The translations under genes were made by a program, and so were the position numbers. From contig JBFLWF010000003.1 in assembly GCA_040758355.1 (NCBI GenBank), positions 32,001 to 96,000 of the forward strand: DNA of 64,000 nt, in the 5' to 3' direction. Source of the DNA: Nitrospirota bacterium (GTDB lineage: Bacteria; Nitrospirota; Thermodesulfovibrionia; Thermodesulfovibrionales; Dissulfurispiraceae). The notes beneath the pieces were generated by a model. The model worked only from the letters and a program-made list of their open reading frames with translations, was not told where the DNA came from and searched no databases. This document shows, piece by piece, positions 1 through 64,000 of the stretch (positions are counted from its first letter, which is position 1; the number at the start of each line of letters is the position of its first letter).

Positions 1-1013
1 AAGAGATTTCCGTTTTCGAGCCGCGCCTTTGCATTGCCCTGAAGATCATTTAAATATCCGTTCAGTTTTCCTTCAAAATTCAGGTATCCCTTTAATTTTT
101 CTTTTACTGCGAGCAATTCCATGAGCGTCTCGAGGAACAGATCGCCCTTGATTTTCAAGTCCATAAAAACCTTGTTTGTCCATATCTTTTGGCCTGTCTT
201 CAGGCCATCGATCCTTAACGAACCATGAGCAACTACTTTTCCGTCCCCTCTGTTTTTAAGGCCGAAGACCCTTTTTATGGATTCGGTTAATAGATTTATC
301 TCTGTACCGAACTCACCGCTTAATTTTTCTGTTCCGAATGTTCCGGATGTCTTTATTTCAGAGCCGTGGGATAGTATCCTTAAGCTTTTCAGATCAACTT
401 CCCCTTCTTTAAGAAAGAAAAACATCTCCAGCATGGATGTGAATTCAGGGAACCCCTCTTTCATTACGCTGATACCGTGGGCGGATATCCTGAACCGCGG
501 GGTACGGGATATTGTTATCTCGGCATTCATCCCCTCGGCCAGCAGTTTATAATCTTTGTCCTGAAGTGATAAAACGCCGTTACCGATGTCAACGGATTTT
601 ATGATTACCTTGAAGGGCATTTTTGATTCTTCTGCAAGGTATTTTTTTACATTTTGTGCTATCTCCTCAACCTGCCCTCTATCTGACTGTATAACAGGCC
701 CTTTTATGACGAGCCTCCTTAAGACTATTTCCTTTCTCAACAGTCCGGAGATCCCGACATAGCCTTTGACCCTTTCAGCACTAAAGATACGATTGCCGTT
801 GTCATCAAAGGCCTTCACATCCTTCATCTCTACAAAGAGGGGGAAGATATTTATGTATATCTTCTGGGTTATGAACTTCCTGCCTGTTATCAGTTCAAGC
901 TCAGGCAATATCACTTTTTTTAGGGCATTGGAAATATTGGGACCCCTTAGTGCATAGAAAGAGATGCCTAAGAGAATGGCTAATATTGCGATAGAGATAA
1001 TTCTTTTTTTCAT
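1..1013 (-). CDS. TamB/AsmA-like envelope protein, N-terminal part (runs off window start)
   Basis: Not in ORF track. ATG at 1013 reads MKKRIISIAILAILLGISFYALRGPNISNALKKVILPELE..., an N-terminal membrane anchor followed by beta-rich sequence. No stop seen before position 1. Confidence 0.6.
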   Translation of the reverse strand, partial: MKKRIISIAILAILLGISFYALRGPNISNALKKVILPELELITGRKFITQKIYINIFPLFVEMKDVKAFDDNGNRIFSAERVKGYVGISGLLRKEIVLRRLVIKGPVIQSDRGQVEEIAQNVKKYLAEESKMPFKVIIKSVDIGNGVLSLQDKDYKLLAEGMNAEITISRTPRFRISAHGISVMKEGFPEFTSMLEMFFFLKEGEVDLKSLRILSHGSEIKTSGTFGTEKLSGEFGTEINLLTESIKRVFGLKNRGDGKVVAHGSLRIDGLKTGQKIWTNKVFMDLKIKGDLFLETLMELLAVKEKLKGYLNFEGKLNGYLNDLQGNAKARLENGNL

Positions 1014-1021
1014 AGGTATTG

Positions 1022-3550
1022 CTATAAAATAACGGCCTGAATTGAATTCAGGATATTCATTACAGACCCTGCGTTAAGTTTGCCTCCCCCATGCTGCAGA
1101 TAAAACACATCCCTTGCTACCCTGTCCTCTGTATTAATGACCGCGGACACGATATCAATACCATGTGCGTAAAGCCGTGTTGATATATCATACAACAATC
1201 CAAGCCTGTCATGGGAAAACAACTCAAGTATTGTATATTCCCCGGATGTTTCATTGTCAATTTCAACAAAAGGCGTGAATCGGTAAATGGGTGAATAGGC
1301 GAATGGGTGAATAAGTGGAGTTTCACCAAGTCCTTGAAGCATTGCCCTTTTCATGTCCTCCTTTATCTGTTCTTCCATTCCCTGCCACCACATATCCCTC
1401 CAGTTGGATACCAGTATCTTATCTATCACGAGGCCATCCTTTCCCGTATAAAGCCTTGCACGGAGTATATTCAACCCCCTGAATCCAAGCACGCCAACTA
1501 TTTTCGAAAAAAGGCCTGGCATATCGTCAGTTACTATTGTGAATTCCGCTGTACCGTCTTGTCTTTCTGAAATGGAGACCAGCGGTCTTTTATTAGACGG
1601 CATTATTGCCATCTGGTAGTCGGTATTTATTGCATCAAGGGTATTGGAAATCAAATATCTATCAGGCATATTCTTAACAAACTCTTTAATCTTCCCGTCC
1701 GGTATATTGAGGTATTGTCCTGTAATCCCCATGAGATGTGCCCTTGTCCTGTTGTATATATCGTGAAAGAGGTATGCCTTCCATTCTGTCCAGAAATCGG
1801 GATTGACGGCTGTCATGTCTGCATAGGTCATAAGGTATAATGCATCGAGATTGTCTTTGTTTTCCACAATCTCTGCGAGTTGCGTGACGGTTTCCGGGGC
1901 GTCGATGTCACGCATCAGGGCAAGCTTTGATAACACGATGTGGTTTTTCACAAGGAATTCTATTTTCTGTCTGTCGTTATGTTCTATATTAAATCTCTCC
2001 ATGACGCCTTTAAGTATCCTGTATCCATAATCTTCATGATGTTTCTCAGGGGTACCCTTGCCGATGTCGTGAAGGAGTATGGATAGAAACAGCGTCTCCT
2101 GTTTCACATTTTTTAGAATATCGGCAAGGTACTGCAATTTCTTATGACGTGTATTCTTCAACATTTCGAGATTTCTTATGGCGATGAGGGTATGCTCGTC
2201 CACCGTGTATCTGTGGTAGGGTTCCTGTATAACGAGATGCCGCAATCTGCCGAATTCAGGGATGAACCTGTCGAGGATGCCGGTATCATGCATTTCCCTT
2301 AATGTCTCATATACCCTGTTGCCTTTCAGTATTTCCAGAAAAAGCATTATTGCCCTTCTGGATGACCGTGTCTTTTTATTTATGAAAAGAAATCTGCTCC
2401 TTATGGCATCTCTAACCTGAGGACTGAACTTCCTTCCGGTTATGGAATAAATATGGAATGCCTCAAGGATATTGTCCGTATTTCTAAATAGACCTTTATC
2501 TTTTACAATAATCTCATTTTTCGAGATATAAAAATCATCCGTTATTTTCTTGATACCCACAGGGATAGGGAAATCTACATATTGGCGGCTGCAGATATCG
2601 ACAACTTTTGAGAGGACATCCATTATGTTTTTCGCCTTTTTATAATAAAGCCGCATGAGTATTTCTGATGAGAGGAAACGCTTTGTATCCTTAAGTCCCA
2701 CATTCTTTGCTGTTTCGTCCTGAAACTCGAAGGATAAAATATCGTTTCTTCTCCTTGAGATATAATGCAGGCAAAGCCTTGTCTTTAAAATAAAATCATA
2801 GGCCTTTATGAAGTGGTTATAATCGCTCTCGGATAATATTTCCCTCAGCCCCTCAATTTCGTTTATCCGCCCATGGGTCATCGACAATCCTGTCTTTAAA
2901 AGCCATGACATGGAATGAATATCCCTGAGACCTCCCCTTCCCTCTTTCACATTTGGCTCAAGGAGATACACGGAATCGCCGTATTCACTATGTCTTCTTT
3001 CTATTTCCCTGAGTATATCTCCTACAAATTCCCTTTTCCTTTTAAATAATAGTTTCTGGTAAACATCCCGTCTGAATTCATCAAAGAGGGACTGGTTCCC
3101 TGCAAGGAATCTCGATTCGATCAGTGATGTGCGCGTCTGCAAGTCGTTCATTGCATCTTCTATGCATTCGTTCAGCGTCCTGAAACAGTGGCTTATATTC
3201 AGCCCCATATCCCAGAGGCGATACAGGACAGACTGTGCCGTTTCCGTGCTGCCCGTATCCCGTTTTTTTGCGAGGAGCATAATATCGATATCCGAATAAG
3301 GTGCGACCTCCCTGCGTCCGTAGCCTCCGACAGCAACGAGGGCCAAATCGAGTTCTGAGTCCAGAGTTCCGAGTTCAGAGTTATATACTGAAATGAGAAC
3401 ATTATCAACAATATCCGCCAATTGACAGGCTGTTGATATTCCGTCAGTGCCTGACTTAATGAGTTCTTCAGCCTTATTGCACAAAAGTTCATTAATATTC
3501 TGTCTTCTGTCCTCTATTTTCTGACTCCTGACTCTTGACTCCTGACTCAT
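1022..3550 (-). CDS. glnD: [protein-PII] uridylyltransferase
   Basis: AVGGYGRREVAPYSDIDI NTase motif, EPNVKEGRGGLRD, HD domain (YTVDEH..LLHDIGKG), two C-terminal ACT domains. Confidence 0.96.
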   Translation of the reverse strand: MSQESRVRSQKIEDRRQNINELLCNKAEELIKSGTDGISTACQLADIVDNVLISVYNSELGTLDSELDLALVAVGGYGRREVAPYSDIDIMLLAKKRDTGSTETAQSVLYRLWDMGLNISHCFRTLNECIEDAMNDLQTRTSLIESRFLAGNQSLFDEFRRDVYQKLLFKRKREFVGDILREIERRHSEYGDSVYLLEPNVKEGRGGLRDIHSMSWLLKTGLSMTHGRINEIEGLREILSESDYNHFIKAYDFILKTRLCLHYISRRRNDILSFEFQDETAKNVGLKDTKRFLSSEILMRLYYKKAKNIMDVLSKVVDICSRQYVDFPIPVGIKKITDDFYISKNEIIVKDKGLFRNTDNILEAFHIYSITGRKFSPQVRDAIRSRFLFINKKTRSSRRAIMLFLEILKGNRVYETLREMHDTGILDRFIPEFGRLRHLVIQEPYHRYTVDEHTLIAIRNLEMLKNTRHKKLQYLADILKNVKQETLFLSILLHDIGKGTPEKHHEDYGYRILKGVMERFNIEHNDRQKIEFLVKNHIVLSKLALMRDIDAPETVTQLAEIVENKDNLDALYLMTYADMTAVNPDFWTEWKAYLFHDIYNRTRAHLMGITGQYLNIPDGKIKEFVKNMPDRYLISNTLDAINTDYQMAIMPSNKRPLVSISERQDGTAEFTIVTDDMPGLFSKIVGVLGFRGLNILRARLYTGKDGLVIDKILVSNWRDMWWQGMEEQIKEDMKRAMLQGLGETPLIHPFAYSPIYRFTPFVEIDNETSGEYTILELFSHDRLGLLYDISTRLYAHGIDIVSAVINTEDRVARDVFYLQHGGGKLNAGSVMNILNSIQAVIL

Positions 3551-3552
3551 CT

Positions 3553-4759
3553 TTATTCATACCTCAATGCCACAATCGGGTCGTAAAGGGCTGCCTTTCT
3601 TGCAGGATAGACACCAAAGAAGACGCCTATCATGCCGGAAAATAAAAATGCAATAACAACAGACCACCATGTTATATGTGTGGGCAGAAAATCAAAAAAG
3701 TAATGGAGTCCCACGGACAATGCGATTCCGAGGATAATTCCTCCAACTCCTCCTATGACGCTGAGGATTACCGACTCAGCAAGGAACTGCAATAAGATGT
3801 CCCTGTTCTTTGCGCCAACGGCCTTTCTTATGCCTATCTCCCTTGTCCTCTCTTTGACAGAGACCAGCATTATATTCATAATCCCTATCCCACCCACAAT
3901 AAGCGATATGGTGGCTATTCCTGCAAGGACTGCCGTCATTATGTTAAGGATCTTTCCCATGACAGCTATCATTTCATCCTGGCTGAGAATAGTAAAATCC
4001 TCTTTATTGGCATGTCTCCTCAATCAATATCCCCCTGATCTCTTTTTTTGCCTCATCTATGAGCTCTGCATTTCTCACTTTCACCGTAATATTGAATAAT
4101 CTGTCTGTATCAAACAATTCCAGAGCCGATGTTGTCGGGATAAATACCACGTCATCTATATCAAACCCAAGGGCCATGCCCTTTGGCGCCATGATCCCTA
4201 TGACCCGGTATTTTGTATCGCCTATGGAAACCACTGCTCCGAGCGGGTTTGAGTCGCCTATTACCTCCTTTTTCACTGTCCTTCCAAGGACGCATACCTT
4301 TTGTCTCGAATCCACATCCGAGGCATTGATTCCCCTTCCGATTTCGATTTTCAGGTTTCTTATGTCGAAATAGGGATCTGTAACTCCTACAATATACGTA
4401 TCCCTGCTTTTCCCCTTGTATTTTATCCACGATGTGCCCAGGATTACAGGAACAGCATGAATTATGTTCTTTGCCCTTTTCTCGATAAACCTTGCCTCAT
4501 CATAGGTGATCTTTCTGACAACGGATGTCCCCATATGCATGCCGCCCTCTTTCGATGTCTTTCCATGCACAACGATGAGTATATTTGAGCCGAGCTCTCC
4601 CAACTCCTTGTATATCTCCCTTCTTGCCCCTTCTCCGATGGATACGAGCAGGATAACTGCCCCGACTCCGATTATTATCCCTATCATTGTGAGGGCGGAT
4701 CGTATCTTGTTTACAAACAACGAATCCTTCGCAACACTTATTGTCTCAATAACATCCAC
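3553..4759 (-). pseudogene. MacB/FtsX-family ABC permease split by a frameshift near 4021-4028
   Basis: ORF 4004-4759 is the N-terminal half (RSALTMIGIIIGVGAVI). ORF 3553-4023 is the C-terminal half (GGIGIMNIMLVSVKERTREIGIRKAVGA...DPIVALRYE) in another frame. Together ~400 aa. Confidence 0.8.
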
Positions 4760-5417
4760 TGAAGCATACCCCGTCTTTTATTGTGATTATCCTTTCTGCA
4801 TGCTCCGAGATGGATTTCTCGTGTGTAACCATTATTATGGTAGCGCCTTCCTTGTGTATGGACTTAAATATATCCATTATCTCCTGCCCTGTTTTTGAAT
4901 CAAGGTTTCCTGTTGGCTCGTCGGCAAGTATCAGTGAAGGATTATTTATCAGGGCCCTCGCTATGGAGACCCTCTGCTGCTCTCCACCAGAAAGCTCGCT
5001 CGGCAGATGGTTTGCGCGATGAGAAAGGCCAACCTTTTGTAAAAGTTCAAAGGCCCTCTTATTTCTTTCCTCTGAAGGTATTCCGCTGTAAAGCAACGGC
5101 AGCACAACATTTTTAATGGCAGAGAGTCTTGGTATGAGATTAAAAGTCTGAAAGACAAATCCTATCTTTCTATTCCGTATCTCTGCCAGTTCATTGTCAG
5201 ACAGGGTGCTTATATCGATGCTGTCCAGCAGGTATTTTCCCGATGTTGGCCTGTCAAGGCATCCTATGAGATTTAAAAGCGTTGATTTTCCCGAACCAGA
5301 AGGCCCCATTATTGAGAGGAATTCACCTTCTTTTATCTCAAGGGTTATGCCCTTCAAAACCTCAACTACTCTGCCCGGCAGGATATAGCTTTTTTTGATA
5401 TCATCAAGTATGACCAT
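4746..5417 (-). CDS. ABC transporter ATP-binding protein (MacB/LolD type)
   Basis: GPSGSGKST Walker [10 protein letters not shown] signature, [11 protein letters not shown]. Confidence 0.93.
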
Positions 5418-6508
5418 TACTTCCTTTTAACCCTTATCCCATCCCTAAGCTTTGGCGTATCAGGGTTTATTATCACCTCATCGCCCTCGCTTATCCCTGA
5501 CAAGACCTCTGTATACGTCCAGTTGGAGCGCCCTGTTTTTACCTGAACAAGCCTTGCCTTTGAATCCTTTACAACATATGCAAATGAGTTCCCATTCCTT
5601 TCAATTACAGCCTGTGACGGGATAATGAGGGCATTGTCCGCCTTATCGACAATTACCTCCACCTCAGCAGACATGCCGGGCTTTATGGCAGGCGGCATCT
5701 CTTTCAGTCTCGCCCTTACCTCAAATGTCCTCGTCTCCTGTTTGCCTCCTGTAACAACAGGAGAGACCCTGTAGACCACGCCTTTAAAAACCCTGTCCTG
5801 ATAGGCATCCATTGTTATATTGATCTCTTTGCCGATGGATACCCTTGATATATCAGCCTCGTCTATAAACCCCTCCACATAGAGGGAATCTATGGACACG
5901 ACCGTCCCCATGATGTTGCCCTTTACGATAGTATCTCCCAGTTCCACAAACCTTGCAGTGACAACACCATCTATAGGAGACCTTATGAATGAGTAACTGT
6001 AATTTAATTTCGCTATTGCGAGGGAATTCTCTGCCTCTTTAACCGAGGCATCTGCAACTGCATGTTCTTTTTCTGTCAAATCGAGCTCTGCTTCCGATAT
6101 ATATCCTGCCTTGATTAATTCCTTTGCCCTCTTTAACCTCTTATCTGTTTCTGACAATATGGCCCTTGCCTTTTGCAGAGTGGCTTCTGCGAGTTTTAGA
6201 TTCAGATATTCTTCTTCAGAATCAAGCTCGGTAATAACTTTTTTATTGTCGACAAAAGTGCCTTCATCGAACAAGAGTTTTGTTATCCTTCCTGTCCGCT
6301 GAGAACTTATCCTCGCCTCTGTCTCTGCCTTGATAGTCCCTGTGGATGTGGCAGTAACAGTAATCAAAAAGGGCTGGCGCTGTATGGTTGCTGTTTTTAC
6401 ATCAACACCCCGTGAAACTTTCAACAGCAGCACTATTGCGATTATGATAAAGACTGAAACGGCGATGATTTTTATACCTTTTCGCACTGGCAATCCCTTA
6501 AAAACCAA
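5417..6508 (-). CDS. Efflux periplasmic adaptor subunit (MacA/HlyD family)
   Basis: N-terminal TM, lipoyl/coiled-coil hairpin, IRSPIDGVV, KPGMSAEV. Start may be GTG at 6487. Confidence 0.88.
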   Translation of the reverse strand: MVFKGLPVRKGIKIIAVSVFIIIAIVLLLKVSRGVDVKTATIQRQPFLITVTATSTGTIKAETEARISSQRTGRITKLLFDEGTFVDNKKVITELDSEEEYLNLKLAEATLQKARAILSETDKRLKRAKELIKAGYISEAELDLTEKEHAVADASVKEAENSLAIAKLNYSYSFIRSPIDGVVTARFVELGDTIVKGNIMGTVVSIDSLYVEGFIDEADISRVSIGKEINITMDAYQDRVFKGVVYRVSPVVTGGKQETRTFEVRARLKEMPPAIKPGMSAEVEVIVDKADNALIIPSQAVIERNGNSFAYVVKDSKARLVQVKTGRSNWTYTEVLSGISEGDEVIINPDTPKLRDGIRVKRK

Positions 6509-6582
6509 TATTGTTTTTTTGCCCTATTAACTATAGCATCTTGCATAGTAAAATTAAAAATTTTAATAGATATATAGCCTCG

Positions 6583-6612
6583 TTGAAACACTGTATATTA
6601 TTGTGCTAAAGT
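6583..6612 (+). promoter_or_regulatory. Putative sigma70 promoter of the fdh operon
   Basis: TTGAAA-N18-TAAAGT with extended TG upstream of -10, in an AT-rich divergent intergenic region. Confidence 0.4.
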
Positions 6613-6645
6613 CTATAACTTTACCGAAACCGAGAGGAAAATCCA

Positions 6646-7113
6646 TTGGAAGACACACTGAAATCACTCGCAAATAATTTCAAAGAAAAAGAAGGCAATA
6701 TTATCTCCCTTTTGCAGGAGACGCAGGACGCCTTTGGCTACATACCCGAAGATGCCGTATATTTTTTCTCAAAGGAGCTTGATATTCCAGCGAGCCGCTT
6801 TTTCGGCGTTGCCACATTTTATGCGCAGTTTTATCTCAAACCGAGAGGCAAAAATATAATTACCGCCTGCTGCGGAACCGCCTGTCATGTGAAAGGAGCG
6901 GAAAAACTCATAAACAACGCAAAGAGGGAGCTAAACCTTACAGATGAAAATAATACCACCGATGATAAAAAATTCACCCTTGAACAGGTGGCTTGTGTTG
7001 GCGCATGCAGCATTGCACCTGTTGTGATAATCAACAAAAAGGTCTATGGGAAGATGACAACCGATAAACTTACAAAAGAGATTAAGACATTAAGGCAGGA
7101 AAGTAATGCCTGA
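6646..7113 (+). CDS. NuoE/HydC-like [2Fe-2S] subunit
   Basis: GVATFYAQF, CCGTACHVKG, ACVGACSIAP. TTG start after GAGGA. Confidence 0.92.
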   Translation: MEDTLKSLANNFKEKEGNIISLLQETQDAFGYIPEDAVYFFSKELDIPASRFFGVATFYAQFYLKPRGKNIITACCGTACHVKGAEKLINNAKRELNLTDENNTTDDKKFTLEQVACVGACSIAPVVIINKKVYGKMTTDKLTKEIKTLRQESNA

Positions 7114-8887
7114 ATCTAAAATAAATCTCGAAATAAAGGTATGTATGGGCACCGGCGGCATTGCTGCAGGAGGCACAGAGGTGCTCGCAGCATTTGATTC
7201 GGCATTAAAAGAGCGGGACATTCAGGCTGAATTGCAGATGGGATGCTCTATGCATAAGGTCGGCTGCCGGGGCCTGTGCGCTAAAGATGTGCTTGTCGAT
7301 GTGATAATCAACGATAATAAGGCGACCTATCAATACATAAAACCGGAGATGGTTCAAAGGATTGTGGATGAACATATTGTCGGCGGCAATCCGGTTGCAG
7401 ATTGGCTGGTTGCGGATGATTATCACAATTTCCACAAAAAGCAGGTAAAGGTTGTTCTTTCCGATTGCGGGAACATTGACCCCGAAAATATAGACTCCTA
7501 TATAGCTGCTGGTGGTTATAAGGCAACTGAGAAGGTCTTTAGATCGATGAATCCCGATACCGTCATAGCAGAGATAAAGAAATCAGGCCTGAGAGGCAGA
7601 GGCGGGGCAGGCTTCCCAACAGGCGTTAAATGGGAAGCATGCAGGGGTATGCAATCAGAACAAAAATATATCATATGCAATGCGGACGAAGGCGATCCCG
7701 GCGCATTCATGGACAGGGCTGTTATAGAGGGCAATCCCCATGCCGTTATCGAAGGCATGGTCATAGGAGCATATGCAATCGGAGCGAGCAAGGGATATGT
7801 ATATATAAGGGCAGAATATCCGCTTGCTGTTGAGAGGCTCAAACTCGCCATCAAAACAGCGAGAGAGCGGAAATTCCTCGGAAATAACATACTCGATTCC
7901 GGCTTCAGCTTTGACATAAAGATAAAGCTTGGCGCAGGCGCATTTGTATGCGGAGAAGAGACGGCTCTTATCGCATCCATCGAAGGGCAACGTGGAATGC
8001 CGAGGGCAAAGCCGCCCTTCCCTGTTTATCAGGGCTTATGGGGAAAACCAACCGTTATCAATAATGTGGAAACCCTTGCAAATATACCGTATATCATAAA
8101 TAAAGGTGCTGACTGGTATTCATCCTATGGTACGGAAAAATCAAAAGGCACAAAGGTCTTTGCACTAACAGGAAAGGTAAAAAATACAGGCCTCATTGAG
8201 GTCCCAATGGGAATAACCCTGATGGAAATAATCTATGATATCGGTGGAGGAATAGAAAACAACAAAAAGCTGAAGGCTGTCCAGACAGGCGGGCCTTCAG
8301 GAGGATGCATAACACCCGATATGCTCGACATAAATGTGGATTACGAATCCCTAGCTAAAGTCGGCTCTATCGTGGGCTCAGGCGGAATGATAGTCCTTGA
8401 CGAGGATGACTGTATGGTCAACGTTGCCAAATATTTTCTCTCATTTACTCAGGCGGAATCATGCGGCAAGTGCGTTCCATGCAGAATAGGCACAAAGAGA
8501 CTTCTCGAAATGCTCGACAGAATTACCAAAGGAAAAGGCAAGGAAGGAGATATAGAACTCTTAGAGAAATTGAGCAGCGATGTAAAGGCTGCTTCCCTGT
8601 GCGGTCTCGGACAGACAGCCCCGAATCCGGTTCTAAGCACCATTAAATACTTCAGGGAAGAATACGAGGCGCATTTGCAGGGGAAATGCCCTGCAAAGGT
8701 GTGCAGGGATCTTCTGACATATCACATAATCGAAGAATTCTGTAAAGGCTGTGGAGCATGTATGAGGGCATGTCCTGCAGGGGCTATAACAGGAGAGAAA
8801 AAGAAGCCCCATAAGATAGCTCCCGAGATATGCATCAAATGCGGGGCATGTTTTGATGTATGCAAATTCAAGGCAGTAGGAAGATAA
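7106..8887 (+). CDS. NuoF/HydB-like FMN/NADH-binding subunit with thioredoxin-like N-domain and C-terminal 2x[4Fe-4S]
   Basis: GLRGRGGAGFPTG, CNADEGDPGAFMDR, GAGAFVCGEETAL, GGPSGG, ESCGKCVPCRIG, two C-terminal CxxCxxCxxxC motifs. Confidence 0.94.
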   Translation: MPESKINLEIKVCMGTGGIAAGGTEVLAAFDSALKERDIQAELQMGCSMHKVGCRGLCAKDVLVDVIINDNKATYQYIKPEMVQRIVDEHIVGGNPVADWLVADDYHNFHKKQVKVVLSDCGNIDPENIDSYIAAGGYKATEKVFRSMNPDTVIAEIKKSGLRGRGGAGFPTGVKWEACRGMQSEQKYIICNADEGDPGAFMDRAVIEGNPHAVIEGMVIGAYAIGASKGYVYIRAEYPLAVERLKLAIKTARERKFLGNNILDSGFSFDIKIKLGAGAFVCGEETALIASIEGQRGMPRAKPPFPVYQGLWGKPTVINNVETLANIPYIINKGADWYSSYGTEKSKGTKVFALTGKVKNTGLIEVPMGITLMEIIYDIGGGIENNKKLKAVQTGGPSGGCITPDMLDINVDYESLAKVGSIVGSGGMIVLDEDDCMVNVAKYFLSFTQAESCGKCVPCRIGTKRLLEMLDRITKGKGKEGDIELLEKLSSDVKAASLCGLGQTAPNPVLSTIKYFREEYEAHLQGKCPAKVCRDLLTYHIIEEFCKGCGACMRACPAGAITGEKKKPHKIAPEICIKCGACFDVCKFKAVGR

Positions 8888-8930
8888 TAATGGAGTATCG
8901 GGGTGACGGAGTATTTGGAGGAGATATAAA

Positions 8931-11606
8931 ATGCCAAAGGTAACAATAGACGGCAGGGCAATAGAAGTTCCGGCAGGAACAACGGTTTTGGATGCAGCAA
9001 AGATGCTGGATATTCCTATACCAACACTATGCCACCATCCAAAACTCACTCCATTTGGAGGATGCAGGCTGTGCATAGTGGAGATAAAAGGAATACCAAG
9101 ACCTGTAACTTCATGCACAACACCTGTAAGCGAAGGCATGGAAGTAACGACATCGACACCGCAGATAGAGAATCTGAGGAAAACCGTTTTGGAGCTTATA
9201 CTTTCAGATCATCCCAACGACTGCATGGTATGCGAGAGGGCAGGAGATTGCACACTGCAGGAGCTTGCATACTTTTATGGAATAAGGGAAAACAGATTTG
9301 CAGGGGAGAGAAGGATATATACAAAAAGGGATGGGAATCCATTCATTGAAAGGGATATGGAGAAGTGCATACTCTGCGGCAGGTGCGTAAAGGTCTGCGA
9401 TGAGGTTCAGGGAGTCGGGGCTATTGACTTTACATACAGGGGATTCAAATCAAAGATATGTCCTCCTTATGAGAAAGACCTTGATTGCGAGTTTTGCGGT
9501 CAGTGCGTTGCAGTCTGCCCTACAGGCGCCCTTACAGGCAAGCAGTGGGCGTTTAAGGGCAGGCAGAAGGATATTAAAGAGGTTGAAACGGTGTGTCCCT
9601 ACTGCGGCACTGGATGTAATATTACCCTTCATGTAAGAAGGAACGAGGTTGTAAGGGTAACATCGAGAGAAGATACATGGAATGAAGGATGGCTGTGCGT
9701 GAAGGGGAGGTTTGGCTATAAGTTCATCAACAGCCCTGACCGGCTGAAAAGCCCGCTTATAAGGATAGCACAGAAGTCAGAAGTCTTCAGGGAAGCCTCC
9801 TGGGATGAGGCACTCAATTATATCGCTACAAGATTAAACGAAATAAAGGCTAAGCATGGTGCAGATGCCATTGGTGGTCTTTCTTCTGCAAGATGCACAA
9901 ACGAAGAGAACTATTTATTTCAGAAATTTATGAGGGCTGCAATCGGTACGAATAATGTCGACCATTGTGCCCGTCTCTGACATGCTCCAACTGTGGCCAG
10001 TCTGGCCACCATATTCGGGTCGGGGGCTATGACCAATTCCATAAGAGAGATCGAAGGCATGGAGGTTATATTCATAATCGGCTCCAACACGAAGGAAACA
10101 CATCCTGTAATCGCCAATAGGATGATAAAGGCATACAGAAAGGGTGCGAAGATAATAGTTGCCGACCCGAGAAGGGTGCCGATGGTGAGATTTGCCGGGT
10201 TGTTTTTGAATTTAAAACCCGGAACGGATGCGGCGCTTCTCAATGGGATCGCCCATGTAATATTGAAAGAAGGAATGCATGACGGATATTTCATAGATAA
10301 AAGGACAGATGGTTTTGAAGAATGGAAAAAATCCGTGGAAGAATTTACCCCTGAATATGTTGAAAAGATAACAGGTGTTCCTAAAGAAGATATAATTAAA
10401 GCTGCAAGGCTTTATGGAAGCTCACGCAGGGCAGGCATATTTTACACAATGGGCATCACCCAGCATACATGCGGTACTGACAATGTAAATGCAATAGCAA
10501 ACCTTGCTCTTCTTACAGGAAACATCGGCAGGGAATTTACAGGCATCAGTCCATTAAGGGGACAGAATAATGTTCAGGGATCTTCGGATGCTGGCTGTCT
10601 GCCGAATGTATATCCCGGCTATCAGAGGGTGGATTTGCCTGAGATAAAACACAAATTCGAGAAGGCATGGGGCGTTTCCCTTTCTCAAAATGCAGGGTTA
10701 AAGGCAACAGAGATGATACCTGCTGCGCTTGAAGGCGGATTAAAGGCTATGTACATAATGGGAGAAAATCCTGTAATTACAGACCCGAATATGCATCATA
10801 CAGTAGAGGCATTAAAGAGCCTTGAGTTCCTTGTTGTCCAGGACATCTTCATGACAGAAACAGCCGAGCTTGCGGATGTGGTATTGCCTGCCGCATGCTT
10901 TGCAGAAAAGGATGGAACCTTTACAAATACAGAGCGGAAGGTGCAGAGGGTAAGAAAGGCAGTCAATCCTCTGGGTGAAGCAAGGGATGATATATCCGTC
11001 ATCATGGAGATTTCAGAAAGACTCGGTTATCCCATGGATTATAATTCTCCGGAAGAGGTGCTTGAGGAGTTCGGCCAGCTCTGGCCTGCCCTTGCCGGCA
11101 TAAAATACAACCGGATCGAAAAATACGGCATTCAATGGCCATGCCCGACAAAGGATCATCCAGGCACGGAATATCTTTATAAGGGCGGATTCCCGCGCGG
11201 CAAGGTCCATTTCACCCCGACGCAGTATGCCCCTCCTGCAGAGATCGCCGATGAAGATTATCCCTTTATCCTTACTACGGGCAGGAATCTCTTCCAGTAC
11301 CATGCAGGCTCCATGACGAGAAGGGTAAAACCGATAGAGATTCATGCCGGTGAGCCTTATATGGAAATTAATCCATCGGACAGCGAAAGGCTTGATATTA
11401 AGGATGGCGATGTAGTAAAAGTCGTGTCCAGACGCGGAAACATCGAGATAAAAGCAAGGATTACCCGAAGGGTTTCCGAGGGCGTGGTGTTCATACCAAT
11501 GCACTACAGGGAAGCAGCGGCCAATGTATTAACAAATGACAGTGCTCTTGACAGACATGTAAAGACCCCTGAATATAAGGTCTGTTCTGTGAAAATAGAA
11601 AAGTAA
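8931..11606 (+). CDS. fdhF: Selenocysteine-containing formate dehydrogenase alpha subunit (891 aa, UGA 9978-9980 read as Sec)
   Basis: ORFs 8931-9980 and 9993-11606 are in the same frame. Junction reads NNVDHCARL-U-HAPTVASL (FDH active-site motif). PLRGQNNVQG present, plus N-terminal HydA-like FeS domains. Confidence 0.93.
9978..10010 (+). promoter_or_regulatory. Bacterial SECIS element
   Basis: TGA followed 12 nt later by hairpin GTGGCCA-GTC-TGGCCAC (9993-10009), resembling the E. coli fdhF SECIS in position and apical GU. Confidence 0.8.
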
Positions 11607-11618
11607 GGAGGGAAACAT

Positions 11619-12074
11619 ATGGCAACAATCACTGACCTTAAGAAGCAGGTATTATTTGAAGATACAGATGACAAACATCTTGAAAAGATCGCAGAAAAAC
11701 TGCAAGAGATAACCATTAAAAAAGATAGCTATGTGTTCAGAGAAAAAGAAGACACGAAGGGCATATATCTCATTCACTCCGGAAAACTCGAGATTTCCAA
11801 AACAACGCCTGACGGCTGGAAACAGACCCTTGCAGTTCTCGGTGACGGTCATTTTTGCGGAGAGTTGTCAATCCTCGAAAAGAGGCATCACGAGGCAAAT
11901 GCCGTTGCCCTTGAGGATACCACATTATTCCTGCTTTCAAAGGATGAATTCGAAAAAATAGAAAATGAAGATATGGTCCTTGCAAATGTCATCCTGAAGA
12001 AGCTCGCTTTTGTATTGAGCAAAAATCTTAGGCGCATGAACGATAAGTTTTTAAATGTGCTTATAAATTACTAA
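11619..12074 (+). CDS. Stand-alone cyclic-nucleotide-binding (Crp effector) domain protein
   Basis: [44 protein letters not shown]. No HTH. Confidence 0.85.
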
Positions 12075-12093
12075 CAAAAAGGAGGAGGTATTT

Positions 12094-13857
12094 ATGCCGT
12101 ATGACGCAACGAAATTAGCTGACTGGCAGATTTCAGAAGAAGCTGAAAAAAACATGCCCACCCCGGAAGAGTGGCGCGAAAAACTCGGGCTGCAGAAAGA
12201 TGAGATGCTGCCCATGGGCCGCCTCTCCAAAATTGACTTTCTAAAGGTTATCGAGCGTCTTAAGGACAAGCCTGACGGCAAATACATAGAGGTTACAGCT
12301 ATCACGCCGACACCTCTGGGCGAAGGCAAAAGCACCACCTCTTGCGGCCTGATGGAAGGCCTCGGCAAGAGGGGCGTTAACGTGGGAGGCGCTCTGCGCC
12401 AGCCTTCAGGCGGTCCCACAATGAACGTGAAAGGCACCGCAGCAGGCGGCGGTAACTCCCTGCTGATCCCTATGACCGAATTTTCACTTGGGCTCACCGG
12501 CGACATCAACGACATCATGAACGCCCACAACCTTGCTATGGTCGCCCTCACCGCCCGCATGCAGCATGAGCGCAATTATAATGACGAGCAGTTGCAGCGG
12601 CTCACCAGGATGAGGCGTCTTGATATAGACCCCACCCGCGTGGAGATGGGATGGATAATGGACTTCTGCGCCCAGAGCCTCCGCAATATCATCATTGGCA
12701 TCGGCGGCAAACAGGACGGCTACATGATGCAGTCAAAGTTCGGTATCGCCGTGGGTTCCGAGTGCATGGCAATCCTTTCAGTAGCCAACGACCTTGCAGA
12801 CCTGAAAAAGCGCCTGAACAACATCACAGTTGCCTTTGACAAAAACCATAAACCAGTCACAACAGGAGATCTTGAAGTCGGCAATGCAATGGCTGCCTTC
12901 ATGCGTAATACCATTAACCCAACCCTTATGTGCACGGCCGAATACAATCCATGCTTTGTGCATGCCGGGCCGTTTGCGAATATAGCTATAGGGCAATCAT
13001 CCATTATTGCCGACAGGATCGGACTGAAGCTCTTTGATTATCATGTTACGGAGTCCGGCTTTGCAGCGGACATCGGTTTCGAAAAGTTCTGGAACGTCAA
13101 GTGCCGCTTCAGCGGCCTGAAACCCCATGTGTCGGTGCTGACCACCACCGTGCGCGCCCTGAAGATGCACGGCGGCGGGCCAAAAGTCGTGCCGGGAAAG
13201 GCCCTGCCAGAAGAGTACACTAAAGAGAATATCGCCCTTGTCGAAAAGGGCTGCGCCAATATGGTTCATATGATAAATATCATCCGCAAGTCCGGCATCA
13301 ACCCTGTGGTCTGCGTCAACCGTTTCTATACCGATACGGATGCGGAAGTGGCGGTTATCAAGAAAGCCGCGGAAGCGGCAGGAGCCCGCTGCGCCGAATC
13401 GCAGCACTGGCTCAAGGGCGGCGAGGGAGCGCTGGAACTGGCAGATGCTGTCATTGACGCCTGCAACGACAAGAATGACTTCAAGTTCCTCTATCCGCTG
13501 GAGATGAAACTGCGCGACCGCGTAGCTATCATCGCAAAAGAAGTGTACGGCGCAGACGGCGTCTCATGGACACCCGAGGCTGAAGCAAAGGCAAAGATGC
13601 TTGAAGATGATCCCAAGTATGCAGACTACGCAACAATGATGGTAAAAACGCATCTGAGCCTTTCGCATGACCCTGCTGTCAAAGGAGTTCCTAAAGGCTG
13701 GACCCTGCCAATCAGGGACGTGCTGATCTACTCAGGCGCAAAGTTCCTCTGCCCAATGGCAGGAACAATAAGCCTCATGCCCGGAACGAGTTCCGATCCT
13801 GCTTTCCGAAGGATCGATGTGGATACCGCGACCGGAAAGGTCAGCGGACTGTTCTAA
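12094..13857 (+). CDS. fhs: Formate--tetrahydrofolate ligase
   Basis: [47 protein letters not shown]. Confidence 0.97.
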
Positions 13858-13883
13858 ACATTTTTGCTTCTACAGTTACCGAC

Positions 13884-13920
13884 AAGCCTCCAGAAATATA
13901 TTCTGGAGGCTTCTTGTTTT
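13884..13920 (+). terminator. Intrinsic terminator after fhs
   Basis: AAGCCTCCAGAA-ATATA-TTCTGGAGGCTT followed by CTTGTTTT. Confidence 0.8.
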
Positions 13921-13936
13921 CAGGTATAATACATTT

Positions 13937-15004
13937 ATGGGAGTAATCAAAAAGAGTACGCTCTCATTAATCATTGCAGTTGTTCTCTCCTTAATACTGC
14001 ATATTGTAGTCATTGCGGGCATTTCAGGAATAGATTTATTTAGTTTTAAAGAATTGTTTGCTGCAAAACCATTCCATGCAAAAATTGTATCAGAGTCCCC
14101 TAAAAAACCTAACTTGAGCAAATTAATTAAAGAACCGCCTCCTGTTCAGCCTGACAACATTCCTCAAAAACAAGAAACTCCTCCGGCAACAGAAGAAGAT
14201 GTAAACAGGACAGAACAGCCTTCAGAAGTCCTTCCTGTCGACAAACAGGCTCAGGATAATAAGGACGAATTCCAGCAAACAGCGAGTTTGCCTGCAAGCG
14301 AAAAGCCAATAGAACTGCCTAAAACTCAAGATACTGTTCAGATACTAAAATCCGCAAGGGAAAAACTCTATTTCGACATTTACTGGCTCGGCATTTATGT
14401 GGGAAAGGCAGTCCTTGAGGCTGTTAATGACAACGGCAATGTGAAAATAACATCGCAGGTTCATTCCGCACCATTGATCTCTGCATTTTATAAAGTGGAA
14501 GACTATGCAGAAAGCCATATAACAAATGGCACTCCATCTTTTTTCAAAATAAAGCAGCGCGAGGGAAGAAAAAGGGGAAACAAGGAAACATTCTTCGATA
14601 TAACAAACAAAAAGGTTACACACATAAACCACATTAAAGGAACAAAGGACGAGCATACTATTAGTGCTGAGAACTTGTGGGATGTAATGTCTGGCTTCTA
14701 TTATTTACGGACGCAAAAACTCAATGTAGGTGAAACCGTATATATCAATGTCTTCGACAGCAATAAATTTTACAAGGCTGAAGTCGAGGTGCTGAGAAAA
14801 GACAAAGTGGTAATGTCCGATGAGAAAGAACTGGATGCAGTAGTGGTAAAGCCCAGACTTAAATCAGAAGGCCTGTTTGAGAACAAAGGAGATATATCTG
14901 TCTGGCTCTCTGATGATGATATGAAAATACCGCTCAAAGTCGAAACCGAAGTGCCCATCGGAAAGGTTACTGCTGAGTTAAAGTCACTGGAGACAGAGAA
15001 ATAA
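13937..15004 (+). CDS. DUF3108-like protein with N-terminal TM and Pro/Glu-rich linker
   Basis: Likely ATG at 13937 (MGVIKKS). C-terminal domain EKLYFDIYWLGIYVGKA...ISVWLSDDDMKIPLKV typical of DUF3108. Confidence 0.7.
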   Translation: MGVIKKSTLSLIIAVVLSLILHIVVIAGISGIDLFSFKELFAAKPFHAKIVSESPKKPNLSKLIKEPPPVQPDNIPQKQETPPATEEDVNRTEQPSEVLPVDKQAQDNKDEFQQTASLPASEKPIELPKTQDTVQILKSAREKLYFDIYWLGIYVGKAVLEAVNDNGNVKITSQVHSAPLISAFYKVEDYAESHITNGTPSFFKIKQREGRKRGNKETFFDITNKKVTHINHIKGTKDEHTISAENLWDVMSGFYYLRTQKLNVGETVYINVFDSNKFYKAEVEVLRKDKVVMSDEKELDAVVVKPRLKSEGLFENKGDISVWLSDDDMKIPLKVETEVPIGKVTAELKSLETEK

Positions 15005-15030
15005 AAGTTTCCTGCCTGCTTAGGTTATAC

Positions 15031-15231
15031 TGTGACCCAGCGATAAGGATAAGTCTCTTTCGTTCAGAAGCTCTGTTTTGACAGTTCTAATGCTCCTTGC
15101 ACTACAGCCGCAAAACTCACCCTTCGGGCTCAAACAGTTGCGGCTGTTTAACGCTCCAGTCGCAAAGAACTGTTACCAAAACATCGCTATTCACTTCAGA
15201 GACCCATCCTTATCGCTGGATTTGGGTTATA
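15031..15231. repeat. ~200-bp rod-like imperfect palindrome upstream of uvrA
   Basis: Nested arms CCAGCGATAAGGAT/ATCCTTATCGCTGG, GTCTCT/AGAGAC, TGTTTTG/CAAAACA, ACAGTTCT/AGAACTGT, ACAGCCGCAA/TTGCGGCTGT, with apical CC-TTCG-GG. Confidence 0.85.
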
Positions 15232-15249
15232 ATAAAAACGGACATAGCC

Positions 15250-17781
15250 ATGCAAGAATTTATAATCATAAAAGGCGCAAGGGAGCATAATCTCAAAAAC
15301 ATCGATGTAACAATACCGAGGGACAGAATAACTGTCATTACAGGCCCTTCAGGCTCAGGAAAGTCGTCCCTTGCAATGGATACCATTTATGCAGAAGGGC
15401 AGAGAAGATATGTTGAGAGCCTTTCCGCATATGCTCGACAGTTCCTCGAGCAGATGCAAAAGCCTGAAGTTGACTATATCGAAGGACTTTCTCCTGCCAT
15501 TGCCATCGACCAAAGAACAGTCACCAGAAGCCCCCGCTCTACGGTAGGGACTATTACCGAGATATACGATTATATGAGGGTGCTTTATACGAGGATAGGC
15601 ATCCCGTATTGTTATCAATGCGGTTCGGTTATCACAACGCAGGACCTGCACAATATCATAAGGGCAATACTCTCATTACCATCAGGAACAAGGGTTCAGG
15701 TGCTTGCGCCAATTGTAAGGGAAAGGAAAGGCGAATACAAAAAAGAGCTGCAGCAGATGCGGATGGACGGTTTTGTCAGGGCAAGGATCGACGGCAAGAT
15801 GGTGGATTTGACACAGGACATTTCCCTTAAAAAGCAGCAGAGGCATACCATAGAGATAGTAATAGACAGGTTTATAATAAAGCACTCCATAGAAAGGCAG
15901 ATAAGGCAGGCAATAGACACATCCCTGAGATATGCAGATACGGTTATAATCAATCTCATAGATGAAAACAGGGACATTCCATTCAGCAGAACCCTCGCCT
16001 GCCCTAAGTGCGGAATAAGTTATCCTGAGATCGAGCCAATGCTTTTTTCCTTTAATAGTAAGTATGGTGCGTGCCCCAGATGCAACGGTATTGGATTTGA
16101 AGGTATAAGCGATGAATTTGGAGTTGAGAGTCCTGAGTTTGGAGTTGTAGGTGAGGAGGAATTTACTCATTTAGCAGCATGCAAGGGATGTAACGGCATG
16201 AGGCTGAGAAAAGAGGCCCTGAGCATAAAGCTCAATAACACAAGCATTGGCGAATTTGCCGACATGTCAGTTAAAGATGCAGAAGCCTTTGTGCATGGAC
16301 TAAAACTCTCTGAAAGGGAAACGGTAATCTCAAGAAGGGTTCTTAAAGAGGTGAAGGACAGGCTCTCATTCCTCGACAGGGTTGGTTTGGGTTATTTAAC
16401 TCTTGACAGGCCTTCCCTCACACTCTCAGGCGGAGAGGCCCAGAGAATAAGGCTGGCAACACAGATCGGTTCATCCCTCACCGGGGTCCTTTATGTGCTC
16501 GATGAGCCGAGCATCGGCCTGCATCCGAGGGACTGTACAAAACTCCTCAAAAGTCTTTCTTCAATAAAAGATGCAGGAAATACAGTAATCATTGTTGAGC
16601 ATGACGAAGAGACCATAAGAAGTGCAGACCATGTTATAGACATGGGACCAGGCGCTGGCAAAAACGGCGGATGGATTATATCGACAGGCTCGCCTGTCGA
16701 TATAATAAAAGACGGGTCGTCAATCACAGGGAAATATCTTGGCGGACAGCTCGCAATACCTATACCTGAAAAGCGGCGCAGACCAAGAGAGTTCTTGAAG
16801 ATAACGGGAGCATCCGAATTCAATCTGAGAAATATCAATGTCTCGATCCCCATCGGGGTATTTGTGTGCGTGACAGGCGTTTCGGGATCGGGCAAAAGCA
16901 CATTGATCTTTGAAATCCTATACAAGGCACTTTCAAGGCATATCTACAACAGCAGCCTGATTCCTGGACAATATAAAAAAATTGAGGGCATGGAAAAGAT
17001 CGATAAAGTGATATGCATTGACCAGTCTCCATTGGGAAGGACTCCGAGGTCAAACCCGGCTACATACACAGGAATACTTACAATTATAAGGGACCTTTTT
17101 TCCCAACTGCCTGATTCGAGGATAAGGGGATACAAACCTTCGAGGTTCAGCTTTAATGTGACCGGCGGAAGATGCGAGGCATGCCAGGGAGATGGATTGA
17201 AAAAAATAGAGATGCATTTCCTGCCCGATGTATATGTGACATGCGATGTGTGTAAAGGCAAAAGATATAACAAAGAAACTCTCGACATTTATTACAAAGA
17301 AAAAAACATATCAGACATCCTTGAAATGACAATATCAGAGGCGCTTGAGTTCTTTTCGGCCATCCCTCCTCTCAAGCAGCGCCTCGATATTTTAGAAGAC
17401 ATGGGAATGGGATATCTCAAATTAGGCCAGTCTGCAACAACCCTTTCAGGGGGAGAGGCGCAGAGATTAAGGCTCTCCAAGGAATTGGGCAAGAAGGCCA
17501 CGGGCAATACCCTGTACATCCTCGATGAGCCCACAACAGGGCTGCACTTTGTTGACATTCAGAGGCTTCTCAATGTTATAAATAGACTCGTTGACATGGG
17601 CAACAGTGTTATAGTAATCGAGCATGACCTCGATATAATCAAGTCTGCCGATTACATTATCGACCTCGGGCCTGAAGGCGGGGAAGAAGGCGGAAGAATA
17701 GTGGCAGCCGGAACACCGGAAGATGTGGCAAAAAACAAAGAATCGTATACTGGAAGGTATCTGGCAAAGAAGATAATTTAG
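15250..17781 (+). CDS. uvrA: Excinuclease ABC subunit A (843 aa, short form)
   Basis: Start [18 protein letters not shown]. Two ABC modules ([26 protein letters not shown] x2) and Zn fingers. Confidence 0.96.
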
Positions 17782-17784
17782 GCA

Positions 17785-18870
17785 ATGGGCAATAGGCAAA
17801 AGACAAAAGACAAAAAAAATAATATTTTTGGAACAGGGATAAATGGTTATTCAGTTATTTCACATCGCCTATTGCCTATCGCCTATTGCCTTTTGTTTAT
17901 CTTATCTTCCTGCAGCCCTACTCAAGAAAAGCTCTACAAAGAGACCCGCACTTCTATGTACACTATTGTCTCGATTACGGTATCTTCAGACTCCGAAGAA
18001 AAGGCAAAAACAGCAATTGACAGGGCATTTAACGAACTGGACAGGCTTGCAAGGCTTTTAAATTTTTATTCTGAAGACAGCGAAGTATCCATGATTAATA
18101 GAAACGCTGGCGACAAACCTGTAAAGGTATCTCCAGAGACATTGGAGATAATAGATAAGGCGCTTTATGTATCGGAAAATACGGAAGGCGCATTTGATAT
18201 TACAGTCGGCCATGTAGTACGTCTGTGGGACTTCCAAAATAAGGTGCTGCCTGATGAAAAATTAATTAAAGAAAAACTTAAACTCGTGGGATACAGGAAT
18301 GTAATTGTGGATAAGGAAAAATCCAAGGTCTTTCTCAAAACAAAAGGAGTGCAGATAGACTTAGGCGGCATTATAAAAGGCTATGCAGCGGACAAGGCAG
18401 TAGAGGTGCTTAGAAAGAACAGGATAAAATCAGGCATTGTGGCTATTGCAGGAGATATAAAGGTGTTTGGGAAAAGACCGCCGACAGGATCGGATAACGG
18501 GCTGTGGAATGTTGGAATACAAAACCCGAGACAGAAAAGCGACAAGGATGAAATCATTGCTGCCATCGGTCTTTCGGATATGGCAATATCCACATCAGGT
18601 GATTACCAGAGATTTTTTATAAAGGATGGGAAAAGGTATCATCATCTTCTCAATCCAAGGACAGGCTATCCTGCTTATGGCTGCCAGAGCGTAACAATAA
18701 TAACAAAGGATGCTGCATTTACAGATGCCTTTGCCACAGGCATATTTATCCTCGGCCATCAAAAGGGAATGGATGTCTTAAAGAGGCTCGGCTTTGATGG
18801 AGTTATTGTGGATAAAGATGGTAAAATTCTTGTCACAGAAGGGATAAAAGATAAAATAAAATGGACCTAA
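17785..18870 (+). CDS. apbE: FAD:protein FMN transferase (ApbE) lipoprotein
   Basis: Lipobox LSSC, GAFDITVG, DLGGIIKGYAAD, STSGDYQRF, YHHLLNPRTGYP. Start uncertain (repeat-derived N-terminus). Confidence 0.92.
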   Translation: MGNRQKTKDKKNNIFGTGINGYSVISHRLLPIAYCLLFILSSCSPTQEKLYKETRTSMYTIVSITVSSDSEEKAKTAIDRAFNELDRLARLLNFYSEDSEVSMINRNAGDKPVKVSPETLEIIDKALYVSENTEGAFDITVGHVVRLWDFQNKVLPDEKLIKEKLKLVGYRNVIVDKEKSKVFLKTKGVQIDLGGIIKGYAADKAVEVLRKNRIKSGIVAIAGDIKVFGKRPPTGSDNGLWNVGIQNPRQKSDKDEIIAAIGLSDMAISTSGDYQRFFIKDGKRYHHLLNPRTGYPAYGCQSVTIITKDAAFTDAFATGIFILGHQKGMDVLKRLGFDGVIVDKDGKILVTEGIKDKIKWT

Positions 18871-19078
18871 GTTGAGCGATTTTATATATGTCAGGCACTG
18901 CTCAAAGACTTTAAAAAGTGTTGGTTTAAGTGTATATGAGAGATAATAAATGCATCATCAAGCAAGCATCCAATGTAGTAGATGACGGATGCAAGATAAA
19001 TGGTTTTTACAAGTGCGTGGTTTAAAGTCTTTTCGCAGCACCTGACATATATTTTAGATTAGAATAGCCCAATTTAGG
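18866..19078. repeat. Structured palindromic element family, copy A
   Basis: ATATATGTCAGG/CCTGACATATAT, AAAGACTTTAAA/TTTAAAGTCTTT, core GCATCC-AATGTAGTAGATGAC-GGATGC. Homologous to 29949-30165 and 36901-37108. Confidence 0.9.
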
Positions 19079-19094
19079 ATGGAGTGTTGGAGTA

Positions 19095-19280
19095 ATGCAG
19101 ATAACCTGTCCTGTTTGTAAGAAAAAGACTACATGGGAAGAAAATCCGTGGAGGCCCTTTTGTTCAGAAAGATGCAAGCTGATCGATTTAGGGAAATGGG
19201 CATCTGAGGAGTATAAAGTTCCGGGAGAAGAAGCAGCGGAAAAAGAAGAGAAAGAGAAAAACAGTGCAAAAGACCAATAA
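19095..19280 (+). CDS. yacG: DNA gyrase inhibitor YacG
   Basis: [30 protein letters not shown]. Confidence 0.93.
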
Positions 19281-19310
19281 CGAGTAAGTTAATTATAAAA
19301 AGGGGGATTT

Positions 19311-19337
19311 CATAAGGGGGACAACGTCCCCCTTATG
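19311..19337. repeat. Perfect GC-rich hairpin between yacG and dapB
   Basis: CATAAGGGGGAC-AAC-GTCCCCCTTATG, no U-tail. Confidence 0.7.
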
Positions 19338-19356
19338 CCCCAAGAGGAGGATTTAC

Positions 19357-20160
19357 ATGACAAGGATTATTGTGACAGGCGCAACAGGAAGAATGGGGAG
19401 CAGGATTACTGCCCTTTCAAAGGATTACCATGATTTAAAACTTGCGGGAGCAACCGAGAGAAAGGGACATGACGCAATAGGCAGAGACATTGGCCCGATT
19501 GTAGGAATCGGTGAAACAAACGTAAAATTGACAGACAAGCTCGAAGATGTTATCGACACCTGTGATGTCATTATTGACTTCACATCCATAAATTCAACGC
19601 TGCAGCATGCAAAGTTAGCCGCTGAAAGAAAAAAGGCAATGGTAATCGGCACAACAGGATTCTCAAAAGAAGAGTTGGAACCGATAAAAGAATTTTCAAA
19701 AAATACCCCCATAGTTCTTGCCCCAAATATGAGCGTCGGCGTTAATCTCCTTCTTAAAGTTTTGCAGGATATCGCAAGGGTGCTCGGCGATGACTATGAC
19801 ATTGAAATTGTAGAGGCCCACCACAGATTGAAAAAGGATGCTCCGAGCGGCACAGCCATGAAAATGGCTCAGGTAATTGCAGATGCAGTCAACAGAGACC
19901 TCGACAATGTGGCTGTCTATGCAAGAAAGGGATTAATCGGCGAGAGAACGAAAAAGGAAATAGGCATTCAGACATTGAGGGGCGGGGATGTAGTGGGAGA
20001 ACATACCGTATTTTTCTATGGGCTCGGAGAGAGGATAGAGATTACTCACAAGGCATCAAGCAGGGACACCTTTGCAAGGGGCGCATTAAAGGCAGCTTTG
20101 TGGATTTCTAACAGGACTCATGGACTCTACGACATGCAGGATGTGCTGGGACTGAAATAG
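19357..20160 (+). CDS. dapB: 4-hydroxy-tetrahydrodipicolinate reductase
   Basis: GATGRMG, VIGTTG, APNMSVGVN, EAHHRLKKDAPSGTA. Confidence 0.97.
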   Translation: MTRIIVTGATGRMGSRITALSKDYHDLKLAGATERKGHDAIGRDIGPIVGIGETNVKLTDKLEDVIDTCDVIIDFTSINSTLQHAKLAAERKKAMVIGTTGFSKEELEPIKEFSKNTPIVLAPNMSVGVNLLLKVLQDIARVLGDDYDIEIVEAHHRLKKDAPSGTAMKMAQVIADAVNRDLDNVAVYARKGLIGERTKKEIGIQTLRGGDVVGEHTVFFYGLGERIEITHKASSRDTFARGALKAALWISNRTHGLYDMQDVLGLK

Positions 20161-20165
20161 GGCGG

Positions 20166-20666
20166 TTACGCCCAGGGCGTTCCGCCGTCCACAATGCTGT
20201 GCTCTTCCCACATGAACCAGTTTCCTGTATCGGACATGAAGAAATAGGTATTGGCAAAGACTGCATAATGTTGTTCTTCTTCGTGCACAAGCCTTTCAAA
20301 GAGATTTCTCTCTTTCTCTGTAATAGCCTCCGATGCAGCCTTTTTATAAAACTCAACACCATGTTTTTCCATATCAGCAGCAATCTTGAATGCCTCCAGT
20401 TCATCCCTGGTAGCCTCAACCCTTTCCATCATCTCATGCTTCATCTCTTCAAAGATCGTCTTCATATTCTTCATTGGAGATGCCTCTCGAATCTTGAAGT
20501 CAAGTCCCTTCAATAATTCCGAGAGCATATCGAGATGCCTCTTTTCGTCTTCTGCTATGGATAAAAACATCTTTTTGCCGACTGCATGATTACATTTGTC
20601 CGATGCCTCTTTGTAGAATTTTATGGCATCTGTCTCCATCTTTATGGCTATTTCAACTGCATTCAT
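20166..20666 (-). CDS. Ferritin-like / rubrerythrin-family di-iron protein
   Basis: Likely start MNAVEIAIKME after AAGGAGG. Two E..FY..EExH repeats (EDEKRH, EEEQH). Confidence 0.88.
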   Translation of the reverse strand: MNAVEIAIKMETDAIKFYKEASDKCNHAVGKKMFLSIAEDEKRHLDMLSELLKGLDFKIREASPMKNMKTIFEEMKHEMMERVEATRDELEAFKIAADMEKHGVEFYKKAASEAITEKERNLFERLVHEEEQHYAVFANTYFFMSDTGNWFMWEEHSIVDGGTPWA

Positions 20667-20677
20667 GATTTCCTCCT

Positions 20678-20836
20678 TTAAACCTTCTCGAACATATCCT
20701 TTCCTGCACCGCAAACAGGGCATACCCAGTCATCCGGAAGTTTTTCGAATGGCGTCCCTGCTGCAACACCTGAATCAGGGTCTCCGTATTCAGGGTCGTA
20801 TACATAACCGCATACGCTGCATTTCCACTTTTCCAT
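20678..20836 (-). CDS. Rubredoxin (52 aa, missing from ORF track)
   Basis: Translated by hand: [52 protein letters not shown], with GGAGG RBS. Confidence 0.96.
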
Positions 20837-20877
20837 AAGCCCTCCGATAATATTTTATTTAAATGCTATAAAAGAAC

Positions 20878-22170
20878 TCATTGCCTGTCAATTTTTTCCA
20901 TCTTTACCTTTGCTATTCGCTGGCCGACCATTTCTACAACCCTTAATTTTTTGTCTTCCATTTCTATAATATCGCCGGTCTGCGGTATCCTCTGGAGATA
21001 TGTAATAATAAAGCCTCCCAGTGTCTCATATTCCGGCGATTCCGGTATTTCTATATTATAATCCTCCATGAGATCGCTCACACTTATGGAGGCATCTATT
21101 ATTACAGTGCCGTCGCTGAGTTGAATGACAGGGCTCTCTATATCGTATTCATCCCTGATCTCGCCGACAATTTCCTCAAGGAGGTCTTCCAGGGTTACAA
21201 GGCCCGAGACAGCGCCGTATTCATCTATAACTATTGCCATATGTATCCTTTTTTTCTGCATCTCGCGCAGGAGAATGCTTATCTTCATTGTCTCGGGGAT
21301 GAATATGGGCGGCTTTATGATCTTATGAATATCCACGCTGCCTGTTTTTGAGAGTATATTATAGAAATCCTTTGCATACAAAATGCCCCTGATGTCATTT
21401 ATGTCTTTCCCTATAACAGGATAACGGGAGAACTTCTCCTCGGCTATGATGGACTTAACCTCATCAACCGGCATATTAATGCCTATAACTACCATCTGGG
21501 GGACAGGCCTCATAACCTCCTTTGCAAAGGTATCCGTAAACTCAAAGACGCTGTGTATAAGCTCCTTTTCTTCGGGTTCAAAAACACCCCTCTCCCCGCC
21601 CTCTTCTATGAGCATCTTCACTTCTTCCTCGGTGATATAACCCCTCTCTGTAAATGCCTTTTTGCCGAATGGCTTCAATAATATATTTGTGCTTGACGTA
21701 AGAATGCTTACAAATACAGTTGCCAGCTTAGAAATTCGGTTTATTGCAGGGGCAGTAAAGAGCCCCACACCTTCGGGATTTGATAGTGCTATGGATTTGG
21801 GAATTAGTTCCCCGAATATGAGGGAAAAGTAAGTGATGCATGCAACCACAATCCCTATGGCTATTGCCTCGCTGGATGCAGATATGAAGGTTATCGGGAC
21901 GGTCTTTAATACGGGCTTTATAACCTCTACAGCAGCAGCACCGCCGATAGCAGATGCAAGGGCGCCTGCCAGCGTAACTCCTATCTGAATCGTAGCAAGA
22001 AACCTGTCAGGGGATTCCCTTAGCTTATCCAAAATTTCGGCATTTTTTTTCCCCTCCTCCACAAGCTGTTTTACACGCGTCCTTCTGATCGTGACAACGG
22101 CTATTTCAGAGGCGGCAAAAAAGCCGTTTATAAGGATAAATATTGATATTAGTAATATCTCAAGCCACAT
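20878..22170 (-). CDS. Hemolysin/CNNM family protein (DUF21-CBS-CorC)
   Basis: NGFFAASEIA, FLATIQIGVT, FGELIPK, FSRYPV, IDEYGAVSGLVTLEDLLEEIVGEI. Confidence 0.93.
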   Translation of the reverse strand: MWLEILLISIFILINGFFAASEIAVVTIRRTRVKQLVEEGKKNAEILDKLRESPDRFLATIQIGVTLAGALASAIGGAAAVEVIKPVLKTVPITFISASSEAIAIGIVVACITYFSLIFGELIPKSIALSNPEGVGLFTAPAINRISKLATVFVSILTSSTNILLKPFGKKAFTERGYITEEEVKMLIEEGGERGVFEPEEKELIHSVFEFTDTFAKEVMRPVPQMVVIGINMPVDEVKSIIAEEKFSRYPVIGKDINDIRGILYAKDFYNILSKTGSVDIHKIIKPPIFIPETMKISILLREMQKKRIHMAIVIDEYGAVSGLVTLEDLLEEIVGEIRDEYDIESPVIQLSDGTVIIDASISVSDLMEDYNIEIPESPEYETLGGFIITYLQRIPQTGDIIEMEDKKLRVVEMVGQRIAKVKMEKIDRQ

Positions 22171-22197
22171 AAATTAAGCGGGATATTTACAGGGTGC

Positions 22198-22229
22198 CGT
22201 CATAGCGGGGGATACTCCTCGCAATGACG
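22198..22229. repeat. Degenerate REP-like hairpin (GTCATTGCGAG...CTCGCAATGAC type)
   Basis: CGTCATAGCGGGGGATACTCCTCGCAATGACG. Confidence 0.55.
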
Positions 22230-22290
22230 ATCTAAAGGGTTAGGTAAGTTCGGATCCATATATGGATAATTATATCATCTTTTTCTGTCT

Positions 22291-22377
22291 TTAGTTATTA
22301 GTAATTGAGTAATTAAGTTATTAAGTTATTGAGTTAGTTTTATTCACTCATTCACTTATTTACTTATTTACTTATTT
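22291..22377. repeat. Octamer tandem arrays in roughly inverted arrangement
   Basis: (TTAAGTTA/TTGAGTAA)n followed by (TTTACTTA/TTCACTCA)n. Confidence 0.8.
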
Positions 22378-23615
22378 TACGGGTTAGCTGTAAGTATCAT
22401 CCTTACCATCTCAGGATAATGCGCAATAAGTCTCAACTCATCGTCGGTAAGGGGCTTTTGTGTATGCAGGTTTGCATACTGGGCAAGATCGAGTATCTTT
22501 CTTGCCTCGTTGTCATCGTGGAATTCTATGCCAAGCTTGCTGTAGACATGCCTGAAGCCCTTTATGCCGCCGTATTCGCCTGTTGTTATTACGCGTCCTG
22601 TTTCCACAAGCTCGTGCTCTCCCCTTCCTACATCCTCCGGGTCATAAAGCTCGTAGTTTCTCCTGTCCTTCAATGCACCGTCTGCATGTATTCCGGATTC
22701 GTGTGCAAAGGCATTGGCGCCAACACCTGGCTGATTGATCGGTATTGGAAGATTAAAGGCATACGATGCATACTTTGCTATTTTCCATGATTTTGTCAGA
22801 TCCACATGTTCGTCGAGAGGAACCTTGTCCTTAACGCCGTGTGAAAATTTAAGGGCAAGAATAGTGGAAACGAGGTCGCAGTTACCAGCCCTTTCTCCAT
22901 AGCCGTTTATTGTCGTGTTTATATAGGCATCAACGCCTGCCTCTATGGCCCCCTGAGCGCCTGCCACAGATACTGCCTCTGCCATGCCGAGGTCGTTGTG
23001 GCAATGCATCTCGACAGGGAATTTTGTTGCAAATGATAGTGCCTTTATCCTCTCATAAATCGTTATCGGATCGTCTGCTCCGAGGGTATCGCAATATCTG
23101 AATCTGTCAGCGCCGGCTTCCTTGCCTGCAAGTGCAAATTCTATAAGCCTGTCAAGCTCTGTCCTTGATGCATCCTCTGCATTAACGCCCACTGTTTCTG
23201 CACCGAGTTCTTTGGCAAGCTTTACGGATTCTTTAACTGTCTTCAAAATGTCCTTCCATGATTTTTTGCCCATGAACTTTGCACGCAGCATTATTTCCGA
23301 TGTGGACATGGAAATGTTGAGATGCCTCAATCCTGGACAGTTCTTAAAGGACAGCTTCACATCTTCAGGGACAGCCCTGCACCAGCCTTCGAGGTGTATC
23401 CTCTTCATTGCCCCTGCCTTGGCAAGCTCAATGTTGGCATTAATATAATTAAACTCGTGCTTAAGGGTCGGAAAACCCACCTCGCTCTGATAGATGCCCA
23501 TCTCATCGAGGTATATATTCAGCATTGTCTTTGAGAGCTTTGGCAGCAGAATCCTCGATGTCTGAACGCCGTCTCTATTGGTAACATCGATGAGATATAC
23601 CTTGTTGTTATTCAT
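22377..23615 (-). CDS. Homocitrate/isopropylmalate synthase-like DRE-TIM enzyme
   Basis: DVTNRDGVQ, NAEDASR, CDTLG, HCHNDLGMA, GERAGN, AFAHESGIHADG. No LeuA regulatory domain. Confidence 0.85.
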   Translation of the reverse strand: MNNNKVYLIDVTNRDGVQTSRILLPKLSKTMLNIYLDEMGIYQSEVGFPTLKHEFNYINANIELAKAGAMKRIHLEGWCRAVPEDVKLSFKNCPGLRHLNISMSTSEIMLRAKFMGKKSWKDILKTVKESVKLAKELGAETVGVNAEDASRTELDRLIEFALAGKEAGADRFRYCDTLGADDPITIYERIKALSFATKFPVEMHCHNDLGMAEAVSVAGAQGAIEAGVDAYINTTINGYGERAGNCDLVSTILALKFSHGVKDKVPLDEHVDLTKSWKIAKYASYAFNLPIPINQPGVGANAFAHESGIHADGALKDRRNYELYDPEDVGRGEHELVETGRVITTGEYGGIKGFRHVYSKLGIEFHDDNEARKILDLAQYANLHTQKPLTDDELRLIAHYPEMVRMILTANP

Positions 23616-23629
23616 ACTCCTCCTCTATT

Positions 23630-23709
23630 TTAGTTAGTAATTGAGTTATTAGTAATTAAGTTATTAAGTTATTGGGCTTTAAATTACTTATTTACTTATT
23701 TACTTATTT
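23630..23709. repeat. Octamer tandem arrays in roughly inverted arrangement
   Basis: Same units as 22291-22377 (AATTAAGTTATTAAGTTATT...TTACTTATTTACTTATTTACTTA), overlapping the ilvN stop. Confidence 0.8.
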
Positions 23710-24192
23710 CTTCTTAGTGATTTCCCTTGCAATGGCCACCTTCCCTGTCCTTACAAATTCCTTTATGCCCATGGGCTTCATTAATTCGATGAATGCCTCG
23801 ATTTTCTTCTCATCACCCGTTATTTCTATGGTGTATGCATTGGGACTTGAATCAACAACCCTTCCCCTGAATATCTCGGCGGTCCTCAGTACCTCTGCCT
23901 TGTTCTCCTGTTTCGGGGCAACCTTGATAAGGACCATTTCCCTTTCCACATGGTCAAGCTCGGTGAGGTCTATGACCTTTATTACATCGATCAATTTGTT
24001 GAGCTGTTTAGTGATCTGCTCTATGACCCAGTCGTCTCCTGTGGTGACAATGGTCATAATCGAGATGTTGGGGTCTATTGTCTCGCCCACGGAAAGGCTC
24101 TCGATATTATATCCCCTGCCGCTGAAAAGGCCTGAAACCCTCGAAAGGACCCCGAATTTATTTTCCACAAGCACAGAAATGGTGTGTCTCAT
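23704..24192 (-). CDS. ilvN: Acetolactate synthase small subunit
   Basis: [35 protein letters not shown]. Confidence 0.96.
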
Positions 24193-24206
24193 TTCATGAC
24201 CTCCGC

Positions 24207-25958
24207 TTACTTTACTGCCTTAAGTTTCTTTTCAGCCTTTTTCTCTTTTTCTTCAAAGAGCATGGAATCCAGCGTTGCACCTGCCGGAACCATTGGATAT
24301 ACCTTCTCCTTCCAATCGCAGACAAAGTCCATGAACACAGGCTTCTTTATCTTGATTGCCTCCTTCAATACAGGTTCCACCTCGCTGGGTTTTGTCGCCC
24401 TTAAACCAACTGCTCCGTAAGCATGGGCAAGCTCAACAAAATCGGGAGTGGTCTCTGTTTCAAGGTGGACATGGGAATATCTCTCCTGGTAGAAAAGCTC
24501 CTGCCACTGTCTTACCATGCCCAGATACCTGTTATTTAAGATGGCAACTTTGACAGGCAGCTTGTAAATAACTGCTGTGGCAAGCTCCTGTATATTCATC
24601 TGTATGCTTCCGTCACCTGCTATGTCTATAACGAGTTTATCGGGATGCGCAAGCTGTGCGCCTATAGCTGCGGGGAAACCATATCCCATTGTCCCGAGTC
24701 CTCCCGAGGTCAAGAACCTTCTTGGTTTGTCGAACTTGTAAAACTGGGCTGCCCACATCTGGTTCTGTCCCACCTCCGTGGTTATGATGGCGTCTCCCTT
24801 TGTAATGTCATATATCTTTTCCACGACAAATTGAGGTTTAATCACATCAGGGTTATATGTGTAAGTTAATGGTCTCTCCTTTTTCCATTCTGCTATCTGC
24901 TTCAGCCACGCCTTTCTTACCTCTTTCCACTGCTCCTTTATATCTTCTTTCAGGATCTTGTTCATCACCGTGAGCACCTTCTTCACGTCTCCAACTATGG
25001 GAACGTCAACCCTCACATTCTTCCTTATGGAAGTAGGGTCTATATCTATGTGAACTATTTTTGCATGGGGAGCAAAGCCTTCTATCTTTCCGGTAACCCT
25101 GTCGTCAAACCTCATTCCAACGGCAATTAATAAATCGGATTCCTGAACGCTCTTATTTGCATAGTAAGTGCCGTGCATTCCGAGCATACCGAGGGATAAC
25201 TCATTGGTTCCCGGGAATGAGCCGAGTCCCATAAGGGTCATGGTGACAGGAATGCTCGCATGTTCTGCAAGCTCCTTCAGTTCTTTTGATGCACCGGAGA
25301 TTATGCAGCCGCCGCCTGCAATTATGACAGGCCTCTTTGCCCTTGCGATTTCATGGGCTGCCCTTTCTATCATCCACCTGTTGCCTTCATAGGTGGGATT
25401 ATAGCTCCTGATCTCTACATGATCAGGCCATACAAAGTCTGTCTTGCTGGATGTCACATCTTTAGGCAGATCAATCAATACCGGGCCTGGCCTTCCTGTT
25501 GCGGCTATATGGAATGCCTCTCTGATCTGCTCTGCCAGTTCATTAACATCCTTTGCAAGTATGTTATATTTTGTGCACGGCCTTGTTATGCCTACAATGT
25601 CCGCCTCCTGAAAGGCATCGTTTCCAATGAGCATGGTTGGAACCTGCCCTGTCAATACAACAAGCGGAATAGAATCCATGGATGCTGTTGCTATGCCTGT
25701 AACAGTGTTTGTAGCGCCCGGGCCTGATGTCACAAGGACAACGCCTGGTTTTCCTGTTGACCTTGCATAGCCGTCTGCTGCATGGACAGCTCCCTGCTCA
25801 TGCCTTGTAAGAATCAGTTGTAAATCCTTGTCGTCATAAAGGAGATCAAAGATATTCAGGATAACCCCGCCAGGGTATCCGAAGATATGTTTGACCCCTT
25901 CCCTCTTCAGGGATTCGATTATTATCTCAGCACCTGTCATTTTCCCAGACACTTTCAT
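24207..25958 (-). CDS. ilvB: Acetolactate synthase large subunit
   Basis: [45 protein letters not shown]. Start chosen after GAGGAG. Confidence 0.96.
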
Positions 25959-26111
25959 AATTTTGCTCCTCATAAAAAAATAAATTCCAAATCCTAATTT
26001 CGAAATTCGAATTTCGGATTTAGTGCTTACATTAGGTTATGAATTATTAGAATATCATAATTTTCATGAACTTTTCCAGAATATTAATGGAGCGATCTTT
26101 TTATTTTTTCT

Positions 26112-26453
26112 TCACTCTTTTTTTCTTTCACAGCATTTGACAACATTGGTATCGCTGATCTCTACAAGTCCTTTTTCCACTATACTAAGGACATCGGGCA
26201 GAACCTTATCGATCATATCTTCTGAATCCACAACCTCGATCTTTAATGGCAAACTCGTGGACAGTTCAAGTATCTTTGATTTATGGAATACGCCATCGCT
26301 GCCGTAGCCGGCTACTCCCCTGAATACACTGACGCCGGCTATTTTCTTTTTGTAAAAAATGTCCATCAGCACTTCATAAACAGGCTTCCCACCGAATTTG
26401 TCCGTCTCATCCACATAAATCGAAAGTTTCTTTGCAGTCCCCTGTTTTACCAT
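26112..26453 (-). CDS. DUF190 (PII-like) protein
   Basis: AGVSVFRGVAGYG..LSTSLPLKIEVVD. Usual neighbour of crcB. Confidence 0.88.
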   Translation of the reverse strand: MVKQGTAKKLSIYVDETDKFGGKPVYEVLMDIFYKKKIAGVSVFRGVAGYGSDGVFHKSKILELSTSLPLKIEVVDSEDMIDKVLPDVLSIVEKGLVEISDTNVVKCCERKKE

Positions 26454-26489
26454 AATTTATCTCCTATATCTTACAAAACCTGTCGCGAG

Positions 26490-26556
26490 TGTCATTCCTG
26501 CGAAAGCAGGAATCTATACATTTTTCTTCTGGATTCCCGCTTCCGCGGGAATGACA
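26490..26556. repeat. REP/dRS3-like inverted doublet
   Basis: TGTCATTCCTGCGAAAGCAGGAATCTA...TGGATTCCCGCTTCCGCGGGAATGACA. Confidence 0.9.
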
Positions 26557-26564
26557 GAAAAAAA

Positions 26565-26948
26565 TTAAATACTCTTTGCAATCAATTCTCCAATTTTTAA
26601 TGCAATAAATCCCGCAACAACACTGAAAATTACATTCATTGATGCAAGCAGCCATTCCCCGTCTTTCAGAAGGCTTCCAGTCTCATACTCAAAAGTAGAA
26701 AATGTTGTATACGCCCCAAGAAATCCAACTATCAAAAATAACCTCCACTGAGGGTTGACCATCAATTTTTCGGTAAACAAAGACATAAGAAGTCCGATGA
26801 AAAAACTCCCGCTTACATTAATAAAAAACGTGCCTAATGGAAAGCTCCTTCCCCATTTCTGGCCAATCCAGAGGCCAATGGCGTATCTGGCGATTGCACC
26901 GATAAAACCTCCAATGCCTATTATCAGATAGTTTATCATTGATTGCAT
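26565..26948 (-). CDS. crcB: Fluoride efflux channel CrcB/FluC
   Basis: GGFIGAIARY, FPLGTFFINVSGSF, GFLGAYTTFSTF. Confidence 0.96.
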   Translation of the reverse strand: MQSMINYLIIGIGGFIGAIARYAIGLWIGQKWGRSFPLGTFFINVSGSFFIGLLMSLFTEKLMVNPQWRLFLIVGFLGAYTTFSTFEYETGSLLKDGEWLLASMNVIFSVVAGFIALKIGELIAKSI

Positions 26949-26949
26949 T

Positions 26950-26994
26950 AAAAAACTCCTACCCTCTTAAATTTTTTAACCGAGAGTAGGAGTT
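26950..26994 (-). terminator. Riboswitch expression platform (terminator / anti-SD stem)
   Basis: AACTCCTACTCTC...GAGGGTAGGAGTT-TTTT. The 3' arm contains the crcB SD AGGAG. Confidence 0.8.
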
Positions 26995-27037
26995 ATCAGC
27001 TTCGGAACCGAAAGCGGTTATGGCGAACCCCATCGCC
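26986..27037 (-). ncRNA. Fluoride riboswitch (crcB motif)
   Basis: Minus strand GGCGATGGGGTTCGCCATAACCGC...GCTGATAACTCCTAC matches the fluoride aptamer consensus, directly upstream of crcB. Confidence 0.93.
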
Positions 27038-27082
27038 TTTTAAATTATTTAAAAAATAACATAATCATAAACAGTAAGGCAA

Positions 27083-29773
27083 TCAAAATATTTCTCCAGC
27101 CAGCACTTTACGCAATATCTCGCTCAGCTCCTGAATCTTATACGGTTTGGCAACTACGCTCCTAAAGCCGTATTTTTTAAAGTCAGACATGATTGGATCA
27201 TCCGGATAGCCGCTGGATACAATTGCTTTAACATCGGGGTCGATCTCGAACAACCTCTTGATGGCTTCTCTGCCCCCCATACCTCCTCGCACGGTCAGAT
27301 CCATTACTACAGCACCAAAGGGCTGCCCCGATTCTCTGGCTTTTTTGTATAGCTCAATTGCCTCTTGGCCGTCTCCAGCAGACTCAACCTCATACCCCAT
27401 GCTGCGCAGCATGTCACAGGTAACTTCCCTTATCAATTCTTCGTCATCCATTACAAGAACCTTTCCACTGCCTGCAAATACTTCCCCTTTTGGCTCTTTT
27501 GCCTGAATCTCCTTTTCGGAAGCCGGGATATAGATATAAAAAGTTGTTCCAATTCCAACCCTTGATTCTGCAGTAATATATCCATCATGTTTCTTGATTA
27601 TGGAATAACAGACTGCAAGCCCCAGTCCTGTTCCCTTTCTGCTGTCCATCTTCTTTGTTGTAAAGTATGGGTCGAATATCCTTTTCATGTGTTCCTTCGG
27701 GATGCCAATGCCATGATCTTTTACAGATATTTTCACATATCTGCCTTCTTTTACAGGAAGACCGTCTTCAGAACCGACTGTAACATTTTCTGCCAGAACT
27801 TCAAGAGTCCCGCCCTCGGGCATGGCCCGCTGCGCATTAATACTCAGGTTGTGGATTACCTGCCTCAATTGCCCTTCATCGACTTCAACAGGCCAGAGGT
27901 CTTCCTGAATTGAGAAGTCGCATTTTACATTGGAACCGCTGAGCGAGAAAGTCACAGTATCCTCTATCAATCTTTTAATATATACAACCCCTTTTACAGG
28001 CTCTCCACCCTTTGCAAAGGTCAGTAATTGATAGGTAAGGTCCTTTGCCCTGAAGGATGCTTTTTCTGCTCTGGTCAAGAGTCCGAAATTCTTATCATCG
28101 GGGCTTGTCGACATCTTGGCGAGGGAAATATTTCCTAAAATGCCTGTAAGGAGATTATTGAAGTCATGGGCAATGCCGCCGGCAAGAAAGGCAATCGATT
28201 CCAGTTTTTTGACATTGATCAGCTCGTCTTCCATCTTTTTGCGAAGAGTGATATCTCTGAACGCAGTAATGGAACCGACAATCCTTCCATCCTCTATCAT
28301 TGGAGTAGAAATGTAAGCAACAGGGAACATGGTTCCATCCTTCCGGATGAACATATCGTCTTCGGTAATATATTTTTCCCCTGTCCTGATAACTTTAAGC
28401 ACAGGGCAGTCCCCGGCGGATAGCGGTGTTCCATTGGGTCTGCAATAGTGGATTATTTCGTGTACGTTTTTATCGAGCAATTCTGTTTCCTTCCATCCTA
28501 ACAGACGCTCTGCCTCCGGGTTCATGAAGATGAGACGGCCATGTTCGTTGACAACATAAACGCCTTCTCCCAGTGCCGATGTAATTTCCCGTAATTTTTT
28601 CTCGCTGCTTTGCAGTCGTTCATCCCGGCCACCACTCGTGCAGATAGCCGATCCTTCCGCCTTTCTCCGGTCAATTACGTTTGTCATTATATTTGCAACA
28701 GACTGGAGGAAGTTTATGTCATCTTCTGAGAATTTCCTCTTTTTCCTTGTATGGGCGCCCATTACCCCATAATGCCTGTCCTTGTCATGGATAATAACGC
28801 TTATACCGCTGGCCACGTCATGGTCTATGAGAAGCTGCGGCCCTTTAAATCGGGTCTCTGTGCTGAGGTCATCCACTATGACCGGTCCGGAAGACAGGAG
28901 CGTATACCCGGCCTGTGAGTCTGAATCTGCCGGAACAATTGCCTTTCCTACAAGCCCCTTTCTCCATCCAACGCCGGCTCTTAGGAGTAAGGCTTTTTCG
29001 TCTGGAAGGAGTTCCAGTATCTTGGCATATTCCACATTCAGGCCTTTGGCTACGAGGACGACAGTTTCGTCCATTAAGTCCTGCAGGTCTAAGCCTGTCA
29101 GCGCCTTCTCTCCAAGTTCAGCAACTATTGCCTGCTGTTGTACCCTGGCATTCAGCATTTCCTCAGCCTGCCTGCGTTTGATGGCCTCAGATAGTGCATT
29201 GGCAATAGAAGTTAAGAACGCCTCTTCCCTTTGATTGCGGGGGTGTCCTTCTTTTACATAAATATTTATTACTCCAAGCAATTTGTCGGAAAAAAGGATA
29301 GGGACAGAATAATGGCCGTGATTAACAATCCCTTCGTATCTGACTTCATGGCGGTCATCGAGGCAATCGGCAAATTGTATCTGTCTGGTAAATGCTGCAC
29401 GTCCGCAAAGACACCTGCCAATGGGAAGGCGTGAACATGTCTCCTTTAAGGATTCATTGAGGCCTCTCTGAGCCTTCATTATCAAGAAATCGGAATCATC
29501 TTCAGCGAGGAATATGCAGCCCTTTGATTCAAAGGCAAGCCATGGGATTGAAAGGATCAGTCGAAGCGCTCGCTTCAGGAATTCTTCAAGAGATGTCCCT
29601 TCCAGTGAAAGACTCAAAAGGAAATTTAGTGCCCTCTGGGTATCGTAGCTCTTCCGCATCTCCTCTTCTGCCCGCATGAACTGGGCCTCTGAGGTCTTCA
29701 ATCTGTCAATTCGTTGCCGAAGTCCTGATAGTTCGTCAATAAGTTGTTGTTTTGTTTTATGTTCGTCTTTCAT
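27083..29773 (-). CDS. Hybrid sensor histidine kinase (GAF-GAF-PAS-HisKA-HATPase-REC)
   Basis: CLCG GAF, AGGIAHDFNNLL, FDPYFTTK..GTGLGL, C-terminal VLVMDDE..VMDLTV..AKPY. Confidence 0.93.
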   Translation of the reverse strand: MKDEHKTKQQLIDELSGLRQRIDRLKTSEAQFMRAEEEMRKSYDTQRALNFLLSLSLEGTSLEEFLKRALRLILSIPWLAFESKGCIFLAEDDSDFLIMKAQRGLNESLKETCSRLPIGRCLCGRAAFTRQIQFADCLDDRHEVRYEGIVNHGHYSVPILFSDKLLGVINIYVKEGHPRNQREEAFLTSIANALSEAIKRRQAEEMLNARVQQQAIVAELGEKALTGLDLQDLMDETVVLVAKGLNVEYAKILELLPDEKALLLRAGVGWRKGLVGKAIVPADSDSQAGYTLLSSGPVIVDDLSTETRFKGPQLLIDHDVASGISVIIHDKDRHYGVMGAHTRKKRKFSEDDINFLQSVANIMTNVIDRRKAEGSAICTSGGRDERLQSSEKKLREITSALGEGVYVVNEHGRLIFMNPEAERLLGWKETELLDKNVHEIIHYCRPNGTPLSAGDCPVLKVIRTGEKYITEDDMFIRKDGTMFPVAYISTPMIEDGRIVGSITAFRDITLRKKMEDELINVKKLESIAFLAGGIAHDFNNLLTGILGNISLAKMSTSPDDKNFGLLTRAEKASFRAKDLTYQLLTFAKGGEPVKGVVYIKRLIEDTVTFSLSGSNVKCDFSIQEDLWPVEVDEGQLRQVIHNLSINAQRAMPEGGTLEVLAENVTVGSEDGLPVKEGRYVKISVKDHGIGIPKEHMKRIFDPYFTTKKMDSRKGTGLGLAVCYSIIKKHDGYITAESRVGIGTTFYIYIPASEKEIQAKEPKGEVFAGSGKVLVMDDEELIREVTCDMLRSMGYEVESAGDGQEAIELYKKARESGQPFGAVVMDLTVRGGMGGREAIKRLFEIDPDVKAIVSSGYPDDPIMSDFKKYGFRSVVAKPYKIQELSEILRKVLAGEIF

Positions 29774-29948
29774 TGCTTGTAGCAAGTTTTCACAAATGTG
29801 TACTAATCGCTATCAATCAAATACGGAAGACATTCGCTGCAAAAGGCAGGCCCCCCCGTTTCTTCATCCCCTATGGTTTTGTTCTTAACAAAAGGCTGGA
29901 ACTATTTTTTTGTTTTATTGTAAAACAATAAATACGGAAATGTAAATT

Positions 29949-30165
29949 CCATAATCCGTAACGTAATGATGAATGTCGAGCATGTTTCAAAAGCCTTTAC
30001 AAAGTGTTGGTCTTTAATTTATGCCAGAGATAATCTACGCATCGCTCAATAAGAGAGCAATGTAGTAGATGACGGGTTCAAGACAATGCAGTTGAAAACT
30101 AAAAGTGTAAAGTCTTTTTCAGCACACTCGACATCCATTTCGAGATGTTTGGCTACGGATTATGG
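29949..30165. repeat. Structured palindromic element family, copy B (divergent)
   Basis: CCATAATCCGTA/TACGGATTATGG, ATGTCGAG/CTCGACAT, AAAGCCTTTACA/TGTAAAGTCTTT, core CAATGTAGTAGATGACGG identical to copy A. Confidence 0.85.
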
Positions 30166-30217
30166 TAAATCACAAGATTAGGGTGATAATAGCATGAAGT
30201 CCTGACGGCATTGACCG

Positions 30218-30246
30218 AAAAGAGGGGTGATCCTGAAGACCACCCC
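30218..30246 (-). terminator. Intrinsic terminator after beta-propeller gene
   Basis: GGGGTGGTC-TTCAG-GATCACCCC-TCTTTT on minus strand. Confidence 0.7.
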
Positions 30247-30260
30247 ACTTCTGGAATAGC

Positions 30261-31472
30261 TTAGTGACTATGCATCTTATAAACCCCGGGTATTTCAAAA
30301 AGGTTTGTGTAAGTGTTTATGACCTGTGCTGCCTTATCACCCGTGGGGATTCCTTTGACGACCTCGCGTGTCTGCATGTCAATCACATACAGAGCCCCAT
30401 CAGAGGCATTGGTGGCATATGCCTTTTTGCTGTCAGCGCTGAAGACTATATGGCCGACATGATTGCCGTTTCCTACAGGAATGTCTTTTAGTTTCAGGCC
30501 GGTCTTTGCATCGACGATAGTGATGATATTTGAACCGTATGGGGTCAGCACAACGTAGTTGCCGTCCGGGGTCAGGTATGGATGTCCAACGCCGTTTGCT
30601 GCCTTGATTGTTCTGATGACTTTCTGCTGGGCAACGTCAATCACTGCTACTGTGCTGCCGCCAAACTTTGGGCCGGGACCGCGGTTGCAATAATAGAAAT
30701 ACTTGCCATCGAGGGTAAATATACCGTGATGGCCTTCTATAGCTTCACCCTCTGCCGTCGGTATTTCTATCTTCTTCACCTCTTTGAATGTCGTCATGTC
30801 GACTATTGAGACAGACGGCTTGATCTTTGCAGCGTCATTGCCTTCATAGACTATCCAGACCTGCTTGTTGTCAGGAGTAGGAATAAAGTAATGGGCCGGG
30901 CTGTCGCCATCGATCGTCGCAGCCACTTCGAGGGAAGGGATTTTGAGTACATAGGCCTTTTTGTCAGCATAGTTCTGGACAAAGGCGTATTTGCTATCCC
31001 AGGTGAAGGCAGAGTGCATCATGAGAGGACCTTTGTATTCCTTGTTCGCATGGTCAACGGCAAAGGTCTTCAGTTCCTTGTCGGTCTTAGCATCGAGCAG
31101 AACTGCCTTGACTTCGCCTGTATGATTGATAAGTACATATTTCCCGTCTGGTGTCACGAGCGGATGTTTGACGTTCTTGCCGGTCTTGATGTGTTTCAGG
31201 GTTTTATGGGTTATTGCGTCAATAACCGTTACAGAGTCGCCTCCGTTTTCGCCGACGTATATCTTCTTCAGATCAGGCGTAAGGCAGGCAAGCCAGCCCG
31301 TCGGACCGGTTTCACAATGGCCGATGACCATGTCTTTCTGCGGATCAACAAAAGAAAGTGTTTTTGATGCAGCATTAGGCACGAAGATCCACTTGGCGAC
31401 AGCAGCATATACAGCCGTGCTCAAGCCGACTACGACTAAAGCGATAAGACAATACCTTAAGAATCTCCTCAT
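30261..31472 (-). CDS. Exported YncE/YVTN-type beta-propeller protein, His-rich blades
   Basis: Signal peptide (..AVYA-A), ~8 repeats of xxTPDGKYxY..VxVID type, His at the start of six blades. Confidence 0.85.
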   Translation of the reverse strand: MRRFLRYCLIALVVVGLSTAVYAAVAKWIFVPNAASKTLSFVDPQKDMVIGHCETGPTGWLACLTPDLKKIYVGENGGDSVTVIDAITHKTLKHIKTGKNVKHPLVTPDGKYVLINHTGEVKAVLLDAKTDKELKTFAVDHANKEYKGPLMMHSAFTWDSKYAFVQNYADKKAYVLKIPSLEVAATIDGDSPAHYFIPTPDNKQVWIVYEGNDAAKIKPSVSIVDMTTFKEVKKIEIPTAEGEAIEGHHGIFTLDGKYFYYCNRGPGPKFGGSTVAVIDVAQQKVIRTIKAANGVGHPYLTPDGNYVVLTPYGSNIITIVDAKTGLKLKDIPVGNGNHVGHIVFSADSKKAYATNASDGALYVIDMQTREVVKGIPTGDKAAQVINTYTNLFEIPGVYKMHSH

Positions 31473-31553
31473 ACATTACCTCCTCAGGTTTGATTTACAC
31501 GTTATGCAAACACAAAATATCGCAACAACGCATCACCTCCTCCTATGTTTTAT

Positions 31554-31569
31554 TGCACCTATCATGCCA
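31554..31569 (-). promoter_or_regulatory. sigma54 -24/-12 promoter
   Basis: TGGCATGATAGGTGCA (GG-N10-GC), upstream of the propeller gene and adjacent to an NtrC-type activator gene. Confidence 0.8.
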
Positions 31570-31691
31570 GCGAGGGGCAACCGTTTTGCTGTACTGAAAA
31601 GGACTTGAATGAGGCTGAATGGCGAAGGCAGGGGACTAAGCAACAGAACTATGTGTAAAATACTAAGGCAAAATGCACTAACATGCGCATT

Positions 31692-33059
31692 TTACTCTAT
31701 AGGAATTCCCATGGAATTAAGCTTCCTTCGGAGGGTGCTGTAATCGATTCCTAAAATTCTGGCAGCCTTGCTTTTATTGCCATTGACAGCTTTAAGCACA
31801 TTTGCTATATGAAGCCTCTCTATATCAAAAAGTGTTAAATCAGAAGGATACGGGGAAACGGATTGAGTAGTTCGTTCACTGCCAGTCCTTATCTCATAGG
31901 GCAGGTCGTCAATGCCGATAATATCGGCATCCGTTATGGTAATCGCCCTTTCTATGACATTTTCAAGTTCTCTAACATTGCCTTCCCATTTGTATCCGAT
32001 TAAAAGTTCTTCGGCATCCCTGCTGATACCTATAATCTTCTTGTTGTATTTATCCGAAAATTTTTTAACAAAGTGCCTGACAAGCAGAGGAATATCGTCT
32101 TTTCTTTCTCTCAACGGAGGAATCTCCAATGGTATCACATTAAGGCGATAATAAAGGTCTTTTCTGAAAGTCCCTTTATCGACAGCCTCTTTCAGATCCT
32201 CATTTGTCGCTGCTATTATCCTTACATCTACGCTTATGGTCTCTTTCCCTCCGAGCCTCATAAAGCTTCTTTCCTGTAAAAATCTGAGGAGCTTTACCTG
32301 CATCATAGGGCTTATGCTGCTCACCTCATCGAGGAATACTGTGCCGTTATTTGCAGCCTCGAACAAGCCTGTTTTCCTGTTAATGGCTCCGGTAAATGCG
32401 CCCTTTTCATAACCGAATAATTCAGATTCAAGAAGCTCATCAGGAAGCGCTCCGCAGTTAATAGCAATAAAAGGGCATCCTGCCCTTTTGCTGCCAAAAT
32501 GGATCGCCCTTGCAACAAGTTCCTTGCCGACCCCGCTTTCTCCGATAATGAGGACTGTCCCATCCGTGTTTTTTACTTTATCTATCATCGTAAAGACCTG
32601 CCTCATTGCAGGGCTTGTGCCGATTATCTCAGGATATACCGCGCCTTCGATCTGTTTTTTCAAAATAATATTTTCGAGCTTCAGCCTTCTGGCCTCAACA
32701 GCCCTTTTGACAACAATCAGCATATGGTCGGGATCAAAAGGCTTGGGTACAAAGTCATACGCTCCTGCCTTTATTGCCTTTACAGCGGATTCAACGGATG
32801 AGTAAGCGGTAATAACAATCACTACTATGTCCTTATCTATGGAGTGCGCCCTTTCTATTACTTTAAACCCGTCCATATCAGGCATCATGAGGTCTGTTAT
32901 CACAATATCCGCAGGCTCTCCGCTGCCGAGCCTCTGCAGAGCATCGCCTGCATTTAAAAATGTCTCGACAGCATACCCCTCAGGCTCAAGAGACCTTTTT
33001 AATATACTCAACATTGTATCTTCGTCATCGATGGCTATTATCCTGACAGGTCTATCCAT
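31692..33059 (-). CDS. sigma54-dependent response regulator (NtrC family)
   Basis: REC, GESGVGKE, ELFGYEKGAFTGA, Fis-type HTH. Start MDRPV. Confidence 0.95.
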   Translation of the reverse strand: MDRPVRIIAIDDEDTMLSILKRSLEPEGYAVETFLNAGDALQRLGSGEPADIVITDLMMPDMDGFKVIERAHSIDKDIVVIVITAYSSVESAVKAIKAGAYDFVPKPFDPDHMLIVVKRAVEARRLKLENIILKKQIEGAVYPEIIGTSPAMRQVFTMIDKVKNTDGTVLIIGESGVGKELVARAIHFGSKRAGCPFIAINCGALPDELLESELFGYEKGAFTGAINRKTGLFEAANNGTVFLDEVSSISPMMQVKLLRFLQERSFMRLGGKETISVDVRIIAATNEDLKEAVDKGTFRKDLYYRLNVIPLEIPPLRERKDDIPLLVRHFVKKFSDKYNKKIIGISRDAEELLIGYKWEGNVRELENVIERAITITDADIIGIDDLPYEIRTGSERTTQSVSPYPSDLTLFDIERLHIANVLKAVNGNKSKAARILGIDYSTLRRKLNSMGIPIE

Positions 33060-34758
33060 TGTCCTCTCCTGCTGGAAGCCTGATCCTGAAAACGCTGCCA
33101 TACCCTTTTTTGCTCTCTACCAATATCTCACCGCCGTGATTCTGTATAATGCCGTAACTTATTGCAAGACCCAGACCAGTTCCTTCCCCGACAGCCTTTG
33201 TGGTAAAAAACGGATAGAATATTTTATCCTGAATATCTTCATCTATGCCGCATCCCGTGTCCGAGATGGAGATTTCAACCATACTGTTTTCATCCTGCGT
33301 GGTCTTCACCGTAACAATACCAGATGTTTCGATGGACTGAACGGCATTCAGCAATACATTGGTCAACACCTGATTTATCTGGAGCGGGTCTATAAATACA
33401 TCAGGAAGATTGTTATAAAATTCTTTCTTTATTTCGATATTCTTTGAGTCAAGCTTATTTCTCAAAGAATTGACAGCGTCTTCAACGATGCTGTTTAATG
33501 CGGTTTTCTCTTTCTTGGGCAGGGACTGCCGGGAATAAGTCAGGAGATCCTTTACTATTCTGGCGCATCGGTTGGCATCCTTTATTATTGTCTCGAGGTC
33601 TGCCCTGATTAAATCGTCCGAAATGCTTCTCTGCGTCAGTTTTGCGATGCCCATGATATTGCCTATGGGATTGTTTATTTCATGAGCAATTCCAGCGGCA
33701 AACTTGCCGACAGCGGCCAGCCGTTCCGACTGACGGAGGCTTTCTTCCATGCTGTGAAGTTTTTTGAGGTTTTGCGCCATCCTGTTAAAGCTCTCAGAAA
33801 GCTCTCCCACCTCGTCCTGCGACGCAACATCAATCCTATGCTCAAAGGCGCCGTTTCCTATCAGCTCGGCTCCTTCCTTTAGCTTGATGATAGGCTGTGT
33901 CAGTCTTCTTAAAGTAATGGACAGGATAAATATTGAAATGGCAGCGATAACCAACAGGAGAATGAAGAGCGTAATCTGAACCCTTGCAATAATTTGCGGA
34001 AGTTTGTTCTTCTGAACAATCACGACCCTGCCGATGGCACTGCTGGATACATCGCTTAAAGGAAACTCAAGAAGAAGTCGATCCTCGGAATACATCTGAT
34101 TATCAGGCTCCAGTGTGGATGATATGATTCTCTTATTATTGTCCATAAGAACTATGTCAGTATTACTCAATTCCTTTATTTTTGAAAGCAGCCTACTGTC
34201 TAAAGATATTCCGGCAGTAATAGTGCCTATAATCTGATTTTCATTGTAATAGACAGGAGCAGATGCCCGTATCACAAATCCTCCCTCTGAAAGCTCTATG
34301 CCTGTGGAAATTTTCCTGTGAAATGCATTCTTTATAAGCATGTCGTTTGACCTGTTGTAGCCGTATCTTTCATGGTTCTCTGCCGCTGCAATCACACGCC
34401 CTTTATTGTCTCCAATCTCTACCGAATCAAGCGTAAACGATTTATACAGGCGCATTGCAGCCCTCAGAGGATGCTCCCTTTCTCCTGCGAGCTCAGTATG
34501 ATAAAAGAGGGTATCCTTAATCTCCCTGTCATTGCTGAAAAGCTCTGCGTATCCCGCAACCTTGCTCTTATAATCGTCAAAGAGTTTTACAACAAGATTC
34601 CTCACGCTCACAAGATGCTCCTGCTGCTGCATTAAAAGCGTATCCTTTATCAGATATGAAACAACCGGAAGCACTGTAACAGTAATCATCAAGATGATAA
34701 GAACAACGATCGAAGTTATCTTATATCTTATCGAAAGCCTTTTCCAGATATCCTTCAT
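33052..34758 (-). CDS. Membrane sensor histidine kinase (periplasmic domain, HAMP)
   Basis: Two TMs, HAMP (DEVGELSESFNRMA), AGIAHEINNP, FFTTK..GTGLGL. Confidence 0.94.
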   Translation of the reverse strand: MKDIWKRLSIRYKITSIVVLIILMITVTVLPVVSYLIKDTLLMQQQEHLVSVRNLVVKLFDDYKSKVAGYAELFSNDREIKDTLFYHTELAGEREHPLRAAMRLYKSFTLDSVEIGDNKGRVIAAAENHERYGYNRSNDMLIKNAFHRKISTGIELSEGGFVIRASAPVYYNENQIIGTITAGISLDSRLLSKIKELSNTDIVLMDNNKRIISSTLEPDNQMYSEDRLLLEFPLSDVSSSAIGRVVIVQKNKLPQIIARVQITLFILLLVIAAISIFILSITLRRLTQPIIKLKEGAELIGNGAFEHRIDVASQDEVGELSESFNRMAQNLKKLHSMEESLRQSERLAAVGKFAAGIAHEINNPIGNIMGIAKLTQRSISDDLIRADLETIIKDANRCARIVKDLLTYSRQSLPKKEKTALNSIVEDAVNSLRNKLDSKNIEIKKEFYNNLPDVFIDPLQINQVLTNVLLNAVQSIETSGIVTVKTTQDENSMVEISISDTGCGIDEDIQDKIFYPFFTTKAVGEGTGLGLAISYGIIQNHGGEILVESKKGYGSVFRIRLPAGEDNG

Positions 34759-35576
34759 TTTATCCTTGCAAATCTCTTTCCGATTATAGCCTGCCCATCA
34801 GCGCTTAAAACAAAGTCTATAAATTGCCTTGTCAATCCTGCCGGAATGCCTTTTGTAATAATATAGAGGTCTCCTGCAATCGGATACTTTCCATTTCCAA
34901 TATTCTCGGGGATGGGAGAAATTCCATCAACATCTATAATTCTGACATTTGCCTTTTCGGCAAAAACCATGCTTACAACGCCTATGGCCGATGAAAAATT
35001 TTCTACATATTTCACTATCTCCTGATCTGTTTTAACTATAATCGCCTTTTTTGCAACTGCGCCTTTAATGCCGAGAGCTTTTCTTACAGGTTCGTCCATA
35101 TCCCTGCAATGATCCCTAAAGACCAATGCTATCGGCCTGTCTTCTTTATCAAATTTGTCAAATCCAATGCCAACCTGTTTCCATTTAGTGATATTTCCTT
35201 TATGAATATCAGAGACCTGCTTCAGGGTCAGATTTTTTACGGGATTTTTGGGATTTACAATAACCGCCTTCATATCAATGGCAACCCTATGCGATATCAG
35301 CCCGTGTTTCCTTGCGTCTTTTGGATTCAAAGGACAGCACAAGCCGCCCATTGTATACCTGTCGTTTATGATAACGGCAAGCCCGTCCGAGCATCCTCCT
35401 CCCTTCACCGTTACCTTAATCCCGTATTTCTTTTGGAATGCCTTTGCCAGATCCTCAAGTGCGCCGTGCGTAAGGATATGGGTTCCCTGATAGCCGAACT
35501 CAGCGGCAAAGCAAAAGACAGACGATACAAAAAGAAAAAGCGCAGATAAAAAAATGATTATAAAAGGGTGTCTCAT
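34755..35576 (-). CDS. PstS-like periplasmic binding protein with Cys-substituted ligand site
   Basis: PBP2 motifs VIVNPKNPVKNLT..IHKGNITKWKQVG, YPI..LYIIT..FIDFVLSADGQAII. Contains GGGCSDG, GLCCPL, RDHCRDM. Confidence 0.85.
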   Translation of the reverse strand: MRHPFIIIFLSALFLFVSSVFCFAAEFGYQGTHILTHGALEDLAKAFQKKYGIKVTVKGGGCSDGLAVIINDRYTMGGLCCPLNPKDARKHGLISHRVAIDMKAVIVNPKNPVKNLTLKQVSDIHKGNITKWKQVGIGFDKFDKEDRPIALVFRDHCRDMDEPVRKALGIKGAVAKKAIIVKTDQEIVKYVENFSSAIGVVSMVFAEKANVRIIDVDGISPIPENIGNGKYPIAGDLYIITKGIPAGLTRQFIDFVLSADGQAIIGKRFARIK

Positions 35577-35590
35577 TTACACATTATACC

Positions 35591-36888
35591 CTAAATTGCA
35601 TTGTACTCCTTCACATCGAGCCTTATCCTCTTTAAATCCTCGGAATTATGGCCCGAATAAAGATACGAAAATACAGAGTTGTTGGTAAGCAGCGGATCAA
35701 GGCCATCATCTATAATGCCCGTTTTTACAAGCTTATCCCACGCTGCTGTCCCTTTGATGGGCGAAAATTCGGTAAGGTTTATCCGTACTCCGAGGTTCTT
35801 TAAAAATTCAACTCCTTCCTTCACCTCTTCCAAATCCTGATCGGGCAATCCATACATGAGATAAACACCGATTTCCTCTTTTGTAAAACCCTGCTGTTTT
35901 AAATTCCTTATAGCCCTTTCTAAATCCTCATTGTTCACCTTGTCACCAGTTTGCTTCTGTCTGCTTAAATCCACAGTTTCAAGGCTCGGTCTTATGGTCT
36001 TGAAGTTAGCTTCCTTCATCAGCCTTGCGAGTTCTTCATCGATAAACCTTGCATGTAGGCCGTTAGGCGTGTGAAACCTGATATTCGGTTTGGAATCGAT
36101 AACGCCTTTAAGAATCGGTTTAATATGATTCCCGGCATCTACCAGAAGCGCATCGTCATAAAAGGCAAAATCACGAATACCCATATTACAAAGCTCCCAG
36201 ATTTCTCCTAAGACACTGTCAGGTGAGCGTCTCTGGTAGTTGTCGATCAAGAGTTTAGATGCACAGTATGTACAGTGGAAGGGGCATCCTGTCGCTGTTA
36301 AAAGAGGTGCAAATGGATATTCCTCGTAGAGTTTAAGTTTGTAATATTGAACAGGCCATCCTTTCTTTTTTAGTTTAAAACCGAATGTGTACAATGCAAA
36401 ATTGAGGCTGTCGTTTATATGCCCCTTATAAATAAAATCCGCGCCGGAATTCTTTGAGGCGTGTTCATGATAAATGGTTGCATATATCCCTCCGAGAACA
36501 ATGGGCACATCACCGGCTACATCCCTTATAATCTCTATTGCTTTTTGAACTCCCTGATACCAGTAGCTCATGATAGAGGTCATTATGACAATGTCAAAGG
36601 GCATAGACTCTTTTATTTTATCTGTAAATTCGTCAATGCTTATTCCATATCGCCTGTAAAAAAAGGCATGTCTTTCAGCAATTCAGGCTTTTCAATAACC
36701 TCGGCTTTAAATTTCCCTGAGCCATATTTTTTTATTGTGAAGGAATCCGTGCAGTCTATCAGTTTAATCTCCGCATCAAACTGGCTCAGATGTTCCGCAA
36801 CTTTAAGCAGCCCCAGCGGCCTTGACCACAGGTTATAGGCCGCAAAATCATATATCCATGGATTTACGAGAAGTATTTTAAGCTTCAT
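35591..36888 (-). pseudogene. B12-binding radical SAM protein interrupted at a T7 run (36658-36664)
   Basis: N-terminal ORF 36640-36888 (LLVNPWIYDFAAYNLWSRPLGL) and C-terminal ORF 35591-36604 (GCPFHCTYC). One extra T would join them as ..MPFFYRRYGISIDEF.. Confidence 0.8.
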
Positions 36889-36900
36889 AAATAATTGAAA

Positions 36901-37108
36901 CCTAACTTAATCGATTTTATATGTCAGGCACGGCTCAAAGACTTTAAAAAGTGTTTGTTCAAGTGTATTATAAAATTATAAGAGCATCACAACAATAAGT
37001 ATCCAATGTTGTAGAATACGGATACAAGATAAGTGTATTTGCAAGTGCGGGGTTTAAAGTCTTTTCGCCGCACCTGACATATATTCTTAACTTAAAATGG
37101 TGTAAGTT
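36901..37108. repeat. Structured palindromic element family, copy C
   Basis: TATATGTCAGG/CCTGACATATA, AAAGACTTTAAA/TTTAAAGTCTTT, GTATCC/GGATAC, outer AACTTA..ATTTT/AAAAT..TAAGTT. Confidence 0.9.
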
Positions 37109-37148
37109 TTTTCTTTAAAGGTTATATTAAGAATAACAGGTAGCAATC

Positions 37149-38177
37149 ATGTCAGACAACATATCATCGCAGATTTATAAAAGGTTTATCTGGGCCGGAG
37201 TGTCCCTGATATCCGTTTTAGTCATCGGAACAACAGGCTACTGGGTTATCGGAAAAGGACAGTATGCCGTCCTTGATTGTCTTTACATGACCGTAATTAC
37301 CATTGCAACAATCGGATACGGCGAAATAATAGACATGTCAGGCAACCCGGGCGGAAGGGTATTTACGATGTTTGTAGCCCTTTTCGGCATAGGAACACTG
37401 ACATATATTCTCTCAAACTTTACTGCATTCGTTGTGGAAGGAGAACTTAACGAAACATTTCGGAGGAGGAAGATGGAAAAGGTAATTAAAAAATTCAAGG
37501 AACATTACATAGTATGCGGCATCGAGGGCGTAGGATTTCATATCGTAAGCGAACTCTCTGAAACAGGAAGGCCCCATGTAATAGTTGATATAGACAGGAA
37601 AAAGATAGAAAAGATTCTCGAAACCTTCCATGAGAGGGTTTACATAGAAGGTGATGCCACAGACAGCGATACTTTATTGAAGGCGGGAATCATGGAGGCC
37701 AGTGGATTATTTGCGGTATCAGGCGATGACAACCAGAACCTCGTCATAAGCCTGACCGCGAAACAATTAAACCCCAACATAAGGGTGGTTGCAAGATGCC
37801 ATGACCTGAAGAATATGGAAAAGATGAAAAAGGCAGGCGCGGATGCAGTGGTGTCTCCTACATTCATAGGCGGTCTCAGGATGGCATCCGAGATGGTAAG
37901 ACCAACGGTTGTCTCATTTTTAGATATAATGCTCCGTGATAAGGAGAAAAACCTGAGAGTGGAAGAAATTCCGGTGCCCGAACCATTTGTCGGAAAGGCC
38001 GTTGCTGATTTACAGTTAAAGAGATATCCGAACATGCTTCTGCTGGCTGTCAGGACAAAAGACGATTGGATTTTTAATCCGCCGGATGATTATGTTATAA
38101 AACCCGAAAATGCATTGATCTTTATGTCCACACCACAGGAAAGGCAGGAGATGGAGAGGGTTTTTTCGACCACATAA
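37149..38177 (+). CDS. Potassium channel with TrkA-N/TrkA-C (RCK) domains
   Basis: TIATIGYGE selectivity filter, HYIVCG, GDAT, RCK-C. Confidence 0.92.
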   Translation: MSDNISSQIYKRFIWAGVSLISVLVIGTTGYWVIGKGQYAVLDCLYMTVITIATIGYGEIIDMSGNPGGRVFTMFVALFGIGTLTYILSNFTAFVVEGELNETFRRRKMEKVIKKFKEHYIVCGIEGVGFHIVSELSETGRPHVIVDIDRKKIEKILETFHERVYIEGDATDSDTLLKAGIMEASGLFAVSGDDNQNLVISLTAKQLNPNIRVVARCHDLKNMEKMKKAGADAVVSPTFIGGLRMASEMVRPTVVSFLDIMLRDKEKNLRVEEIPVPEPFVGKAVADLQLKRYPNMLLLAVRTKDDWIFNPPDDYVIKPENALIFMSTPQERQEMERVFSTT

Positions 38178-38183
38178 GCGCGC

Positions 38184-39029
38184 ATGGGATATTACGAATT
38201 CAAAATCGGCATATCGGATGAATCAAAGGATGCATTAATCGAGTATCTATCCGGCAAGGGATGTCTCGGGATTATTGAAGGCAACAGCAATATTACCGCT
38301 TATTTTCCGGACATTCTTGGCATTGATAAAATAACGGATTTCATGCAATCAGCAAGGCATTTACTCGGAAATTCAGGCCTTAATGACGAATTGTCCTTTG
38401 ACCATGTCTTCATCGGTGAGAGGGATTGGAATGAGTCATGGAAAAAGAAATTCAAGCCTATCGATGTTGGAGAAAACCTCACCATACTCCCTCCGTGGGA
38501 AGAAAATAATAATGGCAGGATAAATTTGATCATTGACCCTGGCATGGCCTTTGGCACCGGGCATCACGAGACAACAAAGACATGCCTGATGCTCATAGAA
38601 AAATTCTCTAAAGAAAAAACCGAAAAGAACAGGTTTCTCGATTTCGGTACAGGCACCGGAATACTTTCCATTGCGGCATTGAAGCTCGGTTTTAAACATG
38701 CGGTCTGCGTAGATATAGACCCGCTCGCAATCGATGCAGCACAAAGAAATGCGGAACTCAATGGCCTTTGGGATATCGAAATAAAAGAAGGCAGCATCGC
38801 TATGGTGGATGGAAAGTTCGATTTTATAGCCGCCAATTTGATGTCGGAAATACTGATCCAGAATGCCCATGAAATATCATCACGCCTGAATAAATCAGGA
38901 ATCGCCCTTCTTTCAGGAATAATTGTGGGACAGGAAAATGATGTCATTGCAGCAATGGAAAACAAAGGACTCCATGTATTAGAGAAATTTTATGACGGCA
39001 GATGGGTAACGATTCTTCTCACACATTAA
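38184..39029 (+). CDS. prmA: Ribosomal protein L11 methyltransferase
   Basis: DWNESWK, IDPGMAFGTGHHETT, LDFGTGTGILSI. Confidence 0.95.
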   Translation: MGYYEFKIGISDESKDALIEYLSGKGCLGIIEGNSNITAYFPDILGIDKITDFMQSARHLLGNSGLNDELSFDHVFIGERDWNESWKKKFKPIDVGENLTILPPWEENNNGRINLIIDPGMAFGTGHHETTKTCLMLIEKFSKEKTEKNRFLDFGTGTGILSIAALKLGFKHAVCVDIDPLAIDAAQRNAELNGLWDIEIKEGSIAMVDGKFDFIAANLMSEILIQNAHEISSRLNKSGIALLSGIIVGQENDVIAAMENKGLHVLEKFYDGRWVTILLTH

Positions 39030-40116
39030 ACCTGAAATTGATTATATCGCCGTCTTTTACTCCGTAAGTCTTTCCTTCAAGCCTCAATAGCCCCTTATCC
39101 CTTGCAGCAGACATGCTTCCCGATGAAATGAATTCATTATAGCCCACAACTTCTGCCCTGATAAACCCTCTCTCTATATCGGAGTGTATCTTTCCTGCGG
39201 CTTGCTGTGCGTTTATGCCTCTTTTAATTGTCCATGCCCTTACCTCGTCTTCTCCACAGGTGAGAAAGGAAATAAAACCGAGGAGGTCATAACTCACATG
39301 TATCAATTTGTTAAGGGCAGGCTCCTGTATTCCGAGGTCGTCGAGAAATGCCCTCGCCTCATCGGGATTTAATTGTGCAATTTCCATCTCTATCTTCCCG
39401 CAGAGTGTTACGACCTTTGTTGTTTCCGAAATACCTTTGTCTGCAAAGTATTTTTCGGCGTCCTTCTGGAGGTTTAATGCCTTATCGGTATTTAAGTCTC
39501 CTTCTCCTATATTCAGAACAACCACTTCAGGCTTTGTGGAGACAAACTGGAGGTGCTTCATGGCCTTCTGTTCCTCATCGTCAAAACTTACATTCCTGAG
39601 AGGAACTTCTTTTTCAAGGGCATCCTTACATTTAAGGAGCAGCTTTTTCTCTGCCTCATTGGGTTTTTTCCCTTTCTTTGCGCCCTCCTCCATTCTCGCA
39701 AGTCTTTTTTCGACAAGCTCTATATCTCCAAATATCAGCTCAAGCTCCAATGTCTCGATATCCCTCAGCGGATTAATCTCATTCATGGGATGCGAGACCG
39801 CATCGTCCTCAAATGCCCTTACTACATGGACGATGGCATCGGCATCCTTTATGAGATCGAAAACCTTTCTGTTCTGAGCAACGTCCCCCTTCGTAAGCCC
39901 TATGTAATCTATGTATTCAACCGTCGCATAAGTAATCTTTTTGGGTTTATATATTTCAGCAAGTTTATCGATCCTGCAGTCCGGAACCTTTACGACGCCG
40001 TAGTTAGGCTCTCCGCTCACTGTGGGATAAACTGTAGTTTCGAGGTTCTGTCCTGTAAGGGCATTAAAGACAGTGGTTTTGCCTGAATTGGAAAGTCCGA
40101 TGATGGCTAATTTCAC
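39019..40116 (-). CDS. ychF: Redox-regulated ATPase YchF
   Basis: GLSNSGKTT, EVRAWTI, AAGKIHSDIERGFIRAE, DGDIINFRFNV. Confidence 0.95.
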   Translation of the reverse strand: MKLAIIGLSNSGKTTVFNALTGQNLETTVYPTVSGEPNYGVVKVPDCRIDKLAEIYKPKKITYATVEYIDYIGLTKGDVAQNRKVFDLIKDADAIVHVVRAFEDDAVSHPMNEINPLRDIETLELELIFGDIELVEKRLARMEEGAKKGKKPNEAEKKLLLKCKDALEKEVPLRNVSFDDEEQKAMKHLQFVSTKPEVVVLNIGEGDLNTDKALNLQKDAEKYFADKGISETTKVVTLCGKIEMEIAQLNPDEARAFLDDLGIQEPALNKLIHVSYDLLGFISFLTCGEDEVRAWTIKRGINAQQAAGKIHSDIERGFIRAEVVGYNEFISSGSMSAARDKGLLRLEGKTYGVKDGDIINFRFNV

Positions 40117-40127
40117 ATATCCTCCAA

Positions 40128-40210
40128 AAGTTAAGTCATTAAGTTATTGGGTAATTAAGTTAGTATAAGCAAAACACGGTAAATTAATAACTTAATTACT
40201 TAATAACTTA
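40128..40210. repeat. Octamer tandem arrays, inverted
   Basis: AAGTTAAGTCATTAAGTTATTGGGTAATTAAGTTAG...TAATAACTTAATTACTTAATAACTTA. Confidence 0.75.
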
Positions 40211-40481
40211 TTTTGAATCTTTTCTCGCGGGCAAAGTTTTTTATTACCATCAAGGCTGAATAAAGCCTCTGGAGTCTTATGTTCCTTTTCCTTATTAAAC
40301 AGATATCGTCATAAGGGAAAGGCTCTGACCTGATCTCGATCTGTTTGCGCTCTATGGCCCTGCAGAGGGTTTTAAGAGCATTTTCATCAAAGGGTTTCAA
40401 ATAAATGGGATTTACAGCAACAAACCCCTCTGATATATCCGAAACTATGGCCCTGAAATTCCTTTTAGTCTGCTCTGCCAT
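40200..40481 (-). CDS. Hypothetical protein
   Basis: 93-aa ORF co-oriented between tatC and ychF, with no recognisable motif. Confidence 0.6.
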   Translation of the reverse strand: MAEQTKRNFRAIVSDISEGFVAVNPIYLKPFDENALKTLCRAIERKQIEIRSEPFPYDDICLIRKRNIRLQRLYSALMVIKNFAREKRFKISY

Positions 40482-40496
40482 TTGCCTGTATCCGAA

Positions 40497-41288
40497 TCAA
40501 TCGCCTTCTGTTTTTGCCTCTTTTTTCACAAACAACGGCGAGATCCATATGCCTATTTCATAAAGCAGTATAATTGGCAAGGCCATCAATATCTGGTTGA
40601 ATGCGTCGGGTGTAGGCGTCAAGAATGCAGCGAGCACAAATGCTATCAATACTGCATATTTCCTGTTTTTAGCAAGGGTCTTGGGAGTAACAATTCCCAT
40701 CTTTGTAAGAAAGATAATAATTATGGGAAGTTCGAATACCGCACCGAATGAGAGGATGAACTTGAGGCAGAAATCCACATACTGCCCCACAGAAAGCATG
40801 GGCATTAAAAAATCACCGACCTTGTAAGTGAGAAGGAATCCCATGGCAAGGGGAAGGACTATGAAAAAACAGAATGCAGCTCCAAAGAGAAAAAGACCTG
40901 TTGCCGAAAAGATAAATGGAATCACATATCTTCTCTCCTTGGGAAGGAGCCCTGGAGAAATAAATTTCCACAACTGGTGAAACATTACAGGCAGGGATAA
41001 CATCAGGCCCGCAACAAAGGAGACCTTGAGGTTCATCCAGAATGCCTCGGCAGGCGCAAGGAATACGAGCTTTGTGTTCTGGAGCTTGTCCTGTGGGACA
41101 AAGTGTACATACATATTCTTCACCGAGAAGTCCAGATTGTATCTCAGGGGAAACATTATAAATTTAAAAATCTCTTCGGAATAGTTGAAAGCCACCATAA
41201 AAGTAGCAAGGAGGGCCACTAAAGAAATGGTAATTCTTTTTCTGAGTTCGCCGAGGTGTTCTGTGAGGGGCATTTTTTCATCTTCCAT
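40497..41288 (-). CDS. tatC: Twin-arginine translocase subunit TatC
   Basis: MPLTEHLGELRKR, QLWKFISPGL, FELP, AAFLTPTPDAF. Confidence 0.96.
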   Translation of the reverse strand: MEDEKMPLTEHLGELRKRITISLVALLATFMVAFNYSEEIFKFIMFPLRYNLDFSVKNMYVHFVPQDKLQNTKLVFLAPAEAFWMNLKVSFVAGLMLSLPVMFHQLWKFISPGLLPKERRYVIPFIFSATGLFLFGAAFCFFIVLPLAMGFLLTYKVGDFLMPMLSVGQYVDFCLKFILSFGAVFELPIIIIFLTKMGIVTPKTLAKNRKYAVLIAFVLAAFLTPTPDAFNQILMALPIILLYEIGIWISPLFVKKEAKTEGD

Positions 41289-41567
41289 TTACCCTACCCC
41301 TTCAGCCTTTTTCTCGGTTTCTGCCGCATCTGTTTTTTCATTTTCTGTTTTTTGTTCTGACTTATAAACATCTGCCTCTAACGATATAGGCTGTTTTATA
41401 TCGTGAAGCTCTGCATCCATCTGTTCCTTAACGCCATGCATTGCCCTTTTGAGCTCGGCAATCCCCTTTCCGAGGGTTCTGCCAAGTTCCGGCAATTTCT
41501 TGGGGCCAAAGACAAGAAGGGCAACAATGAAAATTACTATAAGTTCCTGTATGCCTAAATCAAACAT
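41289..41567 (-). CDS. tatB: Twin-arginine translocase TatB/TatA-family subunit
   Basis: MFDLGIQELIVIFIVALLVFGPKKLPELGRTLGKG, directly before tatC. Confidence 0.8.
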   Translation of the reverse strand: MFDLGIQELIVIFIVALLVFGPKKLPELGRTLGKGIAELKRAMHGVKEQMDAELHDIKQPISLEADVYKSEQKTENEKTDAAETEKKAEGVG

Positions 41568-41588
41568 GGCATTTTATTATAGCATAAA

Positions 41589-42398
41589 CTACTCTTCGTA
41601 TATTCTCTGGATTCTTTTCTTTTCCGGAGGCAGGATTACACTTACAGAAAACATTAGCCTGTAGTCGGGGGTTCTGTTTTTTATATCGAAACCAACTCCG
41701 ATAGTAGTATATAAATATTCGGTGGTTGCAATTCTGTATCCGAGTCTCCATTCCAGCATGTCTATCTTATTTTTAAAATAGTTTTTTCTTCCAACGACCT
41801 CGGCAAGCACCTTTGAGTCGTGTGTTACAGCCAGTTCTGCGCCGAGGTTAACAGAGTACTCATCTTTCAGTCCGTATTTGTCAGGTTTTGAATAAAGGGC
41901 GTTAAAATGACCCTTAAAAGGTCCAACTTTTTTTGTCAGCAACAAGCCTCCTCCAACCCTGCCTTCGGTGGTGAACTCATCCTTGCCGGATGGAGGTGAT
42001 ACTGTTAATACATAAGCAATTGCAGGTTCATATTTACCTTCATCCATTACCCTGTGCTTAATACCAAAGCTCACATCTTCAAAACCATCAACTCTGTTTT
42101 CCCACTCTGTCACATATGGAAGTGTTATGTTCATTTCAAATTTGTCATGGATGCCATATGCGAGATTAAAAACAGTGCGGTAGAAATTAGGGTCATAGGA
42201 TTTTTCAACGCTTAATCCAAACCCTACCTTATTTTGTTTCAGGCTCTCTGCGCTGAATGTGGAAAATACTCCATAAGGAGGGAGGGGTTGCAAACCCTTT
42301 ACATCAAAGGCATGGGCAGAAGTGGAAAGTAGCATTAAACATAGGATCAATAGAGCGATGCTCCAATACTCCGTTTTCTGAGACTTCTGATTTTTCAT
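41589..42398 (-). CDS. Putative outer-membrane beta-barrel protein
   Basis: Signal peptide (..SAHA-F) and alternating amphipathic beta strands. Confidence 0.6.
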   Translation of the reverse strand: MKNQKSQKTEYWSIALLILCLMLLSTSAHAFDVKGLQPLPPYGVFSTFSAESLKQNKVGFGLSVEKSYDPNFYRTVFNLAYGIHDKFEMNITLPYVTEWENRVDGFEDVSFGIKHRVMDEGKYEPAIAYVLTVSPPSGKDEFTTEGRVGGGLLLTKKVGPFKGHFNALYSKPDKYGLKDEYSVNLGAELAVTHDSKVLAEVVGRKNYFKNKIDMLEWRLGYRIATTEYLYTTIGVGFDIKNRTPDYRLMFSVSVILPPEKKRIQRIYEE

Positions 42399-42469
42399 TT
42401 AGATGAGAATAGCAAAAACGCCTCTTTCTGTCAAATAACAATACTCCAAAACTCCATCACTCCATTGCC

Positions 42470-43603
42470 TTATTTCCCAAATGGGCATACAGGGTATCTG
42501 CATTCCTTGCAATTAAGGCAAAGTCCGCCATGTCCAAGTTCTGCAAGCTCATGTCTGCCGATTTTTTCTCCTGCAAGCACCCTCGGAAGGACTAAATCAA
42601 ATATGGTTGTCTTATGATACATGCCGCATGCAGGAATACCTAAAACAGGAATGGGTGAATGGGTGAATGGGTGAATGGGTGAAGTGGCTGTCGCACTAAT
42701 GTATGCCACCAGAAACATTGCACCGGGTAGTACTGCCGAGCCGTATGTGATGTCGGCAGCACCGAGCTTTCTAATGGCAAACCTCGTGACATCGTCAGGG
42801 TCGACAGACATGCCTCCTGTTGTAATAAGCAAATCTGCACCGGCGTCTATGAGCTCTCTGAGCCTTGCCTCTATGAATTCTTCATTATCAGGTGCATAGT
42901 ATATACCAACAATCTCTCCATCAAATGTCTCAATCTTCTTCCTGATTATAGGCGCAAATGCATCCTTTATCCTTCCATAATAAACCTCGTTGCCTGTGAT
43001 GACCACTCCGGCCTTCGGTTTTCTCAATTCTTTAACTTCGATTATTCCACCCTTACGATCTTCTGCACCTCCGTTCTTCCGCGCTTCTTCTCCAATTCCA
43101 ACAGCCTTCTGTGCTATTTCACGCTTCACTACCAGCGGAATTGCCCTTGTGCCTGCAACAATCTGTCCTTTTTTTACTACGGTATTATCGTGCAGTGTTG
43201 CGCACATTACATCACCGAGCATATTGAATTGAGTAAGGGAGTGTTTATTAATTTTCAAAAGCCCATCCCTATCAGCAATTATATTTATCTTGCCCTCCTT
43301 CGGTTCTCCTTCCATCTTCACGCCTTCACCCATTAAGGCATTGGCAAGTGCATATGCGGCGTCGTCTTCGTGCATCTCGTCATCTGCAATATTTAAAACA
43401 AACAGATTTTCTTTTCCGAGTCTCTGGAGATGGCTTATGTCTTCTTCCCTGACAATATGCCCTTTTTTGAATGCCCTGCCTTTAAAGTCATCCTGCTTTA
43501 TCTCGGTAATATCATGGGCCAGAACCATACCCACAGCATCTTCTACCGGGATTGTTTTAACGCCGATCCTATTCTTCGTATCCGAGCCCTGAATGTCACA
43601 CAT
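42470..43603 (-). CDS. Molybdopterin-binding (MoeA/MoCF-biosynth-like) protein
   Basis: AVGMVLAHDITEI, VITGNEV, TGGMSVDPDD, C-terminal HGGLCLNCKECRYPVCPFGK. Confidence 0.88.
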   Translation of the reverse strand: MCDIQGSDTKNRIGVKTIPVEDAVGMVLAHDITEIKQDDFKGRAFKKGHIVREEDISHLQRLGKENLFVLNIADDEMHEDDAAYALANALMGEGVKMEGEPKEGKINIIADRDGLLKINKHSLTQFNMLGDVMCATLHDNTVVKKGQIVAGTRAIPLVVKREIAQKAVGIGEEARKNGGAEDRKGGIIEVKELRKPKAGVVITGNEVYYGRIKDAFAPIIRKKIETFDGEIVGIYYAPDNEEFIEARLRELIDAGADLLITTGGMSVDPDDVTRFAIRKLGAADITYGSAVLPGAMFLVAYISATATSPIHPFTHSPIPVLGIPACGMYHKTTIFDLVLPRVLAGEKIGRHELAELGHGGLCLNCKECRYPVCPFGK

Positions 43604-43683
43604 ACCATCCTCCCATTTCAAATTCGAAATCCTAATACCTAAATCCTAAACAAACTCAAAACCCTGCTTTTAGAATTTAGAAT

Positions 43684-44028
43684 TTAGTGCTTAGAATTTT
43701 TCCCGAATATGGTTTTAAATTTCTTATCTACAATCTCTTTTATCCCTTCTTCCATGAGTTCGTACTGCCTTAAAAACTTTCTCGCATCCTTTGTAAGATT
43801 GGCCCCGCCTCCGTTTCTGCCTCCCGCCTGCCTCTCAACCAGTTTTATTCCAAGACGATCTTCCATTGCTTTTATATAACTCCATGCCCTTCGGTACGAA
43901 ATGTTTATCTCCTTTGCAGCCTGATTAATAGAGCCGTATTTATCTATAGCCTGAAGCAGAAATCTCCTCCCTCTGCCGAAAACAGGCTCTCCGTCAACTT
44001 CTATCCAGAGCTTTGATTTAATCTCCAT
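43684..44028 (-). CDS. ModE-like winged-helix regulator (DNA-binding domain only)
   Basis: FGRGRRFLLQAIDKYGSINQAAKEINISYRRAW..GGRNGGGA. Start MEIKSK. Confidence 0.9.
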   Translation of the reverse strand: MEIKSKLWIEVDGEPVFGRGRRFLLQAIDKYGSINQAAKEINISYRRAWSYIKAMEDRLGIKLVERQAGGRNGGGANLTKDARKFLRQYELMEEGIKEIVDKKFKTIFGKNSKH

Positions 44029-44055
44029 ATCGCTATGACTTTTTTGCATAACGTT
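44029..44055. promoter_or_regulatory. Putative ModE-type operator
   Basis: ATCGCTATG-N9-CATAACGTT immediately before the ModE-like start codon. Confidence 0.55.
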
Positions 44056-44067
44056 GATAATAAAAAA

Positions 44068-44364
44068 TCATTCCCTGGTGCTCGTAGTAATTGTAATCTT
44101 CTGAAGCCAGAATATTCCTTTTAACGGCGACAGCATGCCCTTAACCGTACTTTCTATCAACTGCCTCGCAAAATCTTTTTTTGAAATATCTATCTCTCCT
44201 TTTTCGGTATAAACGTGAAACTCTTCGGAGTCCACGCATACTGTCACACTATTCGGAGATATGCCGAATGAGTTCGCTATCGCACACAGAATGTTGGCTA
44301 TATAATCTTGCATAAAATCGTTCAGAGGGACTACATAACTATTTACCATAAGACTCGTCTTCAA
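44068..44364 (-). CDS. Hypothetical protein (resembles MobB C-terminal extension)
   Basis: Probable TTG start after GGAGG: LKTSLMVNSYVVPLNDFMQDYI..STVKGMLSPLKG. Confidence 0.55.
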   Translation of the reverse strand: MKTSLMVNSYVVPLNDFMQDYIANILCAIANSFGISPNSVTVCVDSEEFHVYTEKGEIDISKKDFARQLIESTVKGMLSPLKGIFWLQKITITTSTRE

Positions 44365-44959
44365 TGGTGTAATATCCTCCGTCTGCACATGGTTTGCACA
44401 AAATCCTTCCATCCCTGTAAACCTCCCTTATGTCCTGAACATATTCTCCGCAACTGTCGCACCTAATTCTCCTTAACGGTCTGCCGGGCATATCCTCGGG
44501 CTTTATGTCCACTTTCACATCCATTATGTCAAAGAGATCATTATCAGACATTATCTTGTATGCCTCTAACTGAGCTTTATATTTATCCTCAATCTCCGGG
44601 AAGTACTCTTTTGCCTTATCCCTTGCATCTTCTTTTGCAATAACCCTTACAGCACTTCCTGTCTTGAGGTTCACAAAGGTAGCAGCCATCTTGCCGTAAT
44701 CCATGAACTTCATCGTCCTGTGACCAAGGCTACACCCTGTTACAGACTGCACCGCATCTGTTGCGCACCTGTCCATCTCCACAAATACAATCAGGCTCTT
44801 TCTGTCCTTGCCTTTAGGCTCTTCTATTCCAATCTTGGATAATCCGAGAATAGACATCTTGACGCCAAGAACCTGTCCGGGACAGAGATGTCCGTGAATC
44901 TTTACAGATTCTGCAAGGAGTCTTTCGAAGTCCGAATCAATTAATTTTGAGCTGCCCAT
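44339..44959 (-). CDS. FmdE-family protein with C-terminal Zn finger
   Basis: HGHLCPGQVLG, CATDAVQSVTGCSLG, CDSCGE..LCKPCA. Confidence 0.92.
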   Translation of the reverse strand: MGSSKLIDSDFERLLAESVKIHGHLCPGQVLGVKMSILGLSKIGIEEPKGKDRKSLIVFVEMDRCATDAVQSVTGCSLGHRTMKFMDYGKMAATFVNLKTGSAVRVIAKEDARDKAKEYFPEIEDKYKAQLEAYKIMSDNDLFDIMDVKVDIKPEDMPGRPLRRIRCDSCGEYVQDIREVYRDGRILCKPCADGGYYTIEDESYGK

Positions 44960-45306
44960 TCTTCTATTTTTTTGTGGATATCCTTCAATGAAAACGGTTT
45001 TTCAAAGCAGGCATCGATTTTCAATGCCTCCATTTCTTCTTTATTCTCCTTATAAAAAGCCGATACCATAATTATCTTGCCGGCAAAACCTGCGCTCCTG
45101 AGCCTCCTGATTATATCAACCCCGCTGAAGGGTTTCATTTTTAAATCCGTAATTACTACGTCAAACTTATCGAAATTTATCAGAGAAACAGCGGCATTAG
45201 GCGAATTTGTGCCAACCACATCATGTCCCTTTTCGGACAGATACTCCAGTAATGACGTTATAATCAGGGGCTCGTCGTCTATTATGAGTATATTTATTTC
45301 ACCCAC
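44941..45306 (-). CDS. Single-domain response regulator
   Basis: ILIIDDE, VITDLKM, EKPF. Confidence 0.9.
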   Translation of the reverse strand: MGEINILIIDDEPLIITSLLEYLSEKGHDVVGTNSPNAAVSLINFDKFDVVITDLKMKPFSGVDIIRRLRSAGFAGKIIMVSAFYKENKEEMEALKIDACFEKPFSLKDIHKKIEEWAAQN

Positions 45307-45376
45307 CTCCTGAGTTTATTGTTAATAATAACCAATCTAATTGTAAATTTAATATTAAATTTATTCAGCCGCCAAT

Positions 45377-45422
45377 AAAAATGTGGATGGGGCTGGGGAA
45401 CAGGGGGAAGTGCCCCATCCAC
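45377..45422 (-). terminator. Intrinsic terminator of arr operon with large C-rich loop
   Basis: GTGGATGGGGC-ACTTCCCCCTGTTCCCCA-GCCCCATCCAC-ATTTTT. Confidence 0.75.
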
Positions 45423-45431
45423 GAGGGAGAG

Positions 45432-46409
45432 CTAAGCAAATTCAAAAGGATTATGCCCTCTAAAACCCCTTTTAATTAAAATTGCATTATTCATACAAAA
45501 CCCCTCGCACAATCCGCATCCGCTGCATAAAGAGGTATTGAAAGACAATTCCCTGCTATCGCCTGCGGTTTCTATTTTTAACGCGCCTGTAGGACACATG
45601 CCTATGCAAGCAAAGCAGTTGTTGCAGTCTTCGTTTATATCGACGGTATAATAATAATTTTCAAGCAAAGCGGTGTTGTCTCCCTTTTTATAAGATATAA
45701 CCCTGTTCAGCAAATCCCTCTTGATAGGAATTTTTTTTGCTGAATATGACTGTGGCGCCATAACTTCGTCGTTCTCGAAAAACTCGGAGGCATGAAGAAA
45801 TGTCAGATTTTTAATCGCCTTGAAAAATCCCCTGCGGTCGAATGAGATGTCCTGATAATACAACTCTGATCCATCTTCCACAAGGCATATCTTCTCAAAT
45901 ACATTCAAAGAGGTATTTTTAGTAATACTTCCGATTCTTTTCTTCAGGGTATCGACAATGAACCCGTTCCTGCAATCGGCGCATCCCGTAAGATTAATCT
46001 GGAGCCGTCCCTCCAGGAAAACCGAAAGGGCAATAATATGATCTTCCGACAGAAAACCAAAGCAAAGAGTTCTTTCATGTGCCTTTAAATCCGCCCTCGC
46101 ATTGCAGCCGAGTACGGGGGCCGGAACGGAATTGCCAGCTTTTTTTAATCTCGCGATAAGGGAATAAAAATCCGTAGCTTTTGCATCAAAGCATCCCGAA
46201 GGACATACAGATACGCATAACATGCATTCGGAACATGCATCTCTCTTGATGTCAACACCTTCGTCTATTCTGACAGCATTGAACCTGCAATGCTTAATAC
46301 ACTCGCTGCAGGTGCTTTTGTTAAAACGCATCCTCAAACACCTCGATTGGTCTACGGCAATCGCATCTGCTGTGTTCGACATAGTGTCGATTATTTTGCC
46401 CTGCAGCAT
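45432..46409 (-). CDS. Polyferredoxin-like 4Fe-4S protein (arr accessory)
   Basis: Four CxxCxxCxxxC-type motifs at the N- and C-termini, internal RRGFF. Confidence 0.85.
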   Translation of the reverse strand: MLQGKIIDTMSNTADAIAVDQSRCLRMRFNKSTCSECIKHCRFNAVRIDEGVDIKRDACSECMLCVSVCPSGCFDAKATDFYSLIARLKKAGNSVPAPVLGCNARADLKAHERTLCFGFLSEDHIIALSVFLEGRLQINLTGCADCRNGFIVDTLKKRIGSITKNTSLNVFEKICLVEDGSELYYQDISFDRRGFFKAIKNLTFLHASEFFENDEVMAPQSYSAKKIPIKRDLLNRVISYKKGDNTALLENYYYTVDINEDCNNCFACIGMCPTGALKIETAGDSRELSFNTSLCSGCGLCEGFCMNNAILIKRGFRGHNPFEFA

Positions 46410-47077
46410 TAATTTAAAACCCTCTGTGCCTTTTCGCTCATAATTTCATCAGGGATAACAGAGTTCATAATAAAGGCCGAAACACACTCGGCAAGTGCCA
46501 GGTAGAATTCATTGTCAGTGCCATTTTTTATTTTTTCGCAGAAATTATTTATCCATAGGCCGAGAAATGAATTTAGAAATTCCTGCTGCATCTTAATAAA
46601 TTTATGAGCGGTATCAATATCAGATTTTTCCAGTGCCTCTGTCTCTTTAAATACAAGATAATACATAAATTCAAGTTCAACTGCTATATGGTCAGGCAGT
46701 TCCTTAAAATCATCATTTATTGCAAGTCCTGCCTCCCGATAGAGTTCCATTGTCTTAATCGTGGAATCCCCCATAACCTTTCTTTCCTTATCAAGATAAA
46801 TCGAGCCATATGGCGGTGCGATCAGCTCATTTGGTCCTACAAAAAGTTTTGCATAATCAACTAACAGTTCTTCATTTGTATATGTCGCAATTGCTTCTTC
46901 CATCTTTTCTGCAAATACAGAGGCAGAAGAACAGACTCTTTTTAATCCCTCTGCAAGGTTTCTCAGGAGATATTCCTGCACAAAAAGAGATCTATCAGGC
47001 TGATAAAAACATGCAGATAAAAGCCTGTAACAGTCTCCTCTTATTTTTTCATTTAATATCAATTCATCGATGTTCAC
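46409..47077 (-). CDS. arrD: TorD/DmsD-family chaperone (ArrD)
   Basis: YAKLFVGP..APPYGSIY, ELPDHIAVELEFM. GTG start after GAGG. Confidence 0.88.
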   Translation of the reverse strand: MNIDELILNEKIRGDCYRLLSACFYQPDRSLFVQEYLLRNLAEGLKRVCSSASVFAEKMEEAIATYTNEELLVDYAKLFVGPNELIAPPYGSIYLDKERKVMGDSTIKTMELYREAGLAINDDFKELPDHIAVELEFMYYLVFKETEALEKSDIDTAHKFIKMQQEFLNSFLGLWINNFCEKIKNGTDNEFYLALAECVSAFIMNSVIPDEIMSEKAQRVLN

Positions 47078-47112
47078 TTTCACCTCATTTGCTTGGAGTA
47101 AAAAAATTGGTG

Positions 47113-47198
47113 TGCGGGAATGGAGTAATGGAGTGATGGAGTAATGATTTTTTATACCCAACACTCCAATACTCCAACACTCCAATTCTTTACTCCGT
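47113..47198. repeat. Inverted octamer arrays between arrB and arrD
   Basis: (ATGGAGTR)n ... (CAAYACTC)n. Confidence 0.8.
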
Positions 47199-47205
47199 AG
47201 AAGTC

Positions 47206-48003
47206 TTACGCCTTCTTGGCCTCGCCCTTAAAGCTTTTTATATAATATACATTGGGCTGCGTGCCCTTTTCTCCAGGCTTTAAAAGCTCGCCCTTGTTGT
47301 TCTTAAGCTGCACAGCCTTGTGGGCTTTCAGAGCCTTGCTCGGCTCGCTGTTGGGGTCCGAAAGGTCGCCGAATATACGGGCTTTCGCAGGGCAAGATGC
47401 CACACAGTAAGGCTGCTCGCCGTTAAGAACGCGGTGCTCGCAGAACATGCACTTTTCAACTTTGCCTTTCTCTCTGACGCTCGCATAGTCCGAATGCTTA
47501 TACATTGTGCGATGCGGAGGCATGTCACCAGCCTTCTTTGAGACATCAGCGCCCGATGAAGTACAACCGGGTATAACCTCTTTTGTGTCTTTATAAAAAG
47601 GATGGACTTCATCGGTAAAGTCATTAAAACTTATAACGCTGTACTGCACGCCTGCCTTATCAACATCTTCTGAACTATAGGGACATGCCTGCTGGCACCG
47701 ACGGCATCCGATGCACCTCTCCATATTGTGGATTGTCATGCCGTTTTCGTGTTTATGCATCGCCTTTGGAGTTACAGGACATGCCTTAACGCAAGGAGCA
47801 TCTGAGCAGTGGTTGCAGAGAACAGGCATAGGAGTGAACTTCACATCCGGATACTTGCCCTCTGTTTTCATAAAGAAATCGGCCCAGTTGAATCTCTGCC
47901 CCTTCGCCCTGTCCTGAGTGTTGTTCTCTGTCTTGCATGCGATTGCACACGCACCGCAGCCGACACACTTCTGTAAGTCTATAACCATTCCGTATTTAGG
48001 CAT
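47206..48003 (-). CDS. arrB: Respiratory arsenate reductase FeS subunit
   Basis: YGMVIDLQKCVGCGACAIACKTEN, LCNHCSDAPCVKACP, CIGCRRCQQACPY, EKCMFC..PYCVASCP. Confidence 0.9.
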   Translation of the reverse strand: MPKYGMVIDLQKCVGCGACAIACKTENNTQDRAKGQRFNWADFFMKTEGKYPDVKFTPMPVLCNHCSDAPCVKACPVTPKAMHKHENGMTIHNMERCIGCRRCQQACPYSSEDVDKAGVQYSVISFNDFTDEVHPFYKDTKEVIPGCTSSGADVSKKAGDMPPHRTMYKHSDYASVREKGKVEKCMFCEHRVLNGEQPYCVASCPAKARIFGDLSDPNSEPSKALKAHKAVQLKNNKGELLKPGEKGTQPNVYYIKSFKGEAKKA

Positions 48004-48022
48004 CTATCTTTACCTCCTTTCC

Positions 48023-50596
48023 TTAAACCTTCTCTATTCTTACCGCGGTAAAGCCGCCGTTTCTGCAGTTGCTGCCGGTCATACGCTCAACATCAAAAGG
48101 CATGAGGTCATTGTTATTGCCGCCTCTCGGTGTCTTGTTAAATTCTTTGGTAGCAACCTTTCCGTATGCCCAGTGTCCCTGACCATAGCACTTTGAAACA
48201 GTGCCGGGCCTTACACCTTCCCAGAGCTTTGCCTTGACAGTAATGCTGCCTGTTACAGAAGTGAGCTTCACCATGTCTCCTGTCTTGATCCCGAGTTTTT
48301 TGCCGTCCTCGGGATTTATCCTCACGATATCGTCCCAGCTCTCATCGCCAACATCTACCCTCTTGAACTCCTGGAACCATGTGGTGTTCTGGCTTCTTCC
48401 TTCCCTGTTGAGCCTTGACTTGAAGTCAACGAGGATAAACGGATATTTGACAGGGTCGCCCCATATCTTTGGCGACTCATAATGAGGCACAAATACCTCT
48501 TCGCCTTTTGCCGTATACTGGGCTGCCTCTACAATATCATCAATCGTTGTCTTATACTTTTCGGCATGGGCTTTAAGACCCGTCTTCAGTCCTTCACTGT
48601 AAAACTCAAATTTCTTAGTAAGTGTCGGGAAGCCCTTTTCCCAGAGTCCTTTGTATTTATAAGACTCTGAATTATAGATTCCCTTTGCCTTAAAGTCTTC
48701 CCAGCCGTTAAGCTGAGGGCTACCCTTAAGAGGCTCTTTTGGTTTCCATACAGGCATGCTGATGGTTTTTGCTACAATCTCTGCAAAATCCTCAGGCCCG
48801 GTAGGAGTCTTGCCGGTTTCAGGGTCTTTAAATGAATTGAAGTAATTAATCATATTCGGGAAACCCTTTTCGCCAAGCTTTTGAGCGAGCATGTACATTA
48901 TCTCTGTCTCGTCAGCTTTCTCTTCCCAGAGCCTTCCGACAACAGGCTGCTGAATGGAGATATGTGTATGACCATTGCCTTTGTTGTCAATTATCGAGAG
49001 CTTCTGTGTAGCATGATGCGCTGCAGGCAATACTATATCGGCATACATCGCAGCCTCGGCAGGGTTGGTGCCGATATGGACATAAAAGACCTTTTCCATT
49101 GCCCTGTCCCATCTGTCAGCGCCTGTGCATGAGAAGTTGAAGTTTGCCCAATAGCTTATGCAGACTTTGATATCATAAGGGTCTGCATTCAATATGCCTG
49201 TTGCTGTATTATTTGTAATAACAGCAGTGCCTGGTTTGAAATTTCCCTTTTTGTCAGCGTCGGGATTAAGCGAAGGGAACTGCTTGTATCCCCTCTGGTC
49301 GATCTTTTTTTCCTTGCCGTATTTCTTTGCCATGTCATCGAGGAAAGGATCAATGGAGGGCAGTTTTCCTGATGGCGACTTTGGATGATGGGTCAATACG
49401 CCGCCCTCAACATCTATGCAGCCGAGAAGGCCGTTAATAGCATATATTGCCTGAGATGCTGCAGCACCTCTCGGGCTCATAACAGGACCGGGGCCCATCC
49501 ATATCGCACACTGCGGAGCAGCAGCAGCCATTGTCTTTGCAACTTTTACAATCTGAGACTTGGAAATGCCGCAGATTTTTTCAGCCCATTCAGGTGTCCT
49601 GTCCTTGAGTTCAATGTTCCACCATTTTACAAGACCATGTGTGTGCTTTTCTGCAAATGCAGCCTCGTCAACTGTCTTTCCTGTCTTGAACTGGTTCTTG
49701 CCGTCTTTAAAGTCTCCAACGAACTCCTTGTTCCACAAGCCTTCTGTCAGGAGAACATGGGCTATTGCCAGTGCAAGTGCGCCGTCTTCACCTGGCTTTA
49801 CAGGCACCCACATATGAGATTTTGCCCCTATAGCGCTCAATCTCGGGTCAACAGTAATAAGCGTACCTCTATCAATAAGGTCGCCAATTTTATTTATTGT
49901 GTTCGGAACGTTCCTGTTTGAGCTTAACGGGTCGCATCCCCATACTACAAGACATTTCATATTCTGAAGGTTATAATCCCTGTATCCCCAGTAGCCTTCT
50001 GTTGCAAAAGGACCAAATTTCTCGGCCTCTGCACAGATAGCACTGTGTGAGATCGAATTGGGTGAGCCTATTATCTTTGGTAATGTTCCGTAAGCAAGAG
50101 GATATGTCTTTGGTGAATATCTTCCCCTGATGAAGAGAAATTTATGCGGCTCGTTGTTTTTTCTGAGTTCGAGGAGCTTATCAGCAACTATACCCAATGC
50201 CTCATCCCATGAAATGGGAACGAACTTTGGATCTTCTCCTCTGCCCTTTTTGGGGTTTGTCCTTTTCATAGGAACCTTCACCCTGTCTGGGTCGTAAAGC
50301 TCCTGAAGCATAAGGTGTCCTCTCGGACAGCAGTAACCGCCGTTTACCTTTGAAAGCTGGTTTCCGCGAACTTTTACAGCCCTTCCGTTCTGAACAAAAA
50401 ACTCGCAAGGGCACCACTGTGTACAGCCCTGACATGTGGATGGAACCCATTTGCCGGGATCCGTGCTGCCGCTCACCTTTTCGCCTGCAAGCGGCTTGGG
50501 CACCTGTGCAAAGGCATTAAGGGATGGTCCTGTTAATGCCATTGCTGCGCCGGCTGCCACGCCTGCCTTAAGAAAGTCTCTTCTCTTAATCTCCAT
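48023..50596 (-). CDS. arrA: Respiratory arsenate reductase catalytic Mo-bisPGD subunit
   Basis: Tat signal KRRDFLK, TCQGCTQWC, RGRYS and SHSAICAEAEK catalytic-site motifs, KSRLNREGR. Confidence 0.93.
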   Translation of the reverse strand: MEIKRRDFLKAGVAAGAAMALTGPSLNAFAQVPKPLAGEKVSGSTDPGKWVPSTCQGCTQWCPCEFFVQNGRAVKVRGNQLSKVNGGYCCPRGHLMLQELYDPDRVKVPMKRTNPKKGRGEDPKFVPISWDEALGIVADKLLELRKNNEPHKFLFIRGRYSPKTYPLAYGTLPKIIGSPNSISHSAICAEAEKFGPFATEGYWGYRDYNLQNMKCLVVWGCDPLSSNRNVPNTINKIGDLIDRGTLITVDPRLSAIGAKSHMWVPVKPGEDGALALAIAHVLLTEGLWNKEFVGDFKDGKNQFKTGKTVDEAAFAEKHTHGLVKWWNIELKDRTPEWAEKICGISKSQIVKVAKTMAAAAPQCAIWMGPGPVMSPRGAAASQAIYAINGLLGCIDVEGGVLTHHPKSPSGKLPSIDPFLDDMAKKYGKEKKIDQRGYKQFPSLNPDADKKGNFKPGTAVITNNTATGILNADPYDIKVCISYWANFNFSCTGADRWDRAMEKVFYVHIGTNPAEAAMYADIVLPAAHHATQKLSIIDNKGNGHTHISIQQPVVGRLWEEKADETEIMYMLAQKLGEKGFPNMINYFNSFKDPETGKTPTGPEDFAEIVAKTISMPVWKPKEPLKGSPQLNGWEDFKAKGIYNSESYKYKGLWEKGFPTLTKKFEFYSEGLKTGLKAHAEKYKTTIDDIVEAAQYTAKGEEVFVPHYESPKIWGDPVKYPFILVDFKSRLNREGRSQNTTWFQEFKRVDVGDESWDDIVRINPEDGKKLGIKTGDMVKLTSVTGSITVKAKLWEGVRPGTVSKCYGQGHWAYGKVATKEFNKTPRGGNNNDLMPFDVERMTGSNCRNGGFTAVRIEKV

Positions 50597-50744
50597 CTTT
50601 ACCTCCTTTTAGGTATTTAAGATTGAAAAGAAATCAACTGCAAAATTTGCGAAATCCCCTCCTTCTCACCCCCTTCTGTCATGCCTGTTCTAAAGATTAT
50701 CCCACCTCATTTTGTTTGTCAAATGATAATTCATAAAAATGTTT

Positions 50745-50760
50745 ATCAACTTTTATGCCA
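50745..50760 (-). promoter_or_regulatory. sigma54 promoter of arr operon (variant -12)
   Basis: TGGCATAAAAGTTGAT: perfect -24, and -12 TTGA instead of TTGC. Confidence 0.65.
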
Positions 50761-50801
50761 TATGTAACATGTTGAAAACAAAAGGTTTATTCTTATAGAT
50801 G

Positions 50802-50909
50802 TGTTACTAAAAAGAAACAGATATAAATTAGAAATCACGTATCTGCTTCTATTGTCAATAAAAACAAGGTCTTTTCATCCAAAAATCGGAGTGTTACGAT
50901 TTAGTAGCG
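50802..50909. promoter_or_regulatory. Two putative activator sites (TGTTAC-N6-GTAACA-like)
   Basis: TGTTACTAAAAAGAAACA (50802-50819) and TGTTACGATTTAGTAGCG (50892-50909). Confidence 0.7.
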
Positions 50910-50960
50910 ATGACATATTCTTTATGCTCTCAGTTCAAGAAAGGGTTTGTGTATAAAATT

Positions 50961-52700
50961 TCATATTAGCGCCTCCGGTCTGTTTGCAGCAACAACAATG
51001 TTTCTGCCTGTCTCCTTTGCAACATAAAGGGCGTCATCTGCTGCCCGTATAATCTTTTCCGGGGAGTCTCCATCTTCAGGATAACACGCTGCACCAATGC
51101 TTACCGTTATCTTCCCTGACGGCTGTGATTCTGCCCTTGGAAATTTGTTTTTCGCGATACCGCACCTTATCCTTTCGGCTATGGATATTGCCTCATCCTT
51201 TCCTGTTTCAGGAAGCAACATGATGAATTCTTCTCCTCCGTACCTGCTTACTGTGTCTGTTTCCCTGATATGCTCGTTCAACATATCAGCCAGCATCTTC
51301 AGCAATATGTCTCCTTGTGGATGTCCGTTTGTATCGTTGTAATGCTTGAAGTGGTCAATATCAATCATAATCAGGCCGAAATGTTTGACGTACCTCTGTG
51401 CCCTGTGTATTTCGGATTCCAGAAGTTTCAGAAATGCCCTCCGGTTTTTCAGTCCTGTAAGCCCATCTGTCTCCGAAAGCTCAAGGGTCTTTTCGTAGAG
51501 CTTTGCATTTGATACGGCAAGGCTCGCTGCATCGAGCAGACGCATGCATGCATCGAGGTCGGGTCTTGGCTCAAGCTTAGACCGCCTCGTAACATCCATA
51601 ACAAATATTCCGGCAGGTGTAAACATATCGCAGTTCATGCATGCCTTTAATTTTTCCAGAGTGTCTGTCAGAATCCTGCCGTGGCAGTAAGTACTTGAAG
51701 TGTACCAGCATCTCCTGTCATCAGAACCATGGGCAGGACATGACGAGTCCGGAGGACAGTGAAAATATTCATAACATTTTGTTGTAAATGCTGCCCTGAT
51801 AGGCAGGACTGTTATCTCCTTTGCGTCTTTAAGAAGAATCTTTATTACAACATCTTCATATTCGGAGCTTATGACAGATGTATCGAGCCACCTTGCCTCG
51901 CAACTTAAAAATGTATCTGTAAATATATTTTTGCCCGAAAGCGGGATAGCAATATCAGATTTATTATGAACCAGAGACACTTTGTTTTTATCCAGACGGA
52001 AGCACTCAATATTAGAACTGCCGGAAAATGCTGATAGTTCTTCTTTTGCAATCTCTATGACATCGTCCATTACAATAGAAGAACGCAGTTTCTCCGAAAG
52101 GAGGTAAAGACGTCTTATCTCATCCTGTTTTTTATACAGCCTGTCCGAGAGGTATGCGACAAAATAGGCGGTGAGAATCAATGTGCTTGCAAAAACACCT
52201 CCATATGCCGCTATCACGGAAAGGTCCGCAAAAAGCACAGGCTCATTCTTGAGTATGGCAAAATGGGGCAGGATGCCTACGTGTTTGAGCCACATAACCG
52301 CTGCAGGAAGGACTATTGCAGCAACAGCAAACCTGAAAGTCCATTTTATCGGCAGGATGATGCCGCTTATTACAATGTGGAAGATGTAATAATATAAAAA
52401 CGGGCTGTCGCATCCTCCTGAAAAATAAACAGCAGCAGTAAGAACAATGAAGTCAAGGCTTATCTGTGCAATTGCGTTCTTTATGAGGTCTTCGGATGGA
52501 GATTTCAGCCTCTGCTGAAAATATGCATTGTACACAGTAGTAAAGCCCAGTATCAGATATACTGGTATCAATGGAAAAGTCAGACCTGCTATCTCCCTCA
52601 CCACGTGAGTTATGACAAGCACGCCGACGCAGCCTGCCCATCTGAGCCTTACAAGCCAGAGAAGCTTATCTTTCATTTCTGACTGTTCGATGGTAATCAT
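50961..52700 (-). CDS. Membrane diguanylate cyclase with Cys-rich (two-CW-like) insert
   Basis: Several N-terminal TMs, CYEYFHC..CPA..RCW..TYCHG..CMNCD, SRYGGEEF. Confidence 0.9.
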   Translation of the reverse strand: MITIEQSEMKDKLLWLVRLRWAGCVGVLVITHVVREIAGLTFPLIPVYLILGFTTVYNAYFQQRLKSPSEDLIKNAIAQISLDFIVLTAAVYFSGGCDSPFLYYYIFHIVISGIILPIKWTFRFAVAAIVLPAAVMWLKHVGILPHFAILKNEPVLFADLSVIAAYGGVFASTLILTAYFVAYLSDRLYKKQDEIRRLYLLSEKLRSSIVMDDVIEIAKEELSAFSGSSNIECFRLDKNKVSLVHNKSDIAIPLSGKNIFTDTFLSCEARWLDTSVISSEYEDVVIKILLKDAKEITVLPIRAAFTTKCYEYFHCPPDSSCPAHGSDDRRCWYTSSTYCHGRILTDTLEKLKACMNCDMFTPAGIFVMDVTRRSKLEPRPDLDACMRLLDAASLAVSNAKLYEKTLELSETDGLTGLKNRRAFLKLLESEIHRAQRYVKHFGLIMIDIDHFKHYNDTNGHPQGDILLKMLADMLNEHIRETDTVSRYGGEEFIMLLPETGKDEAISIAERIRCGIAKNKFPRAESQPSGKITVSIGAACYPEDGDSPEKIIRAADDALYVAKETGRNIVVAANRPEALI

Positions 52701-52779
52701 TGTGTTCTCTCTTTAATAATATCAAGACAGCTTGATGCCCTCTCCGGGATTTCCCTTTTCACGGCCATAGCGCCATATT

Positions 52780-54384
52780 TTATTCTGTTTCCCTTGTCTT
52801 AAACCCTGCCGTGGAGTTTCTTAATTCCTCTGCTATCTTTGCTAATACATCGACCTCCTGCATTACATCATCTGCCATCTTCTCCATGTCTTTTGCAATG
52901 GCAGATGTCTTTTCTATGTTTCCTGCCACCTCTTCCGATGCAGCCGACTGCTCATCCACTGCAGTTGCTATTTGTGTTATCTGGTCGCGGACTTTCTGAA
53001 CAGACTCCACAATGGTATCCAGAACATTCTTCAAGTTCTTCACATGACCCACTGCCTTAGTTATACCCTTTGTGGAGGAAGACATAGACTTAGCCGTCTG
53101 CTCGGATTCAGCCTGCACTGCTCCTATCTTTTCCGAAATCTCTGTTGTTGCCTTTATTGTCCTCTCAGCTAATTTTCTTACCTCATCAGCAACAACCGCA
53201 AATCCTCTTCCCTGCTCACCTGCCCTTGCTGCCTCGATTGCTGCATTTAAGGCAAGGAGATTTGTCTGGTCTGCTATGTCTTTGATTACGGTTACTATTC
53301 CTCCAATCTCAACCACCCTGCTGTTCAGCCTTCCTACCATCCTTGAAAGCTCTGCCGTAGAAGTATTGACTTCATTTATCGTTTCAACGGTTGTGTCTGT
53401 TATCTGTTTGCCGCTTTCTGCTATTTCCATTGCCTCTGACGATGTATCCGATGCCACAGATGCATTTTTCGCTATATCGGTGATTGTCTGGCTCATCTCT
53501 TCTGCTGCTGTTGCTATCTGGTGGGCCTGGGAGGATTGATTTTTTGCTCCTTCCGATGTCTTTTCTGACCTCGCCCCCAATACATCCACTGTGGACACCA
53601 CTTTGTTTGCCGATGCGAGTATGCCGTTTATCATGCTGTTGAAGGACTGAATCATTCTGTTCATGTCGTGCGCGAGGATGCCTATTTCATCTTTACTGTG
53701 ATAATCTATTGTGGCTCTCAAATCTCCTTCTGACAACTGCCTGACCTTTTCTATCAGATGAGTCAGTGGCCTGAGGGCAATTGTAACGAGAAAGAATATG
53801 GCTCCGGTTACTGACAGTATGCCCATTAATCCGAGTCCGAAATAGAGGTTGCGGGATGATTTAATTGTGGCAAAAGAACGTGTCAGCGGTATCTTTATGC
53901 TTATGGCCCCGAGAACAGTCCCCTCTTTTACATTGTGGCAGGATAAGCAGTTTTTACCCATGTAATTAGATTTTGCGATATAGGGGGAAATGCTGCGGAG
54001 GTATTCTCCTTCAAGGAAAACCTTCTCTGTGCCCTTATCTAAAACCTCCTTTTCCACGGCATCTTTTGGGTATTCCTCGGCTTTACCCCTTCCATAATCT
54101 TTATCGAGGTTTTCCGACCTTATTATACGGACATCTGCGATATTGGACATCTGCTCCAGAAACTGACCCTTCGATTCCTTGATTGTTCCGTTCAGCATCA
54201 TGGTGGTAAGGGCATTCAGAACTGTATCTCTGTATCCTGTGAGGGTCGTGTTCTTTGCCTCATCGATGACAATGCTCTTTGTCCTGCCTGTCGTTACAAA
54301 GATTGTGACTATAATACCTATAGCGACCATCACTGTAATCGGCACCACTACCTTGTTTTTCAGAGATACATCTTTTAGATTCAT
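52780..54384 (-). CDS. Methyl-accepting chemotaxis protein with periplasmic c-heme motif
   Basis: CLSCH in periplasmic domain, [42 protein letters not shown]. Confidence 0.94.
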
Positions 54385-54488
54385 ATTCTCCCCTCCGTTA
54401 ACTAAATTACGCAAATATTACTATTGCGTATAACAGATTGTAAAGGCTTTGAAGTACACCTGCTGTCATGACCTTGCGTAATTTGAGT

Positions 54489-55201
54489 TTAATCACTACC
54501 TTTGCCCGCCGGGCATATGATGGCCACATCAGTGCCCTTCCCTTTCTTGCTCTCTATTGTTATTCTGCCACCGTGCCTTTCCACTATACCCCTTGCTATG
54601 GAAAGACCCAGACCTGTGCTGGTTTTGTGCTGGGCGCTGAAAAACGGGTCGAAGACCTTATGTATCTCTTCCCCCGAAATCCCCTTTCCTGTGTCTGTAA
54701 AGACGATTCGCAGCAGGGCTTTTTCATCACCGCTCTCTTATATTCACCGGTGTGCGCAGCGATGCTTTTTGTTATCTCATCATTGATCCTTGAATAACTC
54801 GATTCCAACTCTGTCAAACGTCTCCGCCCTTCGCCCAGCCTTTTTTCAAGGAATAAAGAGTTAATGGAGATCAGCTTTGAGTAATACCCCATATACTCGT
54901 GTTTTATTTTATCGGCATCTTCAGGATGTGTTTTTTTTAGATTGTTTAAGTTATCAAAAACCCTGAGGGAATGCCCATCGGATTGTATGACATATTTATG
55001 ATCAAGTGTTAAAATGCCGCTCTGGATGGCCCTATTGAACTCTTTGATATCGCTGTCTATCCGGTTCAGCAACTGTATTGTTTCAATTATCTGCTTCAAC
55101 TGATAATTGTGAAAATAAAAAATCCAGCCAAAAGATGAAAAAACAAAAACGGCAATTAACAATATGGGCAGGATGATCTTGTTTTTTTCCGAAAGATCCA
55201 T
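54489..55201 (-). pseudogene. Internally deleted sensor histidine kinase
   Basis: N-terminal TM/periplasmic part fused out of frame near 54735 to an HATPase tail (FTDTGKGI..VFDPFFS..STGLGLSIARGIVERHGGRITIES..). HAMP and HisKA are absent. Confidence 0.8.
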
Positions 55202-55205
55202 GCCT

Positions 55206-55691
55206 TTACCGACCTCTCCTGACAGGAATAAAGCCCTGAGCCTTCACTATCTCCTGTCCCTCCGTAATCAAAAAGAGGTCTAAGTAATTCTTTATCTTTT
55301 TATTCTCTTTCATGTATACGAGGTTCAACTCTCTCCTGATGGGATATGTACCGTTAAGCACATTCTCTTTTGTTGCTGCAACTCCGTTTAAGGCAAGAAT
55401 TTTTATAGGCATTCCTTTTTCGATCAGGGACATAGCCGTACCTACCGATACATACCCTATGGCTCCCGGCGCACCACCTACCAGCGTTACTCCCTCGAGA
55501 TTAGATCCTACTTCGTATGTTTCTTTTGCAATATAGCCGTTAATTCCCTTCCGGGTACTGCAAGAATGTTCTAACCCTGTATAGTTTTCAAATAGCTCCA
55601 GCGTTGATCTTCCGGGCTGCTTCGACACCAGACTGATCGGCTGATCCCACGTGGTTATTAATATAACGGGAAAGAATATCTTCTGAGCCAT
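55206..55691 (-). pseudogene. N-terminally truncated PstS-like binding protein
   Basis: Only the C-terminal half is present (GAIGYVSVG..LNGVAATKENVLNGTYPIRRELNL..EGQEIV). No signal peptide. Confidence 0.7.
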
Positions 55692-55713
55692 GTCCCCTGT
55701 TTCTTATCTTTAT

Positions 55714-56718
55714 TTAAGATCGTATAAATCGTTGAGGGTCTTTGTATTCGTGGCATTTCACGCAATCCTTCTTTGCCTGAGCCTCTGTAACCCTCCATGA
55801 ATGGGGCTTGTGGCAGTCAACACACTTCATGCTCATGCCCCTTATATGCAGCTCGTGCTTGCCTACATAGAGCTGATCGCTATGACATCGTTTAAGACAG
55901 TCACCCCAATCGGGCCGCACCTTTTTATGAGGCTTATGACACTCATAGCAGTAGAACTGCATGGGTGCATCTTTAGGCACATTTATCTTTATTGCCTTTT
56001 TTATAAGCTCCGGTGAAGGCTGGAAATATTTGGTATCTATCGTCCCTTCCTCGATCAGCTTTTTCCTTATTGATTCTTCTCCATGGCAGAACAGACACTT
56101 CTCCCTGTCGGGCCTCAAATGGGGAGTGCGGTCGGTATGGCAGTTGATGCAGGCAAGTTTTTCCATGCCTGTACCGTGAACCTCTCTGCCGGTATGGCAA
56201 TTAACACAGAATCTCTCCTCGGGAAGGAAATTATGAACCACGTAGCCGTGGCATTTTGCACACTCTATCTGTTCCATAAATACATGCTTTGCATGATACC
56301 TTGAACGGTTCACTACAGGTGCATCTGGATATCTTTTGTCCTTTTCCCAGTGGCATTGGATGCATATCTTCCATGCTACGATAATCTGTCCGTGTCTTGG
56401 TTCAACCATTTTCTGACCCATGAATACAAACCTGTACAACTGCACCACCTGTTCCTTCTTCGTTGAATGATGACACTCGTGGCATGTAACTTCTTTGTGC
56501 ACGCTCTTTGCCCATGCCTCGTTTGCATAATCATGGACGTGGCACAGGGCGCAGGCATTCGGGTCATGCTCAAAATAGTCGTTGATCTTATACCCTGTAA
56601 AACCGACGCCGATAACAAAAAGTAAAACAAAAAGGGAAATAATTATCCTTGCCTTGCGGGATAGCTTCTCTGAATACCATACAACAAGCCTGTCAAACAA
56701 TTTAAATGGATTGAGCAC
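55714..56718 (-). CDS. Membrane-anchored multiheme cytochrome c (NapC/NirT-like N-terminus)
   Basis: One N-terminal TM, 10 CxxCH plus one CxxxCH (CLKRCH), ..PNACALCH..WAKSVHKEVTCHECH. Confidence 0.92.
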   Translation of the reverse strand: MLNPFKLFDRLVVWYSEKLSRKARIIISLFVLLFVIGVGFTGYKINDYFEHDPNACALCHVHDYANEAWAKSVHKEVTCHECHHSTKKEQVVQLYRFVFMGQKMVEPRHGQIIVAWKICIQCHWEKDKRYPDAPVVNRSRYHAKHVFMEQIECAKCHGYVVHNFLPEERFCVNCHTGREVHGTGMEKLACINCHTDRTPHLRPDREKCLFCHGEESIRKKLIEEGTIDTKYFQPSPELIKKAIKINVPKDAPMQFYCYECHKPHKKVRPDWGDCLKRCHSDQLYVGKHELHIRGMSMKCVDCHKPHSWRVTEAQAKKDCVKCHEYKDPQRFIRS

Positions 56719-56738
56719 TTTTCACCTTATTTAATTTT

Positions 56739-56754
56739 AGCAATTTATATGCCA
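56739..56754 (-). promoter_or_regulatory. sigma54 -24/-12 promoter of cytochrome gene
   Basis: TGGCATATAAATTGCT, consensus match. Confidence 0.88.
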
Positions 56755-56795
56755 TTTATAAATAGATGAATTAAAAGGGTTTTAAATCAAGGGGA

Positions 56796-56905
56796 GATTA
56801 CGAAAAAGAAACAATAAAGTGTGTGATTTTGTTGTCTGTCTTTGTGTTTTCCTTATAAAAATCGTCTTTCTGGCAGGAGGCGAGGTTTGTTACTTTTTTG
56901 TAACA
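56796..56905. promoter_or_regulatory. Two putative activator sites (TGTTAC-N6-GTAACA)
   Basis: GATTACGAAAAAGAAACA (56796-56813) and TGTTACTTTTTTGTAACA with perfect arms (56888-56905). Confidence 0.75.
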
Positions 56906-56957
56906 ACTATTCAGTCATGTTCGTATTCTGCATGCTCATGTTTTGAACATGGTTATC

Positions 56958-58295
56958 TCACTCTATTGCATAGGCATTCATCTTCTCCCAGAGCGTCTTT
57001 CTGCTGATTCCGAGCATTTCCGCAGCCCGGGTTTTGTTGCCCTTTGTGGTTTTTAATATTCTGATTATATGCTCTTTTTCTGCCTCTGCTGCCACATCGG
57101 AAAGGGAAAAATGTCTTTTGTCATCACTTTTTTCGAATATAAAAGAAGGAAGGTCATCTTTCTGAATTATATCGGTAGTGGCAAGGGTTGCGCATCTCTC
57201 CACAATATTTTCGAGCTCCCTTACATTCCCTGGATAGTCATACCTGAGAAGGGCGTTCATTGCATCAACCGAGAAGCGGATATTTCTCGAAAGCTTGTTT
57301 GCGCATTTGCTTAAAAAGAAATCGATAAGATTAGGCATATCTTCCTTGCGCTCCCTTAAGGGCGGAAGTGTTATAGGTATCACATTGAGGCGGTAATAAA
57401 GGTCTTCCCTGAAATTGCCTTTCTTTACCTCATCTTCGAGATTCCTGTTTGTTGCTGCAATTATCCTTACATCCACATTCAAGGTATCGGTGCCGCCTAC
57501 CCTCTCAAATGTCCTTTCCTGAATCACTCTTAAAAGTTTTGACTGGGTTGATAGGGGCAGATTGCCTATCTCGTCAAGGAAGATGGTGCCGCCATTGGCA
57601 AGTTCAAACCTCCCCGCTTTCCTTTTTATCGCACCGGTGAACGCACCCTTTTCATGGCCGAACATCTCGCTCTCTATCAGACCCTCGGGCAGTGCTGCAC
57701 AGTTTACCTTTATCAGGGGTTTGTCCTTCCGCTTGCTCTGATAATGAATTGTGGTCGCTATAAGTTCCTTTCCTGTACCGCTTTCTCCGAGTATTAAGAC
57801 TGTCGAATCAGACCCGGCAACCTTTTCGACCAATGAGAAGACCTTCTTCATCTCCTCACTTTCGCCGATTATATTAGGGAAACAGTAGCATCTGCTCAGG
57901 TCTTTCTTGAGCCTTATATTTTCATCCTTAAGCCTCTTTACATCCAGGGCCCTTTCTATCAGCAAAAGGAATTCGTCCAGAGAAAACGGTTTTGTTATGT
58001 AGTCGAATGCACCGAGTTTCATCGCATCTACAGCATCTTTTATTGTGCCAAAGGCAGTCATCACAATTACCTGCGCCTCATTTGTCCTTGTAATTTGCCG
58101 TAGTATGTCGATACCGTCAATATCAGGGAGCCTTACATCGGTAACCAGCACATCGAATGAATTATCTCTCAGGAAATTTAGGGCCTCCATGCCTGTTTCA
58201 AAAGATATGACCTCATATCCTGCCGACTTAAGGGCGTCATCGAGAGTAACCCTCATCAATTTTTCGTCTTCTATTAATATAACCGTTTCATTCAT
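56958..58295 (-). CDS. sigma54-dependent response regulator (ArrR/AioR-like)
   Basis: REC, GESGTGKE, EMFGHEKGAFTGA, HTH ending GISRKTLWEK as in AioR/ArxR-type activators. Confidence 0.93.
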   Translation of the reverse strand: MNETVILIEDEKLMRVTLDDALKSAGYEVISFETGMEALNFLRDNSFDVLVTDVRLPDIDGIDILRQITRTNEAQVIVMTAFGTIKDAVDAMKLGAFDYITKPFSLDEFLLLIERALDVKRLKDENIRLKKDLSRCYCFPNIIGESEEMKKVFSLVEKVAGSDSTVLILGESGTGKELIATTIHYQSKRKDKPLIKVNCAALPEGLIESEMFGHEKGAFTGAIKRKAGRFELANGGTIFLDEIGNLPLSTQSKLLRVIQERTFERVGGTDTLNVDVRIIAATNRNLEDEVKKGNFREDLYYRLNVIPITLPPLRERKEDMPNLIDFFLSKCANKLSRNIRFSVDAMNALLRYDYPGNVRELENIVERCATLATTDIIQKDDLPSFIFEKSDDKRHFSLSDVAAEAEKEHIIRILKTTKGNKTRAAEMLGISRKTLWEKMNAYAIE

Positions 58296-59764
58296 ATGCT
58301 TGGGTCTACTGGAAAGGTCAGTATAAACTTACTGCCCTTCCCAACCTCGCTTTCAACGGAGATTTCTCCATTATAATTTCTGACTATGTCATAACTCAAC
58401 CACAAGCCGAGCCCCGTTCCTTCTCCAGGAGGTTTCGTTGTAAAAAACGGGTCGAATATCTTGCCTAAATTTTCTTGAGAAATGCCCTCGCCTGTATCTA
58501 TAACTTCCACTTTTATTTTCGAATCCTCCTTATATCCCCTGACAGCCAAATATCCCTCATACTTCATGGCATGGATTGCATTTATAAAGAGATTTAAAAT
58601 CACCTGATGAAAATCGTGGGGGTCAAAGATAATAAAAAGTCCGTCCTCCACCTCGTTGGCAAATTGGATATTGCCTTTCTTGAGTTTATATCCCACAAAT
58701 GTGTAGACGCCGTTTATAGAATCTTTGATATTAATGCTGATGGGCGTGTGGTCTCCTTTCCTGGACATCCACAAAAGCTTGCTTACGGTATTTTCTATCC
58801 GGTCAAGCCCCTCTTTTATCAGATCCAGATATTTTCCCCTTAATTCAGGATTATTGCCGTTGAGCTTCAAGATCTGCACGCAGTTAAATACTCCTCCGAG
58901 AGGATTGTTTATCTCATGGGCAACGCCTGCGGCAAGTATGCCTACGGATGCAAGCTTTTCTGATTGTACCAGCTTTTCATGGGTTTTTCTGAGTTCTTCG
59001 TTTGCCTGCTTTATCCTCTCTATCATGTTATTAAACCTCTCGCCGAGGACGGCAAGCTCATCATGTCCCTTCACCTCAACTTTGACATCGAGATAGTCGC
59101 CCCCTGTTTTTTCCATGGTAGCGGCAAGCTGTGTTATGGGGCTTATAAAGCGGTTGCTCAAGAGAAGTATGACGCCGAACCCTGCAATAATAAGGAACAA
59201 TGTGAGAATGATAATCTTTTTAATGGAGGCAACAATCTCCTTTTCGACCTTTTCGAGGGATATTGCGAACTTCAATGTTCCCCAACGCTTTTTCCCTATA
59301 GAAAGCGGGACCCCGAAATCGAGGGCATTATGTCCGCTGTGCGAAAAACTGTGTATTACGGCATCATTTGCTTGTAATGCCTTTACAGTTGAGGGGTCTG
59401 AATATATCTTTCCGTACTCCGCAATATTGTTGTGAGATATTATCTTTCCCTCCTCATCCAGAATAGCTATGTAAATCAAATCCACATCGCGCCTGTTGAA
59501 TATCTCCATTATGTAATTATCGAGCAAGCCGCCTTCCTCCACCAATCCAAGCCTTTCATAAATGAGGTCGTTGATTATCGGTATGGCGAGGGTCTCTCCA
59601 AGCAATCGTCCCTGCCTTTCGACCTCGGTGTATAGTATATTCTTTCCTCTCTGGACAGCCATATAACCTATTATCCCCATGAGAAGTATAATGGCTACTG
59701 TCGTAATCAAAATGAATTTAGACCTCAGACTTAATCTTGAGAAAAAAGCAGTAATCGTATTCAT
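58292..59764 (-). CDS. Sensor histidine kinase (ArrS/AioS-like)
   Basis: Two TMs, HAMP, AGVAHEINNPLGG, FDPFFTTKPPGEGTGLGL. Confidence 0.93.
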   Translation of the reverse strand: MNTITAFFSRLSLRSKFILITTVAIILLMGIIGYMAVQRGKNILYTEVERQGRLLGETLAIPIINDLIYERLGLVEEGGLLDNYIMEIFNRRDVDLIYIAILDEEGKIISHNNIAEYGKIYSDPSTVKALQANDAVIHSFSHSGHNALDFGVPLSIGKKRWGTLKFAISLEKVEKEIVASIKKIIILTLFLIIAGFGVILLLSNRFISPITQLAATMEKTGGDYLDVKVEVKGHDELAVLGERFNNMIERIKQANEELRKTHEKLVQSEKLASVGILAAGVAHEINNPLGGVFNCVQILKLNGNNPELRGKYLDLIKEGLDRIENTVSKLLWMSRKGDHTPISINIKDSINGVYTFVGYKLKKGNIQFANEVEDGLFIIFDPHDFHQVILNLFINAIHAMKYEGYLAVRGYKEDSKIKVEVIDTGEGISQENLGKIFDPFFTTKPPGEGTGLGLWLSYDIVRNYNGEISVESEVGKGSKFILTFPVDPSI

Positions 59765-61461
59765 AACCTTATCTTTGGATGGCAGCCCTTACCGCATGTC
59801 TGGGGCACTGCATTAATCTTCGCCCGTATATCAGCATAATCTTTATCCGACGCCTCCATGAAACCATTTCTGAAGTCATCATCGAGCCTTTTTAATATCT
59901 TCTGATGGTTTGAGCTGTTGGGATCCAGATCAAGCAATGCCTTTTTTATATTCTCTATCATGGCAAAAGGCGTACCCGGGCCTACGACAAGGGGGCCTGT
60001 TGGGATGTCAGGAGATTCGGCTATTACCTCGATGCCGAGTTTCATATATTTCCTTGCCACCGAATCGCGCACAGCACCCGCATCGTACTGCCCCTTCAAA
60101 ACCGCCTTGACAACCGAGTCATGATAATCGAAATTAGCATAACCGCCCAGCTCATTAAGGTGAATTCCTGAGTTTGCAAGGAGATAGCGGGGCATTAAAT
60201 TTCCTGATGTTGATTTGGAAGCCGAAAAAGCCATGATCTTTCCTTTTAGTCCATTGGTATCGTTTACAGATGAATCCCTTCTCTTTATTATTACGCTCTT
60301 ATAGGAGGCATTACCGTCGATTCCCCTCGGTTTAAGTATGCATATGGCCCCGTATTTTGCGCGTGCTTCGAGGTATGTCAGAGGGCCGAGAAGCGCAACC
60401 TCAACTTCTCCGCGGCCAAGGGCCTCCACAGTGTCTTCATAATTTTTCTTTATAACAAGCTCATATGCGTAGGGCGTCTTTTCGGAGAGGTAGTCAAGGA
60501 GCGGCTGGTATTTTTCGTATAATATTCTCGGGTTGTCCCTCGGTATTACGCCGAAAGAAACCATTTTTTTACCATTCGTCTTTTTAGCCACCATAACATC
60601 ATTTTTAATAGAGCGCTCCATTTCCCTTATTGAATCATAAGCACTGTCCGATATCTGCACAAAACCGTCTATCATCATGTCGTTAAGTATTGCGGCCCCC
60701 TTTGCTGTTTTATGCATGTTCAAGAAGGCATCCCTTATTTTTTTCTTGAGATTCTCATCGATGTCTTTAGTTACTACAACAGGAGGGATTCCATACGGCG
60801 GCGATCTTTTTATGACCTTAGTCTGTTTTGCATAGGGCGAGCCCTTCTTTACCATATATTCATAGACAATGCTTTCGACAGCAGCGCCGTCTACAACCTT
60901 TTTAGCTACCAGCTCCACTGATTTATTATGGCTGTAGCTGTACATAACCCTCTTAAAAAATTTCTCGGGGGTAAATCCCATTGTCTTCAACAGATGTGTA
61001 GGATACAGTTTGCCTGTGTTGGATTTGGGATCGGTAAAGGCGAAAAACTTACCTTTCAACTCGGGAAAGGACTGAACCGGACTATCCTTATGGACAATTA
61101 TGTATGAATGATATGATGCCTTCCCGTTTACGCTTGGGGCAACGAGGATCTCGACGCCGAATTTCTCGCGGTTTTTAACATACGGCGCAGAACAAATAAA
61201 TGCAACTTTAACTTCCCCTCTTTCGAGCATTGTGTCCATCTCGTCATATGTCCTTCTGTGAACCATCTGTACAGGCTGTTTTATCTGCTCGCCTATGTAA
61301 TCGATTATTTCCTGATAATACTTGACAGCGTCGACAGGCGTAATCATCGATGATACGCCGATTTTGATTGTATTGTCCTGCTGCGATAAAGAGTCGTGAG
61401 GGAGGCAAAAGACCGAAACAAAAACAAACAAAAGAAGTAAAATTAAATTGAAGCGTCTCAT
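59761..61461 (-). CDS. Tandem two-domain PhnD/AioX-like periplasmic binding protein
   Basis: Signal peptide. Domain 1: AFICSAPY, FAFTDPKSNTG, YSHNKSV. Domain 2: ALLGPLTY, AFSASKSTSG, YHDSVV. C-terminal TCGKGCH. Confidence 0.88.
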   Translation of the reverse strand: MRRFNLILLLLFVFVSVFCLPHDSLSQQDNTIKIGVSSMITPVDAVKYYQEIIDYIGEQIKQPVQMVHRRTYDEMDTMLERGEVKVAFICSAPYVKNREKFGVEILVAPSVNGKASYHSYIIVHKDSPVQSFPELKGKFFAFTDPKSNTGKLYPTHLLKTMGFTPEKFFKRVMYSYSHNKSVELVAKKVVDGAAVESIVYEYMVKKGSPYAKQTKVIKRSPPYGIPPVVVTKDIDENLKKKIRDAFLNMHKTAKGAAILNDMMIDGFVQISDSAYDSIREMERSIKNDVMVAKKTNGKKMVSFGVIPRDNPRILYEKYQPLLDYLSEKTPYAYELVIKKNYEDTVEALGRGEVEVALLGPLTYLEARAKYGAICILKPRGIDGNASYKSVIIKRRDSSVNDTNGLKGKIMAFSASKSTSGNLMPRYLLANSGIHLNELGGYANFDYHDSVVKAVLKGQYDAGAVRDSVARKYMKLGIEVIAESPDIPTGPLVVGPGTPFAMIENIKKALLDLDPNSSNHQKILKRLDDDFRNGFMEASDKDYADIRAKINAVPQTCGKGCHPKIRL

Positions 61462-61515
61462 CTCATCTTCATTATAACATCTTTACCACATTAGAAAATG
61501 CTTTTCTAACGGGGT

Positions 61516-64000
61516 TTATATCCCTGTCGTTAAATCGGGCGAAGGGGTGCCGATGTAATAGCCCTGGCCGTAATCTATGCCCAGTGCCTTTATTGCATCG
61601 AGGATGTCTTTATTCTCAACATATTCGGCAACGGTTTTTATATTGAACTCCTTTGCCAATACCAGCATGGTCTTGACAATAGCCATGTCCTTTTCGCTCC
61701 GCACCATGCTCCTTATGAAGTCACCATCTATCTTCACGAAGTCTATGGGGAACCTCTTCACATAGTGGAATGACGAAAGGCCTGATCCGAAGTCATCGAT
61801 GGAAAATCCGAACCCCTCGAACTTGAGGTTATCAACAAATTTTTCGAGCAGCGATATGTTTTTTACTGTATCCCTCTCTGTTATTTCAAAGACAACCTTG
61901 CTGTTGTCGATGTCGTACTGCTTTGCAAGTTTCAGTATATTTGGTATAAATTCGCTCAAAATTAAGGACTTTGTGGACAGGTTGATAAACAGGTACCCTT
62001 TATAACCTTCAACCTTCACCTTTTCAAAGACCTTTTCCATGAGTATAAGATCAAGCTTGCTTATGGCCCCAAGCCTTTCTGCAACCTCTATGAATTCCCT
62101 TGCATTGAGGATGCCCTTGTCGGTCTCCATTCTGCTGAAGACCTCGCAACACTCTATCTCGCCTGTCTTTATATTGATTATGGGTTGGAAATACGGTGTT
62201 ATTTTCTTTTCTTCTATTGCGTTGGAGACTATAAAGGTCTTTTCGCTTAAGGTCTTAAACACGTCTATTATATCCTTCTGCGTGGGTATGATTATCCTGT
62301 TTTTGCCCTCGGCCTTTGCCTTGTACATCATATTGTCTGCGAATATAAATAAGTCCTTGGCATTGTCAGCATGGTCGGGAAATACAGACAATCCCATAGA
62401 AACAGTGGCTTTGACATGCGTTCCATCGGGGGCTGTAAGGTATAACCTTTCCAGATGCTCTTTTGTCCTGCCTGCAGCCACAAATGCCTGCTCTTCATCG
62501 GCCTCCGGAAGCACAACAACAAACTCATCGCCTCCGTATCTTGCGAGTATATCCCCCTGTCTTAATGACTCTTTTATCTTCACGGCAAATTCCGACAAAA
62601 ACTTATCGCCAAATGCATGACCGTACGAATCGTTGATATTTTTAAAGTTGTCAAGGTCGATGACTAATATAGAAAATTTATACTCATACCTCTTTGCCCT
62701 TCCTATCTCATAGCCAAGCAATTCCCAGAAAACCCTCTGGTTATAAAGGTTTGTCAGTGGATCCCTCGTGGCATAGTATTCCAGGTCCTTCGTATATTTC
62801 GATATGGCCTTTATGGAGCCCACAACATTCAAAAGTGTCGTAAGAATGCCGTCTATTACGAGGGAACGGATCGGGTCGTCTGTTATTTTAGACTGCACAC
62901 CAATCCCGACCACGCCGCCTATCTGTGGGGTTTCAAGGATAAGTGACTTTGTCTGGAATTCTATATCCCTTTCGTTGAGCTCGGGCAAATGTGAAGATGG
63001 GTCAGCAATATTGTGATTGGTCGTCAATTCGGTTATCTCGCTGAACTTGCTGCTTTTATCTCTGATATGCTTGAGAACTATGGTTTCAAACCGTTCCTTT
63101 GTGAGATCGGTAGGCGTATTCCTCCAGAATATCTCGAGGTCGTAAAACACTTCGTCCACCTGAAATATGGAAAATAGGGTATATGCCTCCATAACCTTAT
63201 TTACTTCCAGAAGCAGGTATCCTACATATTCCTTCCAATCCCTTACTACCTCCGATGTGATTACGAACTTCTCAAGCACCTTTATCTCGAACTCGAGAAT
63301 ATCTCTGTCAACAGCAAGACTCCTGATTTTTCTGGAAAGCTCTCTGACCTCCGACAATGTCTCGTTAAACTCCTTAAAGCCTGTCTCGACAAGATCAAGA
63401 TTGTTAAGTTTTGTCAAATCCTTGATGCTGTTTATTTCGCTGACCTGCTTGTGGAAAAAGTTAGTAGAACTCTTTATCCTCTTATTCAAAAAAAGAGCAA
63501 CAGCCCCTGCCATAATAAATGGAATGGGGAAAAGGATAAAAAAGAATGCATTGAATCTCTTTTTTGCTTCATTAATTGCAGGGCTTATATCCTGCTGCAC
63601 CTTCATTACGCCGAGGACTTCATCGACTCTTGCATGGACATGGCATTTAAGGCATTTCACGTCTGCTTTAATAGGATAAATGTTTATAACATTCGAATTA
63701 TCTTTATAAGTTATGGCATCTCCCGAACTAAAGGCATCCCTGATATTTTTACCAATCTCAGACTGCTCTATTTTACCGTAATCCCTTTCAACAGATTCTC
63801 CCCTGAACATATCAATCTTGTATGGGAACTGGGTGTGGACGCCTTTTATAGAATCGAGAAATGTCTTTAGTTCATCCCTGCTCCAGCCGCGCTCCATAAG
63901 CTGGAGCATGGAGTTGAATATCTGATGCGATATTGCGTCGGAAACTTCATCTGCATTTTTTATAAAGGCATGACGGTAAATGGATGACACAACAAGATAT
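61516..64000 (-). CDS. GGDEF-EAL protein with periplasmic c-heme motif (N-terminus probably beyond window)
   Basis: CLKCH, TM, ARYGGDEF, EVF variant EAL, DDFGSG, FVKIDG, QGYY. Confidence 0.92.
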   Translation of the reverse strand, partial: YLVVSSIYRHAFIKNADEVSDAISHQIFNSMLQLMERGWSRDELKTFLDSIKGVHTQFPYKIDMFRGESVERDYGKIEQSEIGKNIRDAFSSGDAITYKDNSNVINIYPIKADVKCLKCHVHARVDEVLGVMKVQQDISPAINEAKKRFNAFFFILFPIPFIMAGAVALFLNKRIKSSTNFFHKQVSEINSIKDLTKLNNLDLVETGFKEFNETLSEVRELSRKIRSLAVDRDILEFEIKVLEKFVITSEVVRDWKEYVGYLLLEVNKVMEAYTLFSIFQVDEVFYDLEIFWRNTPTDLTKERFETIVLKHIRDKSSKFSEITELTTNHNIADPSSHLPELNERDIEFQTKSLILETPQIGGVVGIGVQSKITDDPIRSLVIDGILTTLLNVVGSIKAISKYTKDLEYYATRDPLTNLYNQRVFWELLGYEIGRAKRYEYKFSILVIDLDNFKNINDSYGHAFGDKFLSEFAVKIKESLRQGDILARYGGDEFVVVLPEADEEQAFVAAGRTKEHLERLYLTAPDGTHVKATVSMGLSVFPDHADNAKDLFIFADNMMYKAKAEGKNRIIIPTQKDIIDVFKTLSEKTFIVSNAIEEKKITPYFQPIINIKTGEIECCEVFSRMETDKGILNAREFIEVAERLGAISKLDLILMEKVFEKVKVEGYKGYLFINLSTKSLILSEFIPNILKLAKQYDIDNSKVVFEITERDTVKNISLLEKFVDNLKFEGFGFSIDDFGSGLSSFHYVKRFPIDFVKIDGDFIRSMVRSEKDMAIVKTMLVLAKEFNIKTVAEYVENKDILDAIKALGIDYGQGYYIGTPSPDLTTGI

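Follow-up and report, generated by a model that had tools for sequence, protein, structure and literature searches.

The structured element present in three copies in the window (the whole stretch of 64,000 nucleotides that was analysed, from the Nitrospirota genome called G000 here) is very probably a MITE mobilised in trans by IS1380 transposases, as its terminal sequences suggest. We consider it likely that this mobility, together with a filtering of copy orientation by host RNA processing, explains the element as a whole. Judged separately, the view that host filtering caused the orientation bias is the somewhat favoured one. In the proposed mechanism, an IS1380 transposase would bind the two termini and insert the element, often at the ends of genes, where the TAA of the element would take over as the stop codon. 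Sequence would then be exchanged between the fold-back arms of a copy, and between these and other copies, leading to concerted 'compensatory' change, core inversions and swaps of termini.

Copies in the Window

The three copies were located at 18866-19078 (A), 29949-30165 (B) and 36901 to about 37111 (C), in the same orientation, which confirmed an earlier sequence-only reading of this DNA; the right end of copy C is decayed and extends beyond the 37108 given there. When aligned with their flanks, the copies have a mean column identity of 75%. All of them fold far better than shuffled sequences. The z-scores of the RNA fold were -4.8 (A), -6.3 (B) and -5.1 (C) on the plus strand, and -8.4, -7.9 and -7.0, respectively, on the minus strand. 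The plus strand, on which the structure had been described, is therefore the weaker-folding one. The copies had also been called intergenic, which stands except for copy A: the stop codon (18868-18870) of the upstream apbE-like gene (ORF 17785-18870) falls within its left terminus. The features are as follows.

18861..18865, + strand: left target-site duplication of copy A, ATGGA; the empty sites of G001-G004 hold a single ATGGA or GTGGA
18866..18883, + strand: left terminal inverted repeat of copy A, type a, CCTAAGTTGAGCGATTTT; the apbE-like gene ends in its TAA
18884..18915, + strand: left inner arm of copy A, composed of a variable covarying stem, CA, a 4-bp stem, TC and an AAAG-N-CTTT box
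18916..19020, + strand: interior of copy A, type I, 105 nt, with a conserved CAATGTAGTAGATGACGGAT motif and G in excess of C, without family-wide structure
19021..19052, + strand: right inner arm of copy A, which pairs with 18884-18915
19053..19078, + strand: unpaired spacer and right terminal inverted repeat of copy A, type a, family consensus AGAATCGCTCAATTTAGG
19079..19083, + strand: right target-site duplication of copy A, ATGGA
29949..30165, + strand: copy B, with a type I core and type b termini CCATAATCCGTA
36901..37111, + strand: copy C, with a type a left terminus, a type I core and a decayed right terminus, between divergent genes

On the minus strand, the CA of the left inner arm of copy A forms a tandem G·U and the TC a tandem G·A. 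Copy B is antisense to both flanking genes, and its duplication, TAAAT, is shifted by one base on the left side. In G003, the site orthologous to copy C is occupied by a 71-bp remnant that belongs to another subfamily and points the other way. Next to copy C, a B12-binding radical SAM gene (35591-36888, minus strand) is broken into ORFs 36640-36888 and 35591-36604 by either a frameshift or an assembly error. Intergenic arrays of 8-nt tandem repeats were found in the window at 1270-1321, 22283-22377, 23634-23709, 40123-40213 and 42642-42693.

IS1380-Type Termini and the Candidate Mobiliser

The element is bounded by terminal repeats of 13-18 bp, which start with CC, end with GG and correspond to the ends of IS1380-family elements found in related genomes. 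Between them lies a core of two ~32-bp inner arms and a ~105-nt interior, for which at least three states (I, II and none) were observed. This single core occurs with four types of termini (a-d), each matching a different IS1380 subgroup. Type a is represented by the G004 transposase P0001, which scored 207.5 bits with NF033539 (cut-off 180); the last codons of its gene lie on G004:C68. The ends of its element, CCCAAGTTGAGCGATTTT on the left and AGAATCGCTCAATTTAGG on the right, are those seen as type a termini in copies A and C. The left terminal repeat of copy A is identical at 17 of 18 bases to the left end of the G004 IS1380-family element (L037:1497), and the right consensus is the right end of the G004 element (L080) and of its relatives. 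Relatives of P0001 at 57-86% identity retain the type a termini, two of them (L058 and L074) with exact 5-bp duplications. Type b termini match IS1380 remnants in G009 (L051) and G088 (L328). Type c corresponds, with 1 mismatch in 14, to the right end of L316, located beside a transposase fragment in G279 that shares 88% identity with the L035 enzyme of G003. Type d, seen in G003, corresponds to the L043 element of G004. These termini, on an element without a transposase gene, support mobilisation in trans, which the sequence-only reading had put forward.

A search of G000 (93 contigs, 99% complete) with PF13701 and NF033539 found no IS1380 transposase. Nor was the enzyme found in the draft assemblies of G001 and G002; it is present in G003 and G004. 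Mobility in G000 is therefore either past or dependent on an unassembled element. No autonomous element with the inner arms or with either interior was detected in 22 loci, in further loci or in a profile test. In the latter, the untranslated ends of the type a subgroup (15 left, 15 right) were turned into profiles, which gave no consistent match to 47 copies (best score of 7.7 bits, in one copy; shuffles up to 4.2); for other IS1380 loci, the search used profiles of the element itself. Two candidate origins of the interior found no support in this test: homology to IS1380 untranslated ends, based on a shared ATCACCCAA[T/C]AAGT-like word, and deletion from a parent IS.

The available text of PMC12116815 describes 4-5-bp duplications and CC...GG termini of ~14 bp for the IS1380 family (ISEcp1/ISEc9, ISPme1), with ISEc9/ISEcp1 ending in ...AATCTAGG. 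The element shares these features and differs in having no transposase gene and in being unlike the IS untranslated ends beyond the terminal 13-18 bp. According to the accessible part of PMC9330008, the transposition pathway of the family is not known and its enzymes accept imperfect ends. At L304 (G074:C2:53000-58400), a truncated copy of the element lies directly outside the terminus of a tandem pair of IS1380 transposase genes.

Empty Sites and Target Duplication

The mobile element proposed in the sequence-only reading was borne out by the empty orthologous sites that it had advised looking for and by a 5-bp target duplication. At the apbE-yacG junction, copy A is absent in all four congeners (G001-G004), and the empty sites contain a single ATGGA (GTGGA in G003), where the window has ATGGA on both sides of the copy. 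The duplication was assayed for 48 of the 103 copies, those with ends matching the consensus at 11 or more positions, in 72 combinations of length and offset. An exact 5-bp duplication was present in 9 of the 48 copies (mean of 0.93 and maximum of 4 in 300 shuffles), and one with at most one mismatch in 23 (shuffles: mean 5.27, maximum 12). The signals at 3, 4 and 6 bp are in the same register as that at 5 bp, and none was seen at 7-9 bp. The duplicated target is AT-rich. The weak points of this evidence are that only 9 copies are exact and that copy B is offset by one base.

Comparison of G000 sites with the complete genome of G003 matched both flanks for 53 of the 91 copies, and these sites were empty in 18 cases, filled in 6 and of other length in 29. 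For the G000 copies at C16:40748, C26:29719, C18:2599, C28:13357, C17:37468, C12:18658 and C1:233662, relatives have a different form of the element at the orthologous site, namely long versus short, another subfamily, or the opposite orientation. The presence of different subfamilies at one site suggests hotspots or replacement; several comparison loci were chosen for holding a copy, and these data therefore give no rate of site reuse. The comparison also revealed that the interior can be replaced or lost at a fixed site. Insertions into the element itself were seen as well. Palindromes of 25-60 bp are inserted in the interior or arm of copies at L020:10887-11127, L037:2260-2290, L301 and L303, and in G000 C68:4568-4767 and C54:10824-10962 apparently represent one copy split by an insertion with an 8-bp duplication, whose transposase tail we take to be ISL3-like.

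Family Size and Spread

A profile built from the three window copies gave about 60 strong matches in G000. The final catalogue holds 91 elements (58 of type I, 15 of type II and 18 arms-only), in keeping with the earlier expectation of a very abundant family. The length is ~211 bp for types I and II and ~97 bp for the arms-only short form; type II has the same arms and an unrelated interior of ~105 nt. The element thus has many dispersed copies and no transposase gene, as is characteristic of a MITE. A covariance model, with at most 35 candidates scored per genome, detected the family in 21 of 68 genomes and 14 of 24 genera of the taxonomic family. An order-wide sample of 121 genomes contained the element in 13, of which 5 lie beyond the taxonomic family. 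Distant copies retain the arms and carry further interiors.

No known RNA family had been recognised in the copies, and the Rfam scans, run with gathering as well as E-value thresholds, agree. In the window, the scan reported nothing on the three copies and a single match elsewhere, a fluoride riboswitch (RF01734, 58.6 bits, 26980-27046, minus strand) upstream of a crcB-like ORF (26565-26948). Six copies of types I and II gave only two chance miRNA matches (E of 1.6 and 2.2). The element had no blastn match in the phage and plasmid collections, and the interior motif had none in the scanned viral contigs. A motif scan of metagenomes listed 30 stretches. The inspected matches are the same element, save L126, a chance match in coding DNA, and L127, which is cut by a contig end; no transposase of the type a IS1380 subgroup was present within 2 kb in these stretches.

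The Hairpin and Its Strand Asymmetry

Pairing was measured on the minus strand in a sequence-only alignment of 47 copies. The parts of the long stem had 95.6% (outer part) and 93.6% of their cells paired, compared with 30-47% for slid partners used as a control, and 14 of the 16 outer pairs showed double changes. The inner hairpin GCATCC/GGATGC, formerly listed as shared by the copies, reached 73.8% and is unformed in copy B. The other exchanges noticed in the window are real: CTGC/GCAG versus CGGC/GCCG (columns 51-208), GTCAGG/CCTGAC versus GTCGAG/CTCGAC (columns 45-214/46-213) and TTTAAA versus TTTACA/TGTAAA (columns 68-191). On a tree built from the interior only, 43 double changes that keep a pair fell on the same branch, versus 4.3 (maximum 12) with permuted partners. 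The covariation therefore holds in the larger alignment and under a tree-based control. The conclusion drawn from it earlier, that the structure is under selection, was too quick, since arm-to-arm exchange also yields covariation and is seen here: conversion of an arm through a mismatch was observed at C22:28759 and C2:75972. In G003, some copies have the core inverted relative to the type d ends.

The CA/CA and TC/TC positions are conserved, as had been noted, and what had been described there as internal loops turns out on the opposite strand to be tandem G·U and tandem G·A. At the former (columns 48-211 and 49-210), all 47 copies are paired on the minus strand, as UG/UA/CG and GU/GC/AU. At the latter, larger variants (3x3 loop) retain G and A at both ends, and in one subfamily (C27, C74) the tandem GA has moved three pairs outward. 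Among 107 distinct arm pairs, the mismatch states common to at least four copies, which are non-independent events, form G·U or G·A in 18 cases on the minus strand and in 0 on the plus strand; for rare states the counts are 19 and 25. Single changes mapped on the tree, read on the minus strand, were G·U in 8 cases and A·C in 2 on internal branches, and 20 and 13 on the tips, which makes the contrast between shared and private states weaker by this method. The arms are stabler on the minus strand in 100 of 107 copies under both RNA and DNA parameters, so that sequence alone cannot separate RNA from single-stranded DNA.

One alternative, possible though improbable in our judgement, makes the minus-strand hairpin a working part of transposition. 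Single-stranded DNA, or an arm of an extruded cruciform, would join the termini into one duplex, to be recognised by the IS1380 transposase or by a host factor. Selection for mobility would maintain G·T and tandem G·A pairing, and the bias in orientation would show which strand has to be exposed at insertion. This would accommodate the pathway described as not known in the available text of PMC9330008, the spreading mismatches that all pair on the minus strand when rare ones do not, the purines kept in the 3x3 loops and three pairs outward in C27 and C74, the asymmetry under DNA parameters, and the smaller replication-linked part of the orientation bias. However, autonomous IS1380 elements with the same termini have neither the arms nor a structured 3' region (z of -1.7 to +1.2), and the enzyme therefore does not need the hairpin. 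When copy A is folded whole as DNA, its two strands also have nearly equal energies (-30.3 versus -29.6). Moreover, DDE transposases act on duplex ends.

A slightly less probable alternative is that the pairing is not selected. Template switching would copy arm onto arm, and the fixed mismatches would belong to putative duplex protein sites, TC-AAAGNCTTT and GA-AAAGNCTTT. Conversion through mismatches and core inversions were indeed observed, the palindromic AAAG-N-CTTT box hardly varies even as the stem beside it turns over, and the boxes keep a steady distance (117-123 bp for 98 of the 108 type I copies and 116-119 bp for 14 of the 16 of type II). In addition, 47 double changes are confined to 25 branches, as expected from the copying of tracts. 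Conversion is strand-neutral, however, and predicts neither the 18 to 0 ratio of shared mismatches nor the pairing of all copies at the CA/CA columns through several combinations of bases; variants of the box (CAAG) still keep a purine-purine closure on the minus strand. Helical phasing of the two boxes was considered separately and rejected as unsupported: the modal spacings of 119 and 117 bp do not both fall on a multiple of 10.5.

Tandem G·U and sheared G·A pairs are typical RNA motifs. Together with minus-strand RNA z-scores of -7 to -8.4 and the conserved motif in the interior, they would fit a structured ncRNA made from the minus strand and either kept for a host function or mobile via an RNA intermediate. 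We regard this reading as very unlikely. Presence or absence of copies is polymorphic among congeners, which also speaks against the structured host ncRNA family suggested at first; the termini and the 5-bp duplication are of DDE type; no sigma-70 promoter- or terminator-like site was found inside copy A on either strand; and the interior, in which we found no conserved fold, is replaceable or lost at fixed sites.

In G003, many cores have no adjacent termini, and one site (G003:C1 260831-261276) has three cores in tandem with a period of ~190 bp. At G003:C1 352766-352963, a core without adjacent IS1380 termini is flanked by a 26-bp direct repeat. Arrays of 7-8 nt, similar to the 8-nt arrays of the window, surround many of the end-less G003 cores (22 regions read). 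Cut-and-paste by the termini alone does not explain these end-less and tandem cores. It is conceivable, although we give it a low probability, that the core is a unit of its own, a hairpin specific to one strand that relies on its G·U/G·T and sheared G·A pairs in order to spread. Such a core would change mobiliser by exchanging its short 'address' ends, drawn from four or more IS1380 subgroups, would exchange interiors, and would already have started to spread end-less among short tandem repeats in G003. It would then present a DDE transposase family with a substrate that folds as a single strand, and would be a natural probe for the way in which IS1380/ISEcp1 enzymes engage DNA.

Orientation Relative to Genes

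Between co-directional genes, taken from mechanical ORF calls, the plus strand of the element is the sense strand in 80 cases versus 11 in G000 and G003 together (58 of 68 for G000, 22 of 23 for G003). The counts are 47 versus 2 in leading-strand operons and 27 versus 8 in lagging-strand operons (Fisher p 0.014), with the leading strand of G000 inferred from third-position skew, a method that was right in 273 of 300 cases on G003. Replication strand was thus rejected as the whole cause, since on lagging-strand operons, too, the bias goes with the genes; the contribution of replication is smaller.

The interior has G in excess of C on the plus strand in 115 of 116 copies and is therefore C-rich on the minus strand. 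The minus-strand RNA is predicted to form an almost unbroken ~30-bp helix around this C-rich loop, and both RNase III and Rho are encoded in G000. Under host filtering, the minus strand in operon mRNA would offer the helix as an RNase III-type substrate and the untranslated loop as a Rho-type loading site. Copies placing that strand in operon mRNA would mostly be purged, and mirror-image selection would keep the plus-strand RNA interrupted. Host filtering explains the orientation and not the conserved identities of the tandem G·A and G·U mismatches, and the mirror-image reading does not account for this fixed identity either.

A second, unrelated MITE family was noticed in the same genomes. 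It is a ~197-bp fold-back with ends ATCCAGCGATAAG, has a copy at 15030-15226 of the window, just upstream of uvrA, and gave about 21 matches in G000 and one in G003. The termini of this family correspond to a further IS1380 subgroup (L317, L318 and L324), and its weaker-folding strand is sense in 9 cases versus 2.

Comparison with Known Systems

Hairpin MITEs are well known as a class. The element has every feature of this class that could be tested; it is not a new RNA class, and the class itself is ordinary. Like the bacterial MITEs Correia/NEMIS, ERIC, RUP and MITEPye1, it is geneless, 100-200+ bp long, ends in inverted repeats, duplicates its target and forms a long fold-back co-transcribed with its neighbours, and orientation matters for ERIC too. 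Unlike them, it has IS1380-type termini with a 5-bp duplication rather than TA, one core common to four transposase subgroups, and strand-specific arm mismatches conserved across subfamilies. In the available text of the respective reports, ERIC shows orientation-dependent RNA cleavage (RNase E) and Correia/NEMIS is an RNase III target (PMC2229807, PMC3049150), and MITEPye1 is tied to IS1182 through its termini (PMC11578231). The bcr1 element of the Bacillus cereus group, as described in the accessible part of PMC3184786, is ~155 bp long and shares 5-bp direct repeats, strain-variable positions and compensatory changes that keep the fold; it differs, in a comparison by description, in being cruciform-like with two stem-loops and in having no transposase named there. 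In behaviour, bcr1, ERIC and Correia elements are the closest. No account of this family, or of an IS1380-dependent MITE combining these properties, turned up in the open-access literature.

The IS1380 family spreads resistance genes in other bacteria. One core on the termini of four of its subgroups provides natural 200-bp substrates for a family whose pathway is given as not known in the available text of PMC9330008. The ~90 copies, mostly inside the operons of a compact genome, follow a strong sense-orientation rule that is echoed in the second MITE family, and this rule is a testable case of host RNA processing shaping the persistence of a parasite. The element also calls for caution in RNA-motif discovery: its strong covariation belongs to a mobile element, comes partly from arm-to-arm exchange and favours the strand absent from mRNA.

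The strand-asymmetric imperfect hairpin is shared with REPINs, moved by a REP-associated tyrosine transposase (RAYT), and with attC sites, recombined by an integron integrase. Kinship with either, as the sequence-only reading had considered, is extremely unlikely. The ends of some copies resemble RYYYAAC, and G000 encodes a RAYT-like Y1 protein (C10:9258-9584, L032), which scored below the NF047646 cut-off. The consensus ends, CCTAA[A/G]TT and [T/C]TTAGG, contain however no RYYYAAC...GTTRRRY cores and no AAC/GTT core, the ends of the arms carry no GTAG-type tetranucleotide, and the RAYT gene is not flanked by REP arms of that type. The copies lie among housekeeping genes and not in same-direction cassette arrays, and they have a target duplication, which attC sites lack. 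Their IS1380-type terminal inverted repeats and 5-bp duplication point to a DDE transposase, not to an HUH enzyme or a tyrosine recombinase. A link to the RAYT-like gene was rejected, because the intact gene has no copy within its 3.3-kb locus. A broken RAYT-like Y1 transposase was found at C21:13013-13318 of G000, about 900 bp from a copy.

Follow-up and report, generated by a model that had tools for sequence, protein, structure and literature searches.

AioXSR, known from Rhizobium sp. NT-26, Burkholderiales and Agrobacterium tumefaciens GW4, is a trio of a binding protein, a kinase and a sigma54 activator, as is the system described here. The box GTTNC-N6-GNAAC was predicted for AioR in Burkholderiales, and two putative sites lie upstream of the sigma54 promoter (PMC3673622), the same arrangement as in the present locus. 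In A. tumefaciens GW4, AioR also regulates mcp as a second target, and the footprinted mcp site, GTTCGGATTTCCGAAC, has the length and symmetry of the sites found here (PMC5335332).

Among solved structures, ArrX from the ArrXSR system of Chrysiogenes arsenatis comes closest to the N-terminal domain of the sensor X considered here. The regulators differ: ArrR of C. arsenatis is CitB-like, has no AAA+ domain and has a FixJ-like putative site, and no sigma54 promoter has been detected ahead of arrAB (PMC5908839), whereas R is of the AtoC type here and a sigma54 element is present. According to the same source, an AtoC-type R has been reported for Epsilonproteobacteria, the binding pocket of AioX, ArxX and ArrX consists of a Cys with Tyr, Tyr, Ser, Ser, His and Asp, and the putative ArxR site of the ArxXSR system of Alkalilimnicola ehrlichii, gtaacaattcaagc, contains a GTAACA half-site. 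CbrB of Pseudomonas putida is a sigma54 activator which uses the half-sites TGTTAC and GTAACA, as found here, with the assistance of IHF, but it works through three subsites, with carbon limitation as its signal (PMC6296734). The half-site alone is therefore insufficient to identify the regulator. A literature search that covered few subscription journals found no published operator for a sigma54-type arsenate-reductase activator; a precise operator and promoter geometry are now proposed for one.

The window is a stretch of 64,000 nt from a Nitrospirota bacterium (GCA_040758355.1, contig JBFLWF010000003.1), whose 2.77 Mb genome is called G000 below. Compared with AioXSR and its box, the targets here are reductase-type enzymes, X has two domains, the site reads TGTT(A/T)C-N6-GTAACA in a fixed geometry with an IHF-like site, and the −12 element often has GT or GA (19 of 37 promoters). 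The 16-bp AioR pattern is matched exactly by two of the four sites in the window (50802 and 56888). The sites had been put forward as a candidate operator of an ArrR/AioR-like activator; as they follow the AioR pattern already published (PMC3673622), this operator is not new in kind. What is new, to judge by the sequences, is a fixed-geometry variant of the AioR-type operator, ahead of reductase-type enzymes.

Architecture of the two promoters

Re-inspection of the sequence confirmed the two sigma54 promoters (about 6 kb apart), the four palindromes and the spacings of the original prediction (Table 1). The proximal and distal sites are 90 bp apart at arrA and 92 bp apart at the cytochrome gene, and 41 bases intervene between the T of TGGCA and each proximal site, which is 42 by the earlier count. 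Both proximal sites do share a 3' tail, AAAAAGAAACA. The site at 56888 is the sole perfect TGTTAC-N6-GTAACA in the genome. The propeller gene (31472) has a sigma54-like element of its own, and, as had been stated, the motif is absent there: the 600 bp upstream hold no site with three mismatches or fewer.

Table 1. Positions of promoter elements and genes in the window
Feature	Position	Strand	Remarks
ferredoxin-like gene	45432-46409	-	
TorD-type chaperone	46409-47185	-	
arrB-like Fe-S subunit	47206-48003	-	
ArrA-like molybdenum subunit, Tat signal	48023..50596	-	NF041714 best family; 6cz7 match
sigma54 -24/-12 element of arrA	50745..50760	-	TGGCATAAAAGTTGAT; GA at -13/-12, non-canonical
IHF-like site, arrA promoter	50765..50777	-	TTTCAACATGTTA; ends 4 bp upstream of -24 element
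proximal enhancer palindrome, arrA	50802..50819	+ strand reading	TGTTACTAAAAAGAAACA; 1 mismatch to TGTTAC-N6-GTAACA; 20.6 bits; fits GTTNC-N6-GNAAC
distal enhancer palindrome, arrA	50892..50909	+ strand reading	TGTTACGATTTAGTAGCG; 2 mismatches; 17.0 bits; not exact GTTNC-N6-GNAAC
membrane diguanylate cyclase	50961..52700	-	
methyl-accepting chemoreceptor	52780..54414	-	one CxxCH in N-terminal part
histidine kinase remnant	54492..55201	-	residues 159-344 of G002 protein gone, frame shifted
PstS-like binding-protein remnant	55206..55691	-	first 140 of 289 residues (as in G002) gone
membrane-anchored multiheme cytochrome	55714..56718	-	10 CxxCH + 1 CxxxCH; NrfH-like N-terminal part
sigma54 -24/-12 element after activator gene (cytochrome promoter)	56739..56754	-	TGGCATATAAATTGCT; canonical
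IHF-like site, cytochrome promoter	56759..56771	-	ATTCATCTATTTA; 2 mismatches; position as at arrA
proximal enhancer palindrome, cytochrome promoter	56796..56813	+ strand reading	GATTACGAAAAAGAAACA; degenerate, 3 mismatches; 11.5 bits
distal enhancer palindrome, cytochrome promoter	56888..56905	+ strand reading	TGTTACTTTTTTGTAACA; 0 mismatches; 22.7 bits
R, receiver-AAA+-Fis HTH sigma54 activator	56958..58295	-	recognition helix ISRKTLWEKM
S, Cache-HAMP histidine kinase	58292..59764	-	
X, periplasmic sensor, two binding-protein domains	59761..61461	-	N-domain ArrX-like with Cys; C-domain PhnD/PtxB-like without Cys

Two features had been overlooked. One is the change from GC to GA at −13/−12 of the arrA element, which is also seen in the arrA promoters of six relatives (G001, G002, G003, G022, G032 and G034). 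The other is the IHF-like site, whose edge lies 4 bp from the −24 element on the upstream side; WATCAA-N4-TTR is the consensus for IHF. The genome has an ihfA above the model cut-off and an ihfB-like gene (107.9 against a cut-off of 115). With IHF genes present and the site at a fixed position between enhancer and sigma54 element, IHF binding is predicted.

Standard sigma54 geometry would place the start of the arrA transcript near 50734, and that of the cytochrome promoter (hereafter promoter 1, the arrA promoter being promoter 2) near 56728, 10 nt ahead of the start codon of the cytochrome gene. Of the leader in G002, about 95 bp are absent here. The 16 bases of the sigma54 element of promoter 1 are found unchanged ahead of a binding-protein gene in G003. 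Scans for sigma70 promoters (33 matches against 35.0 expected by chance) and terminators (17 against 15.8) were at chance level; the weak terminator scan listed none on the minus strand in the interval that separates the cytochrome gene from the arrA promoter, and no RNA holder was listed within 47200-57000.

Conservation of the layout with the XSR genes

The layout was searched for in 38 genomes picked by their ArrX-like sensor, with at least 350 bp required after the R gene; eight fetched genomes were dropped for their short contigs, and ten of the 38, this genome among them, had initially been chosen via arrA. The original prediction took the palindromes for binding sites of the adjacent activator, and the relatives favor this view: a site with a sigma54 element lies within 600 bp after the R gene in 27 of the 38 genomes (26 with the distal site), and two-promoter loci occur in five genomes. 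The composite layout was found in one of 1140 dinucleotide-shuffled controls. The genome counts are not independent, because the genomes are kin.

The 37 composite promoters collected from 49 stretches have sites 85–94 bp apart in 34 cases and a proximal site that matches GTTNC-N6-GNAAC, also in 34; the gap to the sigma54 element is 39–42 in all 37 (search window 38–43). Since this geometry is family-wide, the exact 42 bp and the common tail do not link arrA and the cytochrome gene in any special way. Of 27 gaps, 20 contain an IHF-like match with at most one mismatch (9% for shuffles), and in 21 the IHF-like match stops 4 bp short of the −24 element.

The arrangement of AioR-type enhancers, a pair of sites ahead of a sigma54 −24/−12 promoter, goes with XSR in 27 of the 38 genomes and is lacking without it in G026, which has arrA and neither a tandem-X match, an R orthologue nor the motif pair. 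G032 is an exception: a perfect pair precedes a broken arrA there, and the best match to R has just 49% identity. In G004, the pattern alone located the start of an arrA at the contig edge, which the protein search had overlooked. No composite was found within 600 bp of R in 11 of the 38 genomes. It lies further on in four of them (G022, G160, G236 and G314); in G055 and G238 there are palindrome pairs, with no sigma54 element matched at the usual distance, as there is one further on in G372, and G021 has neither composite nor pair in 11 kb.

The regulator and its candidate sites

It is very probable that R binds the four palindromes, and co-regulation of the arrA operon and the cytochrome gene is likely. 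The helix I(S/A)RK(T/N/S)LW(E/Q)K occurs in 10 of the 14 listed activators that lie beside motif pairs in the scan matches. Several observations fit less well: the weak proximal site and the 10-nt predicted leader of promoter 1, the 11 genomes without a composite near R, the pair in G032, the two window sites that deviate from the AioR pattern (50892 and 56796), and an activator of the same genome, C1:8441, whose helix resembles that of R and which lies beside a palindrome like these.

That this paralogous sigma54 activator, or PhoB, whose box has the half-site TGTTACA, binds the sites instead is improbable. The pair in G032, which lacks an R orthologue, would fit such a reading, as would TGTTCC-N6-GGAACA at C1:8394 (11.6 bits), beside an activator with the helix ISRKVLWKK; for PhoB, three directly repeated TGTTACA-like units, 11 bp apart, are found between pstS-like and pstC-like genes (C8:95415). 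However, both C1:8394 and C8:95415 fail the composite test, and the arr-type sites are inverted repeats in fixed phasing to the sigma54 element, which track the R gene across the phylum. As the sites are inverted repeats, a Pho box was rejected as the main reading. The actinobacterial GlnR box is of the direct-repeat type, and this type was rejected because the 51 sites used have a palindromic consensus.

The genome contains one perfect TGTTAC-N6-GTAACA site, five with one mismatch, 40 with two and 637 with three, so that the site at 56796 is meaningless by itself. A composite profile (palindrome and sigma54 element at a gap of 38–43), trained on relatives with this genome excluded, has two matches in the 2.77 Mb, which are exactly the arrA and cytochrome promoters; the scan that had been proposed as a check thus confines the signal to these two. 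It is extremely improbable that the likeness arose by chance in AT-rich DNA, where three-mismatch sites are common, or is a functionless recent copy of one promoter: the genome-wide scan and the shuffles contradict it, and the two cores are just 59% identical (49–61% for non-orthologous cores), which led us to reject a recent duplication, while the sites and spacings are nonetheless kept.

We propose the following course of events. An arsenic oxyanion, probably arsenate, would bind the Cys-bearing N-domain of periplasmic X, which would activate the kinase S, and S would phosphorylate R. Dimers of R would sit on two 18-bp palindromes, whose centers are some 76 and 167 bp ahead of the transcript start; IHF would bend the stretch from about −43 to −31, and the AAA+ domain of R would open the sigma54 complex. 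Promoter 2 would drive arrA, arrB and the chaperone gene, and promoter 1, directly after the R gene, an accessory cassette.

The sensor and the enzymes behind the operator

The N-domain of X matches the ArrX structure 6x6b with an E value of 1.6e-48. The pocket positions, assigned by motif from an alignment to ArrX and AioX, hold the residues of the AioX/ArxX/ArrX sensors: Cys in 43 of 43 proteins, Tyr in 43 and 42, Ser, Thr/Ser and His in 43 each, and Glu/Asp in 42. With 566 aa and two Phosphonate-bd domains, X is not a single-domain protein of about 300 aa as these sensors are, and it is classed here as a putative ArrX-like fusion.

The molybdenum subunit is classed as ArrA-like from its sequence. 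NF041714 is by far its best family, with 1053.5 bits, below the cut-off of 1600; it scores 932 bits against the solved ArrA 6cz7 over residues 45-857, the next family scoring 155. The ArrA motifs RGRY and SHSxxC are visible in this full-length alignment. No NrfD-type anchor gene is found in the arr operon (45432..48003 and arrA).

The operator had been thought specific to an arr regulon, and this does not hold, because Ttr-like, Psr-like and nar (nitrate reductase) operons carry the same palindrome. In a set of 36 genomes chosen by the sensor, ArrA-like enzymes lie downstream in 5, Ttr-like ones in 10 and Psr-like ones in 5. This count was made by hand; automatic labels were dropped, as a partial Ttr-like gene (G184) was mislabelled and several loci were missed.

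We tentatively suggest that XSR and its enhancer form a stable arsenic-responsive socket, filled in turn by different periplasmic reductases and their electron donors. In that case, Ttr-like and Psr-like enzymes behind it in this phylum may be arsenate (or thioarsenate) reductases that have gone unrecognised, outnumbering ArrA about 3:1 in this sample, and NapC-headed multihemes, among them the cytochrome of this locus, would repeatedly have replaced ArrC. If so, the DNA signature would indicate the substrate of those DMSO-family enzymes which cannot be sorted by their protein sequence; that the substrate of environmental TtrA homologues is not predictable from sequence is a stated open problem (PMC11462812). 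With an arsenic-specific sensor, the operator would flag Ttr-like and Psr-like enzymes worth assaying, and arrA-based surveys would undercount arsenic-mobilising bacteria.

It is rather unlikely that XSR is a broader oxyanion sensor whose operator marks oxyanion respiration generally, with thiosulfate, tetrathionate, selenate, thioarsenate, or phosphate via the second domain, as candidates. The 15 Ttr-like and Psr-like enzymes against five ArrA-like ones speak for it, as do the second, Cys-free domain of X and the palindrome ahead of nitrate reductase operons. On the other side, the best solved relatives of the N-domain are ArrX and AioX and the Cys is invariant; of the anions tested, ArrX bound arsenate and weakly phosphate only (PMC5908839), and As(V) reductase activity has been reported for TtrA homologues (PMC11462812).

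The multiheme cytochrome

Like CymA and NrfH (NapC/NirT family), the cytochrome has one membrane helix followed by c-type hemes, but it has 10-11 hemes, not 4, and a heme-1 motif CxxCHxH. The heme-1 motif of NapC/NirT proteins is CxxCHxM; at the Met position, 19 of 22 family members have His and three have Met. NrfH is the best PDB match of the family profile (E 1.5e-8, residues 32-84) and the top fold match of the alignment-based model (Z 4.9, rmsd 5.2, 117 aligned), a weak match from a model of middling pLDDT (64.9; 38.3 for the single-sequence prediction). Foldseek with the model gave no match at E 0.001, a single-sequence PDB search nothing at E 0.01, and PF03264 no match at E 0.001. The NrfH model (TIGR03153) scores 38.1 bits, below its cut-off of 134.2. 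As these family cut-offs are missed, the protein is not classed as a NapC/NirT member. The quinol-site lysine is K91 in CymA and K82 in NrfH (PMC2762525); K87 and K88 are found in 19 and 18 of 22 family members, their placement on NrfH not being confident.

A tie of the cytochrome to arsenate respiration had been claimed. Co-regulation remains likely, and the cytochrome may have such a role; the tie is loosened by the fact that the gene follows promoter 1, as first of the cassette, in just two of the five two-promoter genomes (this one and G002), and that the family is widespread without arr or motif. In the other three, promoter 1 drives signalling genes without the cytochrome: G003 has a binding protein, a kinase, a chemoreceptor and a cyclase there, G034 a receiver and a kinase, and G374 binding proteins together with an HD-domain protein and a chemoreceptor.

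There is an even chance that the cytochrome gene is an insertion behind an older promoter, of which signalling and chemotaxis genes are the lasting cargo, and that it is co-induced while serving another route, or none in particular. Promoter 1 of this genome is nearer to that of G003 (70%) than to that of G002 (65%), the motif is absent upstream of the 18 other family loci with the best matches and of the C11 copy in this genome, and AioR controls the mcp gene in Agrobacterium GW4 (PMC5335332). Against this stand the intact and conserved cytochrome gene, when two signalling genes behind it have decayed, and the recurrence of similar cytochromes under the same operator in unrelated lineages.

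Somewhat less probable is the recruitment of the cytochrome as a CymA-like, quinol-oxidising or electron-relay partner of an anchorless ArrAB, standing in for ArrC. The presence of the cytochrome in G002 only, among the arr-type loci fetched from 12 relatives, speaks against it, as do the five NrfD-type genes in the genome and a native, 77%-identical copy which adjoins a tetraheme/Fe-S/NrfD cluster that could feed ArrB; the missed family cut-offs, the His at heme 1 and the weak fold match also count against it. The recruitment nevertheless accords with the missing NrfD-type gene, with NrfH as best profile and fold match, and with the NapC/NirT-headed multihemes of L073, L082, L091 and G378, which belong to molybdoenzyme operons that lack an anchor and have the same palindromes ahead of them. 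Arsenate respiration of Shewanella ANA-3 requires CymA (PMC2762525). The protein is a candidate electron donor for ArrAB complexes without ArrC. The arr-linked cytochromes of G000 and G002 form a clade of their own (100/100), and their dN of 0.026 against a dS of 0.236 indicates that the gene is under purifying selection, despite both of its neighbouring genes being broken in G000.

Genes of the arr locus

The arr operon contains genes for a molybdenum subunit, an arrB-like protein, a chaperone and a ferredoxin-like protein; a search for an NrfD anchor gene in the operon found none. The molybdenum subunit scores 932 bits against the solved ArrA and is called ArrA-like because it falls below the NCBIfam cut-off. 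Upstream genes encode the sensor X, the kinase S and the sigma54 activator R. X (59761-61461) has two Phosphonate-bd domains, an ArrX-like one (best matches of the N-domain: ArrX and AioX) fused to a Cys-free PhnD-like one, and ends in a conserved CxxxCH tail. This fusion is present in 44/401 genomes of the phylum, and the close homologues of X and R in named records are from Nitrospirota.

The two promoters are separated by genes for a cytochrome, a binding-protein remnant, a kinase remnant, a chemoreceptor and a diguanylate cyclase. The binding-protein and kinase genes (54492-55691) are broken by deletions and intact in the related genomes G002 and G003. The fmdE-like, modE-like and moeA-like genes (42470-44959) trail the molybdoenzyme in many loci, whichever its type.

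Promoter elements

The original prediction of a promoter architecture shared by arrA and the cytochrome gene gave coordinates for the sigma54 elements and palindromes that were all correct on re-checking.

Elements of the two composite promoters (window coordinates; mismatches to TGTTAC-N6-GTAACA)
Feature	Position	Strand	Details
arrA sigma54 element	50745-50760	-	TGGCATAAAAGTTGAT; gene 48023-50596
arrA IHF-like site	50765-50777		
arrA proximal palindrome	start 50802		1 mismatch
arrA distal palindrome	start 50892		2 mismatches
Cytochrome gene sigma54 element	56739-56754	-	TGGCATATAAATTGCT; gene 55714-56718
Cytochrome promoter IHF-like site	56759-56771		
Cytochrome promoter proximal palindrome	start 56796		3 mismatches
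Cytochrome promoter distal palindrome	start 56888		0 mismatches

The palindrome occurs 1, 5, 40 and 637 times in the genome with 0, 1, 2 and 3 mismatches. Allowing up to 2 mismatches gives 46 sites; five of them lie within 300 bp of a sigma54-like element, three of these five being the window's. A composite profile built from relatives, without this genome, retrieves two promoters in 2.77 Mb, exactly those of the window. The palindromes are genuine and conserved, a regulatory element whose class is known.

In agreement with the original prediction, the palindrome is absent upstream of the propeller gene, whose activator has a different helix. That locus (30261-35576) encodes a second three-part sensor without the palindrome, made up of a sigma54 activator, a kinase and a PstS-like binding protein of its own. 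On contig C1 (8343-8440), immediately after an activator with a helix similar to that of R, there are related palindromes (TGTTCC-N6-GGAACA and, close by, another TGTTCC half-site) together with a sigma54 element; a cluster of membrane-protein and universal-stress-like genes lies under this promoter. On contig C8, three TGTTACA-like direct repeats 11 bp apart (95415-95454) lie between pstS-like and pstC-like genes (named by eye), with a further pair upstream (96715); these repeats are candidate Pho boxes of this organism.

Conservation of the layout

The arrA search matched 14/61 genomes at E 1e-100. The composite promoter is present in 10 of the 12 relatives' loci fetched and was not found in G026 and the distant G048. 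Since selection by arrA was to be avoided, X was used as the query for a second sample: 401 phylum genomes were searched, 44 were found and 36 new ones fetched. Eight loci on short contigs were dropped, and 38 extended 350 bp or more beyond R (10 of the first set included). Within 600 bp of R, 27/38 show a palindrome followed after 39-42 bp by a sigma54 element, 26 with the distal site, compared with 1/1140 shuffles; the genomes are kin, so these counts overstate independence.

In total, 49 stretches contain 37 composite promoters. The gap between palindrome and sigma54 element (searched from 38 to 43 bp) is 41 bp in 19, 40 in 10, 42 in 5 and 39 in 3, and the two palindromes are 85-94 bp apart in 34/37. 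Distal sites read TGTTAC-N6-GTAACA, while proximal sites equally often have TGTTTC with a T-rich spacer, which explains why AAAAAGAAACA is common to both proximal sites of the window. The pattern was predictive in G004, where a palindrome pair was found before an arrA start truncated by the contig end. In G028, G037 and G050, a short ORF, tatA-like by eye, lies between promoter and arrA.

The 41-bp gap holds a further element: the IHF consensus is matched there with at most one mismatch in 20/27 promoters (compared with 9% of shuffles), and the match terminates 4 bp upstream of the -24 element in 21/27. Genes for IhfA and an IhfB-like protein are present in the genome. Read from the distal site through the proximal site and IHF to sigma54, the arrangement is the standard one for enhancer-dependent promoters. 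Of the 37 promoters, 18 have GC at -13/-12, 11 have GT and 8 have GA, so that 19 are non-canonical. In 4/5 two-promoter genomes the pair is GC after R and GA at the arrA promoter, and these pairs may set different activation thresholds. GA is typical for arrA promoters of two-promoter loci.

Probable identity of the regulator

The palindromes track the R gene across genomes. Activators adjoining motif pairs in a wide genome scan (described below) mostly have the helix I(S/A)RK(T/N/S)LW(E/Q)K (10 of the 14 printed). Among 27 activator-like ORFs listed in the genome, ISRKTLWEK is limited to R, those at C1:8441 and C1:144875 being near. A counter-case is G032, with a perfect palindrome pair and no R orthologue (best match 49%). 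From these sequence patterns, R very probably binds the palindromes, its putative sites. In the G032 locus, arrA is split by a frameshift despite both palindromes being perfect.

Published studies describe two putative AioR sites, GTTNCN(6)GNAAC, linked with a sigma54 promoter in Burkholderiales (PMC3673622), AioR EMSA and footprint at mcp (PMC5335332), arsenate binding by ArrX with its pocket residues and the CitB-like ArrR of C. arsenatis (PMC5908839), CbrB half-sites (PMC6296734) and general background (PMC6011840). Among the papers covered by the literature search, none defines an operator for an ArrR of sigma54 type. The exact promoter geometry including the IHF-like site, the frequent non-canonical -12 elements, the recurrent two-promoter loci and the replacement of the target enzyme while sensor and operator stay constant are new here.

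Range of target enzymes

When 185,579 species genomes were scanned for palindrome pairs 60-85 bp apart, 44 loci emerged, some of them apparently DNA already counted among the relatives. By BLAST or HMM, the flanks of 20 contain the catalytic gene of a DMSO-family enzyme (6 ArrA-like, 12 Ttr-like or Psr-like, 2 NarG); a further two loci carry 1239-aa ORFs whose layout is that of NarG. Most of the remainder lie in no XSR or molybdoenzyme surroundings and may represent repeats or chance matches. A hand tally of the 36 sensor-picked genomes gave ArrA-like (5), Ttr-like (10) and Psr-like (5) enzymes, other redox proteins (2) and none (1) downstream, 13 contigs being too short. The 14 enzymes scanned against family models are all under the cut-offs. 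PMC11462812 reports TtrA homologues that reduce As(V) and notes that the substrate is not predictable from sequence.

The sensor Cys is present in 43/43 X proteins, independent of enzyme type, and enzyme types are intermixed on a quick X tree. The window's arrA is 92% identical to that of G003 and 63% to that of G002, while its X groups with G002 and its arrA promoter is 88% identical to the G002 counterpart. The dS of arrB to G002 is 3.18, compared to 0.24-0.70 for neighbouring genes. Judging from these comparisons, the enzyme is exchanged even within the genus, and arrAB (47206-50596) appears to be such a case.

In five scan loci (L065, L072, L078, L081 and L083), genes for nitrate reductase or NarK are preceded by perfect palindrome pairs and the sigma54 elements lie 76-100 bp off, which suggests that nar operons have a related activator. 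Three from Alpha- and Gammaproteobacteria (L073, L082 and L091) combine a divergent XSR and the same palindrome pair with an anchorless Psr-like enzyme, a NapC/NirT-headed decaheme and an Fe-S subunit. At L146 (G127), the gene behind the promoter encodes a 982-aa protein with 11 hemes instead of a molybdoenzyme.

The cytochrome gene

Two composite promoters are found in the genome studied, G002, G003, G034 and G374. In the genome studied and G002, the first of the two promoters, the one after R, drives the cytochrome; in the other three genomes, signalling genes take its place. The cytochrome family occurs in 45/61 genomes (E 1e-20), and its close members are mostly beside hemL-like, tetraheme and Fe-S genes, followed in the genome studied by an NrfD gene. 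The motif is absent upstream in 18/18 such loci and at the C11 copy. The arr-linked copies (dN/dS about 0.11) form a separate clade and are not recently derived from the native gene.

The cytochrome is somewhat more likely a passenger than a counterpart of CymA (PMC2762525). A role like that of CymA is plausible: the head is NrfH-like by profile and weakly by fold, and at four other loci the molybdoenzyme operon that follows the same palindromes lacks an anchor and includes a clear NapC/NirT-headed multiheme, but the protein fails the NapC/NirT family models and a His replaces the heme-1 Met.

Relative to G002, the cytochrome promoter lacks about 95 bp of leader, hence a predicted leader of 10 nt, and its proximal site is the weakest of the window's four. 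The accessory cassette may be decaying.

Follow-up and report, generated by a model that had tools for sequence, protein, structure and literature searches.

How electrons reach the arsenate reductase ArrAB where no arrC gene accompanies it is a question that bears on which bacteria mobilise arsenic. In the literature searched, only Shewanella has a known route, through CymA, by which arrC-less enzymes take electrons from the quinone pool, and the accessible text of PMC2500031 allows that solutions other than CymA are possible. The question is raised anew by the window analysed here, a stretch of 64,000 nucleotides of Nitrospirota DNA in which an arr locus without arrC carries, next to arrR, a gene for a c-type cytochrome with eleven heme motifs.

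The arr locus and its 11-heme-motif cytochrome

On the minus strand the locus runs arrX-arrS-arrR, cytochrome, PstS-like gene, kinase, chemoreceptor, diguanylate cyclase, arrA-arrB-arrD and a ferredoxin-like gene that we take to be arrE-like (Table 1). Its ArrA carries the RGRY active-site motif and not GRGWG, at a score below the NCBIfam cut-off, and by this motif distinction (PMC13685797) an Arx identity of the molybdoenzyme was rejected. No NrfD/ArrC-family gene was found within 10 kb of arrA in any of 42 arrA genomes (ArrA match of at least 58% identity, six of the 42 being partial; another seven matches, at 42-49% and in longer ORFs, were excluded as unclassified), the nearest lying ~14.6 kb away, so that in these Nitrospirota an NrfD gene never stands beside arrA. 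None of this genome's five NrfD-family genes is on the window contig, and the cytochrome, with one helix and no PF03916 match, is not of the polytopic ArrC (NrfD/PsrC) type.

Table 1. Coordinates of the arr locus features in the window
Feature	Position	Strand	Basis or remark
Ferredoxin-like gene	45432..46409	minus	domain match
arrD, TorD-like chaperone	46409..47185	minus	domain/family match
arrB, iron-sulfur subunit	47206..48003	minus	NF041715 best, 249 bits, cut-off 450
arrA: TAT motif, 4Fe-4S motif, RGRY at aa 157	48023..50596	minus	best family NF041714 at 1053 bits (cut-off 1600)
arrA's own Arr-type sigma54 promoter	50746..50908	minus	pattern and promoter alignment
Membrane diguanylate cyclase (GGDEF)	50961..52700	minus	domain match
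Methyl-accepting chemotaxis protein with one CxxCH	52780..54414	minus	domain match
Sensor histidine kinase pseudogene, without residues 159-344 of 424, frame change	54492..55201	minus	versus sister species
PstS-like binding-protein pseudogene, first 140 of 289 residues missing	55206..55691	minus	versus sister species
11-heme-motif cytochrome c, arr-linked copy	55714..56718	minus	334 aa, GTG start; 328 homologues
C-terminal arm, hemes 5-11	55717..56223	minus	motifs; weak fold matches, chain-type multihemes only
CxxxCH motif in C-terminal arm	55882-55899	minus	motif count
NrfH/NapC-like domain, hemes 1-4, aa 46-165	56224..56583	minus	profile and fold matches
K87-x5-Q93, candidate quinol-site lysine and candidate heme-1 distal glutamine	56440..56460	minus	register inferred across 8-residue deletion
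Predicted membrane anchor helix, ~aa 24-45	56584..56649	minus	hydropathy; helix 21-51 in structure model
Sigma54 -24/-12 element TGGCA-N6-TTGC	56740..56754	minus	pattern and promoter alignment
Second conserved box GTTTC-N6-GTAA, candidate activator site	56798..56812	minus	pattern and promoter alignment
Palindrome TGTTAC-N6-GTAACA, candidate ArrR site	56888..56905		single copy in genome
Sigma54 response regulator (ArrR-like)	56958..58295	minus	domain/family match
Sensor kinase (ArrS-like)	58292..59764	minus	domain match
ArrX-like binding protein, two PhnD-type domains	59761..61461	minus	Tyr72/Cys90 spaced as AioX Tyr88/Cys106

The slot between arrR and arrA (50961-55691 in the window) holds varied chemotaxis and c-di-GMP genes here and in L021, L022, L036, L038 and L040, some of them preceded by a second promoter of Arr type, which hints at motility control linked to arsenate; as the slot after arrR is filled by such varied signalling genes elsewhere, position alone is no sign of electron transfer. 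The PstS-like and histidine kinase genes (54492-55691) have deletions in this genome and are whole in L001 and L021. The ArrX-like protein (59761-61461) has two binding domains and 566 aa in loci of the window type, and is single-domain, at ~285 aa, in loci of the second cytochrome family described below. FmdE-like, ModE-like and molybdopterin-binding genes (42470-45306 in the window) follow arrE in most loci of the window type, and a small tatA-like ORF was seen in the sequence upstream of arrA in L031, L035, L037, L044 and L056.

The 334 residues of the cytochrome contain ten CxxCH motifs (aa 56, 79, 119, 153, 171, 190, 208, 257, 299 and 319) and one CxxxCH (aa 274-279), which account for all 22 of its cysteines, and eleven heme motifs were counted in 118 of the 120 homologues listed. 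Ten further histidines are conserved in 159-161 of 161 family sequences and two methionines are invariant, so distal heme ligands are sufficient in number. The single hydrophobic stretch (top 19-residue hydropathy windows begin at aa 22-27) gives the protein the one N-terminal anchor characteristic of NapC/NirT/NrfH proteins, whose tetraheme size it exceeds; heme attachment and topology are predicted. The initial annotation had thus read the motif count, the one transmembrane helix and the excess of hemes over tetraheme CymA and NapC correctly. Named homologues are Nitrospirota, many of them Thermodesulfovibrionales, and a cultured relative, Dissulfurispira thermophila, has a protein of the ordinary type (P0256). 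A paralogue in the same genome has CxxCH where the window cytochrome has CxxxCH, and CxxxCH recurs there in 20 of the 161 family sequences, scattered over the tree; the position is therefore a real motif position that is not specific to arr, and CxxxCH was rejected as an arr-specific mark.

Residues 26-165 appear weakly but consistently NrfH-like by sequence and by model. TIGR03153 matches aa 27-162 at E 1.4e-9, far under its family cut-off, the profile of the 11-heme family matches NrfH (PDB 2J7A) at E 1.6e-9, and the top VIA-align row for the model is 2j7a_C (Z 4.3, rmsd 5.0, 121 aligned, model residues 26-165); weak as each is, they agree with the NapC/NrfH-like start proposed earlier. PF03264 gave no match in the window cytochrome at E<=0.01, its curated cut-off not being reached, and scored 21.6 bits on the paralogue against a cut-off of 24.1. 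Searched against the PDB with Foldseek, the whole model had no match and the C-terminal arm had none at E<=0.001; single-sequence searches of the PDB gave nothing significant. The four VIA-align rows for the arm are all multiheme cytochromes (STC, the MtrA complex, NrfB and HAO; Z 2.0-3.3). Both models were built without hemes, at a mean pLDDT of 76 (whole) and 75 (C-terminal).

The NrfH encoded in the same genome served to transfer the positions of NrfH M49, K82 and D89 to the window cytochrome. This revealed that the methionine of CxxCHxM and Asp89 are replaced by His62 and Gln93, and that the loop after heme 2 carries an 8-residue deletion, on whose placement there the lysine register, anchored on the helix end, depends. 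In this register K87-x5-Q93 has the spacing of ImcH K173/Q179 and of CymA K91/D97, the latter positions being taken from primers in the accessible text. According to the accessible parts of the sources, ImcH K173 overlaps NrfH K82 and Q179 is a predicted heme-1 ligand (10.1101/2023.05.03.539133), and CymA K91 is required for quinol binding and for growth on arsenate (PMC2762525). Of 161 family sequences, 110 combine His62, Lys or Arg87 and Gln93, whereas 48 have M/(I,V,L)/L; the three positions, all at heme 1, switch jointly in 158 of 161, and tandem 11-heme pairs often combine one H/K/Q with one M/I/L member. The 110-sequence subclade, which includes the window copy, would be the quinol-oxidising one, and the other is possibly wire-only. 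What survives of the earlier proposal of a fused quinol dehydrogenase and heme wire replacing ArrC is therefore a NapC-derived head, a multiheme arm and a plausible quinol site; the replacement of ArrC is not supported.

In an alignment of 12 promoters from ten genomes, picked for carrying the pattern, all three elements ahead of the cytochrome line up, and by this comparison its promoter is judged to be of a conserved Arr type. Base composition predicts 0.25 copies of the palindrome for the 2.77-Mb genome, which has one; the box-plus-sigma54 pattern is present twice, ahead of the cytochrome and ahead of arrA. The palindrome-plus-sigma54 pattern was found in 10 of 40 arr loci versus none of 98 non-arr loci of the 11-heme family, these patterns having been derived from the same sequences in which they were counted. 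With candidate activator sites and a sigma54 element ahead of it, the gene appears to belong to the Arr regulon. In the complete genome G007, however, the same promoter runs directly into the PstS-like gene, similarity stopping 21 bp before the cytochrome start; the arr-type sites and sigma54 element of the initial annotation are thus confirmed, and the promoter is not specific to the cytochrome. The gene lies 5,117 bp and four genes from arrA and so does not adjoin arrAB under one promoter. Scans for sigma70 promoters and terminators gave nothing above shuffles, and the RNA holder listing for 47200-57000 had no entry.

Paralogues, distribution and origin

The second copy in the same genome, on contig C11, is 76.5% identical to the window cytochrome. 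It lies 40 bp behind hemL, has no Arr promoter, and is followed by an anchored tetraheme cytochrome, a TAT-type 4Fe-4S protein homologous to ArrB (NF041715, 150 bits), an NrfD-family gene and a TorD-like gene. This hemL / 11-heme / tetraheme / FeS / NrfD / TorD-like operon is conserved and holds no Mo subunit (G000:C11:28425-33987, L062); what often comes after it is either another tetraheme-FeS-DsrP-like unit or a cluster of Rieske/cytochrome b genes. Just past rpoC (G000:C42:300-2463, L063) lies a third paralogue, distant at 34% and with ten CxxCH motifs plus one CxxxCH, together with a NapC-headed gene for eight hemes.

At E<=1e-20 the family was matched in 163 of 301 class genomes, and it was found in 83 of 251 phylum genomes. 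Among the 130 class genomes with a listed match below 1e-60, 29 also have arrA and 101 have no arrA match. Gene context was taken from 160 loci, the best 80 of 224 genome matches plus the best 80 of 191 metagenome matches, with some contigs entering twice. FeS and NrfD genes lie directly downstream in 96 of these best-match loci, in 13 part of the tetraheme-FeS-NrfD unit reaches a contig end (after the tetraheme or the FeS gene), 27 are too short and 23 show other contexts, from which it follows that the 11-heme gene can stand without that operon. The one remaining locus, L064, is beside arr, and its copy is the same 95% identical copy as that of L001 and not an independent case. The initial annotation had called the cytochrome dedicated to Arr, and had named in advance homologues occurring mostly without arr as the observation that would speak against it; this is the distribution found (101 of 130 genomes, 1 of 160 best-match loci beside arr), and it refutes a dedicated, obligatory donor as a rule for the family. 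Of the proposed replacement of ArrC, the absence of arrC near arrA is what was confirmed.

No ORF with at least four heme motifs was found in 28 of the 40 other arr loci, several of which have <3 kb on one side. L001 carries a window-type copy, L026 has two c7-type genes on the opposite strand, and in the other ten (L027, L028, L032, L049, L050, L052, L053, L055, L057 and L058) a different 11-heme gene lies directly upstream of arrA. In L052 that gene is broken by stops, and a 45% homologue of the window family also occurs after arrD. The proteins of this second family are NapC-headed, 450-480 aa long and carry 11 hemes; the family is homologous to that of the window (profile probability 99.1, E 8e-19, 261 columns), passes PF03264 at 40-57 bits, keeps CxxCHxM in 117 of 120 sequences and has K-x5-Q at the NrfH distance in 91 of 120. 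It occurs in 34 of 301 class genomes, ahead of arrA on four or five ArrA branches, and also next to PhsA-like Mo enzymes, in many cases accompanied by an NrfD module. The 15 such loci that were fetched (L254-L268) contain long operons of the order FeS-NrfD-8-heme-11-heme-FeS-Mo subunit-TorD, in which the PhsA-like Mo enzyme scores under every NCBIfam cut-off, and some are beside ArrS/ArrR-like or ars-like genes. The second family fits the idea of an ArrC replacement better than the window gene does.

Only four genomes have both families. The window family is present in 29 of the 42 arrA genomes, and among the 13 without it, nine carry the second family immediately ahead of arrA. One or the other occurs in 38 of 42 arrA genomes versus 122 of 259 genomes without arrA, counts that are confounded by kinship. 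At the cut-offs used, neither was found in four arrA genomes, namely G080 (98% complete), G132 (99%), G231 (88%) and G113 (91%).

Within a genus of five species, the arr-linked copy occurs only in this genome (G000) and in G032, whose ArrA proteins are 64% identical. G007 and G044, the latter a member of the same genus, have ArrA proteins 92% identical to those of the window and of G032, respectively, and neither of these relatives has the arr-linked copy. It is therefore found with two different ArrAB alleles, each of which is also found without it, and as it does not track the allele, co-evolution with ArrA was rejected. The arrAB genes (47206-50596 in the window) are mosaic in the genus, with ArrA 64% identical to the sister species and flanking genes 85-95%. 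A tree built from 114 of the 161 distinct sequences joins the two arr-linked copies with support of 0.999 and places the ordinary copies of their own family as sister group to the pair (0.907), so that the duplicate would be older than the genus or would derive from a relative that was not sampled. The simpler account is a gain in the G000/G032 line, on a tree read without a rooted species tree, and G007 may have lost the copy cleanly. The window cytochrome is intact, with a dN/dS of 0.11 versus the sister species (one pair), while the two genes downstream of it are broken. Twenty-six positions distinguish the two arr-linked copies from ordinary family copies, so specialisation is possible.

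Electron supply to ArrAB

Taken together, these observations lead us to propose, tentatively and with a little less than even confidence, that the window gene is a second copy of a phylum-wide 11-heme-motif cytochrome with a predicted anchor, placed behind an Arr-type promoter, which oxidises menaquinol for periplasmic reductases and adds to the electron supply of ArrAB under arsenate. ArrX, ArrS and ArrR would turn on the cytochrome and arrA promoters; menaquinol would be oxidised at heme 1 by the membrane, with K87 and Q93 playing the roles of ImcH K173 and Q179; and electrons would pass through hemes 2-11 to a putative delivery point at the Fe-S clusters of ArrB. Induction with the arr regulon and transfer to ArrB are what we infer here. 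The family would act like a shared CymA-type hub, the ordinary hemL copy likely being the default donor in most relatives with arrAB and without arrC, and the window copy likely an optional extra in two species, not an obligatory ArrAB partner. The retained K87/Q93, the NrfH-like head, the Arr promoter, the intact gene and the lack of a nearby NrfD gene argue for the window copy as a candidate donor. The four arrA genomes with neither family count against a general donor, and the missing PF03264 match and a register drawn across an 8-residue deletion count against a quinol donor.

The usual position of the family ahead of a tetraheme-FeS-NrfD unit with its own likely quinol site (109 of 160 best-match loci) also weighs against our proposal, a wire role fitting it too. 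The protein could then be only the heme wire of a Cbc4-like complex in which NrfD oxidises the quinol, with the arr-linked copy replacing or supplementing the ordinary one under arsenate and linking the complex to ArrB. That reading gains from the FeS and NrfD genes directly downstream in 96 best-match loci, with 13 more cut at contig ends, from the second family, which often has an NrfD module on one side and the FeS and Mo subunit genes of a PhsA-like enzyme on the other, from the hydrophobic residue in place of K87 in one subclade (48 of 161), and from the homology of the FeS partner to ArrB. We nevertheless think it unlikely for the window copy, which keeps K87/Q93; the downstream operon is missing in 23 of the best-match loci, and tandem pairs mix both subclades, suggesting two roles. 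Similarly improbable, in our estimate, is that the copy has no role in electron flow to ArrAB, being part of a signalling cassette (PstS-like protein, kinase, chemoreceptor and diguanylate cyclase) or having landed behind an existing promoter. The G007 promoter leading straight to the PstS-like gene, the distance to arrA, the independence of the copy from the ArrAB allele and the unrelated contexts of other second copies of the family are all consistent with such a passenger, but the cytochrome has stayed intact under purifying selection in a genome where two adjoining cassette genes decayed, and a homologous family lies directly before arrA on several ArrA branches. The dedicated, obligatory donor of the initial annotation, replacing ArrC in the Arr complex, we consider very unlikely: its Arr-type promoter, its place between arrR and arrA in two species, the absence of arrC and the 26 distinguishing positions fit that view, but most family genomes show no arrA match, a single best-match locus is beside arr, a multiheme ORF is missing from 28 of the 40 other arr loci, and G007 (ArrA 92%, complete) and G044 (same genus) do without the copy.

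Beyond the added electron supply proposed for the window, a broader reading is possible that we hold as rather speculative. Nitrospirota may meet the missing-ArrC problem through a superfamily of 11-heme NapC-headed cytochromes, two homologous and largely mutually exclusive families of which would serve as quinol-to-periplasm donors for ArrAB and PhsA-like molybdoenzymes. They would have been recruited to arr clusters repeatedly, once or twice in the case of the window family and, for the family of 450-480 aa, on four or five branches of ArrA, with the window at an early stage of recruitment. The missing-ArrC question becomes testable with two candidates for the donor, one for a quinol-site residue and one for an ArrR binding site.

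Comparison with known systems

Geobacter OR-1, Desulfuromonas WB3 and Anaeromyxobacter PSR-1 also have arr clusters, and published work on these may describe cytochrome genes. The literature searched, with subscription papers and supplements outside it, gave no account of the 11-heme family or of an 11-heme NapC-type gene at arrA; neither is mentioned in PMC4319506 or in the accessible parts of PMC8235581, PMC13284237, PMC11492766, PMC6896113 and PMC12481199, and the supplements of PMC11492766 list cytochrome clusters that may include 11-heme homologues. Already known, from the accessible portions of the sources cited here, are CymA feeding ArrAB, ImcH and TorC/DorC as extended NapC proteins, and Cbc4 and Nhc as cytochrome-FeS-NrfD complexes; as extended NapC donors and a NapC-type donor to ArrAB are thus known in principle, this part of the proposal is less novel.

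The usual operon of the family, with its anchored tetraheme cytochrome, 4Fe-4S protein and NrfD-family subunit and no Mo subunit, resembles Cbc4 (CbcSTU) of Geobacter and NhcABCD as described in the accessible text (10.1101/2025.04.14.648717; PMC8076601), and the operon of the C11 paralogue has this composition, CbcS, CbcT and CbcU being compared by description only. Unlike Cbc4 and Nhc, it also includes one or two 11-heme cytochromes ahead of these genes and, often, a TorD-like gene after them, and the arr-linked copy has none of the Cbc4-type neighbours. Like TorC/DorC, as partly described, the window cytochrome joins a NapC domain to an extra heme domain as a candidate donor to a periplasmic Mo enzyme, whereas TorC/DorC has five hemes, by its NCBIfam name, and its gene is part of the reductase operon. 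Among solved structures, the best match to aa 26-165 is NrfH of Desulfovibrio vulgaris (PDB 2J7A chain C), and the window protein differs from it in having CxxCHxH and Gln, not CxxCHxM and Asp89, a loop shorter by eight residues and seven more hemes. ImcH of Geobacter sulfurreducens, which was compared by description, similarly has a NapC-like head extended by hemes, a CxxxCH motif and K-x5-Q at heme 1, the last a putative feature of the window cytochrome, and, unlike the window cytochrome, has three membrane helices and seven hemes and serves extracellular electron transfer (accessible text of PMC4251993 and 10.1101/2023.05.03.539133). Closest in proposed function is CymA of Shewanella sp. 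ANA-3, a NapC/NirT tetraheme cytochrome put forward as the quinol-to-ArrAB link where arrC is absent (PMC2762525, PMC2500031; accessible text). Both are membrane-anchored NapC-type cytochromes with a lysine and a heme-1 neighbour six residues on, the window protein by prediction in both respects, and CymA is common to several reductases; CymA, however, has four hemes and Asp97, and the window cytochrome has 11 motifs and a Gln and appears to be an extra copy placed in the arr regulon.
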